From assembly GCA_030679985.1 (NCBI GenBank), contig JAUXSI010000028.1, forward strand, positions 1 to 61,738: a stretch of 61,738 nucleotides of DNA. Direction: 5' to 3'. How positions within the stretch are numbered: position 1 is the first letter of the stretch; every line of letters begins with the position of its first letter. Positions 1-61,738 of the stretch are shown in pieces. Origin of the DNA: Candidatus Moraniibacteriota bacterium (GTDB lineage Bacteria > Patescibacteriota > Minisyncoccia > Moranbacterales > UBA2206). Position numbers and translations under genes: made by a program. The notes under the pieces were generated by a model. The model was not told where the DNA came from. It searched no databases and saw nothing but the letters and a program-made list of their open reading frames with translations.

Positions 1-174
1 GGAGATAGTGGTACCAGCGCCAGCCGCACTCATCGACAAACCAGCCAAAGCAGAAAAGCTTGCCGCATCGCCAAGAGATGGCGCCGTAGCTGCATGTGCG
101 GTATTTGAATTAACCGAAACAAGTGAAGTTACGATAGCCACCATAGCTATTGAATACAGGCTGGGCTTTTGCAT
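1..174 (-). CDS. Secreted protein, N-terminal fragment (ice-binding-like/DUF3494-type N-terminus); rest lies outside the window
   Basis: ATG at 174..172, open to position 1 (58 codons, below the ORF-track cutoff). Translation: MQKPSLYSIAMVAIVTSLVSVNSNTAHAATAPSLGDAASFSALAGLSMSAAGAGTTIS. This is a signal peptide followed by an LGxAxxFxxLAG-type motif. Confidence 0.45.
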   Translation of the reverse strand, partial: MQKPSLYSIAMVAIVTSLVSVNSNTAHAATAPSLGDAASFSALAGLSMSAAGAGTTIS

Positions 175-245
175 ATTTTTATTTATTATAATTTAAAAGA
201 CTTCGCTATTCTGTCCATATGGCCTATTTTCTTCGGGTAGTCTAC

Positions 246-656
246 CTATCTTGTTTTTAATCTCCTAACGGCCGGCTTTTTGGCTGTTTTAGCTAAATGA
301 GATGCATCCTTAACCACCTCTTGTTTTGCGGCAATAGCCAATTTACTCATTGATTTCCAATGTTTTTTGAGATCAGCTGCCAGTTCATCAATCTCCGGCT
401 GGCTGGCTTTTTTCCCTTGTTTATATTCCTTAGCTACCATATCAATAATTTCTTGATACACCGGTTCTGTGATTTCACGCGCCATTTCCAGTTTTTCTAC
501 GACCTCACCTTTCATTTTGATCGCCCAGGCCTTGGCTTGTTTTTGATGCTTCTTGCCTTTTGGTCCGAAGAAAAAATAGGCTGTCGCTGCCAGCCCGGCC
601 AGGCTCGCTCCAATTACTGCCAATTTAACCACTTTTGTTTTTTTCGCTTTTTGCAT
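246..656 (-). CDS. Membrane-anchored, Lys-rich helical protein (YtxH-like), function unknown
   Basis: 136-aa ORF with an N-terminal TM segment (VVKLAVIGASLAGLAATAYFFF) followed by charged helical sequence. Confidence 0.6.
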   Translation of the reverse strand: MQKAKKTKVVKLAVIGASLAGLAATAYFFFGPKGKKHQKQAKAWAIKMKGEVVEKLEMAREITEPVYQEIIDMVAKEYKQGKKASQPEIDELAADLKKHWKSMSKLAIAAKQEVVKDASHLAKTAKKPAVRRLKTR

Positions 657-755
657 AACGATTAGGCTTAAAAAAATTATTTTTTATATTTATAACTTAC
701 GCATTCTGACTTTGGTAGCAGTATTTTAAGAAAATCCCGTTTGATATCTTTATTT

Positions 756-1016
756 CTAGCCTTTTTTTGCATTGCGTCTTTTTCGTGCTGGCGGAAAAAA
801 CATCCGAAACAGCATATTGTCCGCTAATCGCTCTTTGAGATCGAGCACGAATTCTTCCGACTCCGCAAAATGATTTTGCAATTTTTCCGAAATCAAATAC
901 AAATTTTTTCCAGCCTTGATAAAATAAAACAGCGCCACAGAAAATAGCGCCGTCAATACCACTGTTGCGATAGAAGAAATAAAGAAAAAAATGTCAGCTT
1001 TTAAAAGTGTTTCCAT
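756..1016 (-). CDS. Small membrane protein, hypothetical
   Basis: 86-aa ORF with one clear TM helix (IFFFISSIATVVLTALFSVALFYFI). No recognisable family. Confidence 0.5.
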   Translation of the reverse strand: METLLKADIFFFISSIATVVLTALFSVALFYFIKAGKNLYLISEKLQNHFAESEEFVLDLKERLADNMLFRMFFPPARKRRNAKKG

Positions 1017-1102
1017 ACATATAACATACCATATTAATCCAGCTTGTCAAAGCGATTTAATCAAAAAAGTGCGTATCAAAAAAAACGTATCAAAAAAATG
1101 AT

Positions 1103-1363
1103 TTATTTTTTCTTTTTTCCTTCATCTTTCTTAGCGGAAGATTCTTCGTCTATTTTCAGGATATATACGCTGATAAAGACCAGGAGTATTGTTATGACAA
1201 TCGCATAAATGAATTTGGCGATCATCCCGCCAGTGCTCATCGGAAAGAATCTCTCGATTAAAGCCTTGATGGCTTCATTCCAAGCCAGACCGGCCACCAG
1301 TCCGAAAGCGGTGGTGATATAACTGAATGATTTATTGCGCAGCTCTTCTTTGAATTTTTGCAT
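1103..1363 (-). CDS. Small two-TM membrane protein (DUF5654-like), hypothetical
   Basis: 86-aa ORF with two hydrophobic helices and a Lys-rich C-terminal tail. Confidence 0.55.
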   Translation of the reverse strand: MQKFKEELRNKSFSYITTAFGLVAGLAWNEAIKALIERFFPMSTGGMIAKFIYAIVITILLVFISVYILKIDEESSAKKDEGKKKK

Positions 1364-1458
1364 AATTTTTTTATTGCTGGCTATCTATGGTTTTAAATTA
1401 TAGCAGAAAAGGTGGAATAAAAAAACTACCCGTGAGGATAGCTTTCTTATACTGAAGA

Positions 1459-3243
1459 TTATTGTTTCCGTTCGTGCCTCCGTCTCTCCACTTCGGTCAA
1501 ATACTGCTTTCTCAAGCGGACTGATTTCGGAGTGATTTCCAAATATTCATCGGCACCCATAATTTCCAAGCCGATTTCGATAGAAATTTCATGATGCGGC
1601 ACCAACTGCAAAGCTTCATCCGCGCCGGAAGAACGCATATTGGACAATTGCTTGCCTTTGGTCGGATTGACCGCCATATCCAAACCTTTGGACGTGTCGC
1701 CGATGACCATCCCTTCGTAGACTTCCGTAGCCGGTGCGATATACAATGATCCCCTGTCTTGCAAATTGGCCAAAGAAAATCCCAAGGCTTTGCCGCTGGT
1801 CATCGAAACCATCGCGCCAGCCGATCTTCTTTGGATTTCCCCGGCAAATGGCCGGAAGCCGATGACCCGGGAAGACATAATGCCTTCACCCTTAGTGTCG
1901 ATCACGAACTCACCGCGATAACCCAGAAGTCCGCGGGTCGGACCTTCGAATATCAGTCGGCTCTGGCCGTTGGTCTGTTTCATATTGGTCATAATCGATT
2001 TTCGCCGACCCATCTTTTCAATGATCGTTCCAGCGGAAACATCCGGCACGTCGATCGTCACTTCCTCAAAAGGCTCTGATTTTATTCCGTCAATTTCCTT
2101 GATGATGACTTGCGGCTGGGACACTTGCAGTTCATAACCTTCGCGGCGCATATTTTCCAGCAAAATCGCGATGTGCAATTCGCCGCGGCCATAGACCTTG
2201 TAGTGATCGCCTTCAAAATCGATATGCAAACCGACGTTGATTTCCAATTCCTTTTCCAGTCTCTCGCGGATCTGCTTGTTGGTCACGAACTTCCCTTCCC
2301 GTCCGGCGAACGGCGAATCATTAACGATGAAGTTCAGGGAGATGGTCGGCTCGTCGATATGGATGGCCGGCAAGGCTTCCTGCTCGGGATTCTCACAAAC
2401 CGTTTCCCCGATAAAAATATCCGCCAAGCCCGCGATCATCACGATGTCGCCGGCTACGGCCTCTTTGACTTCTTTGCGTTCGGTGCCATGGAAAGTATAC
2501 AGCTTGGTAATCCGGCCGGTCCGGGTTTCACCGGTCGGCTTTTTGGCTACCACGGATTGACCGTCTTTCAAGGTCCCTTCGTAGATACGTCCCACCGCCA
2601 TCCGGCCCAAAAAATTGTCATAACCTAGATTGAAAGCCTGCATCCGAAGCGGAGCGGCTACGTCGCCATCGGCGTGCTTGACTTTGGCGATGATGGTTTC
2701 CAGAAGCGGGGTCAGGTCATGACCCTCGTCGTCCATATGCAGTTTCGCGATACCTTCGCGTCCGATCGCATACACTACCGGAAAATCCAGCTGCTCATCA
2801 TTGGCGCCCAGATCCAAAAACAATTCGAAGACCTCTTCCTGCACGATGTCAGGTTGCGCCGCCGGTTTGTCGATCTTATTGATGACCACGATCGGTTTGA
2901 GCCCCAGCTCCAAAGATTTTTTCAAGACGAATCTGGTTTGCGGCATCGGCCCCTCTTGCGCATCCACGACCAAAACCACCGAGTCGATCGAACGCAATAC
3001 GCGCTCGACTTCCGAACCGAAGTCGGCATGGCCCGGCGTGTCCACGATATTGATTTTCGTATCCTTGTAAAAAATCGAAGTGTTTTTGGCATAAATCGTG
3101 ATGCCACGCTCCTTTTCCAAGGTGTTGGAGTCCATACTGACGGACTCGTCGGTCACCATCCCGGTCTGGCGCAAAATAGCGTCAGTCAAGGTGGTTTTGC
3201 CATGATCCACATGGGCGATAATCGCGATATTTCTGATTTCCAT
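1459..3243 (-). CDS. typA: Translational GTPase TypA/BipA
   Basis: 594 aa. N-terminus is [21 protein letters not shown] (G1 motif), followed by DTPGHADF (G3) and NKID (G4). Length and C-terminal domain are typical of BipA. Confidence 0.95.
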
Positions 3244-3249
3244 AGTTCT

Positions 3250-3410
3250 GCAAATTACAAATATTTTACAAATTTACAAATGTACAAATATTTTTCATTA
3301 TTTAATATACTTTTTAAAAACCTGCTTCGTCTCCGCTCTAAGGAATTAAGTGAAAATTTACAAATACAATTTGTATATTCGTAAATTCGTACTTGATTCA
3401 TAATTCGTAG
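3250..3410. repeat. Two opposed arrays of AT-rich heptamers in the typA 5' region
   Basis: TACAAAT at 3256, 3267, 3275, 3283 and 3359. ATTCGTA at 3377, 3385 and 3403, and ATTCATA at 3396. Palindrome ATACAA-T-TTGTAT at 3364-3376. The proximal block ends about 10 nt upstream of the typA ATG. Confidence 0.6.
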
Positions 3411-3491
3411 AAATTAAAAAACTGCCGTTAACCAGCAGAAACAAGTTGATCTACTTCAAAAAGTATAGCTTTTTCTTGGAATTTTGTCAAT

Positions 3492-3790
3492 AAAAAAGCT
3501 GAGGATTGGGCCCGGAAGTGAATGAGGGACACTTCCTGAAGGCGGATAATATCCGCCCAATCCTCAGCAAACCCTTGATTATGCCAGCCCATTGAATGAA
3601 CGCCGGGTTTAACGTTCAGTGGCTGATGCGCCTAGCGTCGCAACCGTCCCAAGGAAAGGCCTCAGGCTTCTCCCAATGCCTACGCACAGCCGGCATTCCT
3701 TAGGAAAATCCCATACCGGATGGGAGCGCGCCAGCGAGCAATATCGCCTGAAAAGGCAATCCGCAAGCTCGCCATTTACAATCTAGCATA
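3492..3790 (-). ncRNA. Candidate structured non-coding RNA, class unassigned
   Basis: GC-rich block inside a 620-nt non-coding gap with no credible ORF. Stems (plus-strand coordinates): 3498-3511/3555-3568 enclosing 3514-3520/3530-3536 and 3541-3547/3551-3557; 3675-3680/3692-3697; 3709-3714/3720-3725; 3734-3739/3767-3772 enclosing 3743-3748/3755-3760. The last stem has a G-U pair only on the minus strand. The terminal hairpin is followed by a U-run on the minus strand (3491-3497). Confidence 0.35.
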
Positions 3791-3810
3791 CGGCTCCGAA
3801 AAAGCAAATC

Positions 3811-3853
3811 AAAAAGCAGCCTGTGGACGACTGCTTTGGACGGCTGTTTTTTT
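3811..3853. terminator. Bidirectional intrinsic-terminator-like hairpin
   Basis: CAGCC (3817-3821) pairs with GGCTG (3842-3846), flanked by an A-run (3811-3815) and a T-run (3847-3853). It lies directly downstream of the 3866..4066 gene. Confidence 0.5.
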
Positions 3854-3865
3854 GCTTTCCGGCGA

Positions 3866-4066
3866 TTATTTTTTCCGGCCAGTATCAATTCCGAAAACCT
3901 TATACAGCGCGCAAAAACCGGTAATAGCGGTCAGGATTAAAACCACACCGACCGCATAGAGTGTCGCCGTAAATCCGTTAGCTTCCAACAGGAAGGCTGC
4001 CGCGACTAATGCGATTCCCACAACCGCCCGGATAATCCGGTCGGCTCCGCTTTCGTTTTTTACCAT
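3866..4066 (-). CDS. DUF2892 (YgaP-like) small membrane protein
   Basis: 66 aa: MVKNESGADRIIRAVVGIALVAAAFLL...FCALYKVFGI. This is the DRxIRxxxG start plus two TM helices typical of the family. Confidence 0.75.
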   Translation of the reverse strand: MVKNESGADRIIRAVVGIALVAAAFLLEANGFTATLYAVGVVLILTAITGFCALYKVFGIDTGRKK

Positions 4067-4082
4067 ATTTTTAAAAAATCAC

Positions 4083-4460
4083 TTATTTTTCTTCTTCGGT
4101 TTTGATTTCATTGGTCTTTTTGAATTTGACCACGTACGTCGGCTCGTATTTGTTACTGAATTCATCCACCACTTCGACTGTTTTGCCGTCCATCAAGGTC
4201 GTCATCGCGATGTCGTTCAAAAGTTCTTCATTAGCCGCCACCTCGCTTTTGAGATCCTCGTATTTCTCATAGGACTTGCCCATCGCGTTCTGCACCCGGG
4301 TTTCGATCTGCTTCTTCTTGTCACGCAGCTCCTTGGATTTTTCCACGATTTCGGTATAGTCATCGGTCTGCGCCAGCGCATCCTTATACATCTCGCGGAT
4401 GCCCTTCATTTCTTTTTTCATCTCGCGGATCTCATTGAATACGGTTTGCATGTCTTGCAT
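4083..4460 (-). CDS. Coiled-coil protein, hypothetical
   Basis: 125-aa ORF, highly charged (E/K-rich) with heptad character and no TM segment. Confidence 0.6.
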   Translation of the reverse strand: MQDMQTVFNEIREMKKEMKGIREMYKDALAQTDDYTEIVEKSKELRDKKKQIETRVQNAMGKSYEKYEDLKSEVAANEELLNDIAMTTLMDGKTVEVVDEFSNKYEPTYVVKFKKTNEIKTEEEK

Positions 4461-4544
4461 AGTAAATATGTTTTTAATAAATTAGCATTGCTTAAGCTTA
4501 TCATATTCCTGAGCTTAAGAAAATACCTTAATCCTAATTTCCGG

Positions 4545-5762
4545 CTATTCATACCGCAACGCGTCTATCGGACTCATCGCCGCGGCTTTGCGGGCCGGAT
4601 AGAAGCCGAAGATTATACCTACCGCCGCGGAAACGCCGAAGGCCAGCAAGATTGAAGACAGTGAAACCTCCGCCTCCAGATTTATGATATTGGAAATCAC
4701 CCAAGAAGCGATCCAGCCCAACAATATCCCCATAGCTCCGCCCAGAAAAGTCAGGACGATGGCTTCCGCCAGAAATTGCAGGTTGATATAGATTTTGCGG
4801 ATACCGACCGCTTTGCGCAGTCCGATTTCGCGCGTCCGTTCCGTGACGGTCGTCAGCATCATATTCATAATCCCGATCCCTCCCACCAAAAGCGAGATGC
4901 CGGCAATCGAAGACAGCAAGACCGTAAATGTGCCGGTGATGCTGGACGCGGTCGCCACGATATCTGATTGGTTTATGGTGCTGAAATCAGCCTGGGCCGG
5001 ATCGGTTATCTTATGGCGCGCCAAAAGCAGATCAGTGATTTGTTGCTGGGCGGACGCGATGGAATTTTGGTCGGAAGCCGCCACGCTGATCGAAGAGACA
5101 TATTCATCCCCCGACAAAAAATGCTGGGCGGAAGTCAGCGGGATATAAATTGAGTCATCCGGATTGGAAAATCCCGAACCGCCCTTGGAGAGCATCACGC
5201 CGACGACTTCGAAATCGATATTCTGGATGCGGATGGACTTGCCGATCGGATCGACATCCGCGCCGAACAAATCATCCCGCGCCGTCGAACCCAAAACCGC
5301 GACCTTGGCTGATGTCTTGACTTGCTGTTCGGTCACGAATGTCCCGGAATCGATACTGATATTGCGCACTGCCGGATATGCCGGTACGGTCCCGATGATT
5401 TGCGTATTGGTATTGTTGCTTTTGGCAGTCACCTGGTACCGCCGGGAAACTTCCGGCGCCACGCCCTGCAGGTCCGTTATTCCGGCGGCAATCGCGTTAG
5501 CGTCTTCAAAAGTCAACGTCTGCGCGCTGCCCCGCCCGCCGCTCAAACCGCTGCCGCTTCTTTGGGCGCCGGGTGAAATCACGATCAAATTCGAACCGAT
5601 CGCCTGGATATTGGCCTCGATCGAATTCTGCGCGCCTTGCCCGATCGCCACCAAGGCAATCACCGAAGCGATGCCGATTATGATACCCAGCATCGTCAAA
5701 CCGGACCGGACCTTGTTGCCGGCCAGCGACCAGATAGTTTCTTTGAATAAATCCCTGAACAT
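4545..5762 (-). CDS. ABC transporter permease, MacB/FtsX family
   Basis: 405 aa. N-terminal TM helix, a large extracytoplasmic domain, then three C-terminal TM helices (FtsX fold). Follows the ATPase gene. Confidence 0.9.
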   Translation of the reverse strand: MFRDLFKETIWSLAGNKVRSGLTMLGIIIGIASVIALVAIGQGAQNSIEANIQAIGSNLIVISPGAQRSGSGLSGGRGSAQTLTFEDANAIAAGITDLQGVAPEVSRRYQVTAKSNNTNTQIIGTVPAYPAVRNISIDSGTFVTEQQVKTSAKVAVLGSTARDDLFGADVDPIGKSIRIQNIDFEVVGVMLSKGGSGFSNPDDSIYIPLTSAQHFLSGDEYVSSISVAASDQNSIASAQQQITDLLLARHKITDPAQADFSTINQSDIVATASSITGTFTVLLSSIAGISLLVGGIGIMNMMLTTVTERTREIGLRKAVGIRKIYINLQFLAEAIVLTFLGGAMGILLGWIASWVISNIINLEAEVSLSSILLAFGVSAAVGIIFGFYPARKAAAMSPIDALRYE

Positions 5763-5836
5763 ATTTTTTACAGCTAACGGTTGAAATATTTTTTTATCAG
5801 CAAACCTTCTTTATCGCACGGATTATCAATAATCAC

Positions 5837-6526
5837 TTATGCATTATGACCGACTTTCACATCAGACTCGATCAATCCGTCACGGACCGAGATTATACGG
5901 TCCGTCAGGTCGGCGATTTCTTTTTCGTGGGTGATGATTATGATCGTGTGTCCCTTGCTGTTGAGTTCGCGCAAGGTCTCCATCACGATATGGCTGGTTT
6001 TCGTATCCAAGTTTCCCGTCGGCTCATCCGCCAAAATAATTGAAGGATTGTTAATGAGCGAACGGGCGATGGCTACGCGCTGCATTTGGCCGCCTGATAA
6101 CTGATTGGAAAGGTTATGGAACTTGTTTTCCTCCATCCCGGCGTAACGCAAGCATTTTCTGGCCCGCTCCTCCCGCTCTTTCGGGGATATGTTCGAATAT
6201 ACCAGGGGCAACATCACATTGCGCAAGACCGTGGCCCGCGGCAATAGATTGAAAGCCTGGAAAACGAACCCGATCTTGTTTCGGCGCAAATCCGACAATT
6301 CATCGTCATCCAACTGGGAAACTTCCGCGCCGTCCAAAAAATACTGTCCGCCGGTCGGCGAATCCAACGCGCCCAAAATGTGCATCAAAGTGGATTTTCC
6401 GGAACCGGACGGACCGATGATGGACACGAACTCGCCTTTTTCGATCCTGAAGGAAACGCCCCTCAAAGCGGTCGTTTCCACATCGCCGTTGCGATAAATT
6501 TTTACTAAATCTCTACACTCAATCAT
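5837..6526 (-). CDS. ABC transporter ATP-binding protein (MacB/LolD-like)
   Basis: 229 aa with Walker A GPSGSGKST, signature LSGGQMQR and Walker B ILADEPTGNLD. Confidence 0.95.
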   Translation of the reverse strand: MIECRDLVKIYRNGDVETTALRGVSFRIEKGEFVSIIGPSGSGKSTLMHILGALDSPTGGQYFLDGAEVSQLDDDELSDLRRNKIGFVFQAFNLLPRATVLRNVMLPLVYSNISPKEREERARKCLRYAGMEENKFHNLSNQLSGGQMQRVAIARSLINNPSIILADEPTGNLDTKTSHIVMETLRELNSKGHTIIIITHEKEIADLTDRIISVRDGLIESDVKVGHNA

Positions 6527-6671
6527 ATTTATTAAGCACTAAACTCTAAATTACAAATCCTAAACAAATTCCAAATCATAAATTTAAAAACTAAAACTAT
6601 TTTTTAATTTATTATTTTGGTCATTATAATTTGTTTAGGATTTGAGATTTTAAATTTTGGATTTCCAATAT

Positions 6672-7763
6672 TTATCCTCCGAGCCTGCTGCCGCCCAGTC
6701 CCGGCAATCTGATGCCGCTGCTGTTCCCTCCCGAGGTCGCCGTGCCGGACGCATCCGCATTGATGGTCTGGATGACAACGATATCACCGACATCCAATCC
6801 GCCGGTTATTTCCGTTTCTGAATTATTAGTCAGGCCGATTTCGACCGGCACTTGCCGCGGAGTCGTCCCGTCGTCCAGCGTCTCGACATAATTGCTGCCA
6901 TTCCGCGTTCTTATGGCGCTGTTGGGCACGGTGATGACATCCTGTTTGGCACCCGTGATGACGGAAGCGGAAACGCTCATCCCCGGCTTCAGCAACTCAT
7001 TCTGGTTATCAAAAGAAATTTCAGCGTCATAGGAAACGACATTCTGACTCGTCTGGCCGATCGTATCGATCTTGGCCACTTTACCGGTGATCGTCGCGTC
7101 GGAAAGCGCGCTTATTTTTATCGTGACCTTATTGCCGACCTTCACTTGGGCGGCATCAATCTCATTGATGGAAACCCTGGCCTGGACATCCTTGGTGATG
7201 ACCGAAGCCAGCACATCCGAACGGGAAACCGAATCCCCCGCTTCGACGCTGAGCCCGGTGACGATTCCGTCAAAAGGCGCCCGGATATAATAATCATTTA
7301 ATTTTTCGCGCGCATCCGCCAAGGAGTTCCTGCTTTGTTCCAAAGATACCCGCTGTCCTTCCAGACTCAGTTTGTTTATCGATTCGTGATCAAAATCCCT
7401 CTTGGCCTGGGTGTATTTAGCCTTCGCGCTCTCCAGACCCAATTCCGCGTTCCGCACGGTTTTTTGCGCGTCTTCATTATCCAGCAGGGCGATCAGTTCG
7501 CCCTTTTTTACCGCCTGTTCATTTTTCACATAGACGCTTATGACATCGATCGCATCACCGGCCACGACCGGTTTCAAATCTACCTGACTTACCGCTTCCG
7601 CTTGTCCACTGCCAGAAACCGAAGTTATCAGATTCCCCTTTCCGACTACCACGGTCTTATACCGCACCGCTTCAACTTCCGGATGCGTCTTAGCGTACCA
7701 ATAATAGCTTCCCCCGGCTATCACCAGCGCGGCCACGATCCAAAGATAATGTTTTTTCGCCAT
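6672..7763 (-). CDS. Efflux transporter periplasmic adaptor (HlyD/MacA family)
   Basis: 363 aa with a signal anchor, a coiled-coil hairpin region and beta-barrel/lipoyl-like segments. First gene of the adaptor-ATPase-permease order. Confidence 0.88.
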   Translation of the reverse strand: MAKKHYLWIVAALVIAGGSYYWYAKTHPEVEAVRYKTVVVGKGNLITSVSGSGQAEAVSQVDLKPVVAGDAIDVISVYVKNEQAVKKGELIALLDNEDAQKTVRNAELGLESAKAKYTQAKRDFDHESINKLSLEGQRVSLEQSRNSLADAREKLNDYYIRAPFDGIVTGLSVEAGDSVSRSDVLASVITKDVQARVSINEIDAAQVKVGNKVTIKISALSDATITGKVAKIDTIGQTSQNVVSYDAEISFDNQNELLKPGMSVSASVITGAKQDVITVPNSAIRTRNGSNYVETLDDGTTPRQVPVEIGLTNNSETEITGGLDVGDIVVIQTINADASGTATSGGNSSGIRLPGLGGSRLGG

Positions 7764-7764
7764 A

Positions 7765-8286
7765 TCAGTTGGTTTGATTATTATTAAATACCCGGATCAA
7801 GCTGGCATTTATGACCCCACTATCATCAGGACTGCCCATAACCACGATCTGGTCATCCGCTTTCAAATCGCCCACCTTCAAATCGTCCTGGCGGGATTTT
7901 ATCAATGTCTTATCATTGACCGCGACAGTATATTCCTTATTATCTCTGTCTTTGACGATTATATTATTATCCGTGACGGAAATGACGGTTCCGGCCAACC
8001 CGTGGCCATTGCGCAAATCGCGTCCTTCCAATTGACGCATCATCTTATCGGGATATCTTGATCCATCAAAAAATCCAGGTCCGCCCATCGGCCCCGGTCC
8101 GCCGTCAAAGCGCGGCCCCATAAAATTGCGTTCATAATTCCGGCCGAAATCCGCCGAAAACCTAGCTTTGTGCAAACCGACTGCCACGCCGGTTCCGAAG
8201 CTGACAACTGCGACCAAAAATACGCCGACGACAGCGGCGATGGTTTTAAATGTTTTGGATCGGATGAATTCTTGCATATTTTTCAT
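7765..8286 (-). CDS. Membrane-anchored protein with DUF5666-like C-terminal beta domain, hypothetical
   Basis: 173 aa with an N-terminal TM helix, a Gly/Pro-rich linker and a C-terminal ...VISVTDNNIIVKD...VGDLKADDQIVVMG... region. Lies 1 nt upstream of the adaptor gene. Confidence 0.6.
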   Translation of the reverse strand: MKNMQEFIRSKTFKTIAAVVGVFLVAVVSFGTGVAVGLHKARFSADFGRNYERNFMGPRFDGGPGPMGGPGFFDGSRYPDKMMRQLEGRDLRNGHGLAGTVISVTDNNIIVKDRDNKEYTVAVNDKTLIKSRQDDLKVGDLKADDQIVVMGSPDDSGVINASLIRVFNNNQTN

Positions 8287-8300
8287 ATAATAATTACGCT

Positions 8301-8699
8301 TTAAATGTATTTATGCTTATGGTTAGCCTCCAGATATACGCTAAAAGAAAATAGCAGGACCGTTACTGGTGCCAAAATAGCGACCACGCTGACCGTCGGG
8401 AAAGTTTCCATCAAAGAATAAGCGAATTCGTTCCAGTTTTGCGCCACCACCCACATATCGGAAAAAGCCAAGGAAACCAGGTTCCAAAATTCCGATTGCC
8501 AAACCGCATCGCCAAAAACAAAAACAGCTGCCAAAAAAACCGCCATCGAAAATCCCAGTCCCAAACGGGAAACCAGCAATTTCCTTCTGACAGCCCTGTC
8601 TTTTTCCCTCGCCACAGCCTGAAAAATCCGGCCCTCAAGCTCGGAAGACGGATGAATTTCCGCCATATTACTAAAAATTTCGTGCAATTTGTAATCCAT
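8301..8699 (-). CDS. Small membrane protein, possible anti-sigma factor
   Basis: 132 aa with a cytoplasmic N-terminal segment followed by 2-3 TM helices. The architecture resembles membrane anti-sigma proteins that follow ECF sigma genes. No detectable motif. Confidence 0.45.
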   Translation of the reverse strand: MDYKLHEIFSNMAEIHPSSELEGRIFQAVAREKDRAVRRKLLVSRLGLGFSMAVFLAAVFVFGDAVWQSEFWNLVSLAFSDMWVVAQNWNEFAYSLMETFPTVSVVAILAPVTVLLFSFSVYLEANHKHKYI

Positions 8700-8831
8700 A
8701 TACTAATAATACGACCAACTCGCCTGAACGGACGCGCCTATTAAAAAAGACGTTTCTACTGATATAGGCACATCAGCTACGCCCTCTCGTATGCCTATAT
8801 ATAAAAAAATAATGATTTAAATTTTTATTTA

Positions 8832-8882
8832 TAAAGAAAAAGAAAACCGCTCATACAGACACGATTTTCTGTTGAGCGGTTT
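8832..8882 (-). terminator. Intrinsic terminator of the 8881..9528 gene
   Basis: AAACCGCTCA (8844-8853) pairs with TGAGCGGTTT (8873-8882), followed by a T-run on the minus strand. Confidence 0.6.
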
Positions 8883-9528
8883 AGGCCCTGAAGTCTACAA
8901 AGCCCCTAATCCTGCAGGCGAAGCATTTTTTATCAGCTGGGGCCGAGGTAGATATCTTATGAATATCCCAATCTCCTGCTCCATGACGCTTCAATCTCAG
9001 TACATATCTTTTCCCATCTGGACCTCTGAAGACTTGTCCAGCAAAAATAAATTCTGAGATTCCAACCTCGCCATATTCAAACTCGAGGCGAGATTTTTCT
9101 TTATGAACACCTACATCAATGATTAGAGACAGAGCTGTATTGAGGCCGAGAAGAACACGATTATCTACTGTTTTCAGAATAGATGTTCGTTGCTCTTCTA
9201 TTGTGTGACTTTCTTCCGAACACAAACTCATAAGATAGAGTTTGCTTTGTAGAAAAGGACGGGTATCTCTATCCTCCTCCCCCGAAAGACCATCACCATC
9301 AATAGGGCCTTTCCAGACAGTAAAACCCTTTCCGAGAAACTCACCATGGCCAGCGATATCACAAATGACCAATTGCTCATTTCTCATTTCTACCGCGTTG
9401 GAAAATAAAGCAATGGCCTCTTTAGGATGCTGGATGACCCATTGAGCATCTTCTGTGTTCAATGAATCAAGCTCACTCTGATGTTCAACTAATCTACCAA
9501 ACAATGTACTGATCTGTTTTGCGTTCAT
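8881..9528 (-). CDS. Hypothetical protein (orphan, island-borne)
   Basis: Start chosen at Met18 of the listed ORF (ATG 9528..9526), which is preceded by a strong SD (AAAGGAGGCAACA-ATG). 215 aa with no recognisable domain. Confidence 0.6.
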   Translation of the reverse strand: MNAKQISTLFGRLVEHQSELDSLNTEDAQWVIQHPKEAIALFSNAVEMRNEQLVICDIAGHGEFLGKGFTVWKGPIDGDGLSGEEDRDTRPFLQSKLYLMSLCSEESHTIEEQRTSILKTVDNRVLLGLNTALSLIIDVGVHKEKSRLEFEYGEVGISEFIFAGQVFRGPDGKRYVLRLKRHGAGDWDIHKISTSAPADKKCFACRIRGFVDFRA

Positions 9529-9820
9529 TGTTGCCTCCTTTTGAACGTGTTTACAGAAAAAATTGCAATAAATTGCCAATCAGTTTATTGCAATAGAAAA
9601 AGATTTAATAATCACTTTCTAATATAATAAACATTGAACTAAAAATGTTATCACATAATTATTTTTTTGTCAAATATAGACAGTACGGAAGACTACAACA
9701 AGCCTTTAAATACGAACTGCTACCCCAAACAATAAATATAGTATTAAAATTACTTAATTTTGCACTACAAAAAGAGAGCACAGCATGCAATAAGAAACTT
9801 TTACAAGCCCTCTTTCATTA

Positions 9821-9888
9821 GCCCGCTTAATAGCCTGGCTTTCGGACTTTCAACGTATCATCTTCGCACGGCCGTGTGAAGATGATAC
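9821..9888. repeat. 68-nt repeat, copy 1 (34-nt perfect-type palindrome at 9855-9888)
   Basis: GTATCATCTTCGCACGGCCGTGTGAAGATGATAC preceded by GCCCGCTTAATAGCCTGGCTTTCGGACTTTCAAC. About 76% identical to copy 2 and in the same orientation. Confidence 0.8.
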
Positions 9889-9913
9889 ATCGCAAAAAAC
9901 TATTGGGCAAAAT

Positions 9914-9956
9914 ATAAAAAAGCGGGGCTAGCCGTGAAATCCACGGACTAGCCCCC
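9914..9956 (-). terminator. Intrinsic terminator of the 9962..10576 gene
   Basis: GGGGCTAGCCGTG / CACGG(A)CTAGCCCC stem followed by TTTTTTATATTTT on the minus strand. Confidence 0.65.
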
Positions 9957-9961
9957 TTGCA

Positions 9962-10576
9962 TCAGCCACCCTGGGCTGGCGCCCAAGTCCTTTCTCCCAT
10001 TTTTTGTCGGGTGAAGGCCGCCAGCTCTGATATTTTTTTGTCCAAATTATAGATTTCGATACGCATACGCGTATCGCCTTTCCCCGGGACGGAATGTCTT
10101 GATACGGCATCGATGATGATGTCCCTTTGCCGCGAAGCCCGTTGGGAAAGGTCGATGATTTCCATTGCTGCGTATTCGAGCGAAAATCGTTTATCCAATA
10201 CCCAGTGGCTGATCCGCTCGCCTTTTTCTTCATCCTCGAAGCGGTAATGGATCAACCAAAATTCAAATTCCTCCGAATCCACCCATTCACCGACGTTGAA
10301 GGCATACTCTCCGGCAAGGTCCCTCCGCTCTTTCTCAGCCGGACTTATTTCAGGAACATGCATGATATGTTTATTGCGCATGCTCGCTAAACTCCTTTCC
10401 CGGATAGACTCAAAAGGCCTGAACGAGAGAGACTCTAATTTATTCTTTACGAAATCTCTCACCCTCCATGCTTTTATCGACTGTTTCGATTCCGAAATTG
10501 GAACCAGATGCGGCCGCAAAACTTCCAGCACCCACGGATCAGCCATCAGAATCTTGTGGAATTTTATCACTTTCAT
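9962..10576 (-). CDS. Hypothetical protein (orphan, bracketed by the 68-nt repeats)
   Basis: 204-aa ORF with a strong SD (AAGGAGGATGT-ATG) and no recognisable domain. Confidence 0.6.
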   Translation of the reverse strand: MKVIKFHKILMADPWVLEVLRPHLVPISESKQSIKAWRVRDFVKNKLESLSFRPFESIRERSLASMRNKHIMHVPEISPAEKERRDLAGEYAFNVGEWVDSEEFEFWLIHYRFEDEEKGERISHWVLDKRFSLEYAAMEIIDLSQRASRQRDIIIDAVSRHSVPGKGDTRMRIEIYNLDKKISELAAFTRQKMGERTWAPAQGG

Positions 10577-10818
10577 ACATCCTCCTTCGCCCTATAGGCT
10601 TTGAGATTTTAATCCGGAGATTTTTCCTCCCGCCGGAGTTTTTGTCCGGTTTATAGGAAATTCCTCCCTTTGGCTTTAATTTGTAAAAGAAAACTCACGA
10701 ACAGGCCTTCCCTGATTCGATATCGAAGAATATCACAAAAGCCGTTCAAAGTCAATGAATTTAGTCCAAGCGGGTGAAAAGAAAAAATGCGCCCGCAAAG
10801 GACGCGCCTCTTCTTTTC

Positions 10819-10886
10819 GCCCGTTTGGCAGTCCGGCTTTCAGACTTTTGCTGTGTCATCTTCGTATGGCCGTGCGAAGATGACAC
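10819..10886. repeat. 68-nt repeat, copy 2 (34-nt palindrome at 10853-10886)
   Basis: GTGTCATCTTCGTATGGCCGTGCGAAGATGACAC preceded by GCCCGTTTGGCAGTCCGGCTTTCAGACTTTTGCT. Substitutions relative to copy 1 keep the stem paired. Confidence 0.8.
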
Positions 10887-10929
10887 GTTGGGAAAATTTC
10901 GGATCGGTCGAATTTTCCGGATCGATAGA

Positions 10930-11102
10930 TCAGGCCGGCCAGATATTTTTGAGGCTCGCCAAAGCCCGCGTGTGCTGGCTTTTGACGGCGTTGTACGAAA
11001 GATCGAGAATTTCCGCAATTTCTTGCAAGGAGAAATCGTCTTTATAGCGCATCAGCAGAAGAATGCAGCAGCTAGACGCACCCGCGTTCCGGAATATCCC
11101 GG
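10930..11102 (-). pseudogene. Remnant of an ECF-type sigma factor gene (region 4 only)
   Basis: The minus-strand frame reads ...LLLMRYKDDFSLQEIAEILDLSYNAVKSQHTRALASLKNIWPA*. The intact paralog (11493..12044) ends ...LLMMRYKDDFSLQEIAHILDLPYNTVKSQHARALASLKRSLE*. Nucleotide similarity is about 80% over about 100 nt and stops near 11067. Regions 2 and 3 are absent. Confidence 0.7.
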
Positions 11103-11420
11103 TCAGTAGAAAGAATATGGCGCCCGGCTGACATAGCGGACCGTATTTTCCTTGATTATGAAAATATTAAAATTTTTTAAATTCAAAGAATATTCGAATG
11201 TCATCAATGTGACTTTAGCCAAGAAGGGACCTCGGCGGCACCACTGCAAAAAAATTTTCAAATTCCGTTCTTCTCCTTCAGCTTCGATGACGACACTGCC
11301 GTTTTCCGCCCTGTCCGCGTAACCGGAAAGGCCTAGTTTCATAGCCTCCTCCATCGCGGTCCGCCTGAAAAATACGCCGTGCACCCGGCCGTGGACAATG
11401 ACGCATAAATGTTTTTTCAT
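11103..11420 (-). CDS. acyP: Acylphosphatase
   Basis: 105 aa with VHGRVHGVFFRRTAMEEAMKLGLSGYADRAENGSVVIEAEG, the acylphosphatase signature (V-x-G-x-V-x-G-V-x-F-R). Carries an unusual C-terminal extension of about 13 aa. Confidence 0.85.
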   Translation of the reverse strand: MKKHLCVIVHGRVHGVFFRRTAMEEAMKLGLSGYADRAENGSVVIEAEGEERNLKIFLQWCRRGPFLAKVTLMTFEYSLNLKNFNIFIIKENTVRYVSRAPYSFY

Positions 11421-11492
11421 CGATTTGGACTTAGTTTTATCAACGGATAAAACAATTTCCGCACCGGTTTTATTTCCGCCGAATATCGGCGA

Positions 11493-12044
11493 TTACTCCA
11501 AACTTCTTTTCAGGCTGGCCAGTGCCCGCGCATGCTGGCTTTTGACGGTGTTATAAGGCAAGTCGAGAATATGGGCGATTTCTTGCAAAGAAAAATCGTC
11601 CTTGTACCGCATCATCAGAAGGACGCGGTAATTATCCGGAATTTCTTGCAACTTCCTTTCCAACTCTTGCGCTGAATCATTGCCAGCCAAGACCTCCTCC
11701 AGTCGAGGACCGTCCTCGACCATGTTTTCCAATTTATTGTTTCCTTCCCCATCTAAAAAATTGGAAAATGGCAATGACTTTTTCTTTTTGAAAAAATCAT
11801 AGGCCGTGTTCTTGGCGATGGTGAAAAGCCAGGTTTTGAAATTCTTTTCCGGATCGAATTTTTTGATATTTTTCCAGGCCTTGATGAAAGTTTCCTGTAC
11901 CAAATCATCCAGCGAATCCCGGTCCTGGGTGAATTGATATAGAAAATTGTAAACCGGTTTCAAATATCGGCCGACTAGCCGCTCGAAAGCCGCATCTTCC
12001 CCATCCAGGAAATCCGCAATCAATTGTCGATCGTCTTTTTCCAT
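11493..12044 (-). CDS. RNA polymerase sigma factor, sigma-70/ECF-like
   Basis: Start taken at Met35 (MEKDDRQLIADFLDGEDAAFERLVGRYLKPVYNF...). Region 2 (DDLVQETFIKAWKNIKKF) and the region 4 HTH (FSLQEIAHILDLPYNTVKSQHARAL) are present. Confidence 0.85.
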   Translation of the reverse strand: MEKDDRQLIADFLDGEDAAFERLVGRYLKPVYNFLYQFTQDRDSLDDLVQETFIKAWKNIKKFDPEKNFKTWLFTIAKNTAYDFFKKKKSLPFSNFLDGEGNNKLENMVEDGPRLEEVLAGNDSAQELERKLQEIPDNYRVLLMMRYKDDFSLQEIAHILDLPYNTVKSQHARALASLKRSLE

Positions 12045-12170
12045 TGTTTTTGCCGGCCGGCGCTCTACGCGCCGTATGTCCGGGTGATTTTGGAACCGGC
12101 TTCTTATATGCATCCGTAGATGAAGAATATAACTTCCTCCCGACAAATTGTCAATCGCGATTTCGATGAG

Positions 12171-13955
12171 CTAGTCCATAAAGTAGAATGGGACAGCTAA
12201 TTGCTTTATCTCGGACAAGCGGTAATCAAGCATCTTCTTGCCTACGAATATGGCCACGACTTTATTATCGGTCTTCGCCAAATTATCGATGTTTTCATGG
12301 AGCGAACCCTTGCGGCTTATGAAAGCGAAGTCAATATGGGCTGATGATTTTTCCTTAAGCTTTCCGGACTCCTGCGCGAACGCCGCCTGCGCCTTGGTCT
12401 TGATGTCCTTCTCCAGCGCGGCCGAATATTTATCTTCCAAGCATAACATAACCGCGATATCGCTGATAGAATGTTTTGAGGCCCACTTGACCGTGTATGG
12501 CAACCTATCCAAAAAGGATTCGCCCCGCGTCACCAGGACAACCGTGGTTTTTTTGTTCAATGGCGCCTTGGTCCGGTCCTGCATTTCTTCAGCTACTTGG
12601 AGATATCTGGCGACGAACGGCGTCAACAACGGCTCGATGATCAGGGTCAGAAGAATCGTCCACATACCTATTTCCACCAGTCCTTCCATACCGGAAAGTC
12701 CCAGGCTGATGATGGTTACCATCAGCACGGCCGGGATGGCGCCGGTTTCGCGCACGAACGAAATGAACAGCAGGTCACGCCAATCCAACCTCTCCTGTCC
12801 GAAGAAATGGAAACTGCCCAAGGAAACGAACACCGCGACGGGACGGATGATAAACATAAATATCAAGGCGGCCACGATACCGATCGGCGCATAGGTCAGC
12901 AATTGCACCGGATCGACCAAAGCTCCCAACAGGATAAATATGATCGGTTTCAGGAAACCATCCACCAAATTATTGAAAAATCTCTCAGTCTCGCTCAAAT
13001 GTTCGGTGATATGGAAAACCAACCCGGCCACAAAAGCGGCCAGATATCCGCTGCCGCCGAAGAAGATGGCGCCGGTGAAAATTATGACCGGCACCGAGAT
13101 GAAAAAAGCGGCATCAGCCTCGAATTCCTCCCCATACAGATGCTTGGCGCGCAAAAGGAGCTCGAGGAAAAAGTAGCCCGCCAAGCCTAGCAAGGCCCCA
13201 AAAAACAGCTGGGCCGCCAATACCGTCGTGCTTTCATAACTGAAGATGGCCTGATACCACTGGTTGATGCCGCCGGAAAAACCTCCACCCACCGCCAACG
13301 ACAAAAAAACCACCGTCAACAAAGTACCCACTACGTCCGTAACGGCGCTCTCCGAAACGATGATGTCTTTTATGGAACGGTTATGGAAACGCAGCCTTTT
13401 CAAAACCGGAATAATCGCCGCCGGATCGGTCGAAGCCAACAAAGCCCCCAGCAGGACGGAAGCCAGGACGGATATTTCCAATCCGAAAATCCCCCCTAGA
13501 AACCAGATGGTCCAAGAAAACAAAAAGGCCGTGATAAGCAGGCCAACGAAGGAAACGGAAAATATTTTCCAAATCAGCTTCTTGAAATTGGCGAAAGGCG
13601 TTTCCAATCCGCCCGCGAACAATATCAGGGTGGCACCGAAACTCACGATTACGCCCAAAAGCTCTTCATTACCGAGGATAGGCGTCAACAGCGGCTTAGC
13701 GGCTAAGCCTAGGAAAATCGCCAGGATAAAAGAGGGCAATTTGATCAGGTGGGACAGATAAAAGACTATGAAGCTCAACATAAACAGGGCCGCCAAAACG
13801 AAAAAGGCTACCAATATACCATGTTCATGATTATGTTCCAGGGCCTGATAAATCATCCCGCCGAAATTGGAAACCGACCAGACCGCTGAAATTCCCAAAG
13901 CGGCCATCAAATAATTTCTGGTATTTTTATTCATATAATTTGTCGGTACCGTCAA
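12171..13955 (-). CDS. Cation:proton antiporter (Na+/H+ exchanger, CPA1-like) with C-terminal cytoplasmic USP-like domain
   Basis: 594 aa with about 12 TM helices, an ...ALLASTDPAAIIPVL... exchanger motif and a soluble tail of about 150 aa. The start may be the internal MNKNTRNYL. Confidence 0.88.
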   Translation of the reverse strand: MTVPTNYMNKNTRNYLMAALGISAVWSVSNFGGMIYQALEHNHEHGILVAFFVLAALFMLSFIVFYLSHLIKLPSFILAIFLGLAAKPLLTPILGNEELLGVIVSFGATLILFAGGLETPFANFKKLIWKIFSVSFVGLLITAFLFSWTIWFLGGIFGLEISVLASVLLGALLASTDPAAIIPVLKRLRFHNRSIKDIIVSESAVTDVVGTLLTVVFLSLAVGGGFSGGINQWYQAIFSYESTTVLAAQLFFGALLGLAGYFFLELLLRAKHLYGEEFEADAAFFISVPVIIFTGAIFFGGSGYLAAFVAGLVFHITEHLSETERFFNNLVDGFLKPIIFILLGALVDPVQLLTYAPIGIVAALIFMFIIRPVAVFVSLGSFHFFGQERLDWRDLLFISFVRETGAIPAVLMVTIISLGLSGMEGLVEIGMWTILLTLIIEPLLTPFVARYLQVAEEMQDRTKAPLNKKTTVVLVTRGESFLDRLPYTVKWASKHSISDIAVMLCLEDKYSAALEKDIKTKAQAAFAQESGKLKEKSSAHIDFAFISRKGSLHENIDNLAKTDNKVVAIFVGKKMLDYRLSEIKQLAVPFYFMD

Positions 13956-14057
13956 TCAGCTGTGGATTTTCCATTCACGCTGCCTGAGGTACCCAAAGAA
14001 AGCAACCTATTCAATCTACCACTTCTGCAAAAAAACACAATATCACCCCTCCCATCC

Positions 14058-14681
14058 TCAAGACCTTTTCCGATACCAAAAAAGATATGCCGCTCCGACG
14101 GCCGCCCCCGCGCTGAAAAAAAACGCTTGGAACGCTACCGGCAGGCCGCCAAGATATGCCCAAACGAAAGCCAGCGGAACCACGCCTAAAATAGTGGTGG
14201 ACAAATACATCCGCCAGCCGATGCCGGTAAAAAGTCCCAACGCATAACTCAGGACGTCCACCGGCGTCACCATACGCAAAAACAAGAGGAGCCAGAACAG
14301 TTTTTTCTCCGGCAGATCCGTATATGTTTTCCGGATCTTTTCGATGTCCATCACGCGCCCCACCAGGCCAGTTCCGAACTTCCGGGCCAGCCAGAAAGCG
14401 ATGATGGAACCCAAAATCCACCCGCCGACGCTCAAAACGGCCGTCCAAAAAGCGCCCCAAACCGCCACCAGGACCGGGATGAAAGGCAGGCTCGTCAGCG
14501 GCGCCGCGACTACCGCCAAGGCGACTCCTATGACATATGCCGTCCCGCCGACCAGCTTATCCTGCCCCAAAATATCCAGAAAAAATCCGGTGTATTTCTG
14601 CGACAGGAAAGCCGATCCGACAAACAGAGCGGCCACCGCTGCGGCGGGCAAATATTTTATGATATTTTTCCCCATACTCAT
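14058..14681 (-). CDS. TVP38/TMEM64 (DedA-related) family membrane protein
   Basis: Start at the ATGA overlap with the upstream stop (MSMGKNIIKYL...). Motif: ...PLTSLPFIPVLVAVWGAFWTAVLSVGGWILGSIIAFWLARKFG... Confidence 0.8.
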   Translation of the reverse strand: MSMGKNIIKYLPAAAVAALFVGSAFLSQKYTGFFLDILGQDKLVGGTAYVIGVALAVVAAPLTSLPFIPVLVAVWGAFWTAVLSVGGWILGSIIAFWLARKFGTGLVGRVMDIEKIRKTYTDLPEKKLFWLLLFLRMVTPVDVLSYALGLFTGIGWRMYLSTTILGVVPLAFVWAYLGGLPVAFQAFFFSAGAAVGAAYLFWYRKRS

Positions 14682-16021
14682 AATTCCAAGTTTGCAGCAT
14701 AAGTTCCAGCCGCGTAACCCGTGCTCCAACACATCTGCAGATTATATCCGCCGGTCGGACCGTCCAAATCCAGGATTTCGCCGGCTAAAAAAAGATTGCT
14801 GACGATCCGTGAACGCATCGTCCTGGAATCGACCTCTTTGGTATCCACGCCGCCGCTTGTAACGATGGCTTGGTTGTAGCCGGTCGTCCCATCGGCCGTC
14901 AGGCGCAGGTCCTTGAGCAATCCGGCCAATTTTTTACGCTCTTCTTTGGTGACAAAATTGATTTTCTTCCTGGGGTCGATGCCGGACAAATCCGCGATTA
15001 CCGCGATCATCTTTTGCGGCAAAAGCTCCGGCAGATAATTTATGAAATCTTTGTTGCTGTTTTCTTTGAAATCCCGCTGGAGACGCGCGTCCAATTGTTC
15101 ATGGTCCAGCGCCGGTTTCAAATCGATGGAAATGATAACTTTGCCTTTTGCCATCAGTTCTCCGGCTTTCTTGCTGAGGTCCAATACGATCGGACCGGTC
15201 AAGCCGAAATGCGCGAACATCATCTCGCCAAATCTGGAATCTTGCTTTCTATTGTTCTGCAAAAGATTGATAGCCACGTTTTTCAAACTCAAACCCTGCA
15301 CCTCTTTGACCCAATTTTCTTTGGTCTTGATCGGCACCAGAGCCGGTGCCGGCGGAATGATCTTGTGTCCCAAATTTTCAGCCCAGCGATAACCGTCCCC
15401 GGTCGAACCGGTCACCGGATAGGATTTGCCACCGGTGCATAAGATAAACTTGTCGGCATAGATCCTCCTTGCCGGAAGCATAGCTTGTTTTTCCGCTGAC
15501 ACATATCCTTTCTCGGCCAATTTCACGCTGGCAATTTTTCCGCCGCTGGCAACCGGCGCCACGTCAAAGCCGGCCACCTGGGCATCATAGATCATTTCAA
15601 CTCCGTTTTTTTCCAAATATTTTTCCAACACCCGCAACACATCCTGCGCCCGATCCGATCGCGGAAAAACCCGCCCGCCCCTCTCGATTTTGGTCGGAAC
15701 ATTCCGGTCTTCAAAAAATTTGATAACTTCTTCCGGGCCATATGCCGCCAAGGAGGAGAATAAAAATTTTCCCTGCTTGCCGAATTTCTTGATGATTTCC
15801 TTGTCGTCAAATTCGGCCTGCGTCAGATTGCAGCGCCCCTTGCCGGTGATCAAAAGTTTTTTGCCTAAACCGTTATTTTTTTCAAGCAAAACCACGCGCG
15901 CGCCCAGTTCGGCTGCCCGTCCGGCCGCCATCATACCGGCCGGCCCGCCGCCGATCACCACGATATCAAATTTCGGCCCCGAGGCCGATCCGCCTCGGGC
16001 GGATAGGTTCTTATTTTTCAT
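14678..16021 (-). CDS. NAD(P)/FAD-dependent oxidoreductase, HI0933/BaiN-like
   Basis: 447 aa with the dinucleotide fold FDIVVIGGGPAGMMAAGRAAELGARVVLLEKN, GKKLLITGKGRCNLT and the C-terminal LFLAGEILDLDGPTGGYNLQ. Confidence 0.9.
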   Translation of the reverse strand: MKNKNLSARGGSASGPKFDIVVIGGGPAGMMAAGRAAELGARVVLLEKNNGLGKKLLITGKGRCNLTQAEFDDKEIIKKFGKQGKFLFSSLAAYGPEEVIKFFEDRNVPTKIERGGRVFPRSDRAQDVLRVLEKYLEKNGVEMIYDAQVAGFDVAPVASGGKIASVKLAEKGYVSAEKQAMLPARRIYADKFILCTGGKSYPVTGSTGDGYRWAENLGHKIIPPAPALVPIKTKENWVKEVQGLSLKNVAINLLQNNRKQDSRFGEMMFAHFGLTGPIVLDLSKKAGELMAKGKVIISIDLKPALDHEQLDARLQRDFKENSNKDFINYLPELLPQKMIAVIADLSGIDPRKKINFVTKEERKKLAGLLKDLRLTADGTTGYNQAIVTSGGVDTKEVDSRTMRSRIVSNLFLAGEILDLDGPTGGYNLQMCWSTGYAAGTYAANLEL

Positions 16022-16084
16022 AATATTACAATCCTAGCATCTTACTCCGTTTTATCCAATCCATCAATAGCTTTCCGGAAAAAC

Positions 16085-16116
16085 AAAAAGCTCCGCGTGA
16101 AGCGGAGCTTTTTTTT
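16085..16116. terminator. Bidirectional intrinsic terminator
   Basis: AGCTCCGC-GTGA-GCGGAGCT flanked by an A-run and a T-run. Lies downstream of the csp gene on the minus strand. Confidence 0.7.
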
Positions 16117-16127
16117 CGCGAATCGAA

Positions 16128-16328
16128 CTAGACTCTTGATACGTTGATAGCGTTCGGTCCTTTCGGGCTCTCGCTAACTTCGAATTGAACCCGGTCGCCT
16201 TCTTTCAGGTCATTGAACTCTACACCTTGTAGTTCTTTTGCGTGAAAGAACAGATCCTTGTCTTCACCATCTTGTGTGATGAATCCGAATCCACGATCGG
16301 TCAATCGCTTGATTGTTCCTTGTGCCAT
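16128..16328 (-). CDS. Cold-shock protein (CspA family)
   Basis: Start at Met14. Translation: MAQGTIKRLTDRGFGFITQDGEDKDLFFHAKELQGVEFNDLKEGDRVQFEV. RNP1 (GFGFI) and RNP2-like (FFH) motifs are present. Confidence 0.92.
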   Translation of the reverse strand: MAQGTIKRLTDRGFGFITQDGEDKDLFFHAKELQGVEFNDLKEGDRVQFEVSESPKGPNAINVSRV

Positions 16329-16463
16329 TTTGATATAGTACAAATTGATTAAATACACATACCGCAATGCAAAGGAAGTTCGACTACGCTACTGCTGCAC
16401 GCTACTGTGATTAAAACCACTATAGCATACCCTGCGCGCTTTGTAAAGGGGGCGGGTGCGGGA

Positions 16464-16504
16464 CAAAAAAAGAAGCCTATGTTTCCCCAAAAAAGGAAAC
16501 ATAG
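16464..16504 (-). terminator. Intrinsic terminator of the 16517..16795 gene
   Basis: CTATGTTTCC (16477-16486) pairs with GGAAACATAG (16495-16504), followed by a T-run on the minus strand. Confidence 0.6.
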
Positions 16505-16516
16505 ACTGCAAGCCTG

Positions 16517-16795
16517 TTACGGTTGGCTGAACGCGATTTTAAGGGCGTTTTCACGCTGCGGTTCCGCATCACCGATGACATAGCCGGCAGAAAAATGCTT
16601 TTTTCCGCCGATATAATAATAACAGCCTGCCATGGCATAATTCACCTCCACCAATTCCGCTGCCGCCGGAATCAGGCATACCGCGTCCGGAGCGACTTGG
16701 AACGGGATGATTTCTAAGTTTATCCTCGCGCCCTCCAGCATGATTCCAAAAAAAACCAACAGTACCGCCGACAAGAACGATTTGATCTTCCTCAT
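16517..16795 (-). CDS. Small secreted/membrane-anchored protein, hypothetical
   Basis: Start at Met19 (MRKIKSFLSAVLLVFFGIMLEG...) with a strong SD (AAAGGAGGAGAGTGGA-ATG). Confidence 0.5.
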   Translation of the reverse strand: MRKIKSFLSAVLLVFFGIMLEGARINLEIIPFQVAPDAVCLIPAAAELVEVNYAMAGCYYYIGGKKHFSAGYVIGDAEPQRENALKIAFSQP

Positions 16796-16870
16796 TCCAC
16801 TCTCCTCCTTTTTTAAACTAAAAAGTGCTCGGCTTACGCCATATATCACAACTAAACAAATCTCAAAAAG

Positions 16871-18322
16871 TTATTTCTCCAAATCCAGCACTTCATCGAT
16901 CCGGATCTGTTCCACGAATTCCGGCACGTGGGAAACCAAAATCATCGCGCCGGCATATTTATCCAAAGCTTTGGCGATGACCGGCAAATGGCGGAAATTA
17001 ATGTGATTGGTCGGTTCGTCCAGAATCAGAAGTCCCGGCTCCAACAGCACCAGTTGCGCGAAAGCTACCAAACCTTTCTGGCCTTCCGACAAGGTCCCGA
17101 TCCTGGCGTTGATGATTTGCTTGTCTATCAAAAAACCGGCCGCCACGCTGCGCAAAAATTCTTCATTTTCCTCTTTCATCACCGCAGCCAGGGCGTCATG
17201 CACCGTGTCTTCAAAATTGAGCGTGGAAAAATCCTGCCGGTAATATCCGACTTTCACGCCTTCGGCGATGGACGCCCCGGCGGCTCGGCCCGTGGCCAGC
17301 GCTTCGATCAAAGTGCTCTTGCCGATCCCGTTGGGTCCAGCGATCAAAAGATGCTGCTTTTTACGCAACGAGATGTTGGCTTGTTTTTCCACCAGCTCGT
17401 GGTTATGCATAATCTTGAATGAGGAGATTTTCAAAACCTCCCCGCCCAATTCGGCCTGGGCCGGAATTTCAAAATCCCGGATCGCCTTGTCTTCCCGGCG
17501 CACGTCCACTTTCGCCTCCTCCATCGCTGCCGCTTTTTCGCGCATCTTCTTGGCGACCAGCCTCATCCCGCCGCCCTTATTGGCGAAGAAGTTGGCTTTC
17601 TCCTTATTGGCGATGATTTCTTTTTCGTATTGCGCGTTCTTCCTTTTTTCCTTTTCGATCTGCGCTGCGATTTCTTCCACCACTACATAGTAGTCCCCGG
17701 TATATTGTTGGGTCTTATGCGTAAAGACATCCAGATAGACCACGCCGTCCGTGAACATATTCAAAAAATCCGCGTCATGGGAAATGACGATGCAAGTCTT
17801 GTCATACATTATCAAAAATTGGGTCAAGTGTTCGATGCCGGCCCGATCCAAATTATTGGTCGGCTCGTCCAAAATCAGGATATCCGGATCCTGGATCAAA
17901 GCGGAAGCCAAAAGCAAGCGCGCCTGCTGGCCGCCGGAAAAATCTTTGATCAGCCGGTCGCCAGGCGCTTTCAAATTGACCACTTCCAAAACCTCCTCGA
18001 TCCGCCGGTCAAGCTCATAGTCCTTTCCGGAAAAACAAGCCGCGAAAAATTCCCGTGTCGTAAACGACAATTGTTGCCTCGGAATGACCTGTTTGGCATA
18101 GGCGATCTTCAAATCTGGATCGACATAAATCGAACCGTCGTGCGCCTGCATCTCTCCCGTAATCAGATTGAGGATCGTGCTCTTGCCGGCCCCATTCTGG
18201 CCCATCAGCGTGACTTTGGATCCGCGGCGCAACGCGAAAGACGCCTCGTCCAAAATAGGCTTGTCGCGTCCGTATTCGAAGGATACCTTATTGAATCTGA
18301 CCGCCACGTTATCATTGGCCAT
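16871..18322 (-). CDS. ABC-F family ATPase (two ABC domains, no TM domain)
   Basis: Start at Met97 of the listed ORF (MANDNVAVRFNKVSFEYG...). Two Walker A sites (GQNGAGKST, GPNGIGKST), two signature motifs (FSGGQQARL, LSEGQKGLV) and a charged interdomain linker. The upstream extension contains a terminator hairpin. Confidence 0.9.
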   Translation of the reverse strand: MANDNVAVRFNKVSFEYGRDKPILDEASFALRRGSKVTLMGQNGAGKSTILNLITGEMQAHDGSIYVDPDLKIAYAKQVIPRQQLSFTTREFFAACFSGKDYELDRRIEEVLEVVNLKAPGDRLIKDFSGGQQARLLLASALIQDPDILILDEPTNNLDRAGIEHLTQFLIMYDKTCIVISHDADFLNMFTDGVVYLDVFTHKTQQYTGDYYVVVEEIAAQIEKEKRKNAQYEKEIIANKEKANFFANKGGGMRLVAKKMREKAAAMEEAKVDVRREDKAIRDFEIPAQAELGGEVLKISSFKIMHNHELVEKQANISLRKKQHLLIAGPNGIGKSTLIEALATGRAAGASIAEGVKVGYYRQDFSTLNFEDTVHDALAAVMKEENEEFLRSVAAGFLIDKQIINARIGTLSEGQKGLVAFAQLVLLEPGLLILDEPTNHINFRHLPVIAKALDKYAGAMILVSHVPEFVEQIRIDEVLDLEK

Positions 18323-18493
18323 AGCCGGTGGAATAAAAAAAATAATATCGAGTTTCCATAGTACAACATATTTTTGTTTTTGGGAAGCGTTTTCTGGGAA
18401 TAACAGCCTTCCCATCGGCCTTAGATTGGCTTTCAAGCCGCGTAATTTTAAAAAATAGCCCGGATTTATCGGTTTTTTAAAACAAAAACCCCT

Positions 18494-18535
18494 AAAAATA
18501 CAGGCCCGTCCATTACAGCTGAATGGACGGGCCTG
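18494..18535 (-). terminator. Intrinsic terminator of the 18549..18911 gene
   Basis: Perfect 14-bp stem CAGGCCCGTCCATT (18501-18514) / AATGGACGGGCCTG (18522-18535), followed by a T-rich run on the minus strand. Confidence 0.7.
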
Positions 18536-18548
18536 ACGCGGATAATTT

Positions 18549-18911
18549 TTATCCGAACGCCTCCGCTTCACGGCGAAGACGGTTGAATGAGAAGAGCGGG
18601 TGCGCGGCACTCAAAAAGAAAAAGGTCGCCTCCAATATTTCTTCGTTTTCTTCGATACCGACGTTGAAAAAAACATATTTGAGAAACGTGTCTACGTTTT
18701 GCATCGGAACCAAAATGCCATGCCAACTGAAAACCGTCTTGCATTCCAAAAGAGCGCAATCGCGGTGGGCAGACATCCCCACGCGATCCTCTTCTTGCGT
18801 CAGTTTGGTCTGACACAATATACAAGCTTTGGCTCCCCATTTTGCCCTTGGGCCGCCGCGGCGAGCCCATCTCTTATTTCTGACAGGCTTCCTATAAATC
18901 ACTTTACTCAT
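18549..18911 (-). CDS. Hypothetical protein with basic N-terminus and several Cys/His
   Basis: Start at Met13 (MSKVIYRKPVRNKRWARRGG...) with SD AAAGGGAGGAAAAGT-ATG. 120 aa. Confidence 0.55.
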   Translation of the reverse strand: MSKVIYRKPVRNKRWARRGGPRAKWGAKACILCQTKLTQEEDRVGMSAHRDCALLECKTVFSWHGILVPMQNVDTFLKYVFFNVGIEENEEILEATFFFLSAAHPLFSFNRLRREAEAFG

Positions 18912-19103
18912 ACTTTTCCTCCCTTTAATTTTTAAACAGCCCACCACATCACTATTTTAATATAATACAACTATTATGATCGATTATGCCAATATCAAGC
19001 AAATGGCAAGATTATGCCTTTATCGCATTTTTCACGTAATTTTGCCGTTTTTCCGCCTGCCATGTTAGAATAACCCCAGACTTATCATATTAATACCAAG
19101 CTT

Positions 19104-19697
19104 ATGAAAATCAAAATCGTCGACGGGTTTGAAATAAGAAACAGCCTTGACCCGGATTTCTGCGCCATTGAAGACAGTCAGAGCCAGACCTACATTCCCA
19201 AGGGCGAACTTTGGCTGGAAAAAAGCTATTCTCCCGAAAAAGACCGGATCGTGCAAAGTTTCCTGGCCGACCGGAAATTGAAAACCGAACTTGGCGCCAA
19301 AAAATATGGCGCTTTTGTCCGCCACAGGATCGCCGGCGCGGCCAAAAAGACAACTGGTACAAAAACGGAACCGTTCAAAATAAAACTGCTTGGAAAATCG
19401 GCGGGATTCAAAATATTTTTAGTATCCGGCCGGGAAGTGCGTGAAAAACTGGATCCGGATTTTTTCCTAGGCGGACATAATCTGGTATACGGCTATGTCC
19501 CAAAAAACGAAATCTGGATCGATGACGCCCAGGACAGCAGGGAAATCAAATATACATTGCTCCACGAACTGCACGAAGCCAAACTGATGAAAAAAGGCAC
19601 GAGCTATGACAACGCCCACGATTTCTCGCTCGCGACCGAAAAAGCCGCCCGCAGAAACGACGGCTTCGGACGCTATCCCAAAGACAGCGGCTTTTAA
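19104..19697 (+). CDS. Internally duplicated protein with one HExxH motif (putative minimal zinc metallopeptidase-like)
   Basis: 197 aa. Residues about 5-75 and about 105-180 align (V.G.E.R..LDPDF....Y.PK.E.W). Only the second half has LLHELHEA. Confidence 0.6.
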   Translation: MKIKIVDGFEIRNSLDPDFCAIEDSQSQTYIPKGELWLEKSYSPEKDRIVQSFLADRKLKTELGAKKYGAFVRHRIAGAAKKTTGTKTEPFKIKLLGKSAGFKIFLVSGREVREKLDPDFFLGGHNLVYGYVPKNEIWIDDAQDSREIKYTLLHELHEAKLMKKGTSYDNAHDFSLATEKAARRNDGFGRYPKDSGF

Positions 19698-20191
19698 TTT
19701 TCTTTTTCCACTACGACCATCCGGCGCAAAACCAAATCCTTTTCCTTGCGGATAATTTTAGTGTCGAAACTGAACCAAACGCGCTCAAAGGTTTCCAAAT
19801 CCATCTTGCGCACGCCGGCCAATTCCGGATCCTGCAGATAGATATATTTTTGATCCATTTCCACTACCACGGAAAAATGCCCGTCATCTTCCGAAAACCA
19901 TTCCACGATAACGGGGATGCCCTTAGTTAAAAATTTTTTGATGTCTTTCAGCCGGGCGGAATCTTTCAGGGACGCGGCAAAACCGAGTTTTTTGGCCGCT
20001 TTGACGATGGCGAAACCGGTGATGCCCTTGTCCGGATTGCATTTGGTAATTTCCCCTAACTCCTCCTCGCTTTTCTCCACGCCATAAAAATCCAGCACCA
20101 TCTTCAAGGAAGCCGGCCCGCAAAATCCGGGTTTTTGCCGATAAGGTTTCACGTCAAGCATAGATTTTATGAATAAATGATTATAGGACAA
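19694..20191 (-). CDS. Peptidase C39-like (papain-fold cysteine peptidase) domain protein, cytoplasmic
   Basis: 165 aa with YRQKPGFCGPASLKMVLDFYG, the catalytic-Cys context of C39-like domains, and a downstream GHFSVV His. Confidence 0.7.
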   Translation of the reverse strand: MSYNHLFIKSMLDVKPYRQKPGFCGPASLKMVLDFYGVEKSEEELGEITKCNPDKGITGFAIVKAAKKLGFAASLKDSARLKDIKKFLTKGIPVIVEWFSEDDGHFSVVVEMDQKYIYLQDPELAGVRKMDLETFERVWFSFDTKIIRKEKDLVLRRMVVVEKEN

Positions 20192-20257
20192 TTAAAGCTT
20201 AGCATGGGAATCGGCGACTAACAAACAGGGTCCGGATGGCCGGATTATCCTGCCGGC

Positions 20258-20482
20258 CTAAAAACCGAAGTATGCCGACAACCCGAAAACCGCATGGATG
20301 GTCGCGGCCAGGATAGCCGAAACGGCCAGGCGCGGATGCCACTTGAAAGGAATGAGATTGATGCCCTTGCGGTTAAGCGCACCGACCGCAGCCGTGGCCA
20401 GTAACAGCAGATACGTCAAAATCCCCCCGTACATTATCAACGGCTTCCCCAAAAACAAAGCGTAGGCGATATCTCGGACCAT
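20258..20482 (-). CDS. Small two-TM membrane protein, hypothetical
   Basis: 74-aa hydrophobic ORF starting 5 nt after the cupredoxin gene stop. Confidence 0.5.
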   Translation of the reverse strand: MVRDIAYALFLGKPLIMYGGILTYLLLLATAAVGALNRKGINLIPFKWHPRLAVSAILAATIHAVFGLSAYFGF

Positions 20483-20486
20483 ATGC

Positions 20487-20951
20487 TTATTCCACGATTA
20501 ATTTCCCCACCATCCCCATCTGCCTGTGGTTGGCAACGCTGCAATAATACTCGAACGTGCCGGACTTGTCCGCCCTGAAAACGATCGAATCGCTTTCGCC
20601 GGCCTTCAATAGCTTCGTACGCGCACCGAATCCCTCAACCGCCCAATCGTGCATCCCCTGTTCCACCGTCAGGTTTATCCGGACCAAATCACCTTGCTTG
20701 ACCCGGATTTCCTTAAGCGAGAATTCGAACGGTTTGGCGGAAAGGTTAAATATTTTTTCATCCGCTTCCCTGCTACCTGCCGGAGTTTGGGAAGAAATTT
20801 TCCGGTCGGCAACCTGATCGCCTGCCGGACGGTTTTTCGCCAAAAGATAGATTCCGACCAGCGCGATAACGATTATCACGACGACCGTCAGATTTTTCCC
20901 GTTGTTTTTTTCCGGCGGCGATTGGCCTTCCGGCATCATCTCCTCAACCAT
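20487..20951 (-). CDS. Membrane-anchored cupredoxin (plastocyanin/azurin-like type 1 copper protein)
   Basis: 154 aa with an N-terminal TM helix. Ligand pattern: GMHDW ... YYCSVANHRQMGM (His ... Cys-x4-His-x2/4-Met). Confidence 0.8.
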   Translation of the reverse strand: MVEEMMPEGQSPPEKNNGKNLTVVVIIVIALVGIYLLAKNRPAGDQVADRKISSQTPAGSREADEKIFNLSAKPFEFSLKEIRVKQGDLVRINLTVEQGMHDWAVEGFGARTKLLKAGESDSIVFRADKSGTFEYYCSVANHRQMGMVGKLIVE

Positions 20952-20989
20952 ATTATTTTGTGAATTAAAAAAATACTATTCTAATGGCA

Positions 20990-21607
20990 TCAGCGCGGAT
21001 TATCCAGCCTAGCCAGACGTTCATCAACTTTTTCCCAATTGACGATATTCCAGAAAGCTTCGATAAAACCGCCTCTTTCGTTTTTGTAGTCCAGATAATA
21101 AGCGTGTTCGAAAACATCCAGAACCAAAAGGATGTCCGCGTGAGGCATAAGCGAAGCGTTATGCTTTTCGACTTGCATCAGCATCAACTGGCAAGTTTCC
21201 GGCGCGCAGACCAGCGCCGCCCAGCCCGAGCCCTCCACGCTTGCGGCAGCCAAAGAAAACTCGCTCTTGAATCTGGCAAAGCTCCCGAATTCCCGGATTA
21301 TCCTGTCCAAAATCCTGCCGCCCACCTTGCCGCCACCCTTGTTGTCCGGAGCCAAGTTCTCCCAAAAAAGAGAGTGCAGGATGTGCCCGCCGACATTGAA
21401 AGACAGGGCTTTCAATTCCGCCTTCATATCCAGCTCCGCCCCCTCCAGACGCGCCTTTTCAAATTTGTCCAAAATCGAATTAGCGCCTTTGACATAGGCG
21501 TCATGATGTTTTTCATAATGGAGTTTCAATTGGTTCTCCGAAATGAACGGCTCCAAATCCCGATAACCGTAGGGCAAAGGTGGCAGAACATATGATTTTT
21601 TTTCCAT
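20990..21607 (-). CDS. Fe/Mn-family superoxide dismutase
   Basis: Start at Met52 (MEKKSYVLPPLPYGYRDLEPFISENQLKLHYEKHHDAY...). C-terminal motif DVFEHAYYLDY is present. Confidence 0.95.
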   Translation of the reverse strand: MEKKSYVLPPLPYGYRDLEPFISENQLKLHYEKHHDAYVKGANSILDKFEKARLEGAELDMKAELKALSFNVGGHILHSLFWENLAPDNKGGGKVGGRILDRIIREFGSFARFKSEFSLAAASVEGSGWAALVCAPETCQLMLMQVEKHNASLMPHADILLVLDVFEHAYYLDYKNERGGFIEAFWNIVNWEKVDERLARLDNPR

Positions 21608-21781
21608 ATGGTTGAAGAAAAAAATATTAGCCGGGAAATCCCATCCGCAAAAAAACAGCCTACTGTCGATCGTTATTAATACAACAAGATTGGGCCGCCT
21701 CTTTCGTTTCGAAACTCCGAAAGAAATATTCCCCCGCCGGATTGTATTATCTATGCCCAATAATCGGATAATTCAAAATTT

Positions 21782-22306
21782 ATGCAAATACCAAAAAAAT
21801 TGCCCCAATTTGAAAAACTGCCCGCCCTCTTTATCGCCAGTGGCGGGTACGAAGCCGACTTTTACCTGGCCCATAACGGTACATTGGAACTCCATAGCAA
21901 AATCAAATTGTCTCCCCGCGAAGAAGCCCGCGAAAAGCAAGGGTTCATCGGCCGCAAGGGCGGGGTGAAAAATCTCTCATCCGTTTCCCATCACGGCGCA
22001 TATATCGAAGACCTCAAGAAAAAATTCCAGAAAAAAGTCCATGCGGCCATCCACGACCTGCTCGCCGAATACAAACTGGAGGAAATTTATCTTTTTTCGC
22101 CGCGCTATTCGGCCCAGCGGATCATAGACGGACTGGATAAAGCCGAACAGAAAAAGGTGCGGATGACATTTTTCTGCGAATACACTAAAAACAATCCGCT
22201 GGAGATGTTGACGGCTTTCTGGGAAACGGAACAGGAAGCGGTGAAACCTAGGCTGCCGCTGAAAAAAGAGCAGGAGAAAATCCTGCAAAGACCGACCATC
22301 AGATAG
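21782..22306 (+). CDS. Hypothetical protein
   Basis: 174-aa ORF on the opposite strand to its neighbours. No motif recognised with confidence. Confidence 0.55.
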   Translation: MQIPKKLPQFEKLPALFIASGGYEADFYLAHNGTLELHSKIKLSPREEAREKQGFIGRKGGVKNLSSVSHHGAYIEDLKKKFQKKVHAAIHDLLAEYKLEEIYLFSPRYSAQRIIDGLDKAEQKKVRMTFFCEYTKNNPLEMLTAFWETEQEAVKPRLPLKKEQEKILQRPTIR

Positions 22307-22424
22307 CGCGCCTCCTTCATTCCGCGATGGAAGCGTCGGAAAGCCGATTGCCAGTCCGCAAAAAATCCTATAAACTACCGGTATATCCGGACTGCGTCTA
22401 AGCCGCTTAACCAAGGAACATACT

Positions 22425-22877
22425 ATGGACAACAAACCCATCCTCCTGCTATTGGAAGAGAACGAACTCAACATATCCGCGCTCTATTCCCTATACGCGC
22501 GGAAGATTCCGCACAAGAGCGCTTTTTGGGAACAGCTTTCCAACGAAGAAATATCCCACGCATCTTCCCTGGGCAACGACAGCGCCCGGGTCGATCCGGC
22601 GCGTTCCATCGTCGAAAATAAATTCTCCCGAGGCGTCATCCAATACGTGATGGATTTCGTACTCGAAGAAATCCGGCGCGCGGAAAAAGAAAACGTCACG
22701 CATTTTGACGCCTTGCAAACCGCCCTGCGCATCGAACGCTCCATCCTGGAAAAGAAATGTTTCGATATGTTCATGCCCGCGGATACGACCATCCAGGAAC
22801 TGTTCCAAAAGATGAACGATGAAACGGAACAGCATATCCGGACCCTCACCGAGGAAATAGAAAGCCAGGGCACCTGA
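22425..22877 (+). CDS. Ferritin-like/rubrerythrin-like four-helix-bundle protein
   Basis: 150 aa with two E...ExxH pairs (WEQLSNEEISHA and RIERSILE...NDETEQHI), as in di-iron ferritin-like domains. Confidence 0.55.
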   Translation: MDNKPILLLLEENELNISALYSLYARKIPHKSAFWEQLSNEEISHASSLGNDSARVDPARSIVENKFSRGVIQYVMDFVLEEIRRAEKENVTHFDALQTALRIERSILEKKCFDMFMPADTTIQELFQKMNDETEQHIRTLTEEIESQGT

Positions 22878-22960
22878 CCAACCGCAAAAAATTCCACACT
22901 TAAAAAATACATCCGCCGGATGTATTTTTATTCCGCGCGATTTACCAGCGGACATATCGC

Positions 22961-23767
22961 CTATTTCCCGACGACTATCATCGCCTTTTTAAAATTTCCC
23001 GAGGGGACCGGCGGAATATTCTGGCCGCTCGGATATTGCCAGACGGAACGCAATAAGACATCTTCGTCATAGCGATACCCGCTTCCACGCTTCGTCCCGG
23101 GATCATTGGTGATGAATTCCCGAGCGGCCGGATCATAACCCGTGATGACCAACATATGCGCGACCGGACCCGGAGGCGTGTAGTAAGGATTGGCGAGCAC
23201 TTGGCCAAAAGCCGGAACGATGACGAGCTTGCCGCCTTGCAATTCCTTTTTGATATCGGCAACGCCGATATCCTCCCTGACTGAAACATTGCTATGGCGC
23301 AAATATTGCTCAAAAATGCGTTTGACATCGAAAACGTCAGTGTCAAAACCGTATCCGAAAGTCCTCATTTCAAAATCATACATTTCCGAAATCCGCCTTT
23401 GCGCGTCAGAAGGAGATATCGATTCCACCCCGTCGACCCAGCCCATCGCCATAATGATCGAAGATTCCTCGCAAGCGTTCTGGAAGACGGGATCATCCCA
23501 ATTTCCGGTCGGAGCTTGGATTACGAAAGGGACATCGAATTCTACCGGCTTATCCGTGGCGGTTTCCGAAAATATTTTTCCGCCTGGATCCATCGGAACC
23601 GTTTGCAAATCATTGCCGGCCTTCGGAACGTTTCCTGTTTGGAAATCAGACGGCGCACCGGTCCATCTTGTCCGACTATCGTCCAGCATCGCCAAAAAAT
23701 AACCTCCGCCCAGGCCGGCTAAAATAAAAACTATTATAAACAAATATCTTTTTTTCATAAACCTCAC
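22961..23767 (-). CDS. Secreted peptidase C39-like domain protein
   Basis: 268 aa with a signal anchor (the start may be MKKRYLF at 23758). Motifs: FVIQAPTGNWDDPVFQNACEESSIIMAMGW and a later HMLVITGYD, a Cys/His papain-like arrangement. Confidence 0.7.
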   Translation of the reverse strand: MRFMKKRYLFIIVFILAGLGGGYFLAMLDDSRTRWTGAPSDFQTGNVPKAGNDLQTVPMDPGGKIFSETATDKPVEFDVPFVIQAPTGNWDDPVFQNACEESSIIMAMGWVDGVESISPSDAQRRISEMYDFEMRTFGYGFDTDVFDVKRIFEQYLRHSNVSVREDIGVADIKKELQGGKLVIVPAFGQVLANPYYTPPGPVAHMLVITGYDPAAREFITNDPGTKRGSGYRYDEDVLLRSVWQYPSGQNIPPVPSGNFKKAMIVVGK

Positions 23768-23888
23768 CTATCGTAAAATTATACTACATTTCCTCCCAGC
23801 CTTACCGATCGGCCATAGTAATCTGGATTTAGTACAAACCCCGGGATGTTTTTCTGTCACACACCTGAAAACCGCCGACCGCTCCCGA

Positions 23889-24779
23889 TCAAGCGAATAA
23901 GGCGGTGCTCGCGTATTTTTCCCCTCGATCCGGAGCGACAATGACGACGTTGCCGACTTCTAATGTCTTGGCCAATTCCAAAGCCGCGTGCAAAGCGGCG
24001 CCGGAACTCATACCCAAAAATATCCCTTCTTCCCTGGCTATCCTCCGGACGGCGCTATGCGCATCTTCGTCGCCGACATTGATTTTTTCATCGAACATTT
24101 CCGGATCATAGATTTCCGGCACGATCGCCTCTTGCATATTTTTCAAGCCCTGCAGCTTATGCCCGAGCGCCGGTTCAACGGCAATGATTTTGATAGCCTT
24201 ATTTTTTTCTTTCAATTTACGGCTGATGCCCATCAGAGTGCCGGATGTTCCCAGTCCGGCGACAAAGTGGGTGATGTCCGGTACATCGGCCAGGATTTCT
24301 TCGGCCGTCACCTGATAATGGATTTCCGGATTATCCGGATTGGCAAATTGGTTCGGCATCCAATATTTGCCCGGACTTCCGGCCACCATCCGATGAGCCT
24401 CCATTATCGCCCCGTCCGTCCCCTGCTCTTTGGGCGTCAGGACTATTTCCGCCCCATAGGCCTTCAAGATCCTTCTCCGTTCTTCGCTCATACCCGCTGA
24501 CATCGTCAGAACCGCCCGGTAGCCTTTGAGTGCCGCGACCATCGCCAAACCGATTCCGGTATTGCCGGAGGTCGGTTCAAGGATGATTTTGTCCCTGGTC
24601 AGTTCGCCGCTTTTTTCCGCCGACTCGATCATCGCCAAGGCGATCCTGTCCTTGATAGAACCGCTGGGATTCTGACCCTCCAACTTTATGTATAAATTAA
24701 CCTTTGTATTCGGATTGATCTTACTGACCTTGATGACCGGCGTGTTTCCGATCAGGCTCAGGATATTTTGATGCAACAT
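23889..24779 (-). CDS. cysK: Cysteine synthase (O-acetylserine sulfhydrylase), PLP-dependent
   Basis: 296 aa with IGNTPVIKV..., LEGQNPSGSIKDRIALAMIE (PLP lysine motif) and GTSGTLMG. Confidence 0.93.
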   Translation of the reverse strand: MLHQNILSLIGNTPVIKVSKINPNTKVNLYIKLEGQNPSGSIKDRIALAMIESAEKSGELTRDKIILEPTSGNTGIGLAMVAALKGYRAVLTMSAGMSEERRRILKAYGAEIVLTPKEQGTDGAIMEAHRMVAGSPGKYWMPNQFANPDNPEIHYQVTAEEILADVPDITHFVAGLGTSGTLMGISRKLKEKNKAIKIIAVEPALGHKLQGLKNMQEAIVPEIYDPEMFDEKINVGDEDAHSAVRRIAREEGIFLGMSSGAALHAALELAKTLEVGNVVIVAPDRGEKYASTALFA

Positions 24780-25010
24780 ATTTTAACTTTCATTGGAATT
24801 AAAAAACCCTCGGGTGAGAGTATTTCATAGGCTGGAATTTTTGCAGTAAGATAAAATACTCTCTTGGAAATCAAGGTCTGCGACAGCAAATTTTTGTTTC
24901 CGAAAAAATCATCTTATCCATAACCTGATGATACTCCATAACGCGAAAAAGTCAAAAATAAAAGGAGTACCTGCCGCAAGTGTGCGGCAAGTACTCCCGG
25001 TTTTCACCAC

Positions 25011-25286
25011 TCAGACAGACGCGATGAATACAACCCTGACAAGCTCTATCCTCCATCCGAATTTCCTGAGCTTTTCGATAACCTCCTTCAATTCCTTCCC
25101 GCCATCGTGGTATACCCTGAGAAACGGGGTACTGATAAGTTTCTGACGATTACTTTCGTCCTCATACAAAGTAACCGCCAACTTATCGAGTTCCCAGCCC
25201 GAGAAGAGCTCCAAAATCTCGTCTCGGATTTGGATCCCGATAACTCCTCTTGAGTATCCGTGCACCTCAATGTTGAAACTTAACAT
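25011..25286 (-). CDS. Hypothetical protein co-transcribed with purC
   Basis: 91-aa ORF starting 8 nt after the purC stop. Does not resemble PurS. Confidence 0.5.
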   Translation of the reverse strand: MLSFNIEVHGYSRGVIGIQIRDEILELFSGWELDKLAVTLYEDESNRQKLISTPFLRVYHDGGKELKEVIEKLRKFGWRIELVRVVFIASV

Positions 25287-25294
25287 AGGCCCTC

Positions 25295-26188
25295 CTATAC
25301 ATTGCGGCCCGTCAGATACAGGAAAGCTTCCTGATAACGGGCCTCGGTTTTGTCGATGATTTCCGGAGGCAGGGGCGGAGCCGGCGGAGCCTGGTTCCAG
25401 TCCAAGGAAGAAAGATAGTCCCGCAAGAACTGCTTATCGAAACTAGGTTGGCCTTTGCCGACCTCATATTCATATGCTGGCCAGAAACGCGATGAGTCCG
25501 GTGTGAGCACTTCGTCGATAAGTATCAGCTCGCCCTCATACCAGCCCAGCTCGAATTTCGTATCGGCGATAATGATGCCACATTTGCGGGCATAGTCGGC
25601 CGCTTTGCAATAGAGCGCCTTGCAGATGGCGGCGATTTTTTCCGTCTCCTGCTGTCCGACCAGTTCCGCCATCTCGGCCAGCGAAATATTCTCATCATGA
25701 GTCCCCAGCTCCGCCTTGGTGGAGGGGGTGAAGAGCACTTCGGGCATTCTTTCCGATTCTTTCATACCGGACGGCAATTCAAAACCGCACACCGTGGTGT
25801 TTTTCCGGTACGCTTTCCAGAAGGAGCCGGACAGATAGCCGCGCACGATGCATTCCACCGGCAGAGGATTGGCTTTTTTCACCAGCATGCTGCGACCCTG
25901 CAGCTGCTCCCGGTAAGGGGCGCAGACCGCCGGATAATGAGCCGGATCAGCGGTCAGGAGGTGGTTCGGCACGATATCCTTCAGATAGTCGAACCAAAAA
26001 ATAGACAACCCGGTCAGCACCGCTCCTTTGTTGGGGATGGGATCACCCATGACCACATCGAAGGCGGAGATGCGGTCGGTCGCCACCATAAGCAACTTAT
26101 CTTCCACCTCATAGAGATCGCGCACCTTGCCGCGATGGAGCAGATGCAAATCTCCGAAATTCGTCTGAGCAACTGTTTTTTTAGCCAT
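25295..26188 (-). CDS. purC: Phosphoribosylaminoimidazole-succinocarboxamide synthase (SAICAR synthetase)
   Basis: 297 aa with LHRGKVRDLYEV...LLMVATDRISAFD and IIADTKFELG. Confidence 0.95.
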   Translation of the reverse strand: MAKKTVAQTNFGDLHLLHRGKVRDLYEVEDKLLMVATDRISAFDVVMGDPIPNKGAVLTGLSIFWFDYLKDIVPNHLLTADPAHYPAVCAPYREQLQGRSMLVKKANPLPVECIVRGYLSGSFWKAYRKNTTVCGFELPSGMKESERMPEVLFTPSTKAELGTHDENISLAEMAELVGQQETEKIAAICKALYCKAADYARKCGIIIADTKFELGWYEGELILIDEVLTPDSSRFWPAYEYEVGKGQPSFDKQFLRDYLSSLDWNQAPPAPPLPPEIIDKTEARYQEAFLYLTGRNV

Positions 26189-26330
26189 ACTTTCTCCTTT
26201 TCTGATATGGTTAATAAAAAACAGGCCTCCGATTTTTCGAAGCCTGTCGATTGGAAAGAACCGGTTTATATTATTGCCTATGATGGCTTGTTTTTAGGCT
26301 GATGTCAAATACTTATCACTATTTCAAGAC

Positions 26331-26369
26331 AAAAAGAAAGGGTGGCCGGTCAATGACCTTCCACCCTTT
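26331..26369 (-). terminator. Intrinsic terminator of the 26376..27107 gene
   Basis: AAAGGGTGG (26337-26345) pairs with CCACCCTTT (26361-26369), followed by a T-run on the minus strand. Confidence 0.6.
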
Positions 26370-26375
26370 CCGCGC

Positions 26376-27107
26376 TTATGCTTTTCGAAGCAAAGCGCGC
26401 AAACTTTCGGATTCTTGCGCCGAAATATCCCCGATTTTTTTGGGAAATATTCCCAAATCCCTTTCGATCCTTTCCAGGATCCTTTTTACCTCTTTTTTTA
26501 CATCTTCTTTTTCCGAGGTCAGACAAATAATCTGAAAAATCATGCCCACTTCGATAACCGACAACAACTCTGGCCGATCAAATCTTTGTATGATCTCATC
26601 CAGGTCATCTGCCATCACCAAAAAAAATGAATCTTTTTTTGCAAAAACCTTCTCGACATTTTTTATCTTAAAGGATTCAGCATCGTCCATTAACCGGATG
26701 CCGTTTTTAATGAGGCCCTGGGAGTCCGCATAAGCGTCGACCGCTTTGATAATCAGTTGAATTTCCGAAACACTCAACTCCGTGTCCCAAATCACCCGCA
26801 TACCATTTCGTAATTCAAATATTTGTATCCGAGCTATGATTCCGATTCCATTTTTCCTGCCGACCGTAAAGCCGAGGCCTCCATTCCGGATATTACGGAA
26901 ATCATATAATTCCAGTATAAGCGGTTCGGCCTTAAACCAAATCCCATTATTACCCTCTTGTCCAAATTTGACTCCAATATCCCAGAGTTGCCACAAGACA
27001 TCCCCAGCCTCCAGCAGGCCTTTCGGCAGACCCATAAAGGCGCCCCGCTCGATAATTGAAAACCCGTCCTTATCTTCCCCGAATCTTGCAAACTTTTCTT
27101 TAAACAT
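26376..27107 (-). CDS. Hypothetical protein
   Basis: 243-aa ORF, soluble, with no recognisable motif. Confidence 0.55.
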   Translation of the reverse strand: MFKEKFARFGEDKDGFSIIERGAFMGLPKGLLEAGDVLWQLWDIGVKFGQEGNNGIWFKAEPLILELYDFRNIRNGGLGFTVGRKNGIGIIARIQIFELRNGMRVIWDTELSVSEIQLIIKAVDAYADSQGLIKNGIRLMDDAESFKIKNVEKVFAKKDSFFLVMADDLDEIIQRFDRPELLSVIEVGMIFQIICLTSEKEDVKKEVKRILERIERDLGIFPKKIGDISAQESESLRALLRKA

Positions 27108-27250
27108 GGATTCCCTCCCGTTTTTTTTGTTAAGTTACCCCGTTAAGTGGCAATTTTAGCATAATCCGGAACGGCTTGTCCAACATTGACTTTGCCGGCC
27201 CAAGAACTATACTTTGAGACAGACATTTAATATTATTTTAATCCACGCGT

Positions 27251-28360
27251 ATGAAAGAAATCAATAAATACATCGACGCCCGCGAGGCGGACATCTACCA
27301 TATGCCGATCCAGGAAAGGATCAATTGGCTTTTGGACTTAAGCAAGAAACATTCCGACGCCTATTGCTCTTCCGAAGCCTATCTTTCCCGCAAAAGATAT
27401 TCCGCCAAGCATCCGACGATGATTATCGCTTTGAAGTGTATGGACGGCCGGATCCATCTGCCGTACGCGACCAAGACCCCGCTGGGCATCATCAAGCCTT
27501 TCCGCAATATCGGCGGGATGTTCGACTTGGGCTGGCCGTATCTGGGCGAAGTGCTATATAACACGGTCAACGCCGCCATCGAAGATTCCCGCCGGGTGCT
27601 GATGATCATCACCTATCACTATTCCAAAGGCGACGGACATCGCGGCTGCGCCGGTTTCAAATATGATTGCGATGCCGCCATCAAGCATGTCTTTGAAGTC
27701 AAAAAGCAAGCGGAATATATCTTCGGCCAAAACCACCAAGCCGTCTATCCGCTGATCTGCGGAATTGAAACGGACGAAGACGCAATGATCCTCCACGACG
27801 GGGAAAACAAGGAAATTTTCAATCTGGCCGAAAGCACGGACTCTTCCAAAGAATTCCTGACCAACAAATTACGCGCGATGTATCCGGATATGCCCGACCA
27901 AGTGTTGCGCGATTTATTGCCATTGGTCACCGGCAACATCGAACATATCGCCGACATCCGCAACGCCCACCGCAATCTGGAACTGGATTCGGTGCATCGC
28001 GAATGGATCATCTGCATCGGACGCGGTTTCGATTTCTTGCACGTGCCCAACATCGCGCTCATCATCGGCCCCTACAGCCCCGACATCAGCGGACCGATCA
28101 AGACCGCGGCCGGCATCATAAAATCGAATATGGAACGCGGGATGATTCCCAAAGATGGTTTTTTGCTCCTGACCTCGGCCCCCTATTCAGAAATCGGCGT
28201 GGACAAAGCCAGGGCTGAATTGAAATCGCAATTTTTGAGCCAATACGCTTCGGAGGCCATTGAAAAGGAACATCCCGATATGTTCAAATTGATGATTAAA
28301 AAAACAGCCGTCCTGAATTGGCATACGCGCAATCTGGAGCTGATCGACTCCGCGGATTAG
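27251..28360 (+). CDS. Protein with beta-carbonic-anhydrase-like zinc-site motifs (divergent, extended)
   Basis: 369 aa. KCMDGR (C63-x-D65-x-R67) and GHRGCAG (H130-x-x-C133-x-G) match the CxDxR ... HxxCG signature of beta-class carbonic anhydrases. About 230 further residues are of unknown nature. Confidence 0.6.
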   Translation: MKEINKYIDAREADIYHMPIQERINWLLDLSKKHSDAYCSSEAYLSRKRYSAKHPTMIIALKCMDGRIHLPYATKTPLGIIKPFRNIGGMFDLGWPYLGEVLYNTVNAAIEDSRRVLMIITYHYSKGDGHRGCAGFKYDCDAAIKHVFEVKKQAEYIFGQNHQAVYPLICGIETDEDAMILHDGENKEIFNLAESTDSSKEFLTNKLRAMYPDMPDQVLRDLLPLVTGNIEHIADIRNAHRNLELDSVHREWIICIGRGFDFLHVPNIALIIGPYSPDISGPIKTAAGIIKSNMERGMIPKDGFLLLTSAPYSEIGVDKARAELKSQFLSQYASEAIEKEHPDMFKLMIKKTAVLNWHTRNLELIDSAD

Positions 28361-28430
28361 CAAAAACGGGCTTCGGCAAAAAAATAAAAGGGATGGTTTT
28401 CGGCCAGCCCTTTTTGTTTTGGAATAAAAT

Positions 28431-28462
28431 AACCCGCCCTGTGAAAAAAAACAGGGCGGGTT
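28431..28462. terminator. Hairpin between convergent genes
   Basis: AACCCGCCCTG (28431-28441) pairs with CAGGGCGGGTT (28452-28462), an 11-bp stem with an A-rich loop. Confidence 0.55.
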
Positions 28463-28484
28463 GCGGGCGGGCGGGTTCATTCGG

Positions 28485-29678
28485 TCAAAGCGACGCGCTG
28501 ATATCATGGAAGCCTTTGCCGTACATGATGTTTTTAATCCGCATATTATCCGCTCTGGTCACGATGACCGTAGACCGGAAATTGCTCGGCCGGTCCAAGT
28601 CGCGCAGACGGCTGAGATTTAAAAACGAAACTCTGGTGCTGTTGCTCTTGTGCCGGAAAATCGAATAGGGCGGCAATGGGGACATCAAGATGCTCTCCTT
28701 AGCCAATGTCTGCGCCAAACTCACTTCATAGATATTGAAGATGTTTTCACCTTGGATATCTTTGGCGAATTTGACATACGCCAGCCAATGGATCCATTCG
28801 CCGATTTTTTCCCCATTAGCCATAATGAACCCGACCGGCGAGTCAGAGGGCTGGAAATCGGAAAGAAACAGGATCCTGGAAGGACCGCCAGGGCAATCAT
28901 GATGCAGATGCGATCGATAGTCCGGCAAAATACCGCTATTGGTCAGATTTTCCTCATAGCCGGTTTTACCGACGAAAGAAACGAATCTGAGAAAATCTTC
29001 CCGGTTCTCGCATTTGTTTTTACTGGAACAAAAGTTTATTTTCTTTCCTTTCCGCTCGACCGCCTTCAAGTTGATCGTGGAATGGATTTTACCCATCTGG
29101 TCCACATCCCCACGGATATGGAACGCATAGGCGCCACCGGGACAGGCGACAAAAATCGTCCGGGTCATAATATTCATCACCACGGAAACGACTATATTGC
29201 CCCGGTTTACGCAGGTGAGCGCGATGGTCGCGCCCGAAATCATAATTGGCGAGACGCTGTCGATCTCCTTCTCCCAATAGCTGTTCGCCTCCGGGCAAGC
29301 GATGACATCGCCGACCAGATCGATTTCGCTTTTCCCGCAAGTGTCCGGGAAATCCCTCAGGAACCGCCCGAATTTGGCCGACCGATCCAAGGGATCGGAA
29401 AAGAACATCAGTGGCTGTTTGTCGGGATCGGAATCCTCGGGCCAGTGCTTCCTGGTAATGTGGTCCGTTTCCTCCGTCACCAGCACCGGATTGACAAAAA
29501 AACCGTCGACCGCTTCACGGATGCTGTTTTCAGGCACGGCGTCCATTCCTAATGTGTCTCTTTTGCCGATTTTTTGCTGGTTCAGGACCTCCGCCACGGG
29601 AGTCTGCGTCAAATCCAATGCGGCGCCCAAAACGGTCCGGATCGCGAAATCGCAATAAACCCTTTCGATTCCTTTCAT
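28485..29678 (-). CDS. Divergent inositol-monophosphatase/FBPase-superfamily-like protein
   Basis: 397 aa. VLVTEETD ... FFSDPLDRS resembles the EE ... DP(I/L)D(G/S)(T/S) metal-binding motifs of the IMPase superfamily. The remainder is not recognisable. Confidence 0.5.
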   Translation of the reverse strand: MKGIERVYCDFAIRTVLGAALDLTQTPVAEVLNQQKIGKRDTLGMDAVPENSIREAVDGFFVNPVLVTEETDHITRKHWPEDSDPDKQPLMFFSDPLDRSAKFGRFLRDFPDTCGKSEIDLVGDVIACPEANSYWEKEIDSVSPIMISGATIALTCVNRGNIVVSVVMNIMTRTIFVACPGGAYAFHIRGDVDQMGKIHSTINLKAVERKGKKINFCSSKNKCENREDFLRFVSFVGKTGYEENLTNSGILPDYRSHLHHDCPGGPSRILFLSDFQPSDSPVGFIMANGEKIGEWIHWLAYVKFAKDIQGENIFNIYEVSLAQTLAKESILMSPLPPYSIFRHKSNSTRVSFLNLSRLRDLDRPSNFRSTVIVTRADNMRIKNIMYGKGFHDISASL

Positions 29679-29774
29679 TCTGCACCTCCTTATCTTAAGT
29701 TGTATTTTGATTTTTTTAGTTGCTTACAAGCTATCCCAACCGGCTTGCTTTGTCAACAGAAATCCGACTGGCGG

Positions 29775-29809
29775 AAAAAATAAAAAAACCGGCGCTGAGA
29801 ACGCGTCGG
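29775..29809 (-). terminator. Intrinsic terminator at the end of the sipW/TasA-like operon
   Basis: CCGGCGC (29789-29795) pairs with GCGTCGG (29803-29809), followed by a long T-run on the minus strand. Confidence 0.6.
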
Positions 29810-29833
29810 CTTTCCGATTTCGCTATCTCCGAT

Positions 29834-31129
29834 CTATCCGGATACGGAGCCGGCCGGATCATCCGGTTCCAAAACCGGATCAGCCTCAATTCCGACTTCC
29901 TCTTCGACAAGCTCTTCCGGTTCAGTCCCCGGACCGGCGGCATCGGTTTCCAGCGGCACCGTTCCATCTTCGCTTTCCCCAGAAATATCACTCTCGCCGT
30001 CATCCTCAGCCGGAATCACAGCGTCAGCGACAGCCAGCGGATCAATTTGGTTTGGATTTTGTTCCGACACAATGACATCCGCCTTGCCAGAATCCTCTTC
30101 TTTTTCCAATGATGTCTGCTCCGGTCCGGATTTATCCTCTTCTAATTTATTTTTCTTTCCGGGAGTCGGGACCGGATCGACCCAATTATCCGAACCATCC
30201 GAAATCCTGGCGAAAGATTTGCCTTCCGACGCCCTGCCTTTGTATTCATATGCATCAATCAAATCAGCGCCAGCGGAAATTTCCCCGGCATACAACCGCA
30301 CCGTGTCCCCGCCGGAATTATTCAAAGCGAAATCGGCATCGCCGTCGCGATAGACCACTAAGAATTTTTTGGGCTTGATAACGGTCGAGTCGGCATCGAT
30401 ATTATCCGGACTGATAACCAATTCGTGATCGTCATCGGAATCATAGAGAACCCAGCCATCGACATCCACATCTTCTTTGCCCCGGTTATATAGTTCCACC
30501 CATTCCCCCGCCGGCTGGGCGCCATTATCATCACCCTCCGGATTCGGTAAAAATTCATTCAGGACGATCCCGTTCCGTTTGAAAGAAACTTCGTCCGTGA
30601 TTTCTTCTTCATCCGTGAACCCTTCCCCGAACGGCAGATCATTTTCCATTTGCGAACCGGAAAATACGATCTTGAACCGGCAAGTTTCGTCCCGCAAATC
30701 TTCCGGGACATCCGGCCGGAAACTGATGCCGAACGACCATTTATCAATATCGGAAGAATCGACCGGACCGTATTGGAAACCGTCCAGCGAACCGGCATAT
30801 TCCGCGTCCTCACTCCTAGGGCCCGCTTCCAATTCCACATAATCACATAGCGGACCGGAAAGTCCGGCGCTGGCAACCTCATAGCGGAACGCTTCACCGC
30901 CATCCAAAACATTCACGTTCCGCGCCAAAACTTCTCCAGCCGGAATCGGTTCTTTGGTGAAACCGACCGGGGTCAATTTGAAATCTAATTTTCCAGCCGT
31001 AAAAGAATTGTTTTCCGATTTTTCACTGTCGACAAAAGACGCCCAAGCTCCGCCGACCAAAGAAAAGCCGACCCACACGAGAGCGGCGGACCAAACCAGC
31101 AGAAAGATTTTGAAAGCCGTTTTGCTCAT
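29834..31129 (-). CDS. Secreted protein: SipW-type (TasA/camelysin-class) signal peptide plus N-domain, lamin-tail domain (LTD), acidic C-terminal tail
   Basis: 431 aa. N-terminus: ...LVGGAWASFVDSEKSENNSFTAGKLDFKL. LTD-like segment: VLNEFLPNPEGDDNGAQPAGEWVELYNRGKEDVDVDGWVLYDSDDDHELVI...NNSGGDTVRLY. The C-terminus is D/E/P-rich. Its ATG overlaps the sipW stop (ATGA at 31126-31129). Confidence 0.85.
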   Translation of the reverse strand: MSKTAFKIFLLVWSAALVWVGFSLVGGAWASFVDSEKSENNSFTAGKLDFKLTPVGFTKEPIPAGEVLARNVNVLDGGEAFRYEVASAGLSGPLCDYVELEAGPRSEDAEYAGSLDGFQYGPVDSSDIDKWSFGISFRPDVPEDLRDETCRFKIVFSGSQMENDLPFGEGFTDEEEITDEVSFKRNGIVLNEFLPNPEGDDNGAQPAGEWVELYNRGKEDVDVDGWVLYDSDDDHELVISPDNIDADSTVIKPKKFLVVYRDGDADFALNNSGGDTVRLYAGEISAGADLIDAYEYKGRASEGKSFARISDGSDNWVDPVPTPGKKNKLEEDKSGPEQTSLEKEEDSGKADVIVSEQNPNQIDPLAVADAVIPAEDDGESDISGESEDGTVPLETDAAGPGTEPEELVEEEVGIEADPVLEPDDPAGSVSG

Positions 31130-31644
31130 ACGCTTTTTTCTTTTTCCCTTTTCATTTTTATAATCTCATCTTTGATTTTTTTAGCTTCATCAAAAATGAT
31201 CCACAGGGCCGGAATCACTACCAGCGCCACGAAGCCATAGGGCTGTTTGGCGGTATGCACGACATATCCCAGGTACGGGACCGTGAAAAAAACTTTGCCT
31301 AAAACATTTTCTTGGGGGATCTCACTGGAATCCTGTCCGTTATTGGCATCGCCCTTAGTGATAAAAGACGTCCGGCCGCCGGTACTTTTTATTTCCACGA
31401 TCCGATGGGTGATGACCAGCTTGGCAGATTTGGCGTCCGCGAAGCTTATCACGTCCCCGACCTGGTAGTCTCCCGGCCGGGTGGCCACGATGCTCCCGGT
31501 CTTAATCGCCGGTTCCATCGAACCCGATTGCACCACCATCACCTTGTAATTTCCGGGAATCGGAAAGGCCGAAACGACCAACAATATGATTACGATGCCT
31601 ATCGCGCCGAAAAAAAGATATTGGACAAATTTGAATATTTTCAT
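31126..31644 (-). CDS. sipW: Signal peptidase I, archaeal/ER type (SipW-like)
   Basis: 172 aa with an N-terminal TM helix, QSGSMEP (nucleophile Ser), ITHRIV (His general base), KGDANNGQD and a C-terminal TM helix. Confidence 0.88.
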   Translation of the reverse strand: MKIFKFVQYLFFGAIGIVIILLVVSAFPIPGNYKVMVVQSGSMEPAIKTGSIVATRPGDYQVGDVISFADAKSAKLVITHRIVEIKSTGGRTSFITKGDANNGQDSSEIPQENVLGKVFFTVPYLGYVVHTAKQPYGFVALVVIPALWIIFDEAKKIKDEIIKMKREKEKSV

Positions 31645-31738
31645 ATTTTTAAAGCCTTACCATCCAGCCCTGGGACTAGGGCTGGAAAAAAAGCTTCAAA
31701 TCCTGATTATGCCGGACAAAAAATCCATTGGACTAGAT

Positions 31739-32470
31739 TTATGGAAAAATCTTGTCAGGATTATTGTCCGCTTGGACCACTTGCATAACCACTTTCCCCG
31801 AGATAGAATCGCTTTGCAAAATATTCCCTTCTCCTGCAGGCAGACTCCATTTTATTCCCAGGTAATATGTATTGGAAGCGACAATCTCTTCTGGCAAAAC
31901 GATCCAGCCCAAGGCATAGATATCGTCAGCGGATATGTCTTCCTCCAAGACGGATTCCACTCCATCCAGGATCTTGTCGCCCTCCTGCGGATCCAGCGCG
32001 CACGCCGGTTGGTTGGTCGGACACTGCCAGCCAGAAACGCCCCCTTCATCCATCCACAAAGTAAAGAGAAGTTTCTTGCCCAATTCACCCTGTCCGTTGC
32101 CTGGATCACCGCAGGTCGCATCCAATTTCGCTTCCGGTTCCGTGCAGGCGTTCTCCCAATTGAAGAGATTAGCCAGACTTATCCGCCCCCAAGCGTTATT
32201 GTTGTACACATGCCAGCTGATCGCTGCTGAGCGGCTGTCGCCCGGCTTCACGTCACATTCAGAAAAGAATGGCCGGTTGTCCACCAGATCCCTTTCAGAA
32301 AAAGAGCAGCCGACTTTATCGCATTGGTAATCGACTTTCAAGTCGATCTCGCCGGCGCTGAAAGTGTTACCGACACTCTCCTCCTGATCCCTGAAAAAAG
32401 ACATCGTTCCACCAATCAATACAACGCCTACTATCCCGATTACGCCCAGACTGAACAATATTTTTTTCAT
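31739..32470 (-). CDS. TasA/camelysin-family secreted protein (SipW-dependent signal peptide)
   Basis: 243 aa. N-terminus: MKKILFSLGVIGIVGVVLIGGTMSFFRDQEESVGNTFSAGEIDLKVD, which matches the TasA/CalY N-terminal pattern. Confidence 0.85.
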   Translation of the reverse strand: MKKILFSLGVIGIVGVVLIGGTMSFFRDQEESVGNTFSAGEIDLKVDYQCDKVGCSFSERDLVDNRPFFSECDVKPGDSRSAAISWHVYNNNAWGRISLANLFNWENACTEPEAKLDATCGDPGNGQGELGKKLLFTLWMDEGGVSGWQCPTNQPACALDPQEGDKILDGVESVLEEDISADDIYALGWIVLPEEIVASNTYYLGIKWSLPAGEGNILQSDSISGKVVMQVVQADNNPDKIFP

Positions 32471-32525
32471 AATAATTTTCTATCCCTGCATCTTCCCGAA
32501 GAAAGATCGCGCGGGGATATGCAAA

Positions 32526-33146
32526 TTAATCCCCAGGTTGATTATATTCACCGATTGTAGGACAACCATCCGGATATTGGTTTCTCTCCTGCTGGGCATC
32601 AATAACCAAGTCCCCTGAGAATGAATCGGTTTGGACCGAATTATTCACAGTCGACGGAAGATTCCAACCGACTGCATATTTGTATGTCTGGCTTCCGACC
32701 AATTCTCCAAGTGAATAAATTCCACCTTCTGTGAATTTTCCGCTTGTAATCGCGGTTCCACCTTCATCATAGATGGTAAATATCATCTCATCATTCAACT
32801 CGCCATCGACATCAGCTACGCAACCAGGCTCGTCCTTCAATTCCGGCTCCGTGCAATCATTATCGGTATCCGTTTGGAATGTAATTTCAGCGAATCCGCA
32901 AGCATTATTATCTTCCACCGTTATATCGAATTTTTTCAAATCCGAATCTCCCGGCTTGATGTCGTCATAATCGAAGATCGGCGAAACCATCGTCTCGCCA
33001 TTGACATTGACGATCAGATCCAATTTTCCGGCTGTGAAAGTGTTGCCGTTGCTTTCCTCCGTGTCATTAAAATAGGCTCCGGTGGCGCCGATGATGATCG
33101 CGGCCGCCGCGAAGATGATCGCTGAACTTAAAAATATTTTTTTCAT
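32526..33146 (-). CDS. TasA/camelysin-family secreted protein (SipW-dependent signal peptide)
   Basis: 206 aa. N-terminus: MKKIFLSSAIIFAAAAIIIGATGAYFNDTEESNGNTFTAGKLDLIVN. Compare B. subtilis TasA ...GGGTWAAFNDIKSKDATFASGTLDL. Confidence 0.87.
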   Translation of the reverse strand: MKKIFLSSAIIFAAAAIIIGATGAYFNDTEESNGNTFTAGKLDLIVNVNGETMVSPIFDYDDIKPGDSDLKKFDITVEDNNACGFAEITFQTDTDNDCTEPELKDEPGCVADVDGELNDEMIFTIYDEGGTAITSGKFTEGGIYSLGELVGSQTYKYAVGWNLPSTVNNSVQTDSFSGDLVIDAQQERNQYPDGCPTIGEYNQPGD

Positions 33147-33284
33147 AGTTTTTTTTATTTGTTAGTTATCGCTTTTTAATTAATTGGTTATTTTTATTCC
33201 GCTCCGTTTATCGGAATAAAATTTTGAAACTTTAGGCAGTTTCCGCCTCGACCTTTAGTTTTATTAAAATAAAATTGTTTTCCC

Positions 33285-33343
33285 AAAAATAAAAAACCGG
33301 CCCAAACGGAAAAGTCTTGCAACTTTTCGGTCTAAACCGGTTT
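33285..33343 (-). terminator. Terminator-like compound hairpin inside the leader of the TasA-like operon (candidate attenuator)
   Basis: On the minus strand: AAACCGG...[GAAAAGT-TGCAAG-ACTTTTC]...CCGGTTT followed by TTTTTTATTTTT. It lies about 110 nt downstream of the predicted promoter and about 140 nt upstream of the ATG at 33146. Confidence 0.4.
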
Positions 33344-33459
33344 CGCCATTAAGCTCCCCGCACAAACATGAGCGACCAGGATACCCATTCATAAAAATCA
33401 TCCCGATGCGCGGATCACAGCTCTTTTAAATATGGCATTAAATTTTTCCTGGTATATCA

Positions 33460-33488
33460 ATTATAGCAAACGTTCAAAAACTAAGCAA
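33460..33488 (-). promoter_or_regulatory. Sigma-70-type promoter (TTGCTT-17 nt-TATAAT)
   Basis: On the minus strand, the -35 TTGCTT is at 33488..33483 and the consensus -10 TATAAT is at 33465..33460, with a 17-nt spacer. It sits between the upstream gene's terminator and the TasA-like operon. Confidence 0.55.
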
Positions 33489-33515
33489 ACTCTCGTAACG
33501 CTTCCGCCGGATATG

Positions 33516-33552
33516 AAAAAGGCTCTGCCGGTCTTGTTAGACTGGCAGAGCC
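33516..33552 (-). terminator. Intrinsic terminator of the 33568..34017 gene
   Basis: GGCTCTGCCGGTCT (33521-33534) pairs with AGACTGGCAGAGCC (33539-33552), 14 bp including one G-U, followed by a T-run on the minus strand. Confidence 0.7.
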
Positions 33553-33567
33553 TCGATCTTTCCTCCT

Positions 33568-34017
33568 TCATCCATTTGTGGCGCCTATCCGCGCACCGGC
33601 CGGTTTGCGCACAGATCCCGGATTCGTCTTCGCGCGTTTTTTCCTGGCGCGCTTTTTCCGCCTGATTCTTTTCGGCGTATCATCCGTCAGATACGAAACC
33701 AGATCTTTATCTCCCGGTTTTTGCGCCCCCCTGTCTATGGGCGCGATAATGACCCGCCGCTTATGGACTTCCTTCACCGCACGGGCATCTTCCTCTTCCT
33801 GGCTGCCCAGAAGGATCGCGATAACCACAGTGGCGCCGTATTTTTCCAGCAGGCCAAGCGCTTCGGAAGGCGAGTCCGTCACTATGACATCCGCTTCCTC
33901 CGGCCTGTCCACCACCAAACGGCAATCGCTGGCGCTGATTATCCGCCTGAGCTCGCGTCCGATCGGATTTTCATCCCCCCTATTCCCGATTGAAACAAAA
34001 AATCTTTTTTCCGTCAT
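33568..34017 (-). CDS. Hypothetical protein with highly basic C-terminal tail
   Basis: 149-aa ORF. The C-terminus is KRIRRKKRARKKRAKTNPGSVRKP. Confidence 0.5.
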   Translation of the reverse strand: MTEKRFFVSIGNRGDENPIGRELRRIISASDCRLVVDRPEEADVIVTDSPSEALGLLEKYGATVVIAILLGSQEEEDARAVKEVHKRRVIIAPIDRGAQKPGDKDLVSYLTDDTPKRIRRKKRARKKRAKTNPGSVRKPAGARIGATNG

Positions 34018-34288
34018 CCATCCTCCCGGATATAGTATGATTTGAATTTAAAAAAACATCCCGACTGAGACATCCATTATACCCTTTCTGGCAAAAAACT
34101 TCAACCGGCTGTTTTTGAGACTTTATCAGGCATCACCCCGCTTTGTTGGCCCGGATCAGAAGCCGGCCTTTTCGCGCGAAAATAAGATCCGCCGGAACAG
34201 GTTTCCCGTCCGGCGGCTGGCGATTGTTTTGAATTTCTCCGGTAATTTTCCACCGGTATCCCGGGAGCGCACCCAAGTCTTGGACCAT

Positions 34289-34825
34289 TCAGACGAGCGT
34301 GAATATCCGATCATTGTCGGATAGTATCATCTGATTGACGCTTCCATCGCTATCGATCACCAGTGGTGAGCCCTCGATGATCTTGAGCTCATAATCCCGG
34401 GCAATTTCCTCTATGACATTCCTGTGCTCGGCAGGAATACTGATTACCACCCATAGCGCGCCCAACCACCCGGCTAAGCGCAAACTGAAAAGATTCCCAT
34501 ATCCTCCCATATATCTGAGAATGTCCGGCTTGATTTTCGTCAACATCCCGACATAATGGAGAAACTTTTCATCTTCCAAAAACCGTCCGAATTGCCCATC
34601 CTCTTCCAACTTTTCCATCGCGTAATCTCCTCTCATTGCGCCTGGGTTGATAGTTCGCAAGGAAAAACCGATTGGCACAAGACGCGCCGAATCCGCTAGT
34701 CCTTGAAGTGGTTTCAGATATTTATCCCATATTAACATATCGGCATCTTGTCCGAAACCCCCGGTTGGCAAAATATCCGGCCTGAAACAACCCCGGTCGG
34801 AGGATGTATTATTCAACGCGACCAA
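34289..34825 (-). CDS. Hypothetical protein
   Basis: 178-aa ORF. The start is uncertain (an alternative Met30 lies at 34738). No motif recognised. Confidence 0.5.
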   Translation of the reverse strand: MVALNNTSSDRGCFRPDILPTGGFGQDADMLIWDKYLKPLQGLADSARLVPIGFSLRTINPGAMRGDYAMEKLEEDGQFGRFLEDEKFLHYVGMLTKIKPDILRYMGGYGNLFSLRLAGWLGALWVVISIPAEHRNVIEEIARDYELKIIEGSPLVIDSDGSVNQMILSDNDRIFTLV

Positions 34826-34840
34826 CTAAAAGACAAACTT

Positions 34841-35434
34841 ATGCCGACAAACGACAACTGCGAAAATTCCATCACTATCGCCTGGCACAGACCCGACTTC
34901 AAGGAGAAGTTGTTTTTCTTGACGTCCGGTATGGTTATGAGCATCCCTTTTACTCTGTTGACCGAATCATCCGCCTCCCAGCTATTGCTGGAATCCGGCT
35001 TGCCGATTTTTTATGCCCAATTTTTTTCAATCGCCCTGATCGCCCCGGTCTTGGAAGAATTCGCCAAGGCCTATCCTTTGTTCTACCGCCACGGCGAAAC
35101 GGAAAAATCCATCGTCACCCTGGGGTTCTATGCCGGCTTGGGTTTCGGCCTGGTGGAATTCATATTTTTCATATTCTATTTCGGCGCACCGATCGTGCCA
35201 CGCGCTTCAGCCGTCCTGTTCCACGCGGCAAACACTTCCATCATGGCTTACGGCATCGCCAAGAAAGAGCCTTGGAAATTTTATGCCCTGCCAGTCGCCC
35301 TGCATCTGGTCAATAACTCGCTGGCGCTTTCCGGAACAGCCCGGCCCCATCTGATCGCTTCGGTGCTTTTAGTCTCCTATGTGTTGGCGGCCGTCCTCCA
35401 CCTCAAAGCTTCCGACAAAATAATCAAGTATTGA
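34841..35434 (+). CDS. PrsW-like intramembrane metalloprotease family protein
   Basis: Start at Met32 of the listed ORF. Multi-TM with APVLEEFAKAYPL (EExxK) and a later FHAANTSIMAYG / ALHLVNN His-containing helix pair. Confidence 0.65.
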   Translation: MPTNDNCENSITIAWHRPDFKEKLFFLTSGMVMSIPFTLLTESSASQLLLESGLPIFYAQFFSIALIAPVLEEFAKAYPLFYRHGETEKSIVTLGFYAGLGFGLVEFIFFIFYFGAPIVPRASAVLFHAANTSIMAYGIAKKEPWKFYALPVALHLVNNSLALSGTARPHLIASVLLVSYVLAAVLHLKASDKIIKY

Positions 35435-35456
35435 AACCGCGCGGACGGCGATATTT

Positions 35457-36257
35457 TCAGCGTCGCCGGATAACGAACGCGGCGGCAAAAACCGCCAGCA
35501 TCACCAGGACGATGGCGCCGCCAGCCGCCAGATCAAAATAGAAGGAGGCCAAGATTCCCGCGATGACGGAAAAAAGCGAAACGGCTTCGGCATAGATAAT
35601 GGTCCGGGCGAAACTTTTCTTGAATTGGAGCGCCGTCACCACCGGAATGACGATGAGAGCTGAGATAAGAAGCACTCCGACGATCGGAATGGCCAGCGCC
35701 ACAGTCAAAGCGGCCAGGACCATCAGGACGGAATTGACCAAACGCGTCGGGACGCCGCTAATCTTGGCCGCTTCTTCGTCGAAAGTTACATAGACCAGTT
35801 GTTTATAAAAAATCCCCAGGATCAGGATCACCACGAGCGCCAAAATAAAAATCATCCGCACGTCGGCTGCCGATACGGTCACGATGCTTCCGAACAGATA
35901 ATTGAGCAAGCTGGCATTGAAACCGTCGGCCAGACCCAGGATGACGACTGCGAAAGCCAGGCTGCCGGAAAGGAAGATGGCCAGCGCCGACTCGCCGAAA
36001 AGCCGCTTGGAACTGCGCAATTTTTCGATGCCTAGGGAAGCGGCGACGGCGGTGCCGATGGCCGTCAGTACGGGGTTTATTCCCGACAGCAAACCGATCG
36101 CGATACCCGCCAACGAAACATGGGCCAGCGTATCCGCGATCAGCGAATAACGCCTCAGCACTAAAAAAATCCCGATGAGCGGCGCGATTATGGCGACGAT
36201 AACGCCAGCTTCGAGCCCCCGCACTATGAAACCGTATTGGAAAATATTCTCAAACAT
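35457..36257 (-). CDS. Metal (Zn/Mn-type) ABC transporter permease
   Basis: 266 aa with about 8 TM helices and the ...VLRRYSLIADTLAHVSLAGIAIG... motif typical of ZnuB/MntB-type permeases. Confidence 0.9.
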   Translation of the reverse strand: MFENIFQYGFIVRGLEAGVIVAIIAPLIGIFLVLRRYSLIADTLAHVSLAGIAIGLLSGINPVLTAIGTAVAASLGIEKLRSSKRLFGESALAIFLSGSLAFAVVILGLADGFNASLLNYLFGSIVTVSAADVRMIFILALVVILILGIFYKQLVYVTFDEEAAKISGVPTRLVNSVLMVLAALTVALAIPIVGVLLISALIVIPVVTALQFKKSFARTIIYAEAVSLFSVIAGILASFYFDLAAGGAIVLVMLAVFAAAFVIRRR

Positions 36258-36258
36258 T

Positions 36259-37041
36259 TTAATTGTGATGATGATGGGTTAGAATTTTGACTTTTTTGCC
36301 TCCGATATCCGACGACTCGCTTTCAGCCAAATATTCTTCCGGCGAAATATGGCAAGTCAGCGTCTTATCGACGCAGGCGATATGCATAACTTCCTGCGTC
36401 AAACGCCGGATATCGTGGGACACCAGTACTAATGTCAGTCCCGCCTCCTGGTTGAGTTTTTGCAACAGCGCAAAAAAGCTGTCTTTAGCTTCCCTGTCCA
36501 CGGCGGCCGTCGGTTCATCCAGAAAAATAACTTCGGGCCGGTTGACCAAGGCCCGGGCGATGAACACCCGCTGTTGTTGCCCGCCGGACAAATCGCCGAT
36601 CAGCCGGTCTTTGAATTCCCGCATATCGACTTTTTCAAGCGCGTCCAGGACCGCTTTCTTATCCGCCTCCGTAGTGCGCTGAAATAAACGCTTGCCGGCA
36701 CACCGACCCATCAGCACCACTTCGAAAACGCTGGCGGGAAAATTGGCATCGAAATTGGCCAGCTTCTGCGGCACATAGCCGATCTTATGCCACTCTTCAA
36801 AATCCCGCATATCCTGGCCGAACAGCCTGACCGAACCTTGATGCGGGACAAGGAGATTGAGCATCACTTTGAGCAAAGTCGTCTTGCCAGCGCCGTTGGG
36901 ACCTACCAGGCCGATGTAATCGCCTTGATGGATCGCCAAAGTGATGTTTTGCAAAACATCTTCCCGGCCGTCATACGAAAAAGAAACGTCCGCCACCTCG
37001 ATGATGTTTTTACTATGGTCGACTTTATTGGATTCTTCCAT
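36259..37041 (-). CDS. Metal ABC transporter ATP-binding protein with C-terminal His-rich tail
   Basis: 260 aa with Walker A GPNGAGKTT, signature LSGGQQQRV and Walker B IFLDEPTAAVD. Ends ...KILTHHHHN. Confidence 0.92.
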   Translation of the reverse strand: MEESNKVDHSKNIIEVADVSFSYDGREDVLQNITLAIHQGDYIGLVGPNGAGKTTLLKVMLNLLVPHQGSVRLFGQDMRDFEEWHKIGYVPQKLANFDANFPASVFEVVLMGRCAGKRLFQRTTEADKKAVLDALEKVDMREFKDRLIGDLSGGQQQRVFIARALVNRPEVIFLDEPTAAVDREAKDSFFALLQKLNQEAGLTLVLVSHDIRRLTQEVMHIACVDKTLTCHISPEEYLAESESSDIGGKKVKILTHHHHN

Positions 37042-37082
37042 TTGCTAAAATTATGGTTTATGATCCGCTTAGAAAAAAGTTC

Positions 37083-38039
37083 CTACTTTGAACACTCCAG
37101 CGCGGTCTGCAGATTGGCCAGATTTTCCCGCATAACGGTAAAATAATCCTTGCCTTGGGACAACTCTTCTTCATCGAGCCCTTCGATCGGATTAAGCACC
37201 AGCGTCTGGGCGCCGACTTCATCGGCAATCGTCTGGGAAAGCTTGGGACTCGCCAGGCTTTCAAAAAATATATATCTGACTCCGTTGTCCCGGGCGAAGC
37301 GGGAAATCCCAGCCAAGTCCCGCAAGGAAGGTTCGGCATCGGGAGACAGACCGGCGATCGCCACTTGGTTGAAACCATAGGCCGCGGCCAAATAGCTGAA
37401 AGCGTTATGGGCGGTGATGATATTTTTTCCCGCGCAATCCCCCAAGCCCTGGCGATATTCCTGATCCAATCCGTCTAACCGGGATTTGAGAACCTCCGCG
37501 TTGGAAACATAATAATCCGCGTTCTCCGGATCGGCCTGCTGGAAACCTTGCGCGATCTTGTCAGTCATCTGCCAGACCAGCACTGGATCAAGCCAGATAT
37601 GGGGATCCGTTTTCATCTGCCCATCCCGTTCCATCTGCCGCGTAGCCAAACCCTCTCCCGCCCGGATGATCGTCGTTTTGCCGGCATCGATATTTTTTTC
37701 GATATCCTTCCCCCAAGCTTCCAGGCCGGCGCCGTTCAAAATAATGAGCCGGCTATTTTCCATCTTCGCCATATCCCGGGCGGTCGGTTCATATTCGTGC
37801 GGCTCCGCTCCAGCCGGCACGATACCGGATACGGCCGCCCGGCCGCCCCCGATTTCGCTGGCTATGAAATAGAGCGGATAGAAACTGGCGACTACCTCGA
37901 TTTTTTCCGTCGCGACATCCCCGGAAGGCTGCCCGCCATTCCTAGCTGACAAAAAAAACGCTCCGGAAACGGCCAGTCCGAGAATAATAAAAATAATGGC
38001 GATGTTTTTTTTCATATTTTTCATTTGCATTTCCGGCAC
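37083..38039 (-). CDS. Metal ABC transporter substrate-binding protein (TroA/ZnuA cluster-9 family)
   Basis: 318 aa with a signal anchor and conserved EPHEYEP and DPHIWLDP metal-ligand motifs. The start may be the downstream MKKNIAI at 38015, which would remove the overlap with the regulator gene. Confidence 0.9.
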   Translation of the reverse strand: MPEMQMKNMKKNIAIIFIILGLAVSGAFFLSARNGGQPSGDVATEKIEVVASFYPLYFIASEIGGGRAAVSGIVPAGAEPHEYEPTARDMAKMENSRLIILNGAGLEAWGKDIEKNIDAGKTTIIRAGEGLATRQMERDGQMKTDPHIWLDPVLVWQMTDKIAQGFQQADPENADYYVSNAEVLKSRLDGLDQEYRQGLGDCAGKNIITAHNAFSYLAAAYGFNQVAIAGLSPDAEPSLRDLAGISRFARDNGVRYIFFESLASPKLSQTIADEVGAQTLVLNPIEGLDEEELSQGKDYFTVMRENLANLQTALECSK

Positions 38040-38443
38040 AAGCCATAAAATTCCAAGGAATGGGCCAAGACCTTGAATTTCGCTTTTTTATAAATCCTGT
38101 CTTCCTGCCGTTTCAGATGGTTTCCCATAACGATCTCTTGCACGCTGTCGCATTTGGTACAGACCAGATGGTGATGATGTTCCGGCGACACTATTTCATA
38201 ATATGTTTTACGGTCGGCAATCCGGATTTCTTTGATAATGTTTTTTTCAAGCAAAAAACCCAACTCACGATAGACGGTGGTGCGGTCGGCCGCCAAGCCG
38301 GACGCTGACAGGCGCGCTCGGATTTCCGAAGCGGAAAGGAGGCATTTCTCCGCAAACAGAATCACGACCATCGCTTTGCGTATCTTGGTGAGGCGATGGC
38401 CGTCCCGTTTAATTTTTTCAAATATATTATCGATGTCCCGCAT
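38021..38443 (-). CDS. Fur-family metalloregulator (Zur-like by context)
   Basis: 140 aa with a winged-helix N-domain, HHHHLVCTKC...(x)...CRKC structural-zinc Cys pairs and a His cluster. First gene of the metal-uptake operon. Confidence 0.88.
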   Translation of the reverse strand: MRDIDNIFEKIKRDGHRLTKIRKAMVVILFAEKCLLSASEIRARLSASGLAADRTTVYRELGFLLEKNIIKEIRIADRKTYYEIVSPEHHHHLVCTKCDSVQEIVMGNHLKRQEDRIYKKAKFKVLAHSLEFYGLCRKCK

Positions 38444-38448
38444 ATTAA

Positions 38449-38471
38449 TTATTGCAACATTGTTGCAATAA
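38449..38471. promoter_or_regulatory. Perfect 23-bp palindrome, candidate Fur/Zur box
   Basis: TTATTGCAACA-T-TGTTGCAATAA lies 6 nt upstream of the regulator's ATG (38443). It is AT-rich with 11-1-11 symmetry, like Fur-family operators. Confidence 0.65.
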
Positions 38472-38568
38472 CTATATCGCGACCAGTCCTGCCTGTCAAG
38501 GAAATATGGTCAAAAAACAAGCGGGACAATGACAGCCGCCCGCCTGTTTTTTTGACCGGATCGGTTTT

Positions 38569-38676
38569 TTACATATCGACTATAGTCTTGAATCCCCCGT
38601 AAGCCATCCGGCGCTCATCGAACGGCATCGATTTGTCCTTGTTTTTCGGATCGGACATAAATTCTTTCATCGCCAT
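38569..38676 (-). pseudogene. C-terminal remnant of a DUF1428-like gene
   Basis: A 35-codon ORF, MAMKEFMSDPKNKDKSMPFDERRMAYGGFKTIVDM*, parallels the C-terminus of the gene at 61529.. (...SKDMSAPFDMERMAYGGFQVEVEG*). The shared nucleotide core is CCGTAAGCCATCCG. Confidence 0.45.
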
Positions 38677-38823
38677 ATTTTATTCTAATACAATCCGGGG
38701 GAAGTTTATTTTTCACTTCGCCGGACGCCGGCAGGAATATCCGAGACCGTAGGATGGTAATACTTCATAACCTGCCGCGCTGGAAATACGCGCGTCAGCG
38801 ACGCTAAATCATAACTAAAAAAT

Positions 38824-39972
38824 ATGGACAAAAAAACACGGATGAAAACCATCCTCATAATACTGGCGGCAATCCTGGTTCCGGCCTGGGTGTCGGCGGC
38901 AACGGTCTGGGGAGGTAAAGAATTCACACTAGGGAAAAACGAAACTATCGATGATAACCTCTATGTCGGCGCGAGCGACGTGACGGTTTCCGGCGAAGTG
39001 AAAAATGACCTGCTGGCGGCCGGAGGGATCGTTCTGCTGACCGGCACCGTAGGCGAGGACGCGACACTGGCGGGAGGCAACGTGGATGTCCTGGGTGAAG
39101 TGCGGGGAGACTTGCGCCTGGCCGGAGGCCAATTGACCATAGGCAAGAATGTGGGCGGAGATTTGGCAATGGCCGGAGGAAACGCACAGGTGTTGCCTGA
39201 GGTTACCGTGGGAAAGGATATGCTGATCGGCGCTGGCAATGCCGTACTGTCAGGCACGGTCAATGGCGATGTCCGCGGAGGTGGCGGGACCGTCACTATA
39301 AACGGCACCGTCCATGGCGACGTGATTTTGGATGTTTCCCAAAAGTTGATCTTGGGACGGAACGCCATCCTGGAAGGCGATTTGCAATACCGCTCTCCGA
39401 TCAAAGCGGAAATCGCGGAAGGCGCCGCGATACAAGGCGAGATCACCTATGTTCCCTTGCGGATGAAAAACGGAACGGATGGAGGCCGGCAGACGCTGGC
39501 CGGAGCCATAAATTTTTTCCATCTGTCCAGTCTGGCGGCCGCACTGATCGTCGGCCTGGTTTTGGCGCTCTATTTCAAGCCTGGCTTGGATGGAATGATG
39601 CGTACGATCTCCGCCGGATTCGGCCAGGAATTGGTCCGGGGACTGGTGGTCGCCGTGGTGTCGCCAATCGCCATCCTTATCCTTTTTGCGACCATCATCG
39701 GCTGGATTGCCGGCTTAACCGCCCTATTGGCCTATCTTATCCTGTTGATTATCAGCAACGTCTTGGCCGGCCTGATTTTCGGAAGCCTGCTTGCGAAATA
39801 TTGGTATAAAAAAGGCGTGGCTGAAGTGACTTGGAAAAACGCGCTTGGCGGCATCATCATTCTCGCGATCCTGGGCTACATCCCGCTTATCGGCTGGCTA
39901 GCGTGGCTAGTCTTCTTCCTGGTGGCATTGGGAGTGCTCAGTAGCAAGTTTTGGCAAAAAATAAAAAGCTGA
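38824..39972 (+). CDS. Membrane protein: signal peptide, beta-helix-type (bactofilin/polymer-forming-like) repeat ectodomain, multi-TM C-terminus
   Basis: 382 aa. About 10 degenerate repeats of the G(D/N)(V/L)...G.V.GD(L/V) type (e.g. VSGEVKNDLLAAGG, LTGTVGEDATLAGG, VLGEVRGDLRLAGG) are followed by about 5 TM helices. Confidence 0.7.
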   Translation: MDKKTRMKTILIILAAILVPAWVSAATVWGGKEFTLGKNETIDDNLYVGASDVTVSGEVKNDLLAAGGIVLLTGTVGEDATLAGGNVDVLGEVRGDLRLAGGQLTIGKNVGGDLAMAGGNAQVLPEVTVGKDMLIGAGNAVLSGTVNGDVRGGGGTVTINGTVHGDVILDVSQKLILGRNAILEGDLQYRSPIKAEIAEGAAIQGEITYVPLRMKNGTDGGRQTLAGAINFFHLSSLAAALIVGLVLALYFKPGLDGMMRTISAGFGQELVRGLVVAVVSPIAILILFATIIGWIAGLTALLAYLILLIISNVLAGLIFGSLLAKYWYKKGVAEVTWKNALGGIIILAILGYIPLIGWLAWLVFFLVALGVLSSKFWQKIKS

Positions 39973-40061
39973 CGGATTGCCAGCCGGAACCTGCGGAATG
40001 ACCCGGGCCGGAACGGATGACGCTATTTTCGCCTCCTATAATATATAAAGACTCCGGCCGC

Positions 40062-43000
40062 TTACTGGTCGGAGTCTTTGTCTATCATCATCACGTACAA
40101 AGTCGGGATGACGAAAAGCGTCAGAAAAGAAGAAAGGAATAATCCGAAAATTATGGTCGAGCCCATCGCCAACCAAGTTTCGTTGGAAAGCGTGACGGGC
40201 GTGATGCCGGCGATGGTACAGATGGATGTGATGGAAATCGCTTCCAAGCGCGACTTCCCGGCGTCGACAACCGCTTCGAAAAAAGCGATGCCGGTCCGGA
40301 TATTGAGATTGATCTTATCGACCAAGATGATCGCGTTTTTAACCACGATTCCAAAGAGCGCTACGACCCCGATGAGGGCCGGAAAACTCAGGCTGACCCC
40401 GAACAGCGCCAGGCCGAAAAAAACGCCGATGAGCGCCAACGGGATGGTCACCAACACGATGAAAGTTTTCTTGAAAGAGTTGAACTGGATGACCAGGGTC
40501 GCGATGATCAGGATCAACGCGATGACCATCGCGCGGATGATCGATTGTACCGATTCGGCATTCTGCTCATTTTCCCCGCCATAGGCTATCTCGTAGCCTG
40601 GGGGCAACTTATAATCCTTGATCTTATTTTGGAATTCCGCGACGGCATCAGTAGAAGAGGTTTCCCCGCTCACGCCCGCCGAAAGCAGCACGGCCCGCCG
40701 CTGATTGATGCGGGTTATCTTATCGACTGACGGTTCCAATCTGATTCGCGCGACATCCCGCAAAAAAATCGATTCTCCGGCATTGTTTTTGATCTGCAAG
40801 TTTTGCAAAGCTTCCAGATCGGGAATTTTTCCTTCCCCGAAACGGGCCACGACCTTTATCTCGTCGCCTCCCTTGATTATTTCAGTCACTTCCGTTCCGG
40901 AAATCGCCATCCGTATAGTCGATCCGATGCGTAACGCGTCGATTCCGAGAAGTTCCATCCGGCCGTGATCCAACAAAAAAACATAATCAGCCGGGGAACT
41001 CTTCAATGAAATTTCCGCATCCACGACTCCCGGAACGGAAGATAGGATAGGCTTCAGATCCTGGGCGATGCCATCTAAAACATCCAGATCCTCGCCCAAA
41101 ATCTGCGCTTCAAAAGCCGCTCCGGCTGGCGGACCGCCGCTTAAGGTTTGGACGGTGATGGCCGCTCCCTGGATGTCGGCGATATCCCGTCGGACGACTT
41201 CGGCGAATTCATAGGATTTGAGCGTGCGGTCCTCTTCTTCCTGGAGTTTGATGGTAATCTGGGCCCGATGCGAAGGATTGGCCGAACTGTTTACGAAATT
41301 ACCGCTGAATCCGCCGCTTCCCACGACCGTGGAAAGACTGATGATTTCCGGATAGCCGGCCAACCGTTCTTCCACCTGCGATACGATCTTGCCGGTTTCT
41401 TCCAAGCGCAATCCCACCGGCGCTTCAATATTGATGAACATCAGTTCCGCGTCCGTAACTGGAAAAAATTCACTCTTGACCACCCCCGCGATCGGCAAAG
41501 CGACTGCCGTCAAAAGCAGGACGGTCACGAAAATTACCGTCGCCACCCGCCTTTTTTTCGTAACCAGGATTTTTCTCAGATATTTTTCATAAACCGGAAT
41601 CAACCGGTCAAAACGGATAATGCCGTGGATCAGCCGCGACAAGAACGCGCCGTCCTTATGGTCGCCTTGGGTCCGCAATTTCTCTTTGATCAATCCGTCG
41701 TCGCGCCATTCGCGCTCCATCAATCCGGCATTGGCCAATAATGCAGCTTTCCCTTTCCGGAAATACCAATCCAACATCCAATAGGCTGCGATGGCGCCGG
41801 CGGACATAAGCACGGTCCTGACGACCAGATCAGCGGCATACCAACCGGATATCCCGACAGACGCCGCGAGAGCCAGCCATATGAAAAACATTTTGCGGGT
41901 CAGGCGCACGCGCTCGAGCACCGCCGCCAGCGGATGGTTGATGACCAAGGCTATGGCCAAGGACGCTAAGAGCGTCACCGAAACCGTGATCGGAATGGAA
42001 CGGATATATTCCCCGATGATACCGCTGGCAAAAAGCAACGGCAAAAATGCCCAGACGGTCGTAAGGGTCGTAGTGAACAGGACCACCTTGAAATCGTTCA
42101 ATACCAGCAGAACCGCTTCTTCCGGCGTGAATTTTCCAGTCCGGAGATATTGCTTGGTGGCGCTCACTACGACAATCGCATCATCCACCAAAAGTCCAAG
42201 TGCCAAGATGAGTGAAATCATCGAGAGGAAATTCAAGCTGATCCCGACTTGGAGCATCACGCCGAAAGTCGCGAAAAAAACCAATGGAATCGCCAAGCTT
42301 GCCACCAGTGCCTCCTTGAGTCCGATTACCAGGAACAAAATCGCGAAAACCAAAATGATGGTCAGTATGAAATCATGCACCAGCTGGTCGAAATTCTTCC
42401 TGATTTCTTTGGCCGTATCTATGGTAATGTCATACGTTATGCCGGCCGGAGCGTCTTTGATCATTTCATCCAGCTTCTCTTTCGAAGCGTCCGCCGTCTT
42501 GATGATCGAACCGCCGGTCTTTTTGATTATATCGATATTCACGCTGTCGGCCGGTTTTTCTCCCTGCCGGGAAAAATGGGAGAGGACGGTTTTCTTAATG
42601 GCCCGATCCCGCACCTCCGCCATATCCTTAAGATAAATTATCGCGCCGCCAGCCGTATGGAAAACCGGGATGTTCCCCAAAGCTTCCGCATCGAAAAAAC
42701 GCGCGTCCGTCCGGACGGCATAATTGTAATCATTACCTTGGAAATTGCCGCCCGGAACCTGCGAATTAGCCTCCGCCACGATCCGATTGGCTTCCAGCGG
42801 AGACAAACCGTAGAAAGCCAGTTTTTCCGGATCATAAGCGATTTCAAATTCGCGCTCATCCCCGCCCGAAACCATCACTTCCCGCACGCCGGAAATTTTT
42901 TCCAGCTCCGCTTGGACATCCTCGGCAAAATCGCGCAGAACGAACCCGTCATACGGTCCAGCGATCGAAACGGAAAAAATCGGCGTGTCATCGACTGATA

Positions 43001-43460
43001 TTTCCGCCACGACCGGATCCTCGGCATCCTCGGGTAAATTTTCCCTGGCATCATCGACAGCATCCCGTAATTTCCTGATACTGCCTTCCAGATCAGCCTT
43101 GGCGCTGAATTCCACCGTGATGGACGAAACCGAATTGGAAGAGCTAGATGTGATTTTGTCGATATCCTTAAGGCCCGCAATTTCGGTTTCCAGCTTTTCC
43201 GTCACCAAATCTTCAACATTGGCCGGCGACGCCCCAGGGAAAACCGTCGTCACTATCGCAATCGGAATCTTCACTTCCGGATCGGATTCGACCGGCAAGG
43301 CGATATAGGAATATATTCCCGCACCGGCCAATAGCATTATCAGAAGCAGCACCACCCGGAAATTAGTGACAAAAAAATTCAAAAAACTCTTCCGGAGTTC
43401 CGGCCGGAATTCCAGTTTTTCAAGATATTGGTAATCGGAAGATTTGTTGTTATCAGGCAT
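40062..43460 (-). CDS. RND-family efflux transporter permease (AcrB/HAE-like)
   Basis: 1132 aa with 12-TM topology, two large loops and duplicated halves. Confidence 0.95.
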   Translation of the reverse strand: MPDNNKSSDYQYLEKLEFRPELRKSFLNFFVTNFRVVLLLIMLLAGAGIYSYIALPVESDPEVKIPIAIVTTVFPGASPANVEDLVTEKLETEIAGLKDIDKITSSSSNSVSSITVEFSAKADLEGSIRKLRDAVDDARENLPEDAEDPVVAEISVDDTPIFSVSIAGPYDGFVLRDFAEDVQAELEKISGVREVMVSGGDEREFEIAYDPEKLAFYGLSPLEANRIVAEANSQVPGGNFQGNDYNYAVRTDARFFDAEALGNIPVFHTAGGAIIYLKDMAEVRDRAIKKTVLSHFSRQGEKPADSVNIDIIKKTGGSIIKTADASKEKLDEMIKDAPAGITYDITIDTAKEIRKNFDQLVHDFILTIILVFAILFLVIGLKEALVASLAIPLVFFATFGVMLQVGISLNFLSMISLILALGLLVDDAIVVVSATKQYLRTGKFTPEEAVLLVLNDFKVVLFTTTLTTVWAFLPLLFASGIIGEYIRSIPITVSVTLLASLAIALVINHPLAAVLERVRLTRKMFFIWLALAASVGISGWYAADLVVRTVLMSAGAIAAYWMLDWYFRKGKAALLANAGLMEREWRDDGLIKEKLRTQGDHKDGAFLSRLIHGIIRFDRLIPVYEKYLRKILVTKKRRVATVIFVTVLLLTAVALPIAGVVKSEFFPVTDAELMFINIEAPVGLRLEETGKIVSQVEERLAGYPEIISLSTVVGSGGFSGNFVNSSANPSHRAQITIKLQEEEDRTLKSYEFAEVVRRDIADIQGAAITVQTLSGGPPAGAAFEAQILGEDLDVLDGIAQDLKPILSSVPGVVDAEISLKSSPADYVFLLDHGRMELLGIDALRIGSTIRMAISGTEVTEIIKGGDEIKVVARFGEGKIPDLEALQNLQIKNNAGESIFLRDVARIRLEPSVDKITRINQRRAVLLSAGVSGETSSTDAVAEFQNKIKDYKLPPGYEIAYGGENEQNAESVQSIIRAMVIALILIIATLVIQFNSFKKTFIVLVTIPLALIGVFFGLALFGVSLSFPALIGVVALFGIVVKNAIILVDKINLNIRTGIAFFEAVVDAGKSRLEAISITSICTIAGITPVTLSNETWLAMGSTIIFGLFLSSFLTLFVIPTLYVMMIDKDSDQ

Positions 43461-43461
43461 A

Positions 43462-44550
43462 TTATTGCGTGACTATCTTATCCCCATCCTGGACTAGCCG
43501 GCTTCCATCGATGATGATCAGGCTTCCGGCCGCCAGATCCGTCCGCACCTCGGCGTTTTCCCCGAAAATTTTCACGATTTCCGCCGGATTTTTCTTGGCT
43601 TGCCCGTCTTCCGCCACGAACAGATACGTTTCATTCTGTCCGACCGTCACGGCGGAAAGCGGCAAAATTATCAAATCATCACCCGCGGCTTCCCGCCGGG
43701 CATCGACAAAAACATCGACAACCGTTCCGATAGCCAAAGCGCCAGGCCCGGACGGCACCGCCTCCACCAAAAATCTCTTCGTCGCCGCATCAGCTTGGAT
43801 GGAAACATTGGCGATTTTAGCTGGGGCTTCCTTGCCGCCGCTATCGACAACCACGTTATCCCCCACTTTCACATTCGCCAAGCCTTCCTGGCTCACATAA
43901 AACTTGACTTTGATCTTCTCCGGCCGGGAAACGGTTGCCAAAATTTGTCCGGCCGAAATCGAACCGCCGACCGCGATGTTTTTTGCGGTCACGTAACCAG
44001 TGATCGGCGCCTTGACCAAGCGATTGTCCACCGCCGCGTCCAGCGCGATTTGCGCGTTTTGCTTTTGCAACTTGGCGATGTCTTTGGCAGTCTTATTGTC
44101 CTTCGTGTCATCCTTGTCATAATTCCGCTTAGCCTGGTCATAAGCCTCATCGGATTGCTTGAGCGCGTTTTCCAATTGCTGGATCTGGCCGTTAGCGAAT
44201 CCTTCCTTGCCTACACCCGCTAATCCGGCCGGATCATCGATCCGGACCAAAACTTTTCCGCGCCCCACTTGGTCGCCCAAACGGAAATCCACCGCGGTCG
44301 CTGTCCCATTTAGGCCAGCTATAATGTTTATTTCCTGATCGCCCGCGACAATCGCCGGATACTTGATCCGATCGCGCGATTCTTTCAAATTTTCGATTTT
44401 TTCAACGCCCACCACGGTCGCTTTCTTTTCCGCGACGAAACCGCCCAGACTTTTTTCACTTTCCCGAAAGACAGCCAAGGTAGCCACCAATCCCATTAAG
44501 ACGATTGAAATAAAAACCTTCCGTTTATTTTCTCCGATTATCCTCATCAT
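43462..44550 (-). CDS. RND efflux periplasmic adaptor subunit
   Basis: 362 aa with a signal anchor, a coiled-coil hairpin and lipoyl/beta-barrel segments. Its stop lies 1 nt before the RND gene. Confidence 0.9.
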   Translation of the reverse strand: MMRIIGENKRKVFISIVLMGLVATLAVFRESEKSLGGFVAEKKATVVGVEKIENLKESRDRIKYPAIVAGDQEINIIAGLNGTATAVDFRLGDQVGRGKVLVRIDDPAGLAGVGKEGFANGQIQQLENALKQSDEAYDQAKRNYDKDDTKDNKTAKDIAKLQKQNAQIALDAAVDNRLVKAPITGYVTAKNIAVGGSISAGQILATVSRPEKIKVKFYVSQEGLANVKVGDNVVVDSGGKEAPAKIANVSIQADAATKRFLVEAVPSGPGALAIGTVVDVFVDARREAAGDDLIILPLSAVTVGQNETYLFVAEDGQAKKNPAEIVKIFGENAEVRTDLAAGSLIIIDGSRLVQDGDKIVTQ

Positions 44551-44667
44551 ATTTTTATGGATTATTCTTTAAAAAATCATCTGGCTATCCTACCATCAAA
44601 AGTCGCGCTAGTCAAGGATTAAACGGAGTCGGAAGCCCGCCCATATCGCTATCCGAAGCGCTTATGA

Positions 44668-44700
44668 AACAAAAAGAATAGGGTCCCGATGGACCCTATT
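44668..44700 (-). terminator. Intrinsic terminator of metK
   Basis: AATAGGGTCC-CGAT-GGACCCTATT (10-bp stem), followed by a T-run on the minus strand. Confidence 0.75.
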
Positions 44701-44725
44701 CCTATGCGCTATATTTACTGCGAAG

Positions 44726-45772
44726 CTAGATTTTTTCCCACGGCAAGCTTTCCTTCCCGAAATGTCCATACGCCGCCGTTTCTTGGAAGATTGGCAACCG
44801 AAGGCCCAAAGTTTCGATGATCGCTTGCGGACGGAAATCGAAATTCTTTTTGACGATTTCCGCCAAGCTCTCCCCTTTTTCATTAAGTGCCTCCACCATC
44901 AGCGGTTCAGCTTTGCCGATAGCATAGGCCACGCTCACCAAACATTCCTTGGCAAGGCCTTGGGCCACCATTTGTTTGGCCACATAGCGGGCCATATAAG
45001 CGGCGCTGCGATCAACCTTGGTCGAATCCTTGCCGGAAAAAGCCCCGCCGCCGTGCGGCACCAATCCGCAATACGTGTCCACCATGATTTTCCGGCCGGT
45101 CAATCCCGTATCCGCTTCGAATCCGCCTTGGACGAAATTGCCGGTCGGATTGACCAGAATTTCAATTCCGGAAATGTCCCCGATCACCGGGATGATGACA
45201 CCTTCGATGATTTGCTGGCGGATCTGGGCGCTGTCGATGGACTTGTCATGCTGGCAACTCACCAGCACGGAAGATATTTTTCCGTCATGGACGCTGATTT
45301 GCGTTTTCCCATCCGGACGCATCCAGGCGAAATCCGCGTCATTATTCCTCAGCTCTTCCATTTTTTTCGCCAGCGCATGCACCTTCACGACCGACTCCGG
45401 CATAAATTCCTCCGTTTCGTCCGTCGCGTAGCCATACATTATCCCCTGGTCTCCCGCGCCGCCCGTATCGACTCCCTGGGCGATATCCGGCGATTGCTTG
45501 ACGATCCGCACTGAGATATCCAAATCCTGGTCATAACCGATTTTTTTATATACCTCCCGCGCTATCTTCTCAAAATCGACATCCGCCTTAGTCGTCACTT
45601 CCCCGCCGATGACCAGCGTGCCGTGGCCGCCGAAAGTTTCCACTGCCACGCGGCTCATCGGATCCGCCTTGAGGCAAGCGTCCAAGATAGCATCGGAAAT
45701 CTGGTCACAGACTTTGTCGGGATGGCCGGCCGTGACGCTCTCTACCGTATAAGTTTTTGGTTTATAGAACAT
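44726..45772 (-). CDS. metK: S-adenosylmethionine synthase (methionine adenosyltransferase), short form
   Basis: 348 aa with ESVTAGHPDKVCDQISDAILD, GAGDQGIMYGYA and GGGAFSGKDSTKVDRSAAY. Confidence 0.95.
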   Translation of the reverse strand: MFYKPKTYTVESVTAGHPDKVCDQISDAILDACLKADPMSRVAVETFGGHGTLVIGGEVTTKADVDFEKIAREVYKKIGYDQDLDISVRIVKQSPDIAQGVDTGGAGDQGIMYGYATDETEEFMPESVVKVHALAKKMEELRNNDADFAWMRPDGKTQISVHDGKISSVLVSCQHDKSIDSAQIRQQIIEGVIIPVIGDISGIEILVNPTGNFVQGGFEADTGLTGRKIMVDTYCGLVPHGGGAFSGKDSTKVDRSAAYMARYVAKQMVAQGLAKECLVSVAYAIGKAEPLMVEALNEKGESLAEIVKKNFDFRPQAIIETLGLRLPIFQETAAYGHFGKESLPWEKI

Positions 45773-45809
45773 AGTTTTAGCTGGTTTTAAAAATTAAAAA
45801 ATCCCTTTG

Positions 45810-45975
45810 CCGAAAAGAGATCTGAAATCGACCATTTATCTCTTCTCGGAAATTACCGGCACGCGATGCGCCGATAAATCGAGCTGGAAGGGGCACCCTT
45901 TCCTGGAAGTCACTCCAAGATGGTTGCCGGATGGGTCGTCGAGCCAGTGCTCTGCCATCACTCTTGATAAATACC
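45810..45975 (-). ncRNA. SAM-I (S-box) riboswitch with terminator, in the metK leader
   Basis: The minus strand reads TTATCAAGAGTGATGGCAGAGCACTGGCTCGACGACCCATCCGGCAACC...AAGGGTGCCCCTTCCAGC...GAGAAGAGATAA. These are the S-box hallmarks: P1 TTATC/GATAA, AGAG-GGC-GAG, GCAACC and GGTGCC. It is followed by AGAGAT...ATCTCTTTTC. Confidence 0.85.
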
Positions 45976-45993
45976 TTATTCGATTGTTTTTTG

Positions 45994-46020
45994 ATTATAG
46001 CATGGTTTCAAAGAATGCAA
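45994..46020 (-). promoter_or_regulatory. Promoter of the riboswitch-metK unit (extended -10)
   Basis: On the minus strand: TTGCAT (46020..46015), a 15-nt spacer, then TGcTATAAT (46002..45994). The -10 ends about 20 nt upstream of the riboswitch P1 stem. Confidence 0.5.
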
Positions 46021-46410
46021 CAGCCAAGCCGGCTGGTCGAAAAACGCAGGAAAAAAGCCCCGCCAGGAAATCGGGACTTTTTTTTCTGCGCTCTTTCCGC
46101 GACTATTTTCAATAACCGGCTTATGGATATAAGTGTACTACCTTGGCCTGGAATTCCGTTTAAAGAAAAAATAATCCTTGCGTTTAGAAATAATTTATCC
46201 CGAATTTATGGCCGATAAGTTTGCTTTATTCCGGTTATTAATTTAAAATATAAGGGACGCTTTGGTATGGAACTGGGCGCCGGATGCGCATTTTTTAACT
46301 CCGGAGCGGAATCAGTCTGCGCTCCATTGCCGGTACCTCGTTTGCTTTTTTTAAAATGGAACCGTCCTGCCTTTTTATTAATTAAAATCGGATTGAAATT
46401 CAAACTGATT

Positions 46411-47079
46411 ATGAAAATTCTTATTATCGAAGACAATGAGGATATCGCCGAATCACTGAAGATGAGCCTGGAAGAACATTGCTTCGCCGTGGATGTCGCC
46501 AAAGACGGGGAAAGCGGCGCCTATCTGGCCAAAACCAACAACTACGACCTCATCATCCTGGATTACGTCCTTCCGAAAAAAGACGGCTACCAGGTCTGCA
46601 AGGAGATACGCGAAAGGAAAAGCGACGTATATATCATCGCTATGTCGGTCAAAACGGATGTTGAAACGAAAGTCGATCTCTTGGAAACAGGGGCTGATGA
46701 TTATATCATCAAGCCTTTTTCTTTTTCCGAAGTCCTAGCCAGGATCAATGCCCTGCTCAGGCGGTCGCGGGACATCAAACCGCCTATCATCAAATTCGAT
46801 GATTTCACCCTGGACACCCGGAATTATTCCGTAAAAAAAGGCGACGAGGAAATATATCTGACCCGCAAAGAAGCGATGATACTGGAAACCCTGGCAAAAA
46901 ACAAGGGTCGGATAGTTTCCCGATCGATGATTTTCGAAGAAGTCTATGACACCAACGCCGATTTCCTTTCCAACGCCATCGAAATGCACATCCGCAACCT
47001 GAGGAAAAAATTAGGCGGCAAAAAAGACGCGACATCCATAAAAACGTTCCCGGGACGCGGTTATATGATCGAAGGATAA
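46411..47079 (+). CDS. Response regulator, OmpR/PhoB family
   Basis: Start at Met49 (MKILIIEDNEDIAESL...). Receiver Asp in DLIILDYVLPKKDG and a C-terminal winged helix (...LTRKEAMILETL...IEMHIRNLRKKL...GRGY). Confidence 0.9.
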   Translation: MKILIIEDNEDIAESLKMSLEEHCFAVDVAKDGESGAYLAKTNNYDLIILDYVLPKKDGYQVCKEIRERKSDVYIIAMSVKTDVETKVDLLETGADDYIIKPFSFSEVLARINALLRRSRDIKPPIIKFDDFTLDTRNYSVKKGDEEIYLTRKEAMILETLAKNKGRIVSRSMIFEEVYDTNADFLSNAIEMHIRNLRKKLGGKKDATSIKTFPGRGYMIEG

Positions 47080-47125
47080 GGACTGCCATCCATCATTATC
47101 CTTTCTTTAACTTAAATTTATCCGG

Positions 47126-47153
47126 TTGACTTATACTGGAATAGTGTTGTAAT
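47126..47153 (+). promoter_or_regulatory. Sigma-70-type promoter between the regulator and kinase genes
   Basis: TTGACT (47126-47131), a 16-nt spacer, then TGTAAT (47148-47153) with an upstream TG (47145-47146). Confidence 0.5.
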
Positions 47154-47220
47154 TCGAGTCTTATTAAAAGGTCGGGAAGACTCAGACGTTTTACGCACAA
47201 TAAACAATAACACCAAAAAA

Positions 47221-47340
47221 ATGGATAAACTTATCAAAGAAATCCTTACCAAGAAAGCGACCCGTAACAGCGCGGCCTTAGTCGCCCTGATTGCGGCAGT
47301 GATGGTCGCAGGATCACCATGGAACGCGCCACAAATCTAG
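47221..47340 (+). CDS. Possible 39-aa small hydrophobic protein (or part of a non-coding leader)
   Basis: ORF below the track cutoff: MDKLIKEILTKKATRNSAALVALIAAVMVAGSPWNAPQI*. It has no SD, lies between a promoter (47126) and a terminator (47364), and has one TM-like segment. Confidence 0.3.
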   Translation: MDKLIKEILTKKATRNSAALVALIAAVMVAGSPWNAPQI

Positions 47341-47363
47341 TCGCCGGAAACGATCGCACACAT

Positions 47364-47400
47364 TAGCCGGCTGATGCGGTTTGTCGGCCGGCTATTTTTT
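47364..47400 (+). terminator. Intrinsic terminator upstream of the kinase start
   Basis: TAGCCGGC (47364-47371) pairs with GCCGGCTA (47387-47394), followed by TTTTTT (47395-47400). Confidence 0.6.
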
Positions 47401-47419
47401 AACCCTATCGGAAACGCCT

Positions 47420-48835
47420 ATGTTTGGAAAAATAATCGTTTTTTTAAAAAAAACCGTCACGCCCGTTTCGTCCGACGAAGACAAAGCGCGGCGGGAATTC
47501 ATCGCCAATATTCTTTTATTATCAAGTATCTTCTTGATATTTGCAGCTTTCATCGCAAATTTAATATATCAACTTGGAAACACCCAGCCATCACTAGCCG
47601 CTAAATTCATCTTGATACCATTCTTCCTTTTGGTTGCGCTATACGTTCTTTCTCGCAAGGGGTATTTTTATTATTCTTCGTTTCTTCTTTTATTCACACT
47701 TTTTTTGTTTGCCAGCGCCATGGGATATTATTGGGGCGTAGATTTGGAAGTTGAACTTTTCATATATGTCCTCGTTGTAGTGATGTCTGGAATACTGATC
47801 AGTGCCCGCGCTTCTTTCGTGGCAATGTGTTGCGTAAATGCCTTTCTTATTATTACTGGATTTCTACACGGCACCCAAACAGTTATTCCGGATAGATCAT
47901 GGAGAACTGCTGAGCTTTGGGATTTTGGAGAAATATCGATGACTTCCGTAATCTTTCTTACTATCGCTACCGTTTCCTGGCTTTCCAACCGTGAAATCGA
48001 AAAATCCCTGCGCAGAGCCCGCCGATCGGAAGCGGAACTGAGAAAAGAACGTGATTCCCTGGAAATCACCGTGGAAAAAAGGACGCGCGAACTCAAAGAG
48101 GTGCAATTGGCGGAAATGGCCCATCTCTACCGCTTCGCGGAATTCGGCCGCCTCTCCGCAGGGCTCTTCCATGACCTGATAAATCCGCTCAATGCCGTAT
48201 CGCTCAATATGGAAAAAGTCAAAATCCGGGATTGCTATAAAAACGAAGTGGACGAAGCCAAAAACTATCTGGACAAATCCATCGTGGCGGTCAGAAAAAT
48301 GCAAGATTTCGTAGCGGCGGTCAGAAAACAAATATCCCACCAAGCGGAAGACAAATCATCCATTCCCCTGCACGAAGAAATCCGCCAGGTAGTGGATATA
48401 TTGGCCCACAAGGCTTTGCAGAACGACATCGAAATCAAATTTTCATTTTCTAGCGATATCAACATCTTCGGCAATGCGATCAAATTCAACCAGGTGGCGA
48501 TGAATCTCGTAAACAACGCGATAGACGCTTATAGCGGTTTTGACGGAAAATTCGACGCGAAAAATAAAACCCGCGAAGTTTCCATCACTCTGGACGAAGA
48601 GGACGGCGTGGTAAGTCTGGTCGTCCAAGACAACGGCGCCGGCATCTCCGAAAACAATATGCGCCGGATATTCGAACCTTTTTTCAGCACCAAAAATTCC
48701 AATAAAGGCGCCGGCATCGGCCTCTCATTGGTGAAAAGGATCGTCGAAGAGGATTTCAACGGCACGATATCCGTCGAAAGCCGGGAGAATATCGGCACTA
48801 AATTCACCGTTAAATTCAATAAAATAAAAAAATGA
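47420..48835 (+). CDS. Sensor histidine kinase with six-TM, loop-less sensor domain
   Basis: Start taken at Met14 (MFGKIIVF...), downstream of the terminator. Six TM helices have short loops. H-box LSAGLFHDLINPLN, N-box NLVNNAIDA, G1 DNGAGI and G2 GAGIGLSL are present. Confidence 0.88.
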   Translation: MFGKIIVFLKKTVTPVSSDEDKARREFIANILLLSSIFLIFAAFIANLIYQLGNTQPSLAAKFILIPFFLLVALYVLSRKGYFYYSSFLLLFTLFLFASAMGYYWGVDLEVELFIYVLVVVMSGILISARASFVAMCCVNAFLIITGFLHGTQTVIPDRSWRTAELWDFGEISMTSVIFLTIATVSWLSNREIEKSLRRARRSEAELRKERDSLEITVEKRTRELKEVQLAEMAHLYRFAEFGRLSAGLFHDLINPLNAVSLNMEKVKIRDCYKNEVDEAKNYLDKSIVAVRKMQDFVAAVRKQISHQAEDKSSIPLHEEIRQVVDILAHKALQNDIEIKFSFSSDINIFGNAIKFNQVAMNLVNNAIDAYSGFDGKFDAKNKTREVSITLDEEDGVVSLVVQDNGAGISENNMRRIFEPFFSTKNSNKGAGIGLSLVKRIVEEDFNGTISVESRENIGTKFTVKFNKIKK

Positions 48836-50655
48836 AAGAACTTTATCTCCGCCTCAACAGCCGTCAACAAGAAGATGGCAGCTTCTTGGATGCTGCCGGT
48901 TCCCCATCGATATTACATACCGCATTGATCCTGTCAGCCCTGGAAAAATCCGGACAAGACCCGCTGATCGAAAAAATCAGGGACAAGGCCGCCAGATTCC
49001 TTCTGTCCAGAAAAGATGCCGATTGGAAATTCTCCCCGGAAACCGGCCTCAACTTCTTCGCCCTAGCAGCTTTGGCGGCTTATGACAAAAATCTGCTAGA
49101 TGGAGAAGCGATGGCTAAAATCCTGATCGATCTGACCTCGCTGGAAAGCCAGGAGGGCGGTCCGTATTTTTCACGAGCTGAAGACCGGAGCATCGACCTA
49201 GCAACCAATGCCGGCATCGCGAACTTCCTGTCAGAAGAAGGAGTGGAATTGCCGGAACTGACGAAGTTATTCGAAAACGCCATCCGAACGAAAAATTTCA
49301 AATCTTCTTTTTTCACCTCGGACTATCCGGCCATCTATTTGATTTCAAAGATCTGCCCGGAAGGCCGCAAGCAGGAATTCATAAATTTCATCTTGGAAAA
49401 AAATAACCGGGAAAGGGGCGTTGCCAGCCTATTGGAAACCGTCTTGGCGCTGAACGCGCTTTTGAATTTAGGCCATCAGGGCGAGGAAGCGCAAGACATC
49501 CTGAACTATCTGGAAAATTCAACTGAGCGACTGGATTCCACCTACCCATTCTATGTGGATGGGAACGGCCTGCCGGTGGACAGTACGGCCGATTTGAACG
49601 GGGCATTGTATCTGGAAGCTTTGCGCAAAAAAGAATCTCCCTCCCGCCAAAATCAAAACGGACCGGTCGCGGATCTGGACGGCCCGGAAAAAGAAATGTT
49701 GGAATCGATTTTGGCAACCGCCGAAAAAAGGTTCGCCCATCTTCCTGCAGAAGTCCAAAAACTGGCCGGACGCGAAATCAGAAAAACCATCAGCGGAAAC
49801 CGCGACAACCAGATGTCGCTTATGGCCTATTATATGAAAAAATCCCTGGGCGAAAAGGCGGCAGGAATTCCCGATTCCCTGGTAGCCGAAATGGGATTGG
49901 CCAACGTATTTTTCTGGACGGCCTTCATCATCTATGACGATTTCTGGGACGAAGACGAAGCGGCCGATACTGCCGTCTTGCCGGTGGCTAACCTATACGC
50001 CCGCAGTTATGTCGATTTTTTCAACTTCGTCCTGCCAGCGGAAACCGGCTTTAACGAATTTTTTCACGGGCTTATGGACGGTTCGGACGCGGCCAATACT
50101 TGGGAAAACCTCCATTGCCGCACGAAAGTCGAGGGCTCAAAATTTTTCATCCCTAAAAACTTGCCTGATTACGGGGATTACGACCTCAAATACCGTCCGG
50201 CTTCCGGCCAGATATTAGGACCGGTGGCGATGCTGGTCCGGTTGGGCTATGGATTGGAATCCCCCGAAGTGACGAACCTGGTCGCCTATTTCAAAAACTA
50301 TCTGATCGCGATGCAATTGAATGACGACGCGCACGACTGGGAAGAAGATATGAAGCGGGGCCACCTGAGCACGGTCGTCACTTTGCTCCTGAAAGATCTG
50401 GATTGGCCGGAAGATTCCATCGACCTGGAAACCGACCTGGAAGAACTGCGGAAGGTTTTCTGGTTCAAAACGATCGGCAAAGCGGCCCAGGCAGCCGCTT
50501 CCTACGCGGAAAAATCGCGGCAAGCCCTTGCCGCGATAACCATTCTGGAAAATGCGGCGCCTCTGGAAAAAATCATCAACGCCACGGAAAGCGTCGCCCG
50601 CAAAGCCCTGAAGGAACAGGCAGACACCGTCAGTTTTTTGCAAACATACCATTGA
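48832..50655 (+). CDS. Two-domain isoprenoid-enzyme-like protein: N-terminal alpha/alpha-toroid repeats and a C-terminal helical domain with two DDxxD motifs
   Basis: 607 aa with RQQEDGSF (aa 11-18), SQEGGPYF (aa 106-113), FIIYDDFWDEDE (D369-D373) and MQLNDDAHDWEED (D498-D502). Its ATG overlaps the kinase stop (ATGA). Confidence 0.7.
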   Translation: MKELYLRLNSRQQEDGSFLDAAGSPSILHTALILSALEKSGQDPLIEKIRDKAARFLLSRKDADWKFSPETGLNFFALAALAAYDKNLLDGEAMAKILIDLTSLESQEGGPYFSRAEDRSIDLATNAGIANFLSEEGVELPELTKLFENAIRTKNFKSSFFTSDYPAIYLISKICPEGRKQEFINFILEKNNRERGVASLLETVLALNALLNLGHQGEEAQDILNYLENSTERLDSTYPFYVDGNGLPVDSTADLNGALYLEALRKKESPSRQNQNGPVADLDGPEKEMLESILATAEKRFAHLPAEVQKLAGREIRKTISGNRDNQMSLMAYYMKKSLGEKAAGIPDSLVAEMGLANVFFWTAFIIYDDFWDEDEAADTAVLPVANLYARSYVDFFNFVLPAETGFNEFFHGLMDGSDAANTWENLHCRTKVEGSKFFIPKNLPDYGDYDLKYRPASGQILGPVAMLVRLGYGLESPEVTNLVAYFKNYLIAMQLNDDAHDWEEDMKRGHLSTVVTLLLKDLDWPEDSIDLETDLEELRKVFWFKTIGKAAQAAASYAEKSRQALAAITILENAAPLEKIINATESVARKALKEQADTVSFLQTYH

Positions 50656-50704
50656 AAATTCCTGCTGGCGGACGCGATGGAAATTAAGCATTAAACATCC
50701 GACT

Positions 50705-51259
50705 ATGCCGAATGAAATCATTCTCGTTGATAAAAAAGACCGGGTGGCCGGAGCCGCTTCCAAAATAGAAGTCCATCAGAAAGGAAAATTGCACCGGGCT
50801 TTTTCCATTTTCATCTTCAACCGGAAAGGAGAACTGCTTCTGCAACAGCGGGCTGATGGCAAATACCACTCCGGCGGACTCTGGACCAACACCTGCTGCG
50901 GACACCCGCGTCCCGGGGAAACGGTTGCTTCCGCCGCCCGCCGCAGGCTCCGGGAGGAAATGGGACTCGATTGCCAATTGACGAAAATATTCGATTTCAT
51001 CTACCGGGCCAAATTGGATAACGCTATGTGGGAATACGAATTCGACCATGTCCTGATCGGAAAATTCAACGGAAAACCGAAAATCAACCCCGCCGAAGCC
51101 GCGGCCTTCAAGTGGATCGACCGGAAATCCCTAGCTCGCGATATCCGGCAAGATCCGCGCGGATATACCCGGTGGTTCAAAAAATGCTACATCCAAGTTT
51201 TCAAGGCGACTAAGGATAAAACGCCCTTCAAGCAGATCAGCGACCCAGTACGAAATTAA
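50705..51259 (+). CDS. idi: Isopentenyl-diphosphate delta-isomerase, type 1 (Nudix fold)
   Basis: 184 aa with KGKLHRAFSIFIFNRKGELLLQQRA..K...GLWTNTCCGHP and RRLREEMG, then EYEFDHV. These are the catalytic Cys and Glu contexts of type 1 IDI. Confidence 0.9.
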   Translation: MPNEIILVDKKDRVAGAASKIEVHQKGKLHRAFSIFIFNRKGELLLQQRADGKYHSGGLWTNTCCGHPRPGETVASAARRRLREEMGLDCQLTKIFDFIYRAKLDNAMWEYEFDHVLIGKFNGKPKINPAEAAAFKWIDRKSLARDIRQDPRGYTRWFKKCYIQVFKATKDKTPFKQISDPVRN

Positions 51260-52208
51260 AAAGATAGCCGGTAAATACGATGCCCGCGCCGACGATGCCC
51301 GCAAAAATAAGGATAAGCTTGATTTTCATCACTTTTTTGAGAATCATAAACTCCGGCAGCGAGAGCGCGGTGACGGCCATCATAAAAGCTAAAGCAGTTC
51401 CCATAGCGACGCCCTTTTCAGTTAATGCCCCGACGAGCGGAATTACCCCGGCCGCATTGGAATAGAGCGGGATGCCGATGAACACTGCCAATGGCACGGC
51501 ATACCACCTGTCCGCTCCGGCGTATTGCGCCAGGGCCGCAGTCGGCACATAACCATGGATCCACGCGCCGACGCCGACGCCGATAACGATATAGGGCCAA
51601 ACTTTTTTTATAATATCCCAAGTATAATTCTTGGCATACTTCACTCTTTCTTCCCAAGCCATTTCCGGCAACTGGAACTGGCCGTTGAGCTTGTTTTTAT
51701 AGACGAATTCTTCCACCAGATTTTCAACTTTCAATTTGCCGATAATGATTCCGGAAAAAATAGAGATGATAAGTCCGCTGACGATATAAAGCAAAGCGAT
51801 TTTCCAGCCAAACATTCCAAATAAAAGAACTAGCGCCACTTCATTGATCATTGGCGACGCGACTAAAAAAGAGAAGGTTGTCCCTAGCGGTACGCCAGCC
51901 TGTACAAAACCCAGAAATAACGGCACAGCCGAGCAAGAACAAAAGGGGGTGATGATCCCCAGAAACGATGCCAGAATATTGCCGACATATTTTTTTTCGT
52001 GCGAGAGGATATTTCTGATTTTTTCCGGAGGAAGAAACGAACGGATGATGGAAACGGTGAAAATAATCACAACCAGAAGCAGGAAAATCTTGATTGTGTC
52101 GTAAATGAAAAAATCGACCACTTCAGCCAATAGCGTCTTGGGCATGATTCCGAAAACGGAATACGTCAGCCAATCAGCCAATATTTGGACAGGATAAAAT
52201 ATGTTCAT
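51237..52208 (-). CDS. Permease of the PF03773-like (ArsP/'predicted permease') family with a CxC motif
   Basis: 323 aa with about 8 TM helices and ...ITPFCSCSAVPLFLGF.... Last gene of the ArsR-controlled cluster. Its 3' end overlaps the convergent idi gene by 23 nt. Confidence 0.8.
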   Translation of the reverse strand: MNIFYPVQILADWLTYSVFGIMPKTLLAEVVDFFIYDTIKIFLLLVVIIFTVSIIRSFLPPEKIRNILSHEKKYVGNILASFLGIITPFCSCSAVPLFLGFVQAGVPLGTTFSFLVASPMINEVALVLLFGMFGWKIALLYIVSGLIISIFSGIIIGKLKVENLVEEFVYKNKLNGQFQLPEMAWEERVKYAKNYTWDIIKKVWPYIVIGVGVGAWIHGYVPTAALAQYAGADRWYAVPLAVFIGIPLYSNAAGVIPLVGALTEKGVAMGTALAFMMAVTALSLPEFMILKKVMKIKLILIFAGIVGAGIVFTGYLFNFVLGR

Positions 52209-52308
52209 AAATGTTTTTAATTACAATAGTTGCAAGTTAATTTAGATTTTTCATATTCAGTCACGGAAACCATCTGGATAGTCGCGACGATTATGTTTTT
52301 ATTTTTCA

Positions 52309-53028
52309 TCAGGATAGATTGATTAAATATTTAACGAGATATCGGAGATAATAAATTCCAGTTATCATAAAAATAGCCGCCACGGAATAGCGCATCGCTT
52401 TTTCGATCTTACCCATCGCGTTATACATCTTGCCCACCTTCTCCACGCTGAACGCCAAAATGATTGAAAAGATTATCACTGGCAAGCCTGTTCCTAGAGC
52501 GAATAATGGAGGTAAAAGCAAGCTTTCACTTGATGATAAAACCAATGGGACGAGCATTCCAAAAAATAAAACTCCGCTATATGGACAAAACGCCAGAGCG
52601 AACAAAACTCCCAGAAGTAAAGTTCCGATATGCCCCTTAGTTGCCAGCCACTCCTTGGCTTTTTCCACTTTCCTACTTTTGGAACCGAAATTGATTTTTA
52701 TCACCCCGAACATAACGAGAGAAATCAAAATCAAAACGATTCCCAAAATTTTATCTCCCCAGCCCTGAAAAATACTGGCAATCGAAAAAGCCGAGAAACC
52801 GAAATAAATCAGCGTCGCCAAAAGCGTATAGCTCATTCCTCTTCCCAGCGTATAAATCAAACCGCTGACCAGCGTATGCTTGGGAGTTTTTATGTCTTTG
52901 GAAATATAGGCAATGGCAGTGATGTTGGTCGCCAAAGGACAAGGGCTGATGGAAGTCATCACGCCCAAAAGAAAAGCCGTGAAAAGCGGAAAATTATATT
53001 GGTCGATTAAGGCGTTTAAAAATTCCAT
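52309..53028 (-). CDS. DsbD_2/CcdA-like thiol-disulfide membrane protein (ArsG-family-like, tentative)
   Basis: 239 aa with 6 TM helices. The N-terminal helix contains ...GVMTSISPCPLATNITAIAYI... Confidence 0.7.
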   Translation of the reverse strand: MEFLNALIDQYNFPLFTAFLLGVMTSISPCPLATNITAIAYISKDIKTPKHTLVSGLIYTLGRGMSYTLLATLIYFGFSAFSIASIFQGWGDKILGIVLILISLVMFGVIKINFGSKSRKVEKAKEWLATKGHIGTLLLGVLFALAFCPYSGVLFFGMLVPLVLSSSESLLLPPLFALGTGLPVIIFSIILAFSVEKVGKMYNAMGKIEKAMRYSVAAIFMITGIYYLRYLVKYLINLS

Positions 53029-53132
53029 TATACAAATTGATTTTTATTGGTTATTCCATGCAACAATCGATTGCACGCCTCACTAGCTCCCTCAACTTTC
53101 CGGTAAATCCGGTCGGGGGTCATTTTACTTAC

Positions 53133-53930
53133 TCAGTTTAATTTTTGCTTAAACAAATCAATGATGTCTTTTTCATTCGTATAGCATTTCCCGTCCGCCC
53201 AAAGAAACGGAACCCCGAATGCTTCAGGGTCGACATTGCACCGCATGGCGTCTTCTGCCATCTGTTCCGCATCAGTTTCATTTTTGTCAACATTTTTTTC
53301 TTCAAAAGCCATTTTTTCTTTCACGCCATTGTCCGCCAAATATTTTTGAATATTAACGCAATTTGGGCAATTATCTCCGGAATAAAAAGTGATGTTCATT
53401 TTTTCCATCTCTTTTTGAGTTCCAGCGGAAACCGTTTCGCCGATCATCCCTCGCAATTTTTTGGACAGATAATCGGAAAGAGCCTTCTGGTCTCCTAAAA
53501 GCCTCCAGGCCTGCGCCTCTTCTTGGATGTTGTCTTGGCCGTCAATGATGGCATTCAAAAACAGCGAGGTGCCGGCTGCTTGGAATTTGGCCGCCACTGC
53601 TTTGTTCTCCGGCAAATCCACGTTTATTTCCCTGAACTCAAGTTTACCGCTTTTAATTTCCGTCTGGAAGGATTCATCAACCATCGTCTTGATATATTGC
53701 CCCATCGTTATGCAGGAATAACAACGGTTAGTGGAGTGAAATTCATATATCTGGACTTTCTCCGCCGGTTTGGTTTGTCGAACTTCCGCTGCTCCGGAAT
53801 TGTCCGCTTGCACGTTCGCATCAGTATCGATTGATTCGGTCTTTTTGTCCGGTCCGACGCTTATATAAATGAGCGCAATAGCAAAAAATAACACTCCCCC
53901 ATAAAGCAAATATATTCCTAACTTTTTCAT
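53133..53930 (-). CDS. Membrane-anchored fusion of two thioredoxin-fold modules (ArsF-like CxxC domain plus glutaredoxin/NrdH-like CxxC domain)
   Basis: 265 aa with an N-terminal TM helix. First module: ...IYEFHSTNRCYSCITMGQYI. Second module: ...ITFYSGDNCPNCVNIQKYL...GVPFLWADGKCY. Confidence 0.65.
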   Translation of the reverse strand: MKKLGIYLLYGGVLFFAIALIYISVGPDKKTESIDTDANVQADNSGAAEVRQTKPAEKVQIYEFHSTNRCYSCITMGQYIKTMVDESFQTEIKSGKLEFREINVDLPENKAVAAKFQAAGTSLFLNAIIDGQDNIQEEAQAWRLLGDQKALSDYLSKKLRGMIGETVSAGTQKEMEKMNITFYSGDNCPNCVNIQKYLADNGVKEKMAFEEKNVDKNETDAEQMAEDAMRCNVDPEAFGVPFLWADGKCYTNEKDIIDLFKQKLN

Positions 53931-53955
53931 AGAATGGTCTTATTCCGATGATTAT

Positions 53956-54249
53956 TTAACAATTTCCGCCACAAGAACAAATCCCTACGGAATCATCAGT
54001 AGGCTTATTATCCGCGAACATCTTCCTAAGCTCCTCTACGCCAGGCACCATCCCAGCCACCAATACCTTTTCATCCACCACGAGTGCCGGTGTGCTCATA
54101 ATTCCATAGCCCATAATATCTTCGATTCGGGTAACTTTTTCAACGACTGCCTCCATCTTCAGTTCCTCCAGGGCTCGCTTGGTGTTTTGTTCCAATCGTT
54201 GGCAGTTAGGGCATCCGGTGCCCAGAATTTTGATGTTCATTTGGTTCAT
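53956..54249 (-). CDS. Small thioredoxin-family protein (redox-active disulfide protein 2 type)
   Basis: 97 aa with IKILGTGCPNCQRLEQNTKRAL...STPALVVDEKV and an extra C-terminal CSCGGNC. Confidence 0.85.
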   Translation of the reverse strand: MNQMNIKILGTGCPNCQRLEQNTKRALEELKMEAVVEKVTRIEDIMGYGIMSTPALVVDEKVLVAGMVPGVEELRKMFADNKPTDDSVGICSCGGNC

Positions 54250-54566
54250 TTGATTATTTGATTAAAAAATTTCTTGTATTTCCTGATAGTTTTCCTATCC
54301 AAGCTGTAGCGGACAAACTTACCTTCCCGTTTTTCAACCAGAAGTCCGATGGCTTTCAAATGTTTGAGATGATGTGAAGCCAACTTATCCGATATGCCGA
54401 CGGCCGGAACGATCTCGCAAACGCACTTCGGACCGGTTTGCAAGATACAAAGGATTTTCAGCCTATTGGAATCCGAAACGGCGCGCAAAAAAGCGTATGT
54501 TTTGCCGACATTTTCCGCTTCAGTTGAATTTTTCGCGCAACATCTGAATTCCATAGGGCGTATCAT
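54246..54566 (-). CDS. ArsR/SmtB-family transcriptional regulator
   Basis: 106 aa with ...LRAVSDSNRLKILCILQTGPKCVCEIVPAVGISDKLASHHLKHLKAIGLV..., a winged HTH with a CVC metal/metalloid-sensing motif. Confidence 0.9.
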   Translation of the reverse strand: MIRPMEFRCCAKNSTEAENVGKTYAFLRAVSDSNRLKILCILQTGPKCVCEIVPAVGISDKLASHHLKHLKAIGLLVEKREGKFVRYSLDRKTIRKYKKFFNQIIK

Positions 54567-54593
54567 CCTAATTTATATTAGAATGATACGCCC
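54556..54593. promoter_or_regulatory. 38-nt inverted repeat spanning the arsR start codon (candidate operator or RBS-sequestering hairpin)
   Basis: GGGCGTATCATCCTAAT (54556-54572) - TTAT - ATTAGAATGATACGCCC (54577-54593), with 16 of 17 positions pairing. The arsR ATG is 54566..54564. Confidence 0.5.
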
Positions 54594-54646
54594 GCCTGGC
54601 TGATATGTCAACAATCCGGACGGCGGCATCCGCACGCTTTCCCGGA

Positions 54647-54682
54647 TAAAAAAAATACCACCCGGAACGGGTGGTATTTTTA
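54647..54682. terminator. Bidirectional intrinsic terminator
   Basis: ATACCACCCG-GAA-CGGGTGGTAT (10-bp stem) flanked by an A-run and a T-run. Lies downstream of the VOC gene at 54696. Confidence 0.7.
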
Positions 54683-54695
54683 TGATGGAAACGGT

Positions 54696-55085
54696 TTATT
54701 CCGGTTTCCAATCCGTCGCCTGCATCAAGGCGAAGCGGTTGCCTTCCGTATCCTTGGCGCTCGCGAACCAACCGACGCCCTTAAGCTCGCTCTTTTCCCG
54801 CGTAATCGTTCCGCCGTTGGCTTTGACGGCCTCGACCGCTTTGTCGATATCCGGAACCAAGACCGTACCGTCGTAAGTATACAGCCTGTCGTCCGCCGGC
54901 CGTTTATACATACCGCCGCTGATGCCCGGACCAGTACCGGTGTCCAACATCCAATAATCCATCATATCGCCCTTTTCCGCCGACATAGCCGGCATTACCT
55001 TCCAACCCAAGACGGCTTCGTAAAACTTCTTGGCGCGCTCCACATCGTCCGCCTGGATCTCAAAATGTATTACCCTGTTGCCCAT
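54696..55085 (-). CDS. VOC (glyoxalase/bleomycin-resistance/dioxygenase) family protein
   Basis: Start at Met20 (MGNRVIHFEIQADDVERAKKFYEAVLGWKV...). 129 aa. Confidence 0.85.
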   Translation of the reverse strand: MGNRVIHFEIQADDVERAKKFYEAVLGWKVMPAMSAEKGDMMDYWMLDTGTGPGISGGMYKRPADDRLYTYDGTVLVPDIDKAVEAVKANGGTITREKSELKGVGWFASAKDTEGNRFALMQATDWKPE

Positions 55086-55197
55086 ATGTTTATAATTAAT
55101 ATTTATATAATTATTACAGACTCGCCGGGGAAATACTTCCATCCGGACACTTGCCGCGCAGCGGGAGAAAAAATCAGACCGCCCGGTTTCCTATCAG

Positions 55198-55228
55198 CAA
55201 AAAAACCGCCGGCAAGAGCGGTTTTTTT
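55198..55228. terminator. Intrinsic terminator downstream of the 55251..55916 gene
   Basis: AACCGC...GCGGTT stem flanked by an A-run and a T-run. Confidence 0.55.
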
Positions 55229-55250
55229 ATGGTTATCCCGGGATAGATGG

Positions 55251-55916
55251 TTATCGGAAAAGCCTCACTGCCCAACCGAACAAGCTGAATTTATTTTCAT
55301 TCCGGGCGATAAAATCATCCAGATTCGCCTGCGCCTGCTCCATCATCCGGATTTGCGCCTGCAACTCGACCTTATCCTGTTCAGCAACCGCCTTGTCAGT
55401 CAATCGCTTCAATTGTCCGATTTGCTCCCTGGATTGGACCGTCTGGCCCCGCAATTCCCCTAAATTCCGATAGCTCGTGCCTATGAAGAATGTTTTAATA
55501 TCACTTCTGTTCTCAACGGCATATATCAAATCGGCCGCCCTGTCCTTCACATTATTTTGCTGTTGGGCGATGACCCTCACCTCCTGCCCGATTCCACCAT
55601 CCCTGTCGGCTACCGCCAACAAGCCTTGCACGAAAGCGGCCACCGCGCCCCTGTGCGTTTCGGCGCTGTCCTGCGTCTTATTTTCTTTTTCATTCATCAC
55701 CTTGACCTCGTTCCGTTCTTGGGTTTGGATCTGGACATTTTCCCCTTGGTTTTGCACTGCGTTTTTCTCCTGGACTTGGACGGCGCTTCCGGCTTGACCC
55801 GTCTGGGAAACACCTGACTCCGGTTTCGAGCCTTGGCCAGGATTCGTACTTGCCGCTTGGGTTTGGACGGCCACTCCAAACATCAGGAAAAAAGCAATCA
55901 ACAGCGTTTTTTTCAT
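55251..55916 (-). CDS. Secreted coiled-coil protein, hypothetical
   Basis: 221 aa with a signal peptide (MKKTLLIAFFLMFGVAVQTQA), a Q/N/E-rich low-complexity region and a helical C-terminus. Confidence 0.6.
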   Translation of the reverse strand: MKKTLLIAFFLMFGVAVQTQAASTNPGQGSKPESGVSQTGQAGSAVQVQEKNAVQNQGENVQIQTQERNEVKVMNEKENKTQDSAETHRGAVAAFVQGLLAVADRDGGIGQEVRVIAQQQNNVKDRAADLIYAVENRSDIKTFFIGTSYRNLGELRGQTVQSREQIGQLKRLTDKAVAEQDKVELQAQIRMMEQAQANLDDFIARNENKFSLFGWAVRLFR

Positions 55917-56116
55917 CGTTTTTTCTTAATTGTTTATGGTTTTAATTATACCACAAGTTGCCCGATCAGACCTATCCGTTTTTTCTTCCGGATTTTTTTT
56001 GGCAACGCCGTCGATCGCCAGCCCTACGACAAAAACAGCCTCCGGTTGGATTTTAAAACCGACCGGACTCCGCAAAAACGCCTTCGCCCCGAAGCCAAAC
56101 CGCGATAGCGGCCGCT

Positions 56117-56503
56117 TCAGAGCAATTGATTGATCTGTATGAGATTCCCGCATGAATCATTAAGGACGGCGATGATCGACCCCGTCACTTTTGTCGGCGG
56201 CATGGTAAATTCCACCCCCAGCCCTTTCAATTTTTCATACTCTTTTTGAATATCTTCAACAAAGAACGCCGTGGCAGGGATTCCTTGCTTGAAAATCGCT
56301 TCCTGATATGTTTTGGCGGCAGGGTTATTATTAGGCTCAAGAAGAAGCTCGGTCCCCTCCTGTTGCTCAGGCGAAACGACGGTCAGCCAGCGGTACTCGC
56401 CGACGGAAACATCATTCTTCTTCACAAAACCCAGGATCTCCGTATAGAACTTCAACGCTTTTGCCTGATCGTTCACGAACACGCTAGTGACTTTGATTTT
56501 CAT
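56117..56503 (-). CDS. VOC (glyoxalase) family protein
   Basis: 128 aa with MKIKVTSVFVNDQAKALKFYTEILGF... and a paired beta-alpha-beta-beta-beta module pattern. Confidence 0.85.
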   Translation of the reverse strand: MKIKVTSVFVNDQAKALKFYTEILGFVKKNDVSVGEYRWLTVVSPEQQEGTELLLEPNNNPAAKTYQEAIFKQGIPATAFFVEDIQKEYEKLKGLGVEFTMPPTKVTGSIIAVLNDSCGNLIQINQLL

Positions 56504-56596
56504 AAGCTTTTTTTTAAATTATTATTCTTGCGCGGAAAATTACGCATCAACAAAAAACGCAAAAAGTAAAAACCCTATTTGCCGATGCCGTCGCTC

Positions 56597-57112
56597 CTAA
56601 GCTTTTTTCAAGTCTTCAATCACGATTTTGCCCATCTTAAGCATCGCTTGCATGGCTTTTTCAGCTTTCTCAGGATCGGGATCTTGCAACAATTCACCGA
56701 GAACGGCGGGAACCACTTGCCAGGACAGGCCGAACTTATCCTTGAGCCATCCGCATATCTGCGCCTTCGGATCCCCGCCTGCGGACAATTTTTCCCAAAA
56801 ATAATCGATTTCCTCCTGCGATTCGCAATCCACGACGAACGATACCGCTTCGCTGAACTTGAAATCCGGGCCGCCGTTAATGGCGATGAATTTCTGGCCG
56901 TCCAGCTCGAATTCGACCGTCATCACGCTGCCTGCTGGTTTGCCGGACACTTCTTCGGCCGCTTTGGGATAGCGGGTCACCTTGCCGACCTTGGAATTCC
57001 TTCCTCTCGCGGAAAATACGGAAACATAGAAATTTGCCGCCTCCTCGGCCTGGCTTTCAAACCATAGGCACGGCGTGATTTTTTGTTTGTTCTGCAGTTG
57101 TTGAGTGGACAT
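56597..57112 (-). CDS. VOC-superfamily protein, PhnB/3-demethylubiquinone-methyltransferase-like domain
   Basis: 171 aa with ITPCLWFESQAEEAANFYVSVF...MTVEFELDGQKFIAINGGP...CGWLKDKFGLSWQVVP. Confidence 0.85.
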   Translation of the reverse strand: MSTQQLQNKQKITPCLWFESQAEEAANFYVSVFSARGRNSKVGKVTRYPKAAEEVSGKPAGSVMTVEFELDGQKFIAINGGPDFKFSEAVSFVVDCESQEEIDYFWEKLSAGGDPKAQICGWLKDKFGLSWQVVPAVLGELLQDPDPEKAEKAMQAMLKMGKIVIEDLKKA

Positions 57113-57179
57113 ATGTTTGTTCTTAAAAAATTAAATGGGTCCGATAGAGCAGGCCGCACGGCATCAATCCCGGGAAGGA

Positions 57180-57779
57180 TCAAAACGATCCCGTTTCCAC
57201 GTCACCCGCGCGCTTGTAATTGGCGAAAATGACTCCGCTCGGCGAAGTCGAGCTTTGAATCAGCTTGAACGCCGCGGGAATCGTGCCTTCAGCAAACAAA
57301 CGCTTTCCTTGTCCGAGCGTTATGGGAAAAATTTTAAGCCACAACTCATCGACTAAATCGTGCTTGAAAAGGGTTTGCAATAAATTACCACTGCCGTAAA
57401 CATACAGGTCGGGGCCATCCTCGCTTTTGAGCTTCCTCACCTCTCCGCTGACATCGCCCGCAAGAAGCACCGAATTCTCCCACTCAAGCTTGATCGAGGA
57501 GTCATGGGACGCGACATACTTTCTAGCCTCATTGATGCCGGGCCATCCAGCGGCATGGTGCGGCCAATAACCCGCGAATATTTCATACGTCTTCAAACCG
57601 AGAAGCAAGCTGAAAGGCCCTGCCATCTGTTCACCCATAATCTTACCCGCAAAGTCGTCGAAATACGGCACGGTCCATCCGCCATATTTGAAACCGCCGG
57701 ACGTGTCTTCTTCCGGCCCGCCGGGCGCCTGCATGACGCCATCCAGGGTGACAAAGGTCGTAGCTATTATTTTTCTCAT
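57180..57779 (-). CDS. Dihydrofolate-reductase-like (RibD C-terminal domain) family protein
   Basis: 199 aa with MRKIIATTFVTLDGVMQAPGGPEED...YVYGSGNLLQTL... Confidence 0.85.
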   Translation of the reverse strand: MRKIIATTFVTLDGVMQAPGGPEEDTSGGFKYGGWTVPYFDDFAGKIMGEQMAGPFSLLLGLKTYEIFAGYWPHHAAGWPGINEARKYVASHDSSIKLEWENSVLLAGDVSGEVRKLKSEDGPDLYVYGSGNLLQTLFKHDLVDELWLKIFPITLGQGKRLFAEGTIPAAFKLIQSSTSPSGVIFANYKRAGDVETGSF

Positions 57780-57990
57780 ACGTTTTCATTAACTTATTGA
57801 TACAGTTAATACATCCGTCGGTGGCAATAATTCCCCCTATCCCTCCTCAAGCGACCGGTTTTTTAAGACTTGCGAATGGAAGCGAAAAAAACGCCCGCAA
57901 GGAACGTTTCTTTTTTACTCCAAACCCCGAAGAAGATTAGGATCTTATTCATAAAATTATTTGAAAAAATAAATAAACTCGTCTGGGTTA

Positions 57991-58030
57991 AAAAAAGCCC
58001 GCCAGAAGGAAAGATTCCTGCCGACGGGCT
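57991..58030 (-). terminator. Intrinsic terminator of the 58057..58500 gene
   Basis: Imperfect stem AGCCCG...CGGGCT with an inner AGGAA/TTCCT stem, followed by TTTTTTT on the minus strand. Confidence 0.5.
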
Positions 58031-58056
58031 ACTTGGTCAAGGGCGTGTCTAACGTC

Positions 58057-58500
58057 TCAAGGAGTGATTGTCTCGAGATGATCGAGACTTTCTTGAAAGT
58101 CCCTGAGCCTCTGCTCCGCATACCAATCCGGGTGCGCAGTGCAGTAGGCCATCAACCTGCGGAAGAAATCCCTTCTGAGCCGAAGGTATTCGTCCTGCAG
58201 ATCAGCAGGCACGAGCGTCAACTCATACCTGAGAGCCCTGAGACAACTGCCGGGACACTCCGCAAGCTCCTCAAACTCCATAATCTCATGGAGCACTTGA
58301 GGTCCGCGGAACAGCTCCGGAACATCCTCGGAAATGAAGAAGAATCTCTCCCCACCCTCCTTGAAGCAACCCACGAAACCCGGCAGTTCCTTATTCACAC
58401 TCCCTGAAAGGACTGCATAAAGGATGACTTCCCCCTGAAACGTTACGGCGCCGTAGCCGATGGCATTGCTTTGGATCATTTTGGGCCAGTTTTTTTCCAT
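58057..58500 (-). CDS. Hypothetical protein (orphan)
   Basis: 147-aa ORF with its own terminator. No recognisable motif. Confidence 0.5.
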   Translation of the reverse strand: MEKNWPKMIQSNAIGYGAVTFQGEVILYAVLSGSVNKELPGFVGCFKEGGERFFFISEDVPELFRGPQVLHEIMEFEELAECPGSCLRALRYELTLVPADLQDEYLRLRRDFFRRLMAYCTAHPDWYAEQRLRDFQESLDHLETITP

Positions 58501-58651
58501 TTTTTTCTCCTCGCGTTGGTGTTAAGAGTAGGGACTGTAAAATTCGAAGGAACAAACAAAAATAGCACGCGTAGTGCCACTTGTCAATATCTCAAAAATA
58601 ATAATTTGCCGTTTATAACCAGCGAAGATCGCTCGACCAAACGCTTATTTT

Positions 58652-58693
58652 TTAAAATAAAAACGGGCAGGGACTTGATTTAAGCCCCTGCCC
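58652..58693 (-). terminator. Intrinsic terminator of the 58706..59059 gene
   Basis: GGGCAGGG (58665-58672) pairs with CCCTGCCC (58686-58693), followed by a T-run on the minus strand. Confidence 0.6.
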
Positions 58694-58705
58694 GCTCCAC
58701 ATTTT

Positions 58706-59059
58706 TTACCGATTCATATCCTCCCTGTTTAATGATGTCGGCTGGATCTGTTTGCTTGGTTTCTGGGGGTATTTTTTAAAAACCCATCCGCAGCAACCGT
58801 AGTCATAGCGGCGCTCGATCCACCAATCCTCCCCGACAATAATCAAATTTTGGGGAAGTTTGTCATCCGCGAAGATCTCCTCGCCGTCGTAATCATACTT
58901 GGCAGCCAAAGCTTCGAAATCAACCCATTCGAAACATATTGACTCTGGAAATCCCCATCCTTCGAATACGCGGTTAACAGCTCCGACCCAAAGAATGTCT
59001 GAGGGGCGCTTTCCATTATTATCGAGACACTGGAGTGTTTCTTCTAATAAATTTTTCAT
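58706..59059 (-). CDS. Hypothetical protein (orphan, Trp/Asp-rich)
   Basis: 117-aa ORF with SD (AAGGAGGGTAGG-ATG) and its own terminator. Confidence 0.55.
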   Translation of the reverse strand: MKNLLEETLQCLDNNGKRPSDILWVGAVNRVFEGWGFPESICFEWVDFEALAAKYDYDGEEIFADDKLPQNLIIVGEDWWIERRYDYGCCGWVFKKYPQKPSKQIQPTSLNREDMNR

Positions 59060-59205
59060 CCTACCCTCCTTGATGTGTTTATCTTGTAAGATAAGCGGTT
59101 GTTAAAAATGTTCTCCTACAAAATCACAAACAAAATTTGCGACCTTGATAAGAGCAGGCAAGGAAGTCAGATGCGACTCCCTTGCCCGGACTGCCAAAAA
59201 AAGTC

Positions 59206-59526
59206 CTAGTCCTTGATAGCTTCCGCGGACTTTCCTAAAGCAATGCCTTGGCCATATCGCTTGCCCGCCTCAAAGATCTCCCCGATAAGTTCCCCGAGTT
59301 CAATTGAAAACTCAGTGTCTCCGTCATAATCACGGATAGCCCAAAGGATTTTTCCAAGTTTGCTGTCTTCCGAAAAAGTTTTTTTAAAAACAAATTGGTT
59401 TTTACTTCCATCTTCCTTCCACACATCCGCATCAAGCACCTCCGCCGCCTCCTCTTCGGTTTCACAATTATAGAGCGGGTTAAGCAATGCAACCACGGAA
59501 CCTGTTTCAAAAATGACAATGTCCAT
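59206..59526 (-). CDS. Hypothetical acidic protein (orphan)
   Basis: 106-aa ORF with SD (AAGGAGAAAGTTCT-ATG). Confidence 0.55.
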   Translation of the reverse strand: MDIVIFETGSVVALLNPLYNCETEEEAAEVLDADVWKEDGSKNQFVFKKTFSEDSKLGKILWAIRDYDGDTEFSIELGELIGEIFEAGKRYGQGIALGKSAEAIKD

Positions 59527-59650
59527 AGAACTTTCTCCTTGTAGTTATGGGCTTATACCCGCTTTATATTGGACTACTCTGTGAAAAATCAACATTCAGA
59601 AGAAGAGCCGCCAAGCACGACGCGCGGCCAATTCTCCTGAATATTCCCTA

Positions 59651-60229
59651 CTATGCCACTGACTTAGCGACAACAACGATCGCCCTCGCGATCTCGCGCG
59701 CCTCAATGGCCTTGAAACCATTCGCATCCAAGATTCTTTCCAAATCAGCTAGCGATCTGAAAAGGATTTTATGGTCCGGAGTGAATTCGCCCAGATATTT
59801 TTCCTTGGGAACAGCTACGACGAGCTGGCCGTCACGCTTCAAGACCCGTGAAATGTCCGCCAAGATTTCCGTCGGATTCACAAAATGCTCGAGGACATGC
59901 GAAAGCACAATTGCATCCACAGACCTATCTTCCACTGGAATCTTGGCTCCGCTAACTCCATACATAAATTTCACCCCGCTCCCCAAATTCCTAATCTTAG
60001 CCAGAATGGCCACTGCCCTGCTCTTGTTCGTGTCTATGCCGATAGCATGAGTGACATTTCCCACGAGGGCTATTTTGCCGGTTAGATAGCCGGCATTACA
60101 GCCAATTTCGATTACAGTACCGCTCAAGCCCTGAATAAAGCCCTGCAATATCCGCAACTCTTCGCGACGGTTGATTCGTTGTGAGATTTCAGTTTTGACT
60201 GCGATATATAAGCTATTGTAATATCCCAT
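59651..60229 (-). CDS. Class I SAM-dependent methyltransferase
   Basis: 192 aa. Motif I VIEIGCNAGYLTG; post-I/II ...VDAIVLSHVLEHF; Rossmann-fold spacing. Confidence 0.8.
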   Translation of the reverse strand: MGYYNSLYIAVKTEISQRINRREELRILQGFIQGLSGTVIEIGCNAGYLTGKIALVGNVTHAIGIDTNKSRAVAILAKIRNLGSGVKFMYGVSGAKIPVEDRSVDAIVLSHVLEHFVNPTEILADISRVLKRDGQLVVAVPKEKYLGEFTPDHKILFRSLADLERILDANGFKAIEAREIARAIVVVAKSVA

Positions 60230-60402
60230 GACATTTCCCCTTATTGAGTTGTTAATTTACTTCCAATCTCCTAAAAACATTCTACATGCTTAGTTCAAAA
60301 AGTGAACCAATTTAAAAAAAGTCGCTTTTTTATATAAAGTTATTTGATATAATTTACTTTGTTTAAGCCAAGATTTAAGATTTTACAAGTCCGATATTTC
60401 TG

Positions 60403-60431
60403 TTGACAAAATGGACAACTATTGATAATAT
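60403..60431 (+). promoter_or_regulatory. Sigma-70-type promoter of the TrmB-like gene
   Basis: TTGACA (60403-60408), a 17-nt spacer, then TAATAT (60426-60431), ending about 25 nt upstream of the ATG at 60456. Confidence 0.55.
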
Positions 60432-60455
60432 TCGAGTAGGTTTGAATCATTCAAT

Positions 60456-61190
60456 ATGTATCAAAAGGAATTGCAACAATTGGGCTTGAGCAAGAAAGAG
60501 GCCGATGTCTATCTGGCTGCTTTGGAGCTGGGTGAAACGACCGCCCATCGTATCGCCAAAAAATCAGGCATCAAGCGAGCCACTGTCTATCGTATCGTTG
60601 AATCGCTCAAAGAGAAGAGTTTGATATCCGTGTATCACAAGAAATCAATCACGTTTTTTTATGCTGAAAATCCTAAAGCCATAAAAGAAAAAATTGCCAA
60701 TAATTTGAAAACTGTTGATGAAATTTTGCCCGGACTTCTTTCTTTGACTAATTTAACGGACAAGAAGCCGAAAATTCGCTATTATGAAGGAATCGAAGAG
60801 CTTCGCGAGTTGATATTGGAAACCCTGAAATATCCCGGCAAAGAAATTGCGAGTTGGTCGGCTGGCAAATCCATTGAAATTTATGGGGAATCCTTTTGGG
60901 AAAAAGAATATATCGCCGTTCGTATGAAAAGAAAAATTCCGATTCGCCTGATTTATGCCGATGTGCCAATGGGGCATAAACATAAGGATGTAGAAAAAAC
61001 ACAACTCAGACAAGTTCGGATTGAAAAATCATCCAAATTTATTTTTGGCATTCAAATCAAGCTTTTTGGCGACAGATTCGCGGCCTTTATTTCTGACAAA
61101 GAAACCATAGGAATCATGATTGAAAGTAAAAAAACTTTCGATACCTTGAAAAGCATTTTTGAAATTCATTGGCAAACTTTGGAAAAATAA
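60456..61190 (+). CDS. TrmB-family transcriptional regulator
   Basis: 244 aa. N-terminal wHTH: LGLSKKEADVYLAALELGETTAHRIAKKSGIKRATVYRIVESLKEKSLI. C-terminal effector-like domain. Confidence 0.8.
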   Translation: MYQKELQQLGLSKKEADVYLAALELGETTAHRIAKKSGIKRATVYRIVESLKEKSLISVYHKKSITFFYAENPKAIKEKIANNLKTVDEILPGLLSLTNLTDKKPKIRYYEGIEELRELILETLKYPGKEIASWSAGKSIEIYGESFWEKEYIAVRMKRKIPIRLIYADVPMGHKHKDVEKTQLRQVRIEKSSKFIFGIQIKLFGDRFAAFISDKETIGIMIESKKTFDTLKSIFEIHWQTLEK

Positions 61191-61477
61191 ACAACAATAT
61201 TACATAGTGGGGGTTGGGCGTTTTTTTGAACAAAATGATTCTCAAAGGCTCAATATTCCTCATAAAGCAAAAGGATTGAAATCCGTAGAACGGTCGTAGT
61301 GATCTTCACCCTCTTTTCTTTTCAAAAATTCAATCGCCTTGTATGTTACGGGGGGTATGTATAGCGAGTGTATAGCGAGGACGGTCCTCGACTCGACTAG
61401 ACGCTTGTTTTTCCAAAATAAAAAATGTAAGGCTCCGCCTAATGGGCGACATTAGATCCTCATTTTCTCCGCGTAAT

Positions 61478-61510
61478 TTATAAAAGCCGCTCTCATCACT
61501 GGGAGCGGCT
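61478..61510 (-). terminator. Intrinsic terminator of the DUF1428-like gene
   Basis: AGCCGCTC (61485-61492) pairs with GAGCGGCT (61503-61510), followed by a T-run on the minus strand. Confidence 0.6.
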
Positions 61511-61528
61511 TCGTGATTTTAGCTCAGT

Positions 61529-61738
61529 CTATCCCTCTACTTCAACCTGAAAACCGCCGTAAGCCATCCGTTCCATATCAAAAGGCGCGGACATATCCTT
61601 GCTTCCTTCCATCTTCTTGCTCATTTCTTCCATCACTTTAGCATTGACCTCATTTCGATGTTCTTTGGATTTAAAGACTATGAAAGAAAACCAAACCGTA
61701 TCCCCGCTTGTCGCTCCAGCCATTTCAGGAAATGCACG
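61529..61738 (-). CDS. DUF1428-like protein, C-terminal part (5' end probably outside the window)
   Basis: ...GDTVWFSFIVFKSKEHRNEVNAKVMEEMSKKM...SAPFDMERMAYGGFQVEVEG*. The frame stays open to the window edge, and full-length family members are about 115 aa. Confidence 0.55.
   Translation of the reverse strand, partial: RAFPEMAGATSGDTVWFSFIVFKSKEHRNEVNAKVMEEMSKKMEGSKDMSAPFDMERMAYGGFQVEVEG

Follow-up and report, generated by a model that had tools for sequence, protein, structure and literature searches.

A four-gene SipW/TasA-class locus behind a candidate c-di-GMP-II-like leader RNA in a Patescibacteria genome

What is known of how Patescibacteria attach to surfaces and hosts concerns mostly type IV pili. 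The TasA-type fibre is a known kind of machine, and its Patescibacteria version is barely described. The Bacillus subtilis tapA-sipW-tasA operon (8AUR, 5OF1; PMC9674648, PMC10151520) encodes an ER/archaeal-type signal peptidase amid its substrates, and its TasA fibres assemble by donor-strand exchange. The TasA donor strand consists of residues 28–38, directly after the SipW site, and is mimicked by TapA; TasA also exists as a soluble monomer (PMC9674648). The archaeal AbpA/AbpB pili (7UEG, PMC9245690), Tafi pili, and Saci_0406 threads have jelly-roll or beta-sandwich subunits and use donor-strand complementation. Their loci also encode either AbpB, an accessory protein of larger size, or, in the case of Tafi, a membrane anchor together with a tip adhesin (10.64898/2026.01.04.697558). 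Literature searches for TasA, SipW, or the lamin tail domain in Patescibacteria or the Candidate Phyla Radiation found no study of the gene cassette. The distribution of PF12389 in Patescibacteria is given one sentence (PMC9245690), and the phylum goes unmentioned in a TasA-superfamily preprint of 2026 (10.64898/2026.01.04.697558). Apart from that sentence, this widely conserved second fibre system is unstudied in Patescibacteria in the literature searched.

The window is a 61,738-nucleotide stretch of DNA (contig JAUXSI010000028.1, assembly GCA_030679985.1) from a Candidatus Moraniibacteriota bacterium, an ultra-small member of the Patescibacteria with a 1.07-Mb genome. An ORF check of the window identified a co-oriented, minus-strand set of four genes at 29834–33146 in the order A, B, peptidase, and C. 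The features of the locus are:

33460–33488, minus strand: promoter-like site, read directly (TTGCTT, 17 nt, TGc-TATAAT with an extended -10)
33326–33434, minus strand: candidate c-di-GMP-II-like aptamer, a variant with GGCGAAACCGG (RF03169 28.4 bits, covariation)
33282–33344, minus strand: terminator hairpin (33344–33293) and U-run, from the fold; the 5' arm lies over 19 nt of the aptamer 3' end (33344–33326)
32526–33146, minus strand: gene A, TasA-like subunit, 206 aa (PF12389 45.2 bits, TIGR04088 34.2 bits)
32473–32528, minus strand: hairpin in the A–B spacer without a U-run (-20 kcal/mol, z -2.99)
31739–32470, minus strand: gene B, second TasA-like subunit, 243 aa (PF12389 23.1 bits, TIGR04088 21.5 bits)
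31649–31699, minus strand: hairpin in the B–peptidase spacer without a U-run, a stable fold
31126–31644, minus strand: SipW-type (ER/archaeal-type, S26B) signal peptidase I, 172 aa (TIGR02228 126.9 bits)
29834–31129, minus strand: gene C, accessory protein, 431 aa (LTD PF00932 53 bits, TIGR04088 19.7 bits)
29783–29815, minus strand: terminator-like hairpin and T-run, about 20–30 nt past the C stop

A sequence-only reading of this DNA had described four minus-strand genes with short gaps and one ATGA overlap, and the coordinates agree. The A–B and B–peptidase spacers are 55 and 94 nt, and the ATGA at 31129–31126 holds both the stop codon of the peptidase gene and the start codon of C. Equal stability to the A–B spacer hairpin was seen in 1 of 200 shuffles, and the B–peptidase spacer fold (-34.8 kcal/mol, z -3.63) was equalled in none of 200. 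The terminator-like hairpin 3' of C is recognized by its pattern alone because its energy is indistinguishable from that of shuffles (z -0.74). The promoter-like site lies after the terminator of the upstream gene, and it is absent from the consensus-scan list because its -35 hexamer matches at only 3 of 6 positions. Compared to B. subtilis, the genes run from subunits to peptidase to accessory, the short subunits form a pair of paralogs, a riboswitch-like leader apparently stands where SinR control operates, and the host has a genome of roughly 1 Mb. The locus is probably one transcription unit making a TasA-superfamily surface or matrix fibre, the assembly of which we infer from homology only.

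The peptidase is of the ER/archaeal type. Its TIGR02228 score is above the 51.85-bit cut-off, Ser/His/Asp residues replace the Ser/Lys dyad, and TM segments are located at both termini. The motifs SGSMEP, THRIV, and GDANN pointed out earlier were found at residues 40, 79, and 98, and 10 relatives all keep S42 (SGSMEP), H80 (THRIV), and D99 and D105 (GDANN..D). The Bacillus SipW equivalog model (NF046067) gave 118.9 bits against a cut-off of 190 bits. The archaeal filament systems, in contrast, rely on the general signal peptidase or on peptidases of other types. The model for the cognate SipW signal, TIGR04088 (cut-off 19 bits), matches all three neighboring proteins, and a six-frame search of the 1.07-Mb genome returned A, B, and C as its sole matches above the cut-off (37.8, 25.0, and 24.7 bits). 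The three N-termini quoted in the sequence-only reading occur letter for letter in the three translations. SipW cleavage is predicted at TGA24|YFND in A, TMS24|FFRD in B, and AWA30|SFVD in C. The genome has one TIGR02228-type peptidase, which adjoins the three TIGR04088 proteins, and LepB is encoded separately, so an ordinary LepB signal does not account for the motif of A, B, and C.

A and B belong to the TasA/camelysin family. The gathering score of PF12389 (Peptidase_M73) is 22.5 bits, which A exceeds clearly and B marginally, and the Pfam and NCBIfam profile matches support the SipW/TasA class proposed for the locus. The two proteins are full-length paralogs (32% identity, E 3e-32) with predicted mature masses of 19.8 kDa (A, pI 4.05) and 24.0 kDa (B). 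They share with B. subtilis TasA an acidic, predicted all-beta character and the N-terminus T-x-A|x-F-x-D...F-x-x-G-x-L-D, which holds the donor strand in TasA. The TasA equivalog model NF046066 (cut-off 450 bits) scored 20.8 bits with A, 12.8 with B, and 14.8 with C, so that the locus differs from B. subtilis in falling below both equivalog cut-offs, and the three proteins are relatives of Bacillus TasA and not orthologs. A metalloprotease function, as the labels camelysin and M73 would imply, was ruled out by the lack of HExxH in all four proteins.

The AF2 model of A is an all-beta protein with a beta-sandwich and an unpacked N-terminus (pLDDT 73.8). A fold search with A placed the TasA fibre 8aur_A at rank 3 as a weak match (TMq 0.47, E 4e-3), and this structure has the top TM and the longest alignment (217 columns) among the solved-structure matches to A. 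No match in the PDB fold search reached E <= 1e-3. Further fold matches were AbpA, the Saci_0406 thread, and CanA; entries 7ueg and 7pnb matched weakly (TMq 0.26–0.28), and sequence similarity of A and B to the archaeal filament proteins was not detectable. Of the two short paralogs for which the sequence-only reading proposed structure prediction, A thus gave a beta-sandwich that matches the TasA fibre weakly. The A1 profile aligned to the 5OF1 sequence only with E 0.68, and both termini were aligned, KSKDATFASGTLDL and QGNSIKLQFSFEATQ. When the A sequence was searched against PDB chains, TasA was not among the results, which contained only a chance-level match to a collagen-adhesin repeat. 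The segment after the cleavage site is conserved and is unpacked in the single-chain AF2 monomer models.

C has a SipW-type signal, a donor-strand-like segment, a beta-sandwich at about residues 50–184, a lamin-tail domain at 185–297, and an acidic disordered tail at 328–431 that contains 33 D/E and 4 K/R. The PF00932 match covers residues 185–297 (E 5e-14; gathering score 34.3), and AF2 gives a beta-sandwich over 188–308. The earlier note on the locus does not mention this domain. The fold search with C returned generic tandem Ig-like or PapD-like matches with TM below 0.3 and no specific match for the first beta-sandwich. C is not filed in PF12389 because its 20.0 bits fall under the cut-off. 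Comparison of C with the A family by hhalign (A1 versus A2) gave a probability of 98.4% over residues 3–75 only, and what C has in common with A and B ends with the first core strand, after the signal and the donor-strand segment. B. subtilis TapA likewise resembles its subunit at the N-terminus only. No TapA-named family was among the Pfam and NCBIfam matches of C at E <= 0.1, and C differs from TapA in sequence and in having the lamin-tail domain and acidic tail. C therefore appears TapA-like in logic only, through the N-terminal strand in common with the subunits. Both a C-terminal TM segment and an LPXTG motif are absent from it, and no membrane or wall anchor was found. The accessory-or-anchor protein proposed earlier keeps its accessory role, as the likely one, and loses the anchor role. 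Sortase anchoring was rejected; the genome has a sortase gene, yet LPXTG is present in none of A, B, and C.

The leader upstream of gene A resembles the c-di-GMP-II riboswitches (RF01786, RF03169, clan CL00127) in its three stems, its conserved cores, a terminator that competes with the aptamer 3' end, and its position ahead of surface-structure genes. At the gathering thresholds, Rfam has no match within the window; the 28.4 bits of the leader are below the thresholds of RF01786 and RF03169, the latter being 40 bits. The RF03169 match is full length (1–86) and the sole one in the genome (E 1e-3 per genome), and the cassette leaders of relatives score 25.7–34.9 bits. A purpose-built covariance model, R1, matched 33320–33440 with 125.8 bits. 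Compensatory changes are present in 11 of the 18 pairs, and 91.5% of cells are paired compared to 20–52% when the structure is slid. None of 500 shuffles reached this pairing level, for an alignment that had been fitted to the model. RNAalifold independently recovers three nested stems, of which the outer one is weak in the window, and the cores GAUCCGCG, CGCGGGGAG, and UGGCGAAACCGG are conserved. The leader thus has a three-stem architecture with covariation and an expression platform; the fold of 33280–33455 has a z of -3.4, and the same terminator hairpin follows the aptamer in the same-genus genome G002. The leader differs from characterized c-di-GMP-II RNAs by a 20-nt insertion in the P3 loop, by GAA for GAG/GCA in the conserved 3' segment, and in its binding-site sequence.

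The R1 search covered 1.09 Mb of loci. Every match shared the strand of the first TasA-like gene of a cassette and lay upstream of that gene, immediately so in 9 of 10 cases, and the leader is common to the cassettes of nine other relatives' loci. A second copy in G002 precedes a processive GT2 polysaccharide-synthase-like gene, for which tblastn gives only a weak partial match in G000. Canonical RF01786 copies in the relatives G018 and G035 precede CAP/SCP-like secreted proteins. The genome encodes a single GGEEF cyclase (contig C35) with an RxxD site, which makes c-di-GMP a plausible ligand for the putative binding site of the leader. These data suggest that the variant aptamer ties the operon to cyclic-dinucleotide signaling, and a surface or matrix role gains regulatory support from it.

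The sequence-only reading had proposed a survey of related genomes for the same gene order, and a survey of 79 Patescibacteria loci shows that the order is conserved across the phylum. One to four TasA-like genes precede sipW at 66 of 67 loci, a C-type gene follows it at 71 of 79, and the peptidase is fused to this neighboring substrate at 7 of 79. Most surveyed loci carry a fifth, TasA-like gene, whose product combines an ordinary signal with a TasA-like core lacking the donor strand, bears an FN3-like domain, and is membrane-anchored by a TM segment at its C-terminus. The window locus shares the core of this five-gene cassette, namely the TasA-like genes, sipW, and the donor-strand/beta-sandwich/lamin-tail protein on one strand, but it lacks the fifth gene, its A and B are short without extra lectin-like domains, and the c-di-GMP-II-like leader has been added in this sublineage. 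The fifth gene is also missing from the loci of same-genus G001 and G002, neither of which gave a match, and of the nearest relative, L117. A search for the gene elsewhere in the genome matched no more than its FN3-plus-TM half, in an ORF, truncated at its 5' end, that opens contig C53.

A mechanism can be proposed by analogy with TasA. The peptidase would cut A, B, and C after T/A-x-A/S (TGA|YF, TMS|FF, AWA|SF), with Phe at P2', at a position homologous to A27|A28 of TasA. The newly exposed 18–20 residues (xFxDxExSxxNxFxAGxLD) would be the donor strand, which would complete the beta-sandwich of the next subunit so that A and B polymerize into a shaft as TasA does. C, with its donor strand and first core strand, would plug the subunit groove, as proposed for TapA, and would nucleate or cap the fibre and display the lamin-tail domain and acidic tail. 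When the leader aptamer binds its ligand, probably c-di-GMP from the single cyclase, the terminator would be blocked and the operon turned on. Because no membrane-anchored base subunit is adjacent, the fibre would either be held by a protein from another locus or be shed as matrix.

Polymerization is the step on which a rival account differs. A, B, and C could be SipW-processed secreted or surface proteins that stay monomeric as coat, matrix, or binding proteins, with the motif serving peptidase recognition only. This account, which we consider unlikely, draws on the signal motif and the peptidase being the only hard facts, on the weak fold match of A to the TasA fibre, and on the existence of soluble monomeric TasA (PMC9674648). 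Against it, the conserved motif runs about 20 residues past the cleavage site, the stretch that is the donor strand in TasA, and one to four paralogs per locus are typical of shaft and minor subunits. The fifth-gene family argues the same way; it keeps the TasA-like core, lacks exactly the donor segment, and has a membrane anchor, a pattern that makes sense as an acceptor-only base subunit. It is decidedly improbable that C acts independently of A and B as a secreted lamin-tail protein, binding for example a polymer, nucleic acid, or host surface, and merely borrows the peptidase for export. Lamin-tail proteins without SipW signals do exist elsewhere in the genome, and the fold search gave nothing specific for the body of C. 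The recurrence of C-type genes after sipW and their fusions to it speak against this independence, as does the homology to A, which extends beyond the signal through the donor-strand segment and first core strand. Translational coupling to sipW is also suggested, by the overlap of the two genes in the ATGA.

The idea that the N-termini are ordinary Sec signals cut by LepB, the SipW-like gene being unrelated to its neighbors, or that the proteins are RiPP precursors as a database label has it, is very improbable indeed. A LepB gene is present, and JGI names some homologs 'ribosomally synthesized peptide with SipW-like signal'. However, among 151 sampled genomes of the phylum, the 17 TIGR04088-positive ones all fall within the 32 with a SipW-type peptidase, and the 119 without it contain no match. 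The match lies on the contig of the peptidase, within about 2 kb, in nearly all of the positive genomes. The peptidase–substrate fusions also disfavor LepB, and LepB cuts poorly when the P2' residue is aromatic (PMC10269814), the position held by Phe here. RiPPs were ruled out since the proteins are 206–431 aa with folded domains and not peptides.

The SipW-processed TasA-type fibre, our preferred reading, offers a compact test case, in which a single peptidase and a single accessory protein accompany a pair of small subunits. By comparing the four-gene cassette with the five-gene version, which adds the anchored base subunit without a donor strand, one can address how TasA-type fibres are tethered and with what polarity. 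A bolder proposal, which we regard as rather unlikely, is that a variant c-di-GMP-II-class riboswitch switches on the fibre and, with the G002 copy ahead of the exopolysaccharide-synthase-like gene, constitutes a minimal RNA-controlled 'matrix regulon' in a genome of roughly 1 Mb. The anchor-less four-gene version would then release lamin-tail-tipped fibres as matrix or host-tethering material and would not form a cell-bound pilus. If the riboswitch–fibre reading is true, it would be a second-messenger-controlled attachment switch in an episymbiont. The genome also encodes type IV pilus ATPases, and on contig C32 these are adjoined by a triple-LTD protein.

The sequence-only reading had described four minus-strand genes in 29834-33146 as a sipW/TasA-type fibre operon, and ORF calls bear this layout out. 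In order of transcription, the genes are:

32526-33146, minus strand, gene A, ORF of 206 aa
31739-32470, minus strand, gene B, ORF of 243 aa
31126-31644, minus strand, peptidase gene, ORF of 172 aa
29834-31129, minus strand, gene C, ORF of 431 aa

The gaps are short (55 nt between A and B, 94 nt between B and the peptidase gene), and the one overlap is an ATGA shared by the end of the peptidase gene and the beginning of C. All three TasA/camelysin-class N-termini quoted in that reading are present in the translated ORFs, and the peptidase motifs it named lie at residues 40 (SGSMEP), 79 (THRIV), and 98 (GDANN). A Pfam search scored camelysin/TasA (PF12389) at 45.2 bits in A, 23.1 bits in B, and 20.0 bits in C, the last below the cut-off of 22.5, and placed a lamin tail domain (PF00932, 53 bits) on residues 185-297 of C. 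In the NCBIfam search, the SipW-cognate signal model TIGR04088 (cut-off 19) scored 34.2 bits in A, 21.5 in B, and 19.7 in C, and the peptidase matched the ER/archaeal-type signal peptidase I model TIGR02228 at 126.9 bits (cut-off 51.85). The window's proteins fell short of the NCBIfam cut-offs of the Bacillus TasA and SipW equivalog models, and they are therefore relatives, not orthologs, of the Bacillus proteins. A and B are paralogs along their full length (32% identical, E 3e-32). The peptidase has a hydrophobic segment at both its N and C termini, and S42, H80, D99, and D105 are invariant among the ten relatives compared. A motif check found neither HExxH nor LPXTG in any of the four proteins.

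The home genome (1.07 Mb, 58 contigs, 93% complete), in which the window is one entire contig, is assigned to Patescibacteria/Parcubacteria by the names of homologs and encodes exactly one SipW-type peptidase. It has exactly three TIGR04088 matches above cut-off, and these are A, B, and C beside that peptidase. Its one LepB-type peptidase (148 bits) is on a different contig. Cleavage sites were predicted by alignment to TasA (GGGTWA/AFND, the slash marking the cut) as TGA24/YFND in A, TMS24/FFRD in B, and AWA30/SFVD in C, with Phe at P2' in all three. Phe at P2' makes a poor LepB substrate (PMC10269814). The predicted mature proteins have masses of 19.8 kDa (A), 24.0 kDa (B), and 43.2 kDa (C), and a pI of ~4.1 in each case.

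The AF2 model of A, computed from 26 aligned homologs (pLDDT 73.8), is an all-beta sandwich with residues 1-38 unpacked. Foldseek against the PDB gave no match that reaches E 1e-3; the TasA fibre (8aur_A) ranked third, no other match had as high a query TM (0.47) or as long an alignment (217 columns), and further matches were AbpA (7ueg), the Saci_0406 thread (7pnb), and CanA (9hdi). The A-family profile aligned weakly to TasA 5OF1 (E 0.68), covering both hallmark ends. In the model of C (pLDDT 70.4), a signal helix and an unpacked stretch (26-43) precede two beta-sandwich domains (~50-184 and 188-308), and the tail is disordered; in the fold search, C matched generic tandem Ig-like proteins. 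By profile-profile comparison (probability 98.4%), the homology between the C and A families covers the signal, the segment after the cleavage site, and no more of the core than its first strand. In TasA, the donor strand is residues 28-38, directly after the SipW site; the likeness of TapA to TasA is limited to this strand, and TapA has been proposed as the supplier of the first strand (PMC9674648). By analogy with TasA, A and B would form a shaft linked by donor strands. C, if it behaves as the TasA/TapA pair suggests, would plug into a groove and display its lamin-tail domain and its acidic tail, which has 33 D/E and 4 K/R in 104 residues.

The conservation of the cassette was surveyed by a pattern scan of species-representative genomes that gave at least 569 peptidase relatives. 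The best 80 of these loci were taken, nearly all of them labelled Patescibacteria, and their ORFs were searched with HMMs built in this analysis. The gene order proposed as a check on the operon is shared by related genomes. TasA-like genes (one to four, most commonly two) precede sipW in 66 of the 67 loci with sufficient upstream sequence, and a downstream protein with the signal, the N-domain of C, or a lamin-tail domain follows in 71 of 79, including 49 with the lamin-tail domain. The peptidase is fused to its downstream protein in 7 of the 79 loci (L049, L092, L097, L101, L103, L104, and L111). Each fusion (P0088, P0099, and P0124 are examples) is one ORF in which a TM segment connects the SipW-type peptidase with its own SipW-signal/lamin-tail substrate, an arrangement that, as read from the ORFs, implies cleavage in cis. 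Of 151 genomes sampled evenly from the phylum, 32 contain SipW-type peptidases and 17 contain TIGR04088 matches, all 17 within those 32; these are plain counts over related genomes that are not independent. Nearly all of these TIGR04088 matches are on the contig of the peptidase and within ~2 kb of it. Several long open frames in the same sample resemble peptidase-substrate fusions.

The next ORF after the C-type gene usually ends in a TM segment and then basic residues (69 loci with downstream room). A stricter definition of this fifth gene, a PLF..PG motif or a match to the HMM of the C N-domain, selected 35 of the 69 ORFs, and 33 of these 35 have a C-terminal TM segment. The family has an ordinary signal peptide. 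Its core shows homology to the TasA-like subunits that starts just past the donor strand (hhalign probability 92.7%, E 4e-7, A residues 43-186), and a Gly-rich linker comes next, ahead of an FN3-like domain and the anchor. Its apparent role is that of a membrane-bound base subunit that acts only as an acceptor. The fifth gene follows the lamin-tail gene in three genomes of the same family (G003, G010, and G014), and no match was found in G001 or G002, both of the window's genus. In the home genome, only the FN3-plus-anchor half is matched (132.7 bits), by a 5'-truncated ORF on another contig (C53:1-828; loci L116/L118). The contig start cuts off the 5' end of that ORF, and what remains encodes Ig-like and FN3-like domains, a poly-Asp tract, and, at the C terminus, a TM anchor. 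The nearest relative (L117; C 70% identical) has the same four genes followed by the same unrelated 397-aa gene as in the window. Because the fifth gene is missing here, in the genus, and in the nearest relative, the window locus is a reduced, anchor-less variant of the cassette.

The RNA features of the operon are:

33488-33460, minus strand, promoter-like site TTGCTT-17-TGcTATAAT
33434-33326, minus strand, c-di-GMP-II-GAG aptamer candidate, full-length Rfam match at 28.4 bits (gathering score 40)
33344-33293, minus strand, long terminator hairpin and U-run, its 5' arm overlapping the aptamer 3' end by 19 nt
32473-32528, minus strand, stable hairpin without a U-run in the A-B spacer (z -3.0)
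31649-31699, minus strand, stable hairpin without a U-run in the B-peptidase spacer (z -3.6)
after C, hairpin and T-run

Gene A starts 147 nt past the terminator hairpin. The sub-threshold aptamer match is the sole c-di-GMP-II-GAG match in the home genome, and similar sub-threshold matches lie upstream of the cassettes of G002, G014, and G034, a further relative. RNAalifold recovered three nested stems from six leader copies, and a covariance model built from these copies was run on 1.09 Mb of loci. It gave ten matches, all on the same strand as and upstream of the first TasA-like gene of a cassette, nine of them immediately upstream; five are outside the training set (L117, L026, L079, L080, and L085). 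In the alignment fitted to the model, 11 of 18 leader pairs have compensatory changes, and 91.5% of cells are paired compared to 20-52% with slid partners, a level reached by 0 of 500 shuffles. The leader is a probable ON riboswitch in which the ligand-bound aptamer competes with the terminator, and the ligand is probably, though not certainly, c-di-GMP. The spacer hairpins may, speculatively, stabilise the mRNA or act as attenuators and thereby set the subunit-to-peptidase ratio.

A second copy of the variant leader is found in G002 (C1:150463-150573, within L141, C1:150300-152800), ahead of two genes, one for a processive glycosyltransferase of family 2 (GT2, 528 aa, QRSRW motif) and the other flippase-like. 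This copy suggests a small fibre-plus-exopolysaccharide regulon. The home genome has no close homolog of this GT2 gene. Canonical RF01786 riboswitches are present in tandem in two relatives, G018 (C12; L127/L136) and G035 (C13; L128/L135). They score 56.7-63.1 bits, which exceeds the gathering score, and lie immediately ahead of genes for secreted CAP/SCP (YkwD-like) proteins. A single GGDEF-domain protein is encoded in the home genome (265 aa; C35:19004-19801, L140:705-1502); it shows no obvious sensor domain, has an intact GGEEF, and keeps the RxxD inhibitory site (RKSD).

PMC9245690 gives one sentence to PF12389 proteins in Patescibacteria, and the 2026 survey of the TasA superfamily, which describes genes for a tip adhesin and a membrane anchor in the Tafi loci of archaea, does not cover this phylum (10.64898/2026.01.04.697558). 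Our literature search returned no paper tying Patescibacteria to SipW, to lamin-tail proteins, or to this leader. The window cassette shares the peptidase and subunit logic of known TasA/SipW systems, but it differs in its accessory protein and phylum-wide architecture, and its lineage differs in the loss of the anchor gene and in the variant riboswitch-like leader.

Within 6 kb of the operon are plus-strand genes for a PrsW-family intramembrane protease (34748-35434, 33.5 bits) and a bactofilin-repeat protein (38824-39972, 28.2 bits), with a ZnuABC-type transporter between them; no link of either protein to the fibre genes was seen. Type IV pilus machinery is represented in the home genome by three T2SSE-type ATPases, and the genome also encodes a single sortase and further lamin-tail proteins, so the TasA-like fibre would not be its sole candidate surface appendage. 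On another contig (C32:5194-12880), a triple-lamin-tail protein is encoded less than 4 kb after two T2SSE-type ATPase matches, and lamin-tail proteins therefore accompany both type IV pilus and TasA-like genes in this genome.

Follow-up and report, generated by a model that had tools for sequence, protein, structure and literature searches.

The window analysed here is a stretch of 61,738 nt from Candidatus Moraniibacteriota bacterium (GCA_030679985.1, JAUXSI010000028.1:1-61738). At 46411-50655 it carries four neighbouring genes, all on the plus strand, for an OmpR-type response regulator, a small "leader unit" described below as a peptide gene, a six-helix histidine kinase and a 607-residue protein with two DDxxD motifs, and these are followed by a type-1 isopentenyl-diphosphate isomerase gene (idi; Table 1). 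An earlier reading made from the sequence alone (the sequence-only reading) had given this gene order and strand, and every element was recovered at the same position. The idi gene begins 49 nt past the enzyme stop, with no terminator detected in between.

Table 1. Features of the locus, in coordinates of the window.
Feature	Coordinates	Strand	Details
OmpR-family response regulator, 222 aa	46411-47079	+	Pfam Response_reg 97 bits, Trans_reg_C 76 bits
Candidate regulator-binding region	47095-47125	+	block upstream of the -35 hexamer, kept in the closest relative, L002
Promoter-like site of the peptide gene	47126-47153	+	TTGACT, 16 nt, TGTAAT; TG at 47145-47146; read from the sequence
5'-leader hairpin	47156-47183	+	GAGTCTT / loop ATTAAAAGGTCGGG / AAGACTC; conserved GGTCG loop motif
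Precursor-peptide gene, 39 aa	47221-47340	+	MDKLIKEILTKKATRNSAALVALIAAVMVAGSPWNAPQI; invariant Trp = W34 (47320-47322)
Terminator-like hairpin between peptide gene and kinase	47364-47400 (hairpin 47364-47394)	+	13-bp stem and T-run
Polytopic 6-TM histidine kinase, 471 aa	47420-48835	+	HATPase_c 88 bits; H-box FHDLINPL
Kinase TGA overlapping enzyme ATG	48832-48835	+	ATGA, read in the sequence
Enzyme ORF, 607 aa	48832-50655	+	DDFWD aa 369-373, DDAHD aa 498-502
Enzyme N-domain (aa 1-270)	48832-49641	+	alpha/alpha toroid, class II terpene-cyclase-like; AF2 model, Foldseek
Enzyme C-domain (aa 284-607)	49681-50652	+	trans-IPPS fold; FARM DDFWD 49936-49950, Gln495 50314-50316, SARM DDAHD 50323-50337
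Type-1 isopentenyl-diphosphate isomerase (idi)	50705-51259	+	NF002995 170.2 (cut-off 127); TIGR02150 129.5 (cut-off 105.8)

The locus was compared with 79 related loci, all from Patescibacteria wherever the taxonomic label is credible. The kinase gene stands immediately 5' of the enzyme gene in 75 of them, an arrangement far from chance, and a regulator ortholog is present in 64, usually directly 5' and on the same strand (in five loci it is encoded downstream, on the other strand). A homologous small ORF separates regulator and kinase in 67 loci and also occurs in L028, L081 and L082; the peptide gene was seen in essentially every related locus whose sequence extends 5' of the kinase. All other genes recur in at most 11 loci each. 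The conserved core therefore comprises four genes, those for the peptide, kinase, enzyme and regulator, and idi is an optional add-on outside it, since it is linked in only 7/79 loci (9%) and in L081. The coupling of a two-component system to isoprenoid genes proposed in the sequence-only reading thus holds for an enzyme of isoprenoid-synthase fold, whose linkage to two-component genes proved near-universal in the neighbourhood survey, but not for idi; the refuting outcome named in that reading, enzyme homologs never found beside such genes, was not observed. No account of the four-gene cassette in Patescibacteria was found in the literature searched, and its spread within the group is patchy (3%). 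In two loci (L010 and L011) the enzyme is present and the kinase, regulator and peptide are absent nearby, which speaks against a signalling role. No protease, exporter or immunity transporter is conserved with the cassette among the related loci; a signalling role would thus leave release of the signal unexplained, as it is for ComX.

Upstream of the peptide gene, the promoter-like site reads TTGATT...TGTAAT in L002, and in the window it was left unlisted by an automatic promoter scan because TGTAAT has G rather than A at the second hexamer position. The adjoining segment TTATCCTTTCTTTAACTTAAATTTA is near-identical in the window and L002, with diverged intergenic sequence flanking it in their alignment, and may be where the regulator binds. 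Direct repeats had been anticipated as regulator sites near 47100-47160; no clear ones were found. The 5'-leader hairpin matched no Rfam family, and its stem sequences vary from locus to locus. Its loop motif, [GA]GTCG[AG], occurs in 51/68 loci; in 41 of these 51 it sits 30-52 nt 5' of the peptide ATG, and an enclosing stem of 6 bp or more occurs in 34 of the 51, vs 22% of flank-shuffled controls. The terminator-like hairpin is kept in L002, where changes are confined to the loop, and by a lenient scan 29 of 68 loci have such a hairpin behind the stop codon of the peptide gene.

With its own promoter-like site, 5' hairpin and terminator, the "leader unit" is a genuine, conserved protein-coding gene, a coding nature that the sequence-only reading had missed while noting the unit itself. 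Between the window and L002 the gene differs by 11 synonymous and two non-synonymous changes, which marks it as real and under purifying selection. The 70 distinct peptides are 34-42 aa long, and their sole invariant features are an N-terminal leader motif (xxLIKEILTxKxxR; L9 in 70/70, R15 in 69/70) and one Trp near the C-terminus. This Trp is followed by one to six residues in every peptide and is commonly preceded by P at -1 (62/70) and G at -3 (49/70). Many peptides are amphipathic or hydrophobic. The middle region is hydrophobic in some peptides and hydrophilic in others, and is therefore without constraint to form a transmembrane (TM) helix. In about a third of the peptides it is hydrophobic enough for one; such peptides might act as small membrane proteins with a direct effect on kinase activity, an observation that tells against signalling by a modified peptide. 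The genome holds a single copy of the gene, and each locus has one precursor.

The kinase ORF is open from 47381, and ATG 47420 is the likely start because the terminator hairpin spans 47364-47394. The sequence-only reading had described a sensor of six closely spaced TM helices with no extracytoplasmic domain. Hydropathy gives five clear segments and a weaker sixth, and the AF2 model (pLDDT 82.6) agrees with that description, placing helices at residues 20-53, 61-79, 83-105, 110-126, 129-151 and from 169 onward, joined by loops of 7, 3, 4, 2 and 17 aa. The sixth helix continues straight into the DHp helix, and the model contains no HAMP, PAS or extracytoplasmic domain. W161, within the 17-aa loop between the fifth and sixth helices, is invariant. 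A polytopic sensor without an extracellular domain is also what receptors of lipidated or cyclic peptides have.

Pfam and NCBIfam profile searches with the 607-aa enzyme gave no match. PF00348 was matched weakly by 5/66 homologs (best E 0.013) and not by the window protein, and the enzyme reached no ComQ-type model either. The peptide likewise had no match to Pfam ComX (PF05952), and both shortfalls count against a signalling reading. The AF2 model of the enzyme (pLDDT 93.9) combines an alpha/alpha-toroid N-domain with a trans-IPPS-fold C-domain. In Foldseek searches the toroid matched drimenol and drimenyl-PP synthases (9m7f, 9mhs, 9q3i; E 6e-5), with 1sqc also listed, and some homologs have weak Pfam matches to SQHop_cyclase_C and Prenyltrans. 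E105, GGPY109-112 and N126 are invariant in this domain and E105, E108 and D122 are its conserved acidic residues. No DxDD occurs within residues 1-270, although cyclases with other acid motifs exist as a possibility. Residues 160-270, half of the toroid, are missing from many shorter homologs (444-540 aa).

The closest structural matches of the C-domain are IPPS rather than terpene synthases, with TM-scores up to 0.74 to octaprenyl/polyprenyl diphosphate synthases (5ze6_D, 4jyx_F) and 0.65 to the indole prenyltransferase Ord1 (9v4h_B). Residues D369, D373, Q495, N497, D498, D499, D502 and D506 are invariant in alignments of 66 and 49 homologs. Furthermore, none of the metal-binding Asp in the two motifs varies among more than 1,200 sequence clusters, a pattern indicative of a catalytic protein. 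Alignment with canonical IPPS by hhalign pairs FARM with FARM and SARM with SARM. In comparison with chain-elongating trans-IPPS (FPPS, GGPPS, OPPS; PF00348), the fold is shared, FARM and SARM are likewise about 130 residues apart, and the Q-x-x-DD and D-x-x-x-G-(K/H)-x-(T/S) segments align; however, the cassette family lacks the RRG after the FARM, and the GKxxR IPP-binding loop reads G-N-x-D-x-Q-M. A housekeeping, chain-elongating IPPS was rejected as an identity for the enzyme, given the loss of RRG and GKxxR and the canonical synthase elsewhere in the genome.

The genome has a housekeeping isoprenoid route in the form of IspH and a canonical polyprenyl_synt protein (191 bits) whose gene adjoins UppS. 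Since these are encoded separately, the enzyme is not the source of isoprenoids for the membrane or cell wall. A canonical IPPS gene directly adjoins the cassette in five loci. In the reading preferred below, such an IPPS or idi would occasionally be enlisted as a source of prenyl donor for the cassette enzyme.

The overlap of the kinase stop and enzyme start noted in the sequence-only reading was confirmed; the two genes overlap or lie at most 20 nt apart in about 55 of 69 loci, 14 of which show the identical 4-nt overlap. In L081 and L082 they are naturally fused in full, with the enzyme at the kinase C-terminus. Kinase and enzyme are accordingly regarded as coupled in translation, or as one fused protein. 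Such a fusion would equally fit an enzyme domain with a sensory role, or one under the control of the kinase, which counts against a purely signalling interpretation. Synteny in 75/79 loci, the recurring stop/start overlaps and the fusions support the two-component system and the DDxxD enzyme as a functional unit. The earlier statement that such coupling lacks precedent needs qualification, since kinase and enzyme genes adjoin in PalP/PalX/PalQ (PMC10853753) and ComQXPA (PMC4008528), although no case of translational coupling or fusion of a kinase with such an enzyme was found in described systems.

Characterised trans-IDS-like peptide prenyltransferases all act on Trp (PMC13290415), and a Gln just upstream of the SARM is common to Trp-prenylating IPPS-like enzymes and Ord1 (PMC13290415; bioRxiv 10.64898/2026.08.29.745113). 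The cassette enzyme has the trans-IPPS fold, the DDxxD FARM and this Gln, and a cognate Trp peptide gene lies nearby, with only the kinase gene in between. Mg2+-dependent prenyl transfer to the Trp indole is therefore its predicted activity.

The nearest parallel in layout is ComQXPA, in which enzyme, peptide, kinase and regulator are likewise encoded by four adjoining same-strand genes, gene overlaps are common, and there is no dedicated exporter or protease (Dogsa et al., 2014; PMC4008528). Both systems combine a polytopic histidine kinase with a small precursor that bears Trp close to its C-terminal end and with an enzyme of the IPPS-superfamily fold that has a DDxxD FARM. The parts differ in family and order (A-X-P-Q here, Q-X-P-A in ComQXPA). 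ComQ is a single PF00348 domain of about 300 aa, whereas the cassette enzyme has two domains; ComX (PF05952) has 52-73 aa with Trp within the last 5-10 residues, and the cassette peptide is shorter. ComP combines a multi-TM N-terminus with HisKA_3 (PF07730) and HATPase_c, and HisKA_3 was not detected in the cassette kinase, which has HATPase_c behind its six helices; ComA is of the NarL/GerE type (Response_reg and GerE, PF00196), unlike the OmpR-type cassette regulator with Trans_reg_C. A 2014 census found ComQXPA confined to Firmicutes (PMC4008528), whereas the cassette host belongs to Patescibacteria.

In PalP/PalX/PalQ of Paenibacillus alvei, too, a histidine kinase and a prenyltransferase are clustered with a Trp-tailed precursor whose leader is conserved (Miyata et al., 2023; PMC10853753). 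PalQ belongs to the isoprene-synthase superfamily, was earlier annotated only as a terpene synthase, accepts DMAPP, GPP and FPP, and retains both FARM and SARM like the cassette enzyme, whereas ComQ and StheQ have a pseudo-SARM. The complete SARM of the cassette enzyme counts against a ComQ-like role, although PalQ shares it. However, PalQ is single-domain, and PalX carries a large leader of the NHLP type and ends strictly in its Trp, as against a 16-aa leader and residues beyond the Trp in the cassette peptide (PMC10853753). No sequence similarity to PalP/PalX/PalQ was detected with the tools used. ChrPC, as described in a review, joins a trans-IDS-like Trp prenyltransferase and a terpene-cyclase-like domain in one polypeptide, and a maturase of this type targets a Trp inside a ribosomal peptide (Hubrich et al., 2024, via PMC13290415). 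Set against that description, the cassette toroid is N-terminal, without DxDD and half-deleted in many homologs, and two-component coupling is the defining feature of the cassette. Outside Firmicutes, StheQ/StheX of Sphaerobacter thermophilus pairs an IPPS-fold enzyme with an adjoining small Trp-tailed peptide (bioRxiv 10.64898/2026.08.29.745113). In StheQ the FARM binds the donor via Mg2+ and the diphosphate is touched by a Gln that lies one turn of helix ahead of the second motif; it differs in its NDxxD pseudo-SARM, single domain and lack of reported kinase or regulator coupling (bioRxiv 10.64898/2026.08.29.745113).

We read the cassette as a self-contained prenylated-peptide signalling system similar to ComQXPA and PalPXQ, with a probability of about 0.5. 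Its own promoter would give a short, hairpin-bounded message for the 39-aa peptide, with some read-through into the kinase, enzyme and idi genes. The leader would dock the peptide onto the cytoplasmic enzyme, whose C-domain would bind an allylic diphosphate via its two Asp-rich motifs and Mg2+ and transfer the prenyl group to the indole of W34, as with ComQ, PalQ, StheQ and the P domain of ChrPC. The toroid may hold the peptide or process the attached prenyl chain, and donor supply would be raised by idi here and by a canonical polyprenyl synthase at other loci. The lipidated peptide would then enter or cross the membrane and be detected by the six-helix sensor, and the kinase would phosphorylate the regulator, which would control the peptide promoter and further targets. 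If so, the two-component system does not tune lipid synthesis but belongs to a cassette that makes and senses a signal, as the Bacillus ComX system does with different parts.

The same chemistry could serve another end. The prenylated peptide might chiefly be a bioactive lipopeptide, antimicrobial or aimed at the host cells to which these episymbionts attach. The two-component system would then serve autoinduction or protection of the producer, in the manner of NisRK with nisin, rather than population sensing. Control by OmpR-type regulators with HisKA-type kinases is known from lantibiotic operons, and a patchy distribution suits an accessory, conflict-related trait. Many of the cassette peptides are amphipathic or hydrophobic. 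Prenylation makes peptides more active on membranes (review PMC13290415). However, the lack of a conserved immunity transporter or exporter, the one precursor copy per locus and genome, and the tight kinase-enzyme coupling with fusions, which suggest that sensing is central, leave this use of the peptide unlikely, if still deserving of some weight.

On the model of the sequence-only reading the kinase senses the state of the membrane or envelope and, via the regulator, governs an enzyme for the synthesis or cyclisation of a free isoprenoid, for example a membrane lipid or surface terpenoid; the small ORF would then be an accessory membrane peptide or leader. The intramembrane sensor, the occasional idi or IPPS neighbours, the weak Terpene_synth_C matches in 5/66 homologs and the pairing of the toroid with an Asp-rich domain of class I type, in a beta-alpha layout reminiscent of terpene synthases, are all compatible with it. 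Yet the toroid has neither DxDD nor, in many homologs, its second half, the C-domain resembles IPPS, idi is rarely linked, a regulated biosynthetic enzyme has no need of fusion to its kinase, and the invariant Trp and conserved leader of an often hydrophilic-middled peptide would go unexplained. With housekeeping isoprenoid synthesis encoded separately, and a Trp peptide that this account had overlooked, control of isoprenoid supply by a membrane-state signal is quite improbable; the cassette logic matches that of ComQXPA and PalPXQ, and therefore the kinase's likely signal is the modified peptide. Very improbable, too, is a non-catalytic 607-aa protein that senses prenyl diphosphate or a polyprenyl-linked wall intermediate in the cytoplasm on behalf of the kinase, with the peptide as a modulator like MgrB or SafA. 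Patescibacteria rely on scarce lipid precursors, and translational coupling, C-terminal fusion and the share of peptides resembling single-pass membrane proteins would suit such a module; but sensor domains normally stand before the DHp domain, the invariant metal-binding Asp indicate catalysis, and a Trp kept near the peptide C-terminus finds no role there.

For the signalling system itself, peptide-core similarity tracks enzyme C-domain similarity best (rho 0.57, a weak point that phylogeny confounds). The least conserved parts by pairwise identity are the peptide core at 27%, the N-domain of the enzyme at 30% and the TM domain of the kinase at 32%, whereas the regulator is the most conserved at 47%.

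The key to reading the locus is a 39-codon gene overlooked by most gene callers, which lies between the OmpR-type regulator and the histidine kinase and encodes MDKLIKEILTKKATRNSAALVALIAAVMVAGSPWNAPQI. In the sequence-only reading this gene was a leader unit, followed by the kinase, a DDxxD enzyme and idi on the plus strand, and open reading frames and domain scans return the same order. The ATGA at 48832-48835, shared by the kinase stop (TGA) and the enzyme start (ATG), is present as claimed, and a six-helix transmembrane sensor without an extracytoplasmic domain is borne out by hydropathy and by an AlphaFold2 model of the kinase based on 44 orthologs (pLDDT 82.6). The modelled helices are connected by loops of 7, 3, 4, 2 and 17 residues, the sixth is continuous with the DHp helix, and the model has no HAMP, PAS or periplasmic domain. 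Hydropathy, model and overlap therefore leave that earlier observation correct in all its items. Three genes adjoin the cassette (regulator, peptide gene, kinase and enzyme) on its upstream side: an efflux pump of the RND type, 1,132 aa long, and its membrane-fusion protein, both named by eye from the translations, and an S-adenosylmethionine synthetase that Pfam confirms and that is short at 348 aa. Downstream, a convergent ArsP-type permease shares the last 23 nt of idi (51237-51259), and the stretch from ArsP to an ArsR-like regulator looks like a thiol/metal-handling cluster with no relation to the cassette. The cassette of the closest relative (L002) is also flanked by MetK and ArsP, so this local context is common only to the window and that relative.

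Coordinates of the cassette, its neighbours and features of related loci (handles beginning with L denote loci collected for comparison; all other positions refer to the window)
Feature	Position	Strand	Basis or remark
RND-type efflux pump, membrane-fusion protein, S-adenosylmethionine synthetase	40062-45772	-	
OmpR-type response regulator	46411-47079	+	ORF listing and domain scan
Promoter-like TTGACT-16 nt-TGTAAT	47126-47153		Read from sequence
Hairpin 5' of peptide ORF	47156-47183		
Peptide ORF	47221-47340	+	
Terminator-like hairpin 3' of peptide ORF	47364-47400		13-bp stem and T-run
Histidine kinase	ends 48835	+	ORF listing and domain scan
607-aa enzyme ORF	48832-50655	+	ORF listing; Pfam, NCBIfam: no match
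Type-1 isopentenyl-diphosphate isomerase (idi)	50705-51259	+	NF002995, 170 bits (cut-off 127)
ArsP-type permease	51237-52208	-	PF03773, 278 bits
Membrane protein, thioredoxin-like proteins, ArsR-like regulator	52309-54566	-	Last three judged by eye
Natural kinase-enzyme fusion	L081:1548-4604		Single ORF, 1,018 aa; regulator and Trp peptide upstream
Natural kinase-enzyme fusion	L082:365-3433		Single ORF, 1,022 aa; regulator and Trp peptide upstream
Adjacent canonical PF00348 synthase	L053:3353-4369		
Adjacent canonical PF00348 synthase	L061:7841-8908		
Adjacent canonical PF00348 synthase	L068:6272-7309	-	
Adjacent canonical PF00348 synthase	L072:6315-7370		
Adjacent canonical PF00348 synthase	L077:5018-6076		
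Com-like zinc-ribbon gene	L005:7770-8243		
Com-like zinc-ribbon genes	L081:4682-4873, 5212-5400		
Com-like zinc-ribbon genes	L082:3526-3714, 4013-4201		
Lone enzyme homolog	L011:5992-7707		

Searches with the 607-aa protein matched only 'hypothetical proteins' from Patescibacteria/CPR metagenome bins, and a profile of its C-terminal domain (C-domain) retrieved 1,211 clusters at E <=1e-30 and 1,502 at <=1e-10 from 1.84 billion representatives. Scanning one genome per GTDB species gave 79 related loci, hosted by Paceibacteria/Parcubacteria, Magasanik-, Doudna-, Moran-, Falkow- and Kaiserbacteria, CPR2 and Saccharimonadales, with some bins under other-phylum labels that are evidently automatic. 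The enzyme was found in 12 of 400 other genomes forming an even sample of the phylum, and the cassette is thus patchy and accessory; the resulting prevalence of 3% is apparently a new figure, as far as we have seen. Whether kinase, regulator and idi co-occur with homologs of the enzyme was a check suggested in the sequence-only reading, and tblastn with the window's proteins showed such linkage for the two signalling genes but rarely for idi. A kinase ortholog lies immediately 5' of the enzyme in 75 of the 79 loci (a contig end accounts for two of the remaining four) and the regulator is present in 64 (five times downstream on the opposite strand), whereas idi is linked in only seven (downstream in three, upstream in four) and in the fusion locus L081, where a NUDIX (idi-like) gene precedes the regulator. 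No other gene recurred in more than 11 loci when all locus ORFs were clustered. In about 55 of 69 loci the stop codon of the kinase overlaps the start codon of the enzyme or is at most 20 nt away from it, and in some metagenomic contigs both proteins are joined in a single chain of about 1,020 aa with the regulator and peptide gene still upstream. In two loci, L011 and L010, an enzyme homolog stands by itself, flanked by recA and a type I restriction-modification system, and none of its usual partners (kinase, regulator, peptide) is encoded close by.

A profile made from the small ORFs matched the window and 67 of the 79 loci, in each case directly upstream of the kinase; the loci without a match are almost all cut off upstream. 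Among the 70 distinct peptides (34-42 aa), 69 have exactly one Trp, and that Trp is invariant, with Pro before it in 62 of 70, Gly at -3 in 49 and one to six residues after it. The conserved motif comprises the first 16 residues (L9 in 70/70, R15 in 69/70), and the stretch from this leader to the Trp is hydrophobic in 24 peptides, hydrophilic in another 24 and intermediate in 22; the hydrophilic group rules out an obligate transmembrane protein as a general rule. Lanthipeptide-type chemistry by a LanC-like toroid is likewise ruled out, Cys being present in only two of the 70 peptides. Pfam and NCBIfam scans of the peptide gave no matches. Judged from sequence, a conserved leader followed by a variable core, with one invariant residue open to modification close to the C-terminus, is the layout of a RiPP or pheromone precursor, and specifically that of ComX-type peptides (PMC4008528).

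The promoter, hairpin and terminator stem that flank the peptide gene in the window are all kept in L002, whose enzyme is 72% identical, and one hairpin stem pair is altered there on both sides with pairing retained. The peptide ORF differs between the two by 11 synonymous and two non-synonymous substitutions, a pattern that marks it as translated. This synonymous excess, and protein-level conservation in about 70 loci, rule out an ORF arising by chance or the leader of an attenuator. Direct repeats for regulator binding, expected near 47100-47160, were not recovered beyond short chance-level matches; the region is conserved with L002 and no motif was definable. The peptide-gene leader of the window (at 47156-47183) and that of 51 of 68 related loci carry a [GA]GTCG[AG] motif, mostly AAGGTCGA, which lies 30-52 nt upstream of the peptide ATG in 41 of the 51 and usually sits in a hairpin loop, the stem sequence varying between loci. 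Stems of at least 6 bp surround it in 34 of 51 loci vs 22% of shuffled controls. Saccharimonadales-type loci lack the GTCG motif and have instead a strong AAGGAGGTG Shine-Dalgarno sequence. An Rfam search matched the leader hairpin to no family, a genome-wide search for further GGTCG hairpins gave 40 matches that are noise, none in comparable context, and the 8-mer is not enriched within the window. Candidate roles for the hairpin are a 5' stabiliser, a site for the regulator or for translational control, and an operator. The peptide gene's own promoter and terminator and the conserved GGTCG leader hairpin appear, to the extent of our searches, to be new.

The enzyme model (66 homologs; pLDDT 93.9, pTM 0.86) has two domains. 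Residues 284-607 are all-alpha and superpose on trans-polyprenyl diphosphate synthases with TM-scores of at most 0.74; the score against Ord1, an indole prenyltransferase of IPPS fold, is 0.65. Invariant residues of this C-domain include D369 and D373 of the first Asp-rich motif (FARM, DDFWD) and Q495, N497, D498, D499, D502 and D506 around the second (SARM, in Q-L-N-DDAHD-WEED). Profile-profile alignment with canonical IPPS of the related loci and this genome places FARM on FARM and SARM on SARM; the enzyme has no RRG after the FARM, and its loop matching IPPS GKxxR reads G-N-x-D-x-Q-M. A canonical polyprenyl synthase (polyprenyl_synt) adjoins UppS on contig 19 of this genome and IspH is present, so the 607-aa protein is not the housekeeping enzyme; with the IPP-binding motifs also absent, a housekeeping FPP/GGPP synthase is ruled out. 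The enzyme profile found nothing relevant in a PDB sequence search, and Pfam and NCBIfam scans of the C-domain gave no matches. Residues 1-270 form an alpha/alpha toroid whose best PDB matches are the class II terpene-cyclase domains of drimenol and drimenyl-diphosphate synthases (E 6e-5), with squalene-hopene cyclase farther down the list. The toroid has a conserved core at residues 60-145 (E105, GGPY109-112, D122, N126) and no DxDD motif, and residues 160-270 are missing from many homologs of 444-540 aa; these features make a peptide-binding or scaffolding role appear no less likely than a cyclase activity. In full-length members such as the window enzyme the toroid could conceivably cyclise the prenyl group, by analogy with the cyclisation reported for ChrPC (review PMC13290415). 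The evidence that half of the toroid is dispensable is, so far as we can tell, new.

ComQ, PalQ, StheQ and the P domain of ChrPC are described as IPPS-superfamily enzymes (PMC13290415; PMC10853753; bioRxiv 10.64898/2026.08.29.745113), and in the review's account every characterised enzyme of this type prenylates Trp (PMC13290415). A Gln immediately before the second Asp motif is presented as common to Trp-prenylating IPPS-like enzymes (PMC13290415; bioRxiv 10.64898/2026.08.29.745113). PalQ keeps the full SARM, as does the 607-aa family, and was earlier annotated only as a terpene synthase (PMC10853753). In fold and in motifs the predicted enzyme agrees with trans-IDS-like Trp prenyltransferases, with ComQ, PalQ and ChrPC compared by their published descriptions. 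The gene layout and Trp position used in the ComQXPA census are found in the cassette (PMC4008528), but PF00348, PF05952, HisKA_3 and GerE are all missing; the cassette is not a ComQXPA member, though likened to it here, and its parts look independently recruited. ComQXPA was found only in Firmicutes by the 2014 census (PMC4008528), and Chloroflexi have been added as hosts of ComQ-like pairs in a preprint of 2026 (bioRxiv 10.64898/2026.08.29.745113). A full-text literature search returned no relevant link of ComQXPA or ComQ with Patescibacteria, CPR or Saccharibacteria.

The simplest model covering all conserved features, to which we give a probability of about one half, is a circuit resembling ComQXPA or PalPXQ. 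The C-domain would prenylate the peptide on its Trp, the six-helix kinase would sense the prenylated peptide and relay the signal to the OmpR-type regulator, and idi would act as a local donor-supply gene. Across 52 complete cassettes, pairwise identity is lowest in the peptide core (27%), enzyme N-domain (30%) and kinase transmembrane region (32%) and highest in the regulator (47%). Similarity of the peptide core follows that of the enzyme C-domain most closely (rho 0.57), a relation that is confounded by shared ancestry and nonetheless suggestive for this reading of the cassette. A more tentative extension is that Patescibacteria have a lipidated-peptide pheromone system of their own, independent of ComQXPA, in which the enzyme is coupled or fused to the kinase and the toroid makes a cyclic terpenoid-peptide hybrid; such coupling would tie signal production mechanistically to perception.

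The same chemistry might instead yield chiefly a bioactive lipopeptide with nisin-like autoinduction, which we consider unlikely. Control of free terpenoid synthesis by membrane state, as proposed in the sequence-only reading, leaves the peptide and the weak idi linkage unexplained and is improbable. The kinase-enzyme fusions would also agree with an enzyme-like protein serving as ligand sensor for the kinase, yet the invariant catalytic Asp residues are at odds with this, and it is about as improbable. Patescibacteria (CPR) are ultra-small, mostly episymbiotic bacteria that make up a large part of bacterial diversity and have very few known regulatory circuits; we know of no cell-cell signalling system described in them. 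If the prenylated-peptide circuit is true, they would gain a first candidate for a signalling molecule and for its receptor, and Trp-prenylated ribosomal peptides would reach a new phylum and a new enzyme architecture, in which a toroid and an IPPS-like domain are coupled or fused to a kinase. More than 1,200 sequence clusters that at present are called 'hypothetical protein' would then also have a family name.

In five mostly Saccharimonadales loci a canonical PF00348 polyprenyl diphosphate synthase (162-205 bits) directly adjoins the cassette, occupying the place of idi in the window. Precursor-supply genes of different kinds have been recruited independently beside the cassette, and their recurrence agrees with the use of an allylic diphosphate by the enzyme. 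A Com-like zinc-ribbon gene, absent from the window, lies on the same strand 50-270 nt 3' of the enzyme in about 27 of the 79 loci and shows no evident correlation with the GGTCG hairpin in the locus lists. Its product has 62-63 aa; a longer form of 157 aa matches PAS weakly. Com of phage Mu is a translational activator that binds mRNA. The zinc-ribbon protein could be a fifth component of the cassette or its output, and its recurrence is apparently a new observation within the literature we have seen.

Follow-up and report, generated by a model that had tools for sequence, protein, structure and literature searches.

What is the role of a 607-residue protein that joins two isoprenoid-type folds in a bacterium of the Candidatus Moraniibacteriota? 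Its gene lies in a window of 61,738 nucleotides, the whole stretch of DNA that was analyzed, and its product is identical in sequence to the NCBI entry 'hypothetical protein Q8L10_02920 [Candidatus Moranbacteria bacterium]'. A preliminary description had taken it for an alpha-beta synthase or cyclase that stands alone and whose family is unassigned. That interpretation needs revision, since the residues of the IPP site lack conserved counterparts, the partners of the gene are a two-component system and a small peptide gene, and idi accompanies it only occasionally. The genes and elements concerned are the following.

46411 to 47079, forward strand: OmpR-type response regulator of 222 aa, first gene of the module
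47126 to 47153, forward strand: possible sigma-70-like promoter upstream of the peptide gene (TTGACT, 16-nt spacer, TGTAAT)
47221 to 47340, forward strand: unannotated gene for a precursor-like peptide of 39 aa
47364 to 47404, forward strand: terminator- or attenuator-like hairpin with a T-run, directly 3' of the peptide gene
47420 to 48835, forward strand: sensor histidine kinase of 471 aa, counted from ATG 47420
48832 to 50655, forward strand: Q8L10_02920, two-domain protein of 607 aa, putative peptide tryptophan prenyltransferase
50705 to 51259, forward strand: type 1 isopentenyl-diphosphate isomerase (idi)

The open reading frame of Q8L10_02920 is intact, and it forms with the response regulator, the peptide and the kinase a cassette that is conserved across Patescibacteria. 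The response regulator, whose start at ATG 46411 was verified, carries the Pfam domains Response_reg (E 1e-27) and Trans_reg_C (E 5e-21). The kinase carries HATPase_c (E 6e-25) and a weak HisKA match; as read from its sequence, six predicted transmembrane helices are followed, with no extracytoplasmic domain, by a DHp segment (FHDLINPL) and HATPase_c. Its mechanical reading frame begins at TTG 47381, within the hairpin. In a census of 82 loci, 73 have an orthologous kinase (phmmer E between about 1e-60 and 1e-232) at position -1 and on the strand of the enzyme gene, and 63 have an orthologous response regulator, likewise on that strand, at -2 or -3. The stop of the kinase gene overlaps the start of the enzyme gene in the window (ATGA) and in most loci, and in two clades the two proteins are fused in frame with almost no linker; the fusion loci examined (L087-L089 and the P0008/P0009 clade) still contain the response regulator and the peptide. 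The synteny persists where identity to Q8L10_02920 has fallen to 27-30%, in Saccharimonadia, CPR2 and Minisyncoccus. We found no prior description of this module in CPR bacteria.

Type 1 idi (NCBIfam NF002995, E 3.5e-50) begins 49 nt after the enzyme gene. This proximity had been offered as support for an isoprenoid substrate, but the cluster census finds idi adjacent in just 7 of the 82 loci (direct phmmer matches give about 10). A canonical IspA/IspB-like polyprenyl synthase occupies its place in six other loci, which implies that Q8L10_02920 is not a replacement for such a synthase. Two independent isoprenoid-supply genes have joined the module in different lineages, and idi is a facultative accessory, which would supply DMAPP.

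The small gene between the regulator and the kinase encodes MDKLIKEILTKKATRNSAALVALIAAVMVAGSPWNAPQI, with a single tryptophan (W34) five residues from the C-terminus and a conserved, leader-like N-terminal region. A peptide HMM run over 26,857 six-frame segments gave one match per locus in 70 of the 82 loci, and every such ORF (33-40 aa) sits between the response regulator and the kinase on the operon strand. All 68 distinct peptides contain exactly one Trp, located 1-6 residues from the C-terminus, preceded by Pro at -1 in 61 and by Gly at -3 in 46; L9 and R15 are each retained in 66. The codon-position entropies (1.31, 0.86 and 1.76 bits) bear a coding signature, the N-terminal 16 residues being conserved as amino acids with variable third codon positions. 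Public gene callers annotate the peptide as a gene of 36-38 aa in three loci (L003, L088 and L089), while it belongs to no family in Pfam or NCBIfam. Many of the peptides exhibit a hydrophobic middle segment, which is not conserved in Saccharimonadia, e.g. AAVEDALMRQAAAVPW. The promoter upstream, recognized by eye and not called by a consensus promoter scan, is a weak candidate. The hairpin downstream (13-bp stem, 7 GC pairs) begins 23 nt past the peptide stop. The 70 nt after the stop fold with an MFE of -20 kcal/mol or lower in 25 of 68 loci, compared to 5 and 7 of 68 for two control windows within the kinase ORF. The hairpin is thus a tendency, strong in about one third of loci and not universal. 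A stable hairpin after a small gene is typical of precursor genes.

The assignment of the enzyme to no family was borne out: whether the query was the complete protein or either half, no model in Pfam or NCBIfam came in at E<=0.1, and sequence and profile searches of the PDB returned nothing meaningful. The proposed two-domain architecture is supported by a confident AlphaFold2 model (mean pLDDT 94.4, pTM 0.87), which is all-helical with a disordered linker at residues 272-280. The sequence landmarks reported earlier (RQQEDGSF at 11-18, SQEGGPYF at 106-113, DDFWD at 369-373 and DDAHD at 498-502, the latter two 129 residues apart) are all correctly placed. The parts of the protein discussed below are these.

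48832 to 49641, forward strand: alpha/alpha toroid (aa 1-270), resembling the beta domain of class II terpene cyclases
49144 to 49209, forward strand: invariant loop E105-x3-GGPY112 ... D122 ... N126
49681 to 50652, forward strand: domain of trans-isoprenyl-diphosphate-synthase fold (aa 284-607)
49936 to 49950, forward strand: first Asp-rich motif, D369-D-F-W-D373
50314 to 50349, forward strand: second Asp-rich motif, Q495-L-N-D498-D499-A-H-D502-W-E-E505-D506

The C-terminal half adopts a trans-prenyltransferase fold, as had been predicted. Its best Foldseek matches are isoprenyl diphosphate synthases (IPPS) of PF00348, namely E. coli OPPS/IspB (5ze6_D/3wjo_B; TMt 0.76, rmsd 3.6 Å) and hexaprenyl- and solanesyl-diphosphate synthases (HexPPS 3aqb; OsSPS3, TMt 0.71), and it also superposes on the indole prenyltransferase Ord1 (9v4h). 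The alternative of a class I terpene synthase found little footing: among the top 50 structural matches the only such enzyme is variediene synthase, a prenyltransferase-cyclase fusion that gives no informative full-length alignment (rmsd 26-28 Å). Alignment to IPPS by hhalign (E 1.6e-4, 219-275 columns) brings both Asp motifs into exact register with FARM and SARM, the equivalence suggested earlier, as represented by IspB: D369/D370/D373 fall on D84/D85/D88 and the second motif, which corresponds to the 'FQxxDDxxD' SARM, on Q208/D211/D212/D215/D219; the segment D506..G510-H-x-S falls on IPPS region VII. In an alignment of 141 family members, reaching down to 27-30% identity, the six aspartates of the two DDxxD motifs are 92-100% conserved: D370 at 92%, and D369, D373, D498, D499 and D502, together with D506, Q495, N497, E505 and W362, at 99-100%. 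This conservation is far beyond chance. A third acidic cluster is formed by D416, D419, N422 and E425. Since the ligands of Mg2+ and diphosphate and Q495 are kept at 99-100%, a working diphosphate site is likelier than a degenerate scaffold. A Gln upstream of the second motif is common to Trp-prenylating IDS-like enzymes (PMC13290415).

The domain differs from canonical IPPS in matching no PF00348 model and in its IPP site. The region I 'GGKRxRP' loop is deleted, and the basic residues of 'RRG' and 'KT' are not conserved; the residues that bind IPP (K45 and R48 in region I, R93 and R94) never vary among eight canonical IPPS sequences and have no conserved equivalent here. Their absence, shared with authentic ComQ, argues against chain elongation.

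The N-terminal half, modeled alone (pLDDT 95.1, pTM 0.93), is a toroid of the terpene-cyclase type, in agreement with the preliminary description. The best Foldseek match is the small myxobacterial SHC-like protein 8pak (E 3.4e-7), and the class II beta domains as a group (AsDMS, a drimenol synthase with TMq 0.73, SsDMS, ent-CPS 5bp8, 8pak and MstE) score E 3e-7 to 1e-5 with TMq 0.67-0.73, ahead of generic (alpha/alpha)6 toroids (cellobiose 2-epimerase, GH76 and complement TED), whose scores are only slightly lower. Unlike the class II cyclases, the toroid has neither the DxDD acid motif (a D.DD pattern scan of the N-terminal half confirmed its reported absence) nor DxDTT. In 28 of the 141 homologs it is cut to ~100 residues, with about residues 70-170 kept, and the loop of E105, GGPY, D122 and N126 is the sole part of the toroid that survives; E105, G109, G110, P111, Y112 and N126 are 99% conserved (n=141). 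The missing DxDD and the truncated forms make a cyclase activity doubtful.

Several systems which prenylate peptides on tryptophan invite comparison. ComQXPA likewise consists of four adjacent genes on one strand, coding for an IPPS-fold enzyme with FARM, a precursor with Trp near the C-terminus, a multi-helix membrane kinase and a response regulator. Its gene order is Q-X-P-A (PMC4008528), whereas here it is regulator, peptide, kinase and enzyme; ComP and ComA are of the HisKA_3/ComA type, in contrast to the HisKA-like kinase and OmpR-type regulator of this module, and ComX is longer (52-73 aa versus 33-40 aa). ComQ matches PF00348 (E 2e-13) and aligns with IPPS at E 2e-15, but the C-terminal domain of Q8L10_02920 aligns with ComQ at only E 0.074, in the FARM region, and has in addition a full SARM and the extra 280-aa toroid domain. 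Judged by sequence, Q8L10_02920 is not a ComQ-family member, and its similarity to ComQ does not detectably exceed its similarity to any IPPS; the module resembles ComQXPA in design, not in orthology.

StheQ of Sphaerobacter thermophilus is a ComQ-family enzyme of known crystal structure, with GGPPS and Ord1 as its closest structures, which prenylates StheX on the Trp second from the C-terminus (bioRxiv 10.64898/2026.08.29.745113). It has in common with Q8L10_02920 the IPPS fold, an adjacent small peptide, a Gln one helical turn before the second motif and the match to Ord1; it differs in being single-domain, in the length of StheX (69 aa) and in genomic context, the preprint mentioning just the stheQ-stheX gene pair and no kinase. 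Its pseudo-SARM (N215, D216, D219) binds no metal, as is also the case for ComQ (bioRxiv 10.64898/2026.08.29.745113), whereas Q8L10_02920 keeps an invariant DDxxDxxED. This full SARM and the third acidic cluster speak against too close a parallel, and the chemistry could therefore differ from that of StheQ and ComQ. In the PalP/PalX/PalQ system of Paenibacillus alvei, a kinase, an NHLP precursor with C-terminal Trp and a Trp C3-prenyltransferase of the isoprenoid-synthase superfamily, also remote and unassigned, are clustered in a similar manner. PalQ favors an acceptor Trp that closely follows a Gly, which recalls the Gly at -3. PalX is of NHLP type with a strictly C-terminal Trp, whereas the peptides of this module belong to no known family and extend 1-6 residues past theirs; PalQ, set beside Q8L10_02920 by description and not by sequence, is a single-domain enzyme. 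The two-domain architecture itself recalls ChrPC and NctPC, which PMC13290415, summarizing Hubrich et al. (Chem 2024), presents as fused prenyltransferase-terpene cyclase RiPP maturases. Compared by that description only, they combine the same two fold types, although the letters PC suggest the opposite order to the N-terminal toroid seen here, and the RiPP clusters given there as their context are of proteusin, Nif11 or lasso type, with no counterpart to the two-component system of this module; the lack of DxDD and the truncated toroids set Q8L10_02920 further apart.

On the strength of fold, motifs and synteny, we give a probability of about one half to the reading of Q8L10_02920 as the modifying enzyme of a signaling module resembling ComQXPA and PalPXQ, which would prenylate the Trp of the small peptide. 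The C-terminal domain would bind an allylic prenyl diphosphate (perhaps DMAPP, GPP, FPP or GGPP) via Mg2+ coordinated by D369/D370/D373 and D498/D499/D502/D506; this substrate may at times come from the neighboring idi or canonical polyprenyl synthase. The enzyme would then ionize the diphosphate and move the prenyl cation onto W34 in its G-x-P-W motif, on the model of ComQ, StheQ, PalQ and the P domain of ChrPC, which carry out the same transfer on their own peptides. The E105/GGPY/D122/N126 loop of the toroid might dock the basic leader (L9, T10, K12, R15), or else the toroid might serve in further processing of the prenyl chain. The kinase would presumably sense the lipidated peptide in or at the membrane and phosphorylate the OmpR-type regulator, with the signal either secreted, as in quorum sensing, or acting in cis. 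Several observations sit uneasily with this reading: the orphan copies L015 and L016 have neither kinase nor peptide, the module neighborhoods contain no conserved exporter or leader peptidase, the peptides are shorter than ComX and StheX, and the ComQXPA, PalPXQ and StheQX literature consulted offers no case of a biosynthetic enzyme joined to its own receptor kinase.

The intimate association with the kinase could be explained differently, by Q8L10_02920 being a non-catalytic, ligand-sensing accessory subunit of a three-component system, which binds a prenyl diphosphate (e.g. FPP or undecaprenyl-PP) and reports the isoprenoid or lipid-carrier pool, with the peptide acting separately on the kinase as a regulator or membrane-associated modulator. 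Near-universal adjacency, translational coupling, the almost linkerless fusions and the lack of an extracytoplasmic sensor domain are in keeping with such a subunit. Ligand binding would likewise call for conserved diphosphate-binding residues, but the invariance of all metal ligands in both motifs and of Q495 is more typical of catalysis, and to our knowledge non-catalytic IPPS-like subunits of heteromeric synthases have lost their Asp-rich motifs. The hydrophobic segment of many peptides would suit a membrane-associated modulator, except in Saccharimonadia, and the lone Trp in its G-x-P-W context would be left unexplained. Since, moreover, the peptide-associated IDS-like proteins characterized so far are all Trp prenyltransferases (PMC13290415), we consider the accessory subunit unlikely.

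The preliminary reading, in which Q8L10_02920 works on its own, either as a prenyl diphosphate synthase of beta-alpha didomain type or as a terpene synthase or cyclase of the IDS-like kind, and makes a small-molecule terpenoid while the two-component system merely regulates its expression, appears quite improbable. The IPPS fold, the intact FARM and SARM, the cyclase-like toroid, the isoprenoid genes adjoining some loci and, on one distant homolog, matches below threshold to Terpene_synth_C (E 0.002) and polyprenyl_synt (E 0.03) are consistent with it; set against these are the loss of the IPP-binding residues, a top 50 of structural matches that includes no dedicated class I terpene synthase, the toroid features noted above, and invariant partners that are a kinase and a Trp peptide instead of isoprenoid-pathway genes. 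Sensor kinases, furthermore, are not normally fused to the targets which they regulate. Least credible, at long odds, is that the small ORF is a leader or arrest peptide controlling transcription or translation of the kinase and enzyme genes, with the function of Q8L10_02920 unrelated to it. Arrest and attenuation peptides such as TnaC and SecM depend on conserved Trp and Pro, and a Pro-Trp pair near the stop followed by a strong hairpin in the window, with structure enriched across loci, fits that pattern. The hairpin is nevertheless strong in only about one third of loci, the variable Trp-to-stop distance is hard to fit to a fixed stalling geometry, the N-terminal conservation is of amino acids and not of third codon positions, and it would be hard to see why the ORF so strictly accompanies an IDS-fold protein.

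The ComQXPA system was found only in Firmicutes in the 2014 census (PMC4008528), whereas the hosts of the present module are Patescibacteria. The invariant linkage of response regulator, small Trp peptide, histidine kinase and Q8L10_02920, which the preliminary description had overlooked, points to peptide prenylation and signaling in these bacteria rather than to terpenoid metabolism.

The module considered here lies entirely on the forward strand of the window and ends in the 607-aa two-domain protein X:

46411-47079, forward strand: response regulator (RR)
47221-47340, forward strand: peptide ORF of 39 aa, MDKLIKEILTKKATRNSAALVALIAAVMVAGSPWNAPQI
47364-47404, forward strand: terminator-like hairpin with a 13-bp stem and a T-run, between the peptide gene and the kinase
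47420-48835, forward strand: histidine kinase (HK), from its probable start
48832-50655, forward strand: X, an N-terminal toroid (N-domain) joined to a C-terminal domain of trans-isoprenyl diphosphate synthase (trans-IDS, IPPS) fold (C-domain)

The reading frame of X is intact, and the preliminary description of it holds in its particulars: each of the motifs reported for X lies at the residues to which it was assigned, no D.DD or D.D[TE] pattern occurs in residues 1-290, and a type 1 idi gene follows after 49 nt (NCBIfam NF002995, E 3.5e-50). Its "unassigned family" label was also accurate, since curated models and PDB searches return nothing meaningful. No Pfam or NCBIfam model matches the whole protein or either half significantly, the only traces being Prenyltrans and SQHop_cyclase (E about 0.25, residues 8-64). 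PF00348 (polyprenyl_synt) gives no match at E<=1 to the whole of X or to its C-terminal half, and E 0.032 at best (cut-off 27 bits) with the distant homolog P0160. Sequence and profile searches of the PDB produced only spurious ribosomal-protein matches, with no IPPS in the profile search. NCBI lists the identical protein as "hypothetical", from a MAG of Candidatus Moranbacteria, and the 273 word-indexed homologs are all unnamed or "hypothetical". Clustered at 50% identity, the family counts 1,414 representatives at E<=1e-3 and, among them, 782 at E<=1e-30; an alignment of 141 sequences contains 28 short (417-478 aa), 37 middle (490-559 aa) and 76 long (560-703 aa) forms.

The two-domain architecture proposed from the sequence is borne out by an AlphaFold2 model built on 74 homologs (pLDDT 94.4, pTM 0.87), which is all-helical with a disordered linker at residues 272-280, and by Foldseek matches in the PDB that separate cleanly by domain. 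The C-domain superposes best on long-chain trans-polyprenyl diphosphate synthases, such as E. coli OPPS (TMt 0.76, rmsd 3.6-4.0 Å); its other matches include rice SPS3 (0.71), M. luteus HexPPS, GGPPSs and the indole prenyltransferase Ord1. When the 141-sequence C-domain alignment was compared by hhalign with IspA, IspB and six CPR polyprenyl synthases, the match reached E 1.6e-4 over 219-275 columns. D369/D370/D373 of X fall on the first Asp-rich motif (FARM) of IspB, D84/D85/D88, and Q495/D498/D499/D502/D506 fall on the second (SARM), the "FQxxDDxxDxxxD" residues Q208/D211/D212/D215/D219, while D506..G510-H511-x-S513 falls on IPPS region VII, "D..GKxT". These residues, including the two aspartate triads whose conservation had been left to be checked, are 92-100% conserved across the 141 sequences, down to 27-30% identity. 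Fold matches, hhalign equivalence and conservation together uphold the FARM/SARM assignment, and the C-domain thus carries what marks an IPPS at the level of fold, namely an all-alpha structure with a DDxx(xx)D FARM and a DDxxD SARM. The second motif is an invariant DDxxDxxED with Q-x-N just before it. A third acidic motif, "lmDxLDaANxWExxxCR" (D416, D419, N422, W424, E425, C429, R430; window about 50077-50121), occupies the helix between the two Asp-rich motifs and is 90-99% conserved; nothing in the IPPS alignment corresponds to it, and it could be a family-specific acceptor-binding site or an additional metal site.

The basic residues of region I, RRG and KT in trans-IPPS bind the diphosphate of the homoallylic substrate, IPP. 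Eight canonical synthases all carry K45, R48, R93 and K170, and R94 is close to invariant among them. In X, a 15-residue gap falls exactly at the region I loop "GGKRxRP" (GGKRIRP), and the columns aligned to "RRG" after the FARM (R93/R94) and to "KT" of region V (K170) are neither basic nor conserved; only R391 and R430 are invariant. Since the residues that would bind the IPP diphosphate are missing, chain elongation by X seems unlikely from the alignment. X does not match class I terpene synthases either: PF03936 and PF19086 do not match X, its second motif aligns to SARM and not to NSE/DTE, and no dedicated class I terpene synthase occurs among the best 50 Foldseek matches, where the only terpene synthase is a prenyltransferase-cyclase fusion, variediene synthase, at an uninformative rmsd of 26-28 Å.

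Modelled alone (pLDDT 95, pTM 0.93), the N-domain matches the beta-type toroids of class II terpene cyclases best, including a small SHC-like protein of myxobacterial origin (8pak, E 3.4e-7), the drimenol synthase AsDMS (TMq 0.73), ent-CPS and PvCPS, and these outrank generic (alpha/alpha)6 toroids such as cellobiose 2-epimerases, GH76 and complement TED. The toroid fold is thus matched, whereas the DxDD/DxDTT acid motif of class II cyclases is absent from residues 1-290; E105 and D122 are the only conserved acidic residues of the domain. In the 28 short homologs the toroid is reduced to about residues 70-170, which include an invariant E105-x3-GGPY112...D122...N126 loop, so that the N-domain has been trimmed repeatedly around this EGGPY loop. 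Both the absent acid motif and this trimming make autonomous class II cyclisation unlikely as the conserved function of the toroid.

Genomic context was compared across 79 loci from species-representative genomes together with several metagenomic contigs, by searching the ORFs of the loci with the window neighbours and then clustering all neighbours; counts refer to 82 non-redundant loci. Nearly all carry patescibacterial labels (Paceibacteria, Moraniibacteriota, Magasanik-, Falkow-, Doudna- and Kaiserbacteria, CPR2 and Saccharibacteria), and complete genomes with the locus include those of Saccharibacteria YM_S32 and the cultivated Minisyncoccus archaeiphilus (PMX.108). Other labels occur at L025 (OZ246416.1), L019-L021, L032, L041, L046 and further loci, as well as at L024 and L013. 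Several of these loci derive from TPA MAGs labelled "uncultured Gammaproteobacteria", one of them an 886-kb "chromosome" of a length usual for CPR; Omnitrophota, Bacteriovoracaceae and Pacearchaeota also appear among the labels. The non-patescibacterial labels look unreliable, and the X family may be exclusively patescibacterial.

An orthologous HK stands directly upstream of X on the same strand in 73 of the 82 loci (phmmer E about 1e-60 to 1e-232), and an OmpR-type RR (Trans_reg_C) occupies position -2 or -3 in 63. The kinase contains HATPase_c and a weak HisKA (PF00512) match, with no PF07730. Its stop codon overlaps the start of X in most loci, as ATGA in the window, and in two separate clades HK and X form a single in-frame gene with hardly any linker between them (e.g. 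"...FPVRNKF-MDNPVNYLLSRQQKDGSF..."). In contrast to these partners, idi adjoins X in only 7/82 loci and was therefore rejected as a defining partner. A canonical IspA/IspB-like polyprenyl synthase adjoins X in six loci that lack an adjacent idi, mostly of Saccharimonadales (phmmer E 1e-11 to 1e-27), and usually overlaps the stop codon of X; with it, some lineages have attached a second isoprenoid-supply gene to the module.

Polyprenyl synthase genes beside X
L065, 7841-8908
L083, 7773-8813
L074, 6315-7370
L079, 5018-6076
L071, 6272-7309, reverse strand
L057, 3353-4369, there between RR and HK

Other recurrent neighbours (Fic, RadC, MarR, a type I restriction-modification methylase, ABC transporters, a P-type ATPase and YceG) are regarded as incidental, as each occurs in at most 10 loci and at no fixed position. 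Directly downstream of X, small Mu-Com-like zinc-ribbon proteins recur (CxxC...CxxC; weak Pfam matches to Zn_ribbon_Com), as a 153-aa form at +1 in nine loci and as 62-63-aa copies in the fusion loci. In the window no zinc-ribbon gene follows X, its place being occupied by idi. These proteins may represent a fifth, facultative component of the module.

Zinc-ribbon genes downstream of X
L087, 7820-8011 and 8405-8593: two copies
L089, 4682-4873 and 5212-5400: two copies
L030, 7448-7909: example of cluster C4
L010, 7770-8243: example of cluster C4

Two closely related Paceibacteria loci (L015, 865-2580; L016, 5992-7707) carry X as an orphan copy, and neither the kinase nor the regulator nor the peptide gene lies within reach. 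These copies lie directly upstream of type I restriction-modification genes with a tRNA-like sequence nearby, and a mobile element may thus have relocated them. The wider surroundings in the window include, beyond idi, a reverse-strand cluster at 51237-54566 (an ArsP-like permease, a DsbD-like membrane protein, two thioredoxin-like proteins and an ArsR-type HTH regulator) and, upstream, a SAM synthetase (44726-45772) and an RND efflux pump (40062-44550). The 72%-identical locus L001 shares the ArsP permease, one thioredoxin and the HTH_5 regulator, with an additional cation-efflux gene; in more distant loci the redox/metal cluster, the synthetase and the pump are not conserved with the module.

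The gap between RR and HK (median 236 nt) contains a 33-40-aa ORF that is mostly unannotated. A peptide HMM, constructed from the ORFs found in these gaps and searched against 26,857 six-frame segments of 20-150 aa, from the loci and the whole window, recovers one segment per locus in 70/82 loci, always on the operon strand, with its end at most about 100 nt before HK in nearly all of them; in most loci without a match the sequence ends before that point. All 68 distinct sequences contain exactly one Trp, located 1-6 residues from the C-terminus, preceded by Pro at -1 in 61 and with Gly at -3 in 46. The N-terminal consensus is M-x-x-[LIV]-[IL]-x-x-[IVF]-L-T-x-K-x-x-R, in which L9 and R15 are each present in 66/68. 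Entropies of 1.31, 0.86 and 1.76 bits at the three codon positions form a protein-coding pattern, and the alternative frames are interrupted by stops in 64/68 and 57/68. In a few contigs public gene callers had already predicted the ORF; the fusion loci are among them and show the order NUDIX(idi)-RR-peptide-HK::X. No Pfam or NCBIfam family matches the peptide, ComX (PF05952) included. A conserved transmembrane micro-protein was considered and rejected, the Saccharimonadia variants having no hydrophobic segment.

Structure after the peptide gene is enriched across loci without being universal: the 70 nt following its stop codon have an MFE of -20 kcal/mol or lower in 25/68 cases, compared to 5/68 and 7/68 in control windows. 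A universal terminator was rejected, since a loose pattern scan gave 22/68 versus 19/68 in controls and the MFE indicates enrichment only. An Rfam scan of the entire window detected no RNA family. The mechanically called TTG start of HK (47381) falls inside the window hairpin, and the true start is thus probably, from the sequence, the ATG at 47420 (MFGKIIVFLKK, cf. MLEKIIIFLKK in L001).

The known systems closest in design to this module are those that prenylate a Trp-containing precursor. In ComQXPA, the Trp of ComX is prenylated by ComQ (at C3, as a pyrroloindoline) and the product, a pheromone, is sensed by ComP; the precursor is encoded by a small adjacent gene and carries a Trp within the C-terminal 5-10 residues (PMC4008528); the ORF found in 70/82 loci, with its Trp 1-6 residues from the end, has this property. 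The ComQXPA kinase carries PF07730 and PF02518 and acts with a ComA-type RR, whereas here an adjacent, same-strand 6-TM HK is found with an OmpR-type RR. The layout is analogous to ComP/ComA, yet the proteins belong to other subfamilies and are not orthologous. ComQ passes PF00348 (E 2e-13) and aligns by hhalign to IPPS at E 2e-15, while X fails PF00348, and its C-domain (141 sequences) compared with 14 authentic ComQ proteins reaches only E 0.074 (probability 0.8%) over 41 columns around the FARM, which led to rejection of X as a ComQ orthologue. X has a full, invariant SARM as well as the third acidic cluster (D416, D419, N422, E425), whereas the ComQ family has a pseudo-SARM (NDxxD or weaker); the corresponding residues are N215/D216/D219 in StheQ and "SGDYY" in B. 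subtilis ComQ. Authentic ComQ proteins nevertheless lack the same IPPS residues as X, in the K45/R48 region and RRG, which supports a functional analogy. The gene cluster of PalQ, a distant relative within the isoprenoid synthase superfamily, includes a kinase and a precursor ending in Trp. According to a 2026 review, Trp is the target of every trans-IDS-like peptide prenyltransferase characterised so far, and these enzymes have in common a Gln upstream of the SARM; the RiPP maturases ChrPC and NctPC join such a prenyltransferase to an MstE-like monodomain class II cyclase, by which the attached prenyl chain is cyclised (PMC13290415). X matches this architecture of fused prenyltransferase and cyclase-like domain at the fold level only, ChrPC being compared through its description there (PMC13290415).

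A precursor with a near-C-terminal Trp, a kinase, a response regulator and an IPPS-fold enzyme together follow the ComQXPA design, and on these computational grounds, with the PalQ and ChrPC precedents, we propose that the RR-peptide-HK-X module is a prenyl-peptide signalling system, a reading to which we assign a probability of about 0.5. The C-domain, whose allylic-diphosphate site is intact and whose IPP site is absent, would ionise a prenyl diphosphate and alkylate W34, the single Trp of the window peptide. The invariant acidic loop of the toroid may dock the conserved basic leader of the peptide or process the prenyl group, and the resulting lipopeptide would be the ligand of the kinase, which is polytopic and has no extracytoplasmic domain. 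X would thus work like ComQ or PalQ, yet it is not a member of the ComQ family (InterPro IPR033965).

A rival explanation makes X an accessory subunit through which the kinase senses prenyl diphosphates. The HK::X fusions and the translational coupling of the two genes favour such a role, which leaves the peptide and its invariant Trp unexplained. The preliminary description regarded X as a stand-alone synthase or cyclase, here a terpenoid enzyme under two-component control, and this reading is weakened by the lost IPP site, by a toroid that is dispensable and by the nature of the invariant partners, a kinase and a Trp peptide. The small ORF might alternatively be a regulatory leader or arrest peptide; the variable distance from Trp to stop and the conservation of the N-terminus at the amino-acid level weaken that explanation.

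The CPR, or Patescibacteria, form a very large and mostly uncultivated radiation with minimal genomes, and its organisms are reported to rely on hosts for lipids. To our knowledge, the communication of such reduced-genome episymbionts is essentially unknown, and Trp-prenylated peptide pheromones were long thought to be limited to Bacillus and its relatives. In the literature searched, no paper was found linking CPR/Patescibacteria to ComQXPA, to prenyltransferases or peptide prenylation, or to terpene synthases. A 2014 census placed ComQXPA in Firmicutes only (PMC4008528), and in a 2026 preprint a single homolog from Chloroflexi is put forward as the first case outside that group (bioRxiv 10.64898/2026.08.29.745113). 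The proposed system is best classed as known logic, a prenyl-Trp peptide with a two-component system, in which the enzyme lineage and architecture, the precursor family and the very large host group are new. We give a low probability to the broader proposition that CPR widely carry a lipopeptide circuit in which a 33-40-aa peptide is Trp-prenylated, and perhaps terpene-cyclised, by an enzyme translationally coupled or fused to the sensing kinase. In its furthest version, the enzyme-kinase complex would make and read the signal in cis, reporting isoprenoid-precursor supply or membrane state rather than cell density.

The question is directly testable, as the locus occurs in cultivated or complete-genome strains (Minisyncoccus archaeiphilus PMX.108 and Saccharibacteria YM_S32). 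If the prenyl-peptide reading is true, a function would be provided for a large family of "hypothetical proteins" and for a small gene absent from most annotations, and a structurally distinct enzyme, combining a toroid with a full-SARM trans-IDS domain, would join the few peptide Trp prenyltransferases of interest for peptide lipidation. The Patescibacteria would then be the largest reservoir of Trp-prenyl peptide systems, as about 1,400 clusters (50% identity) are distributed over Paceibacteria, Saccharibacteria, CPR2, Doudnabacteria and the cultivated Minisyncoccus, and their reduced-genome episymbionts would gain a concrete, testable mechanism of cell-cell or host-sensing signalling.
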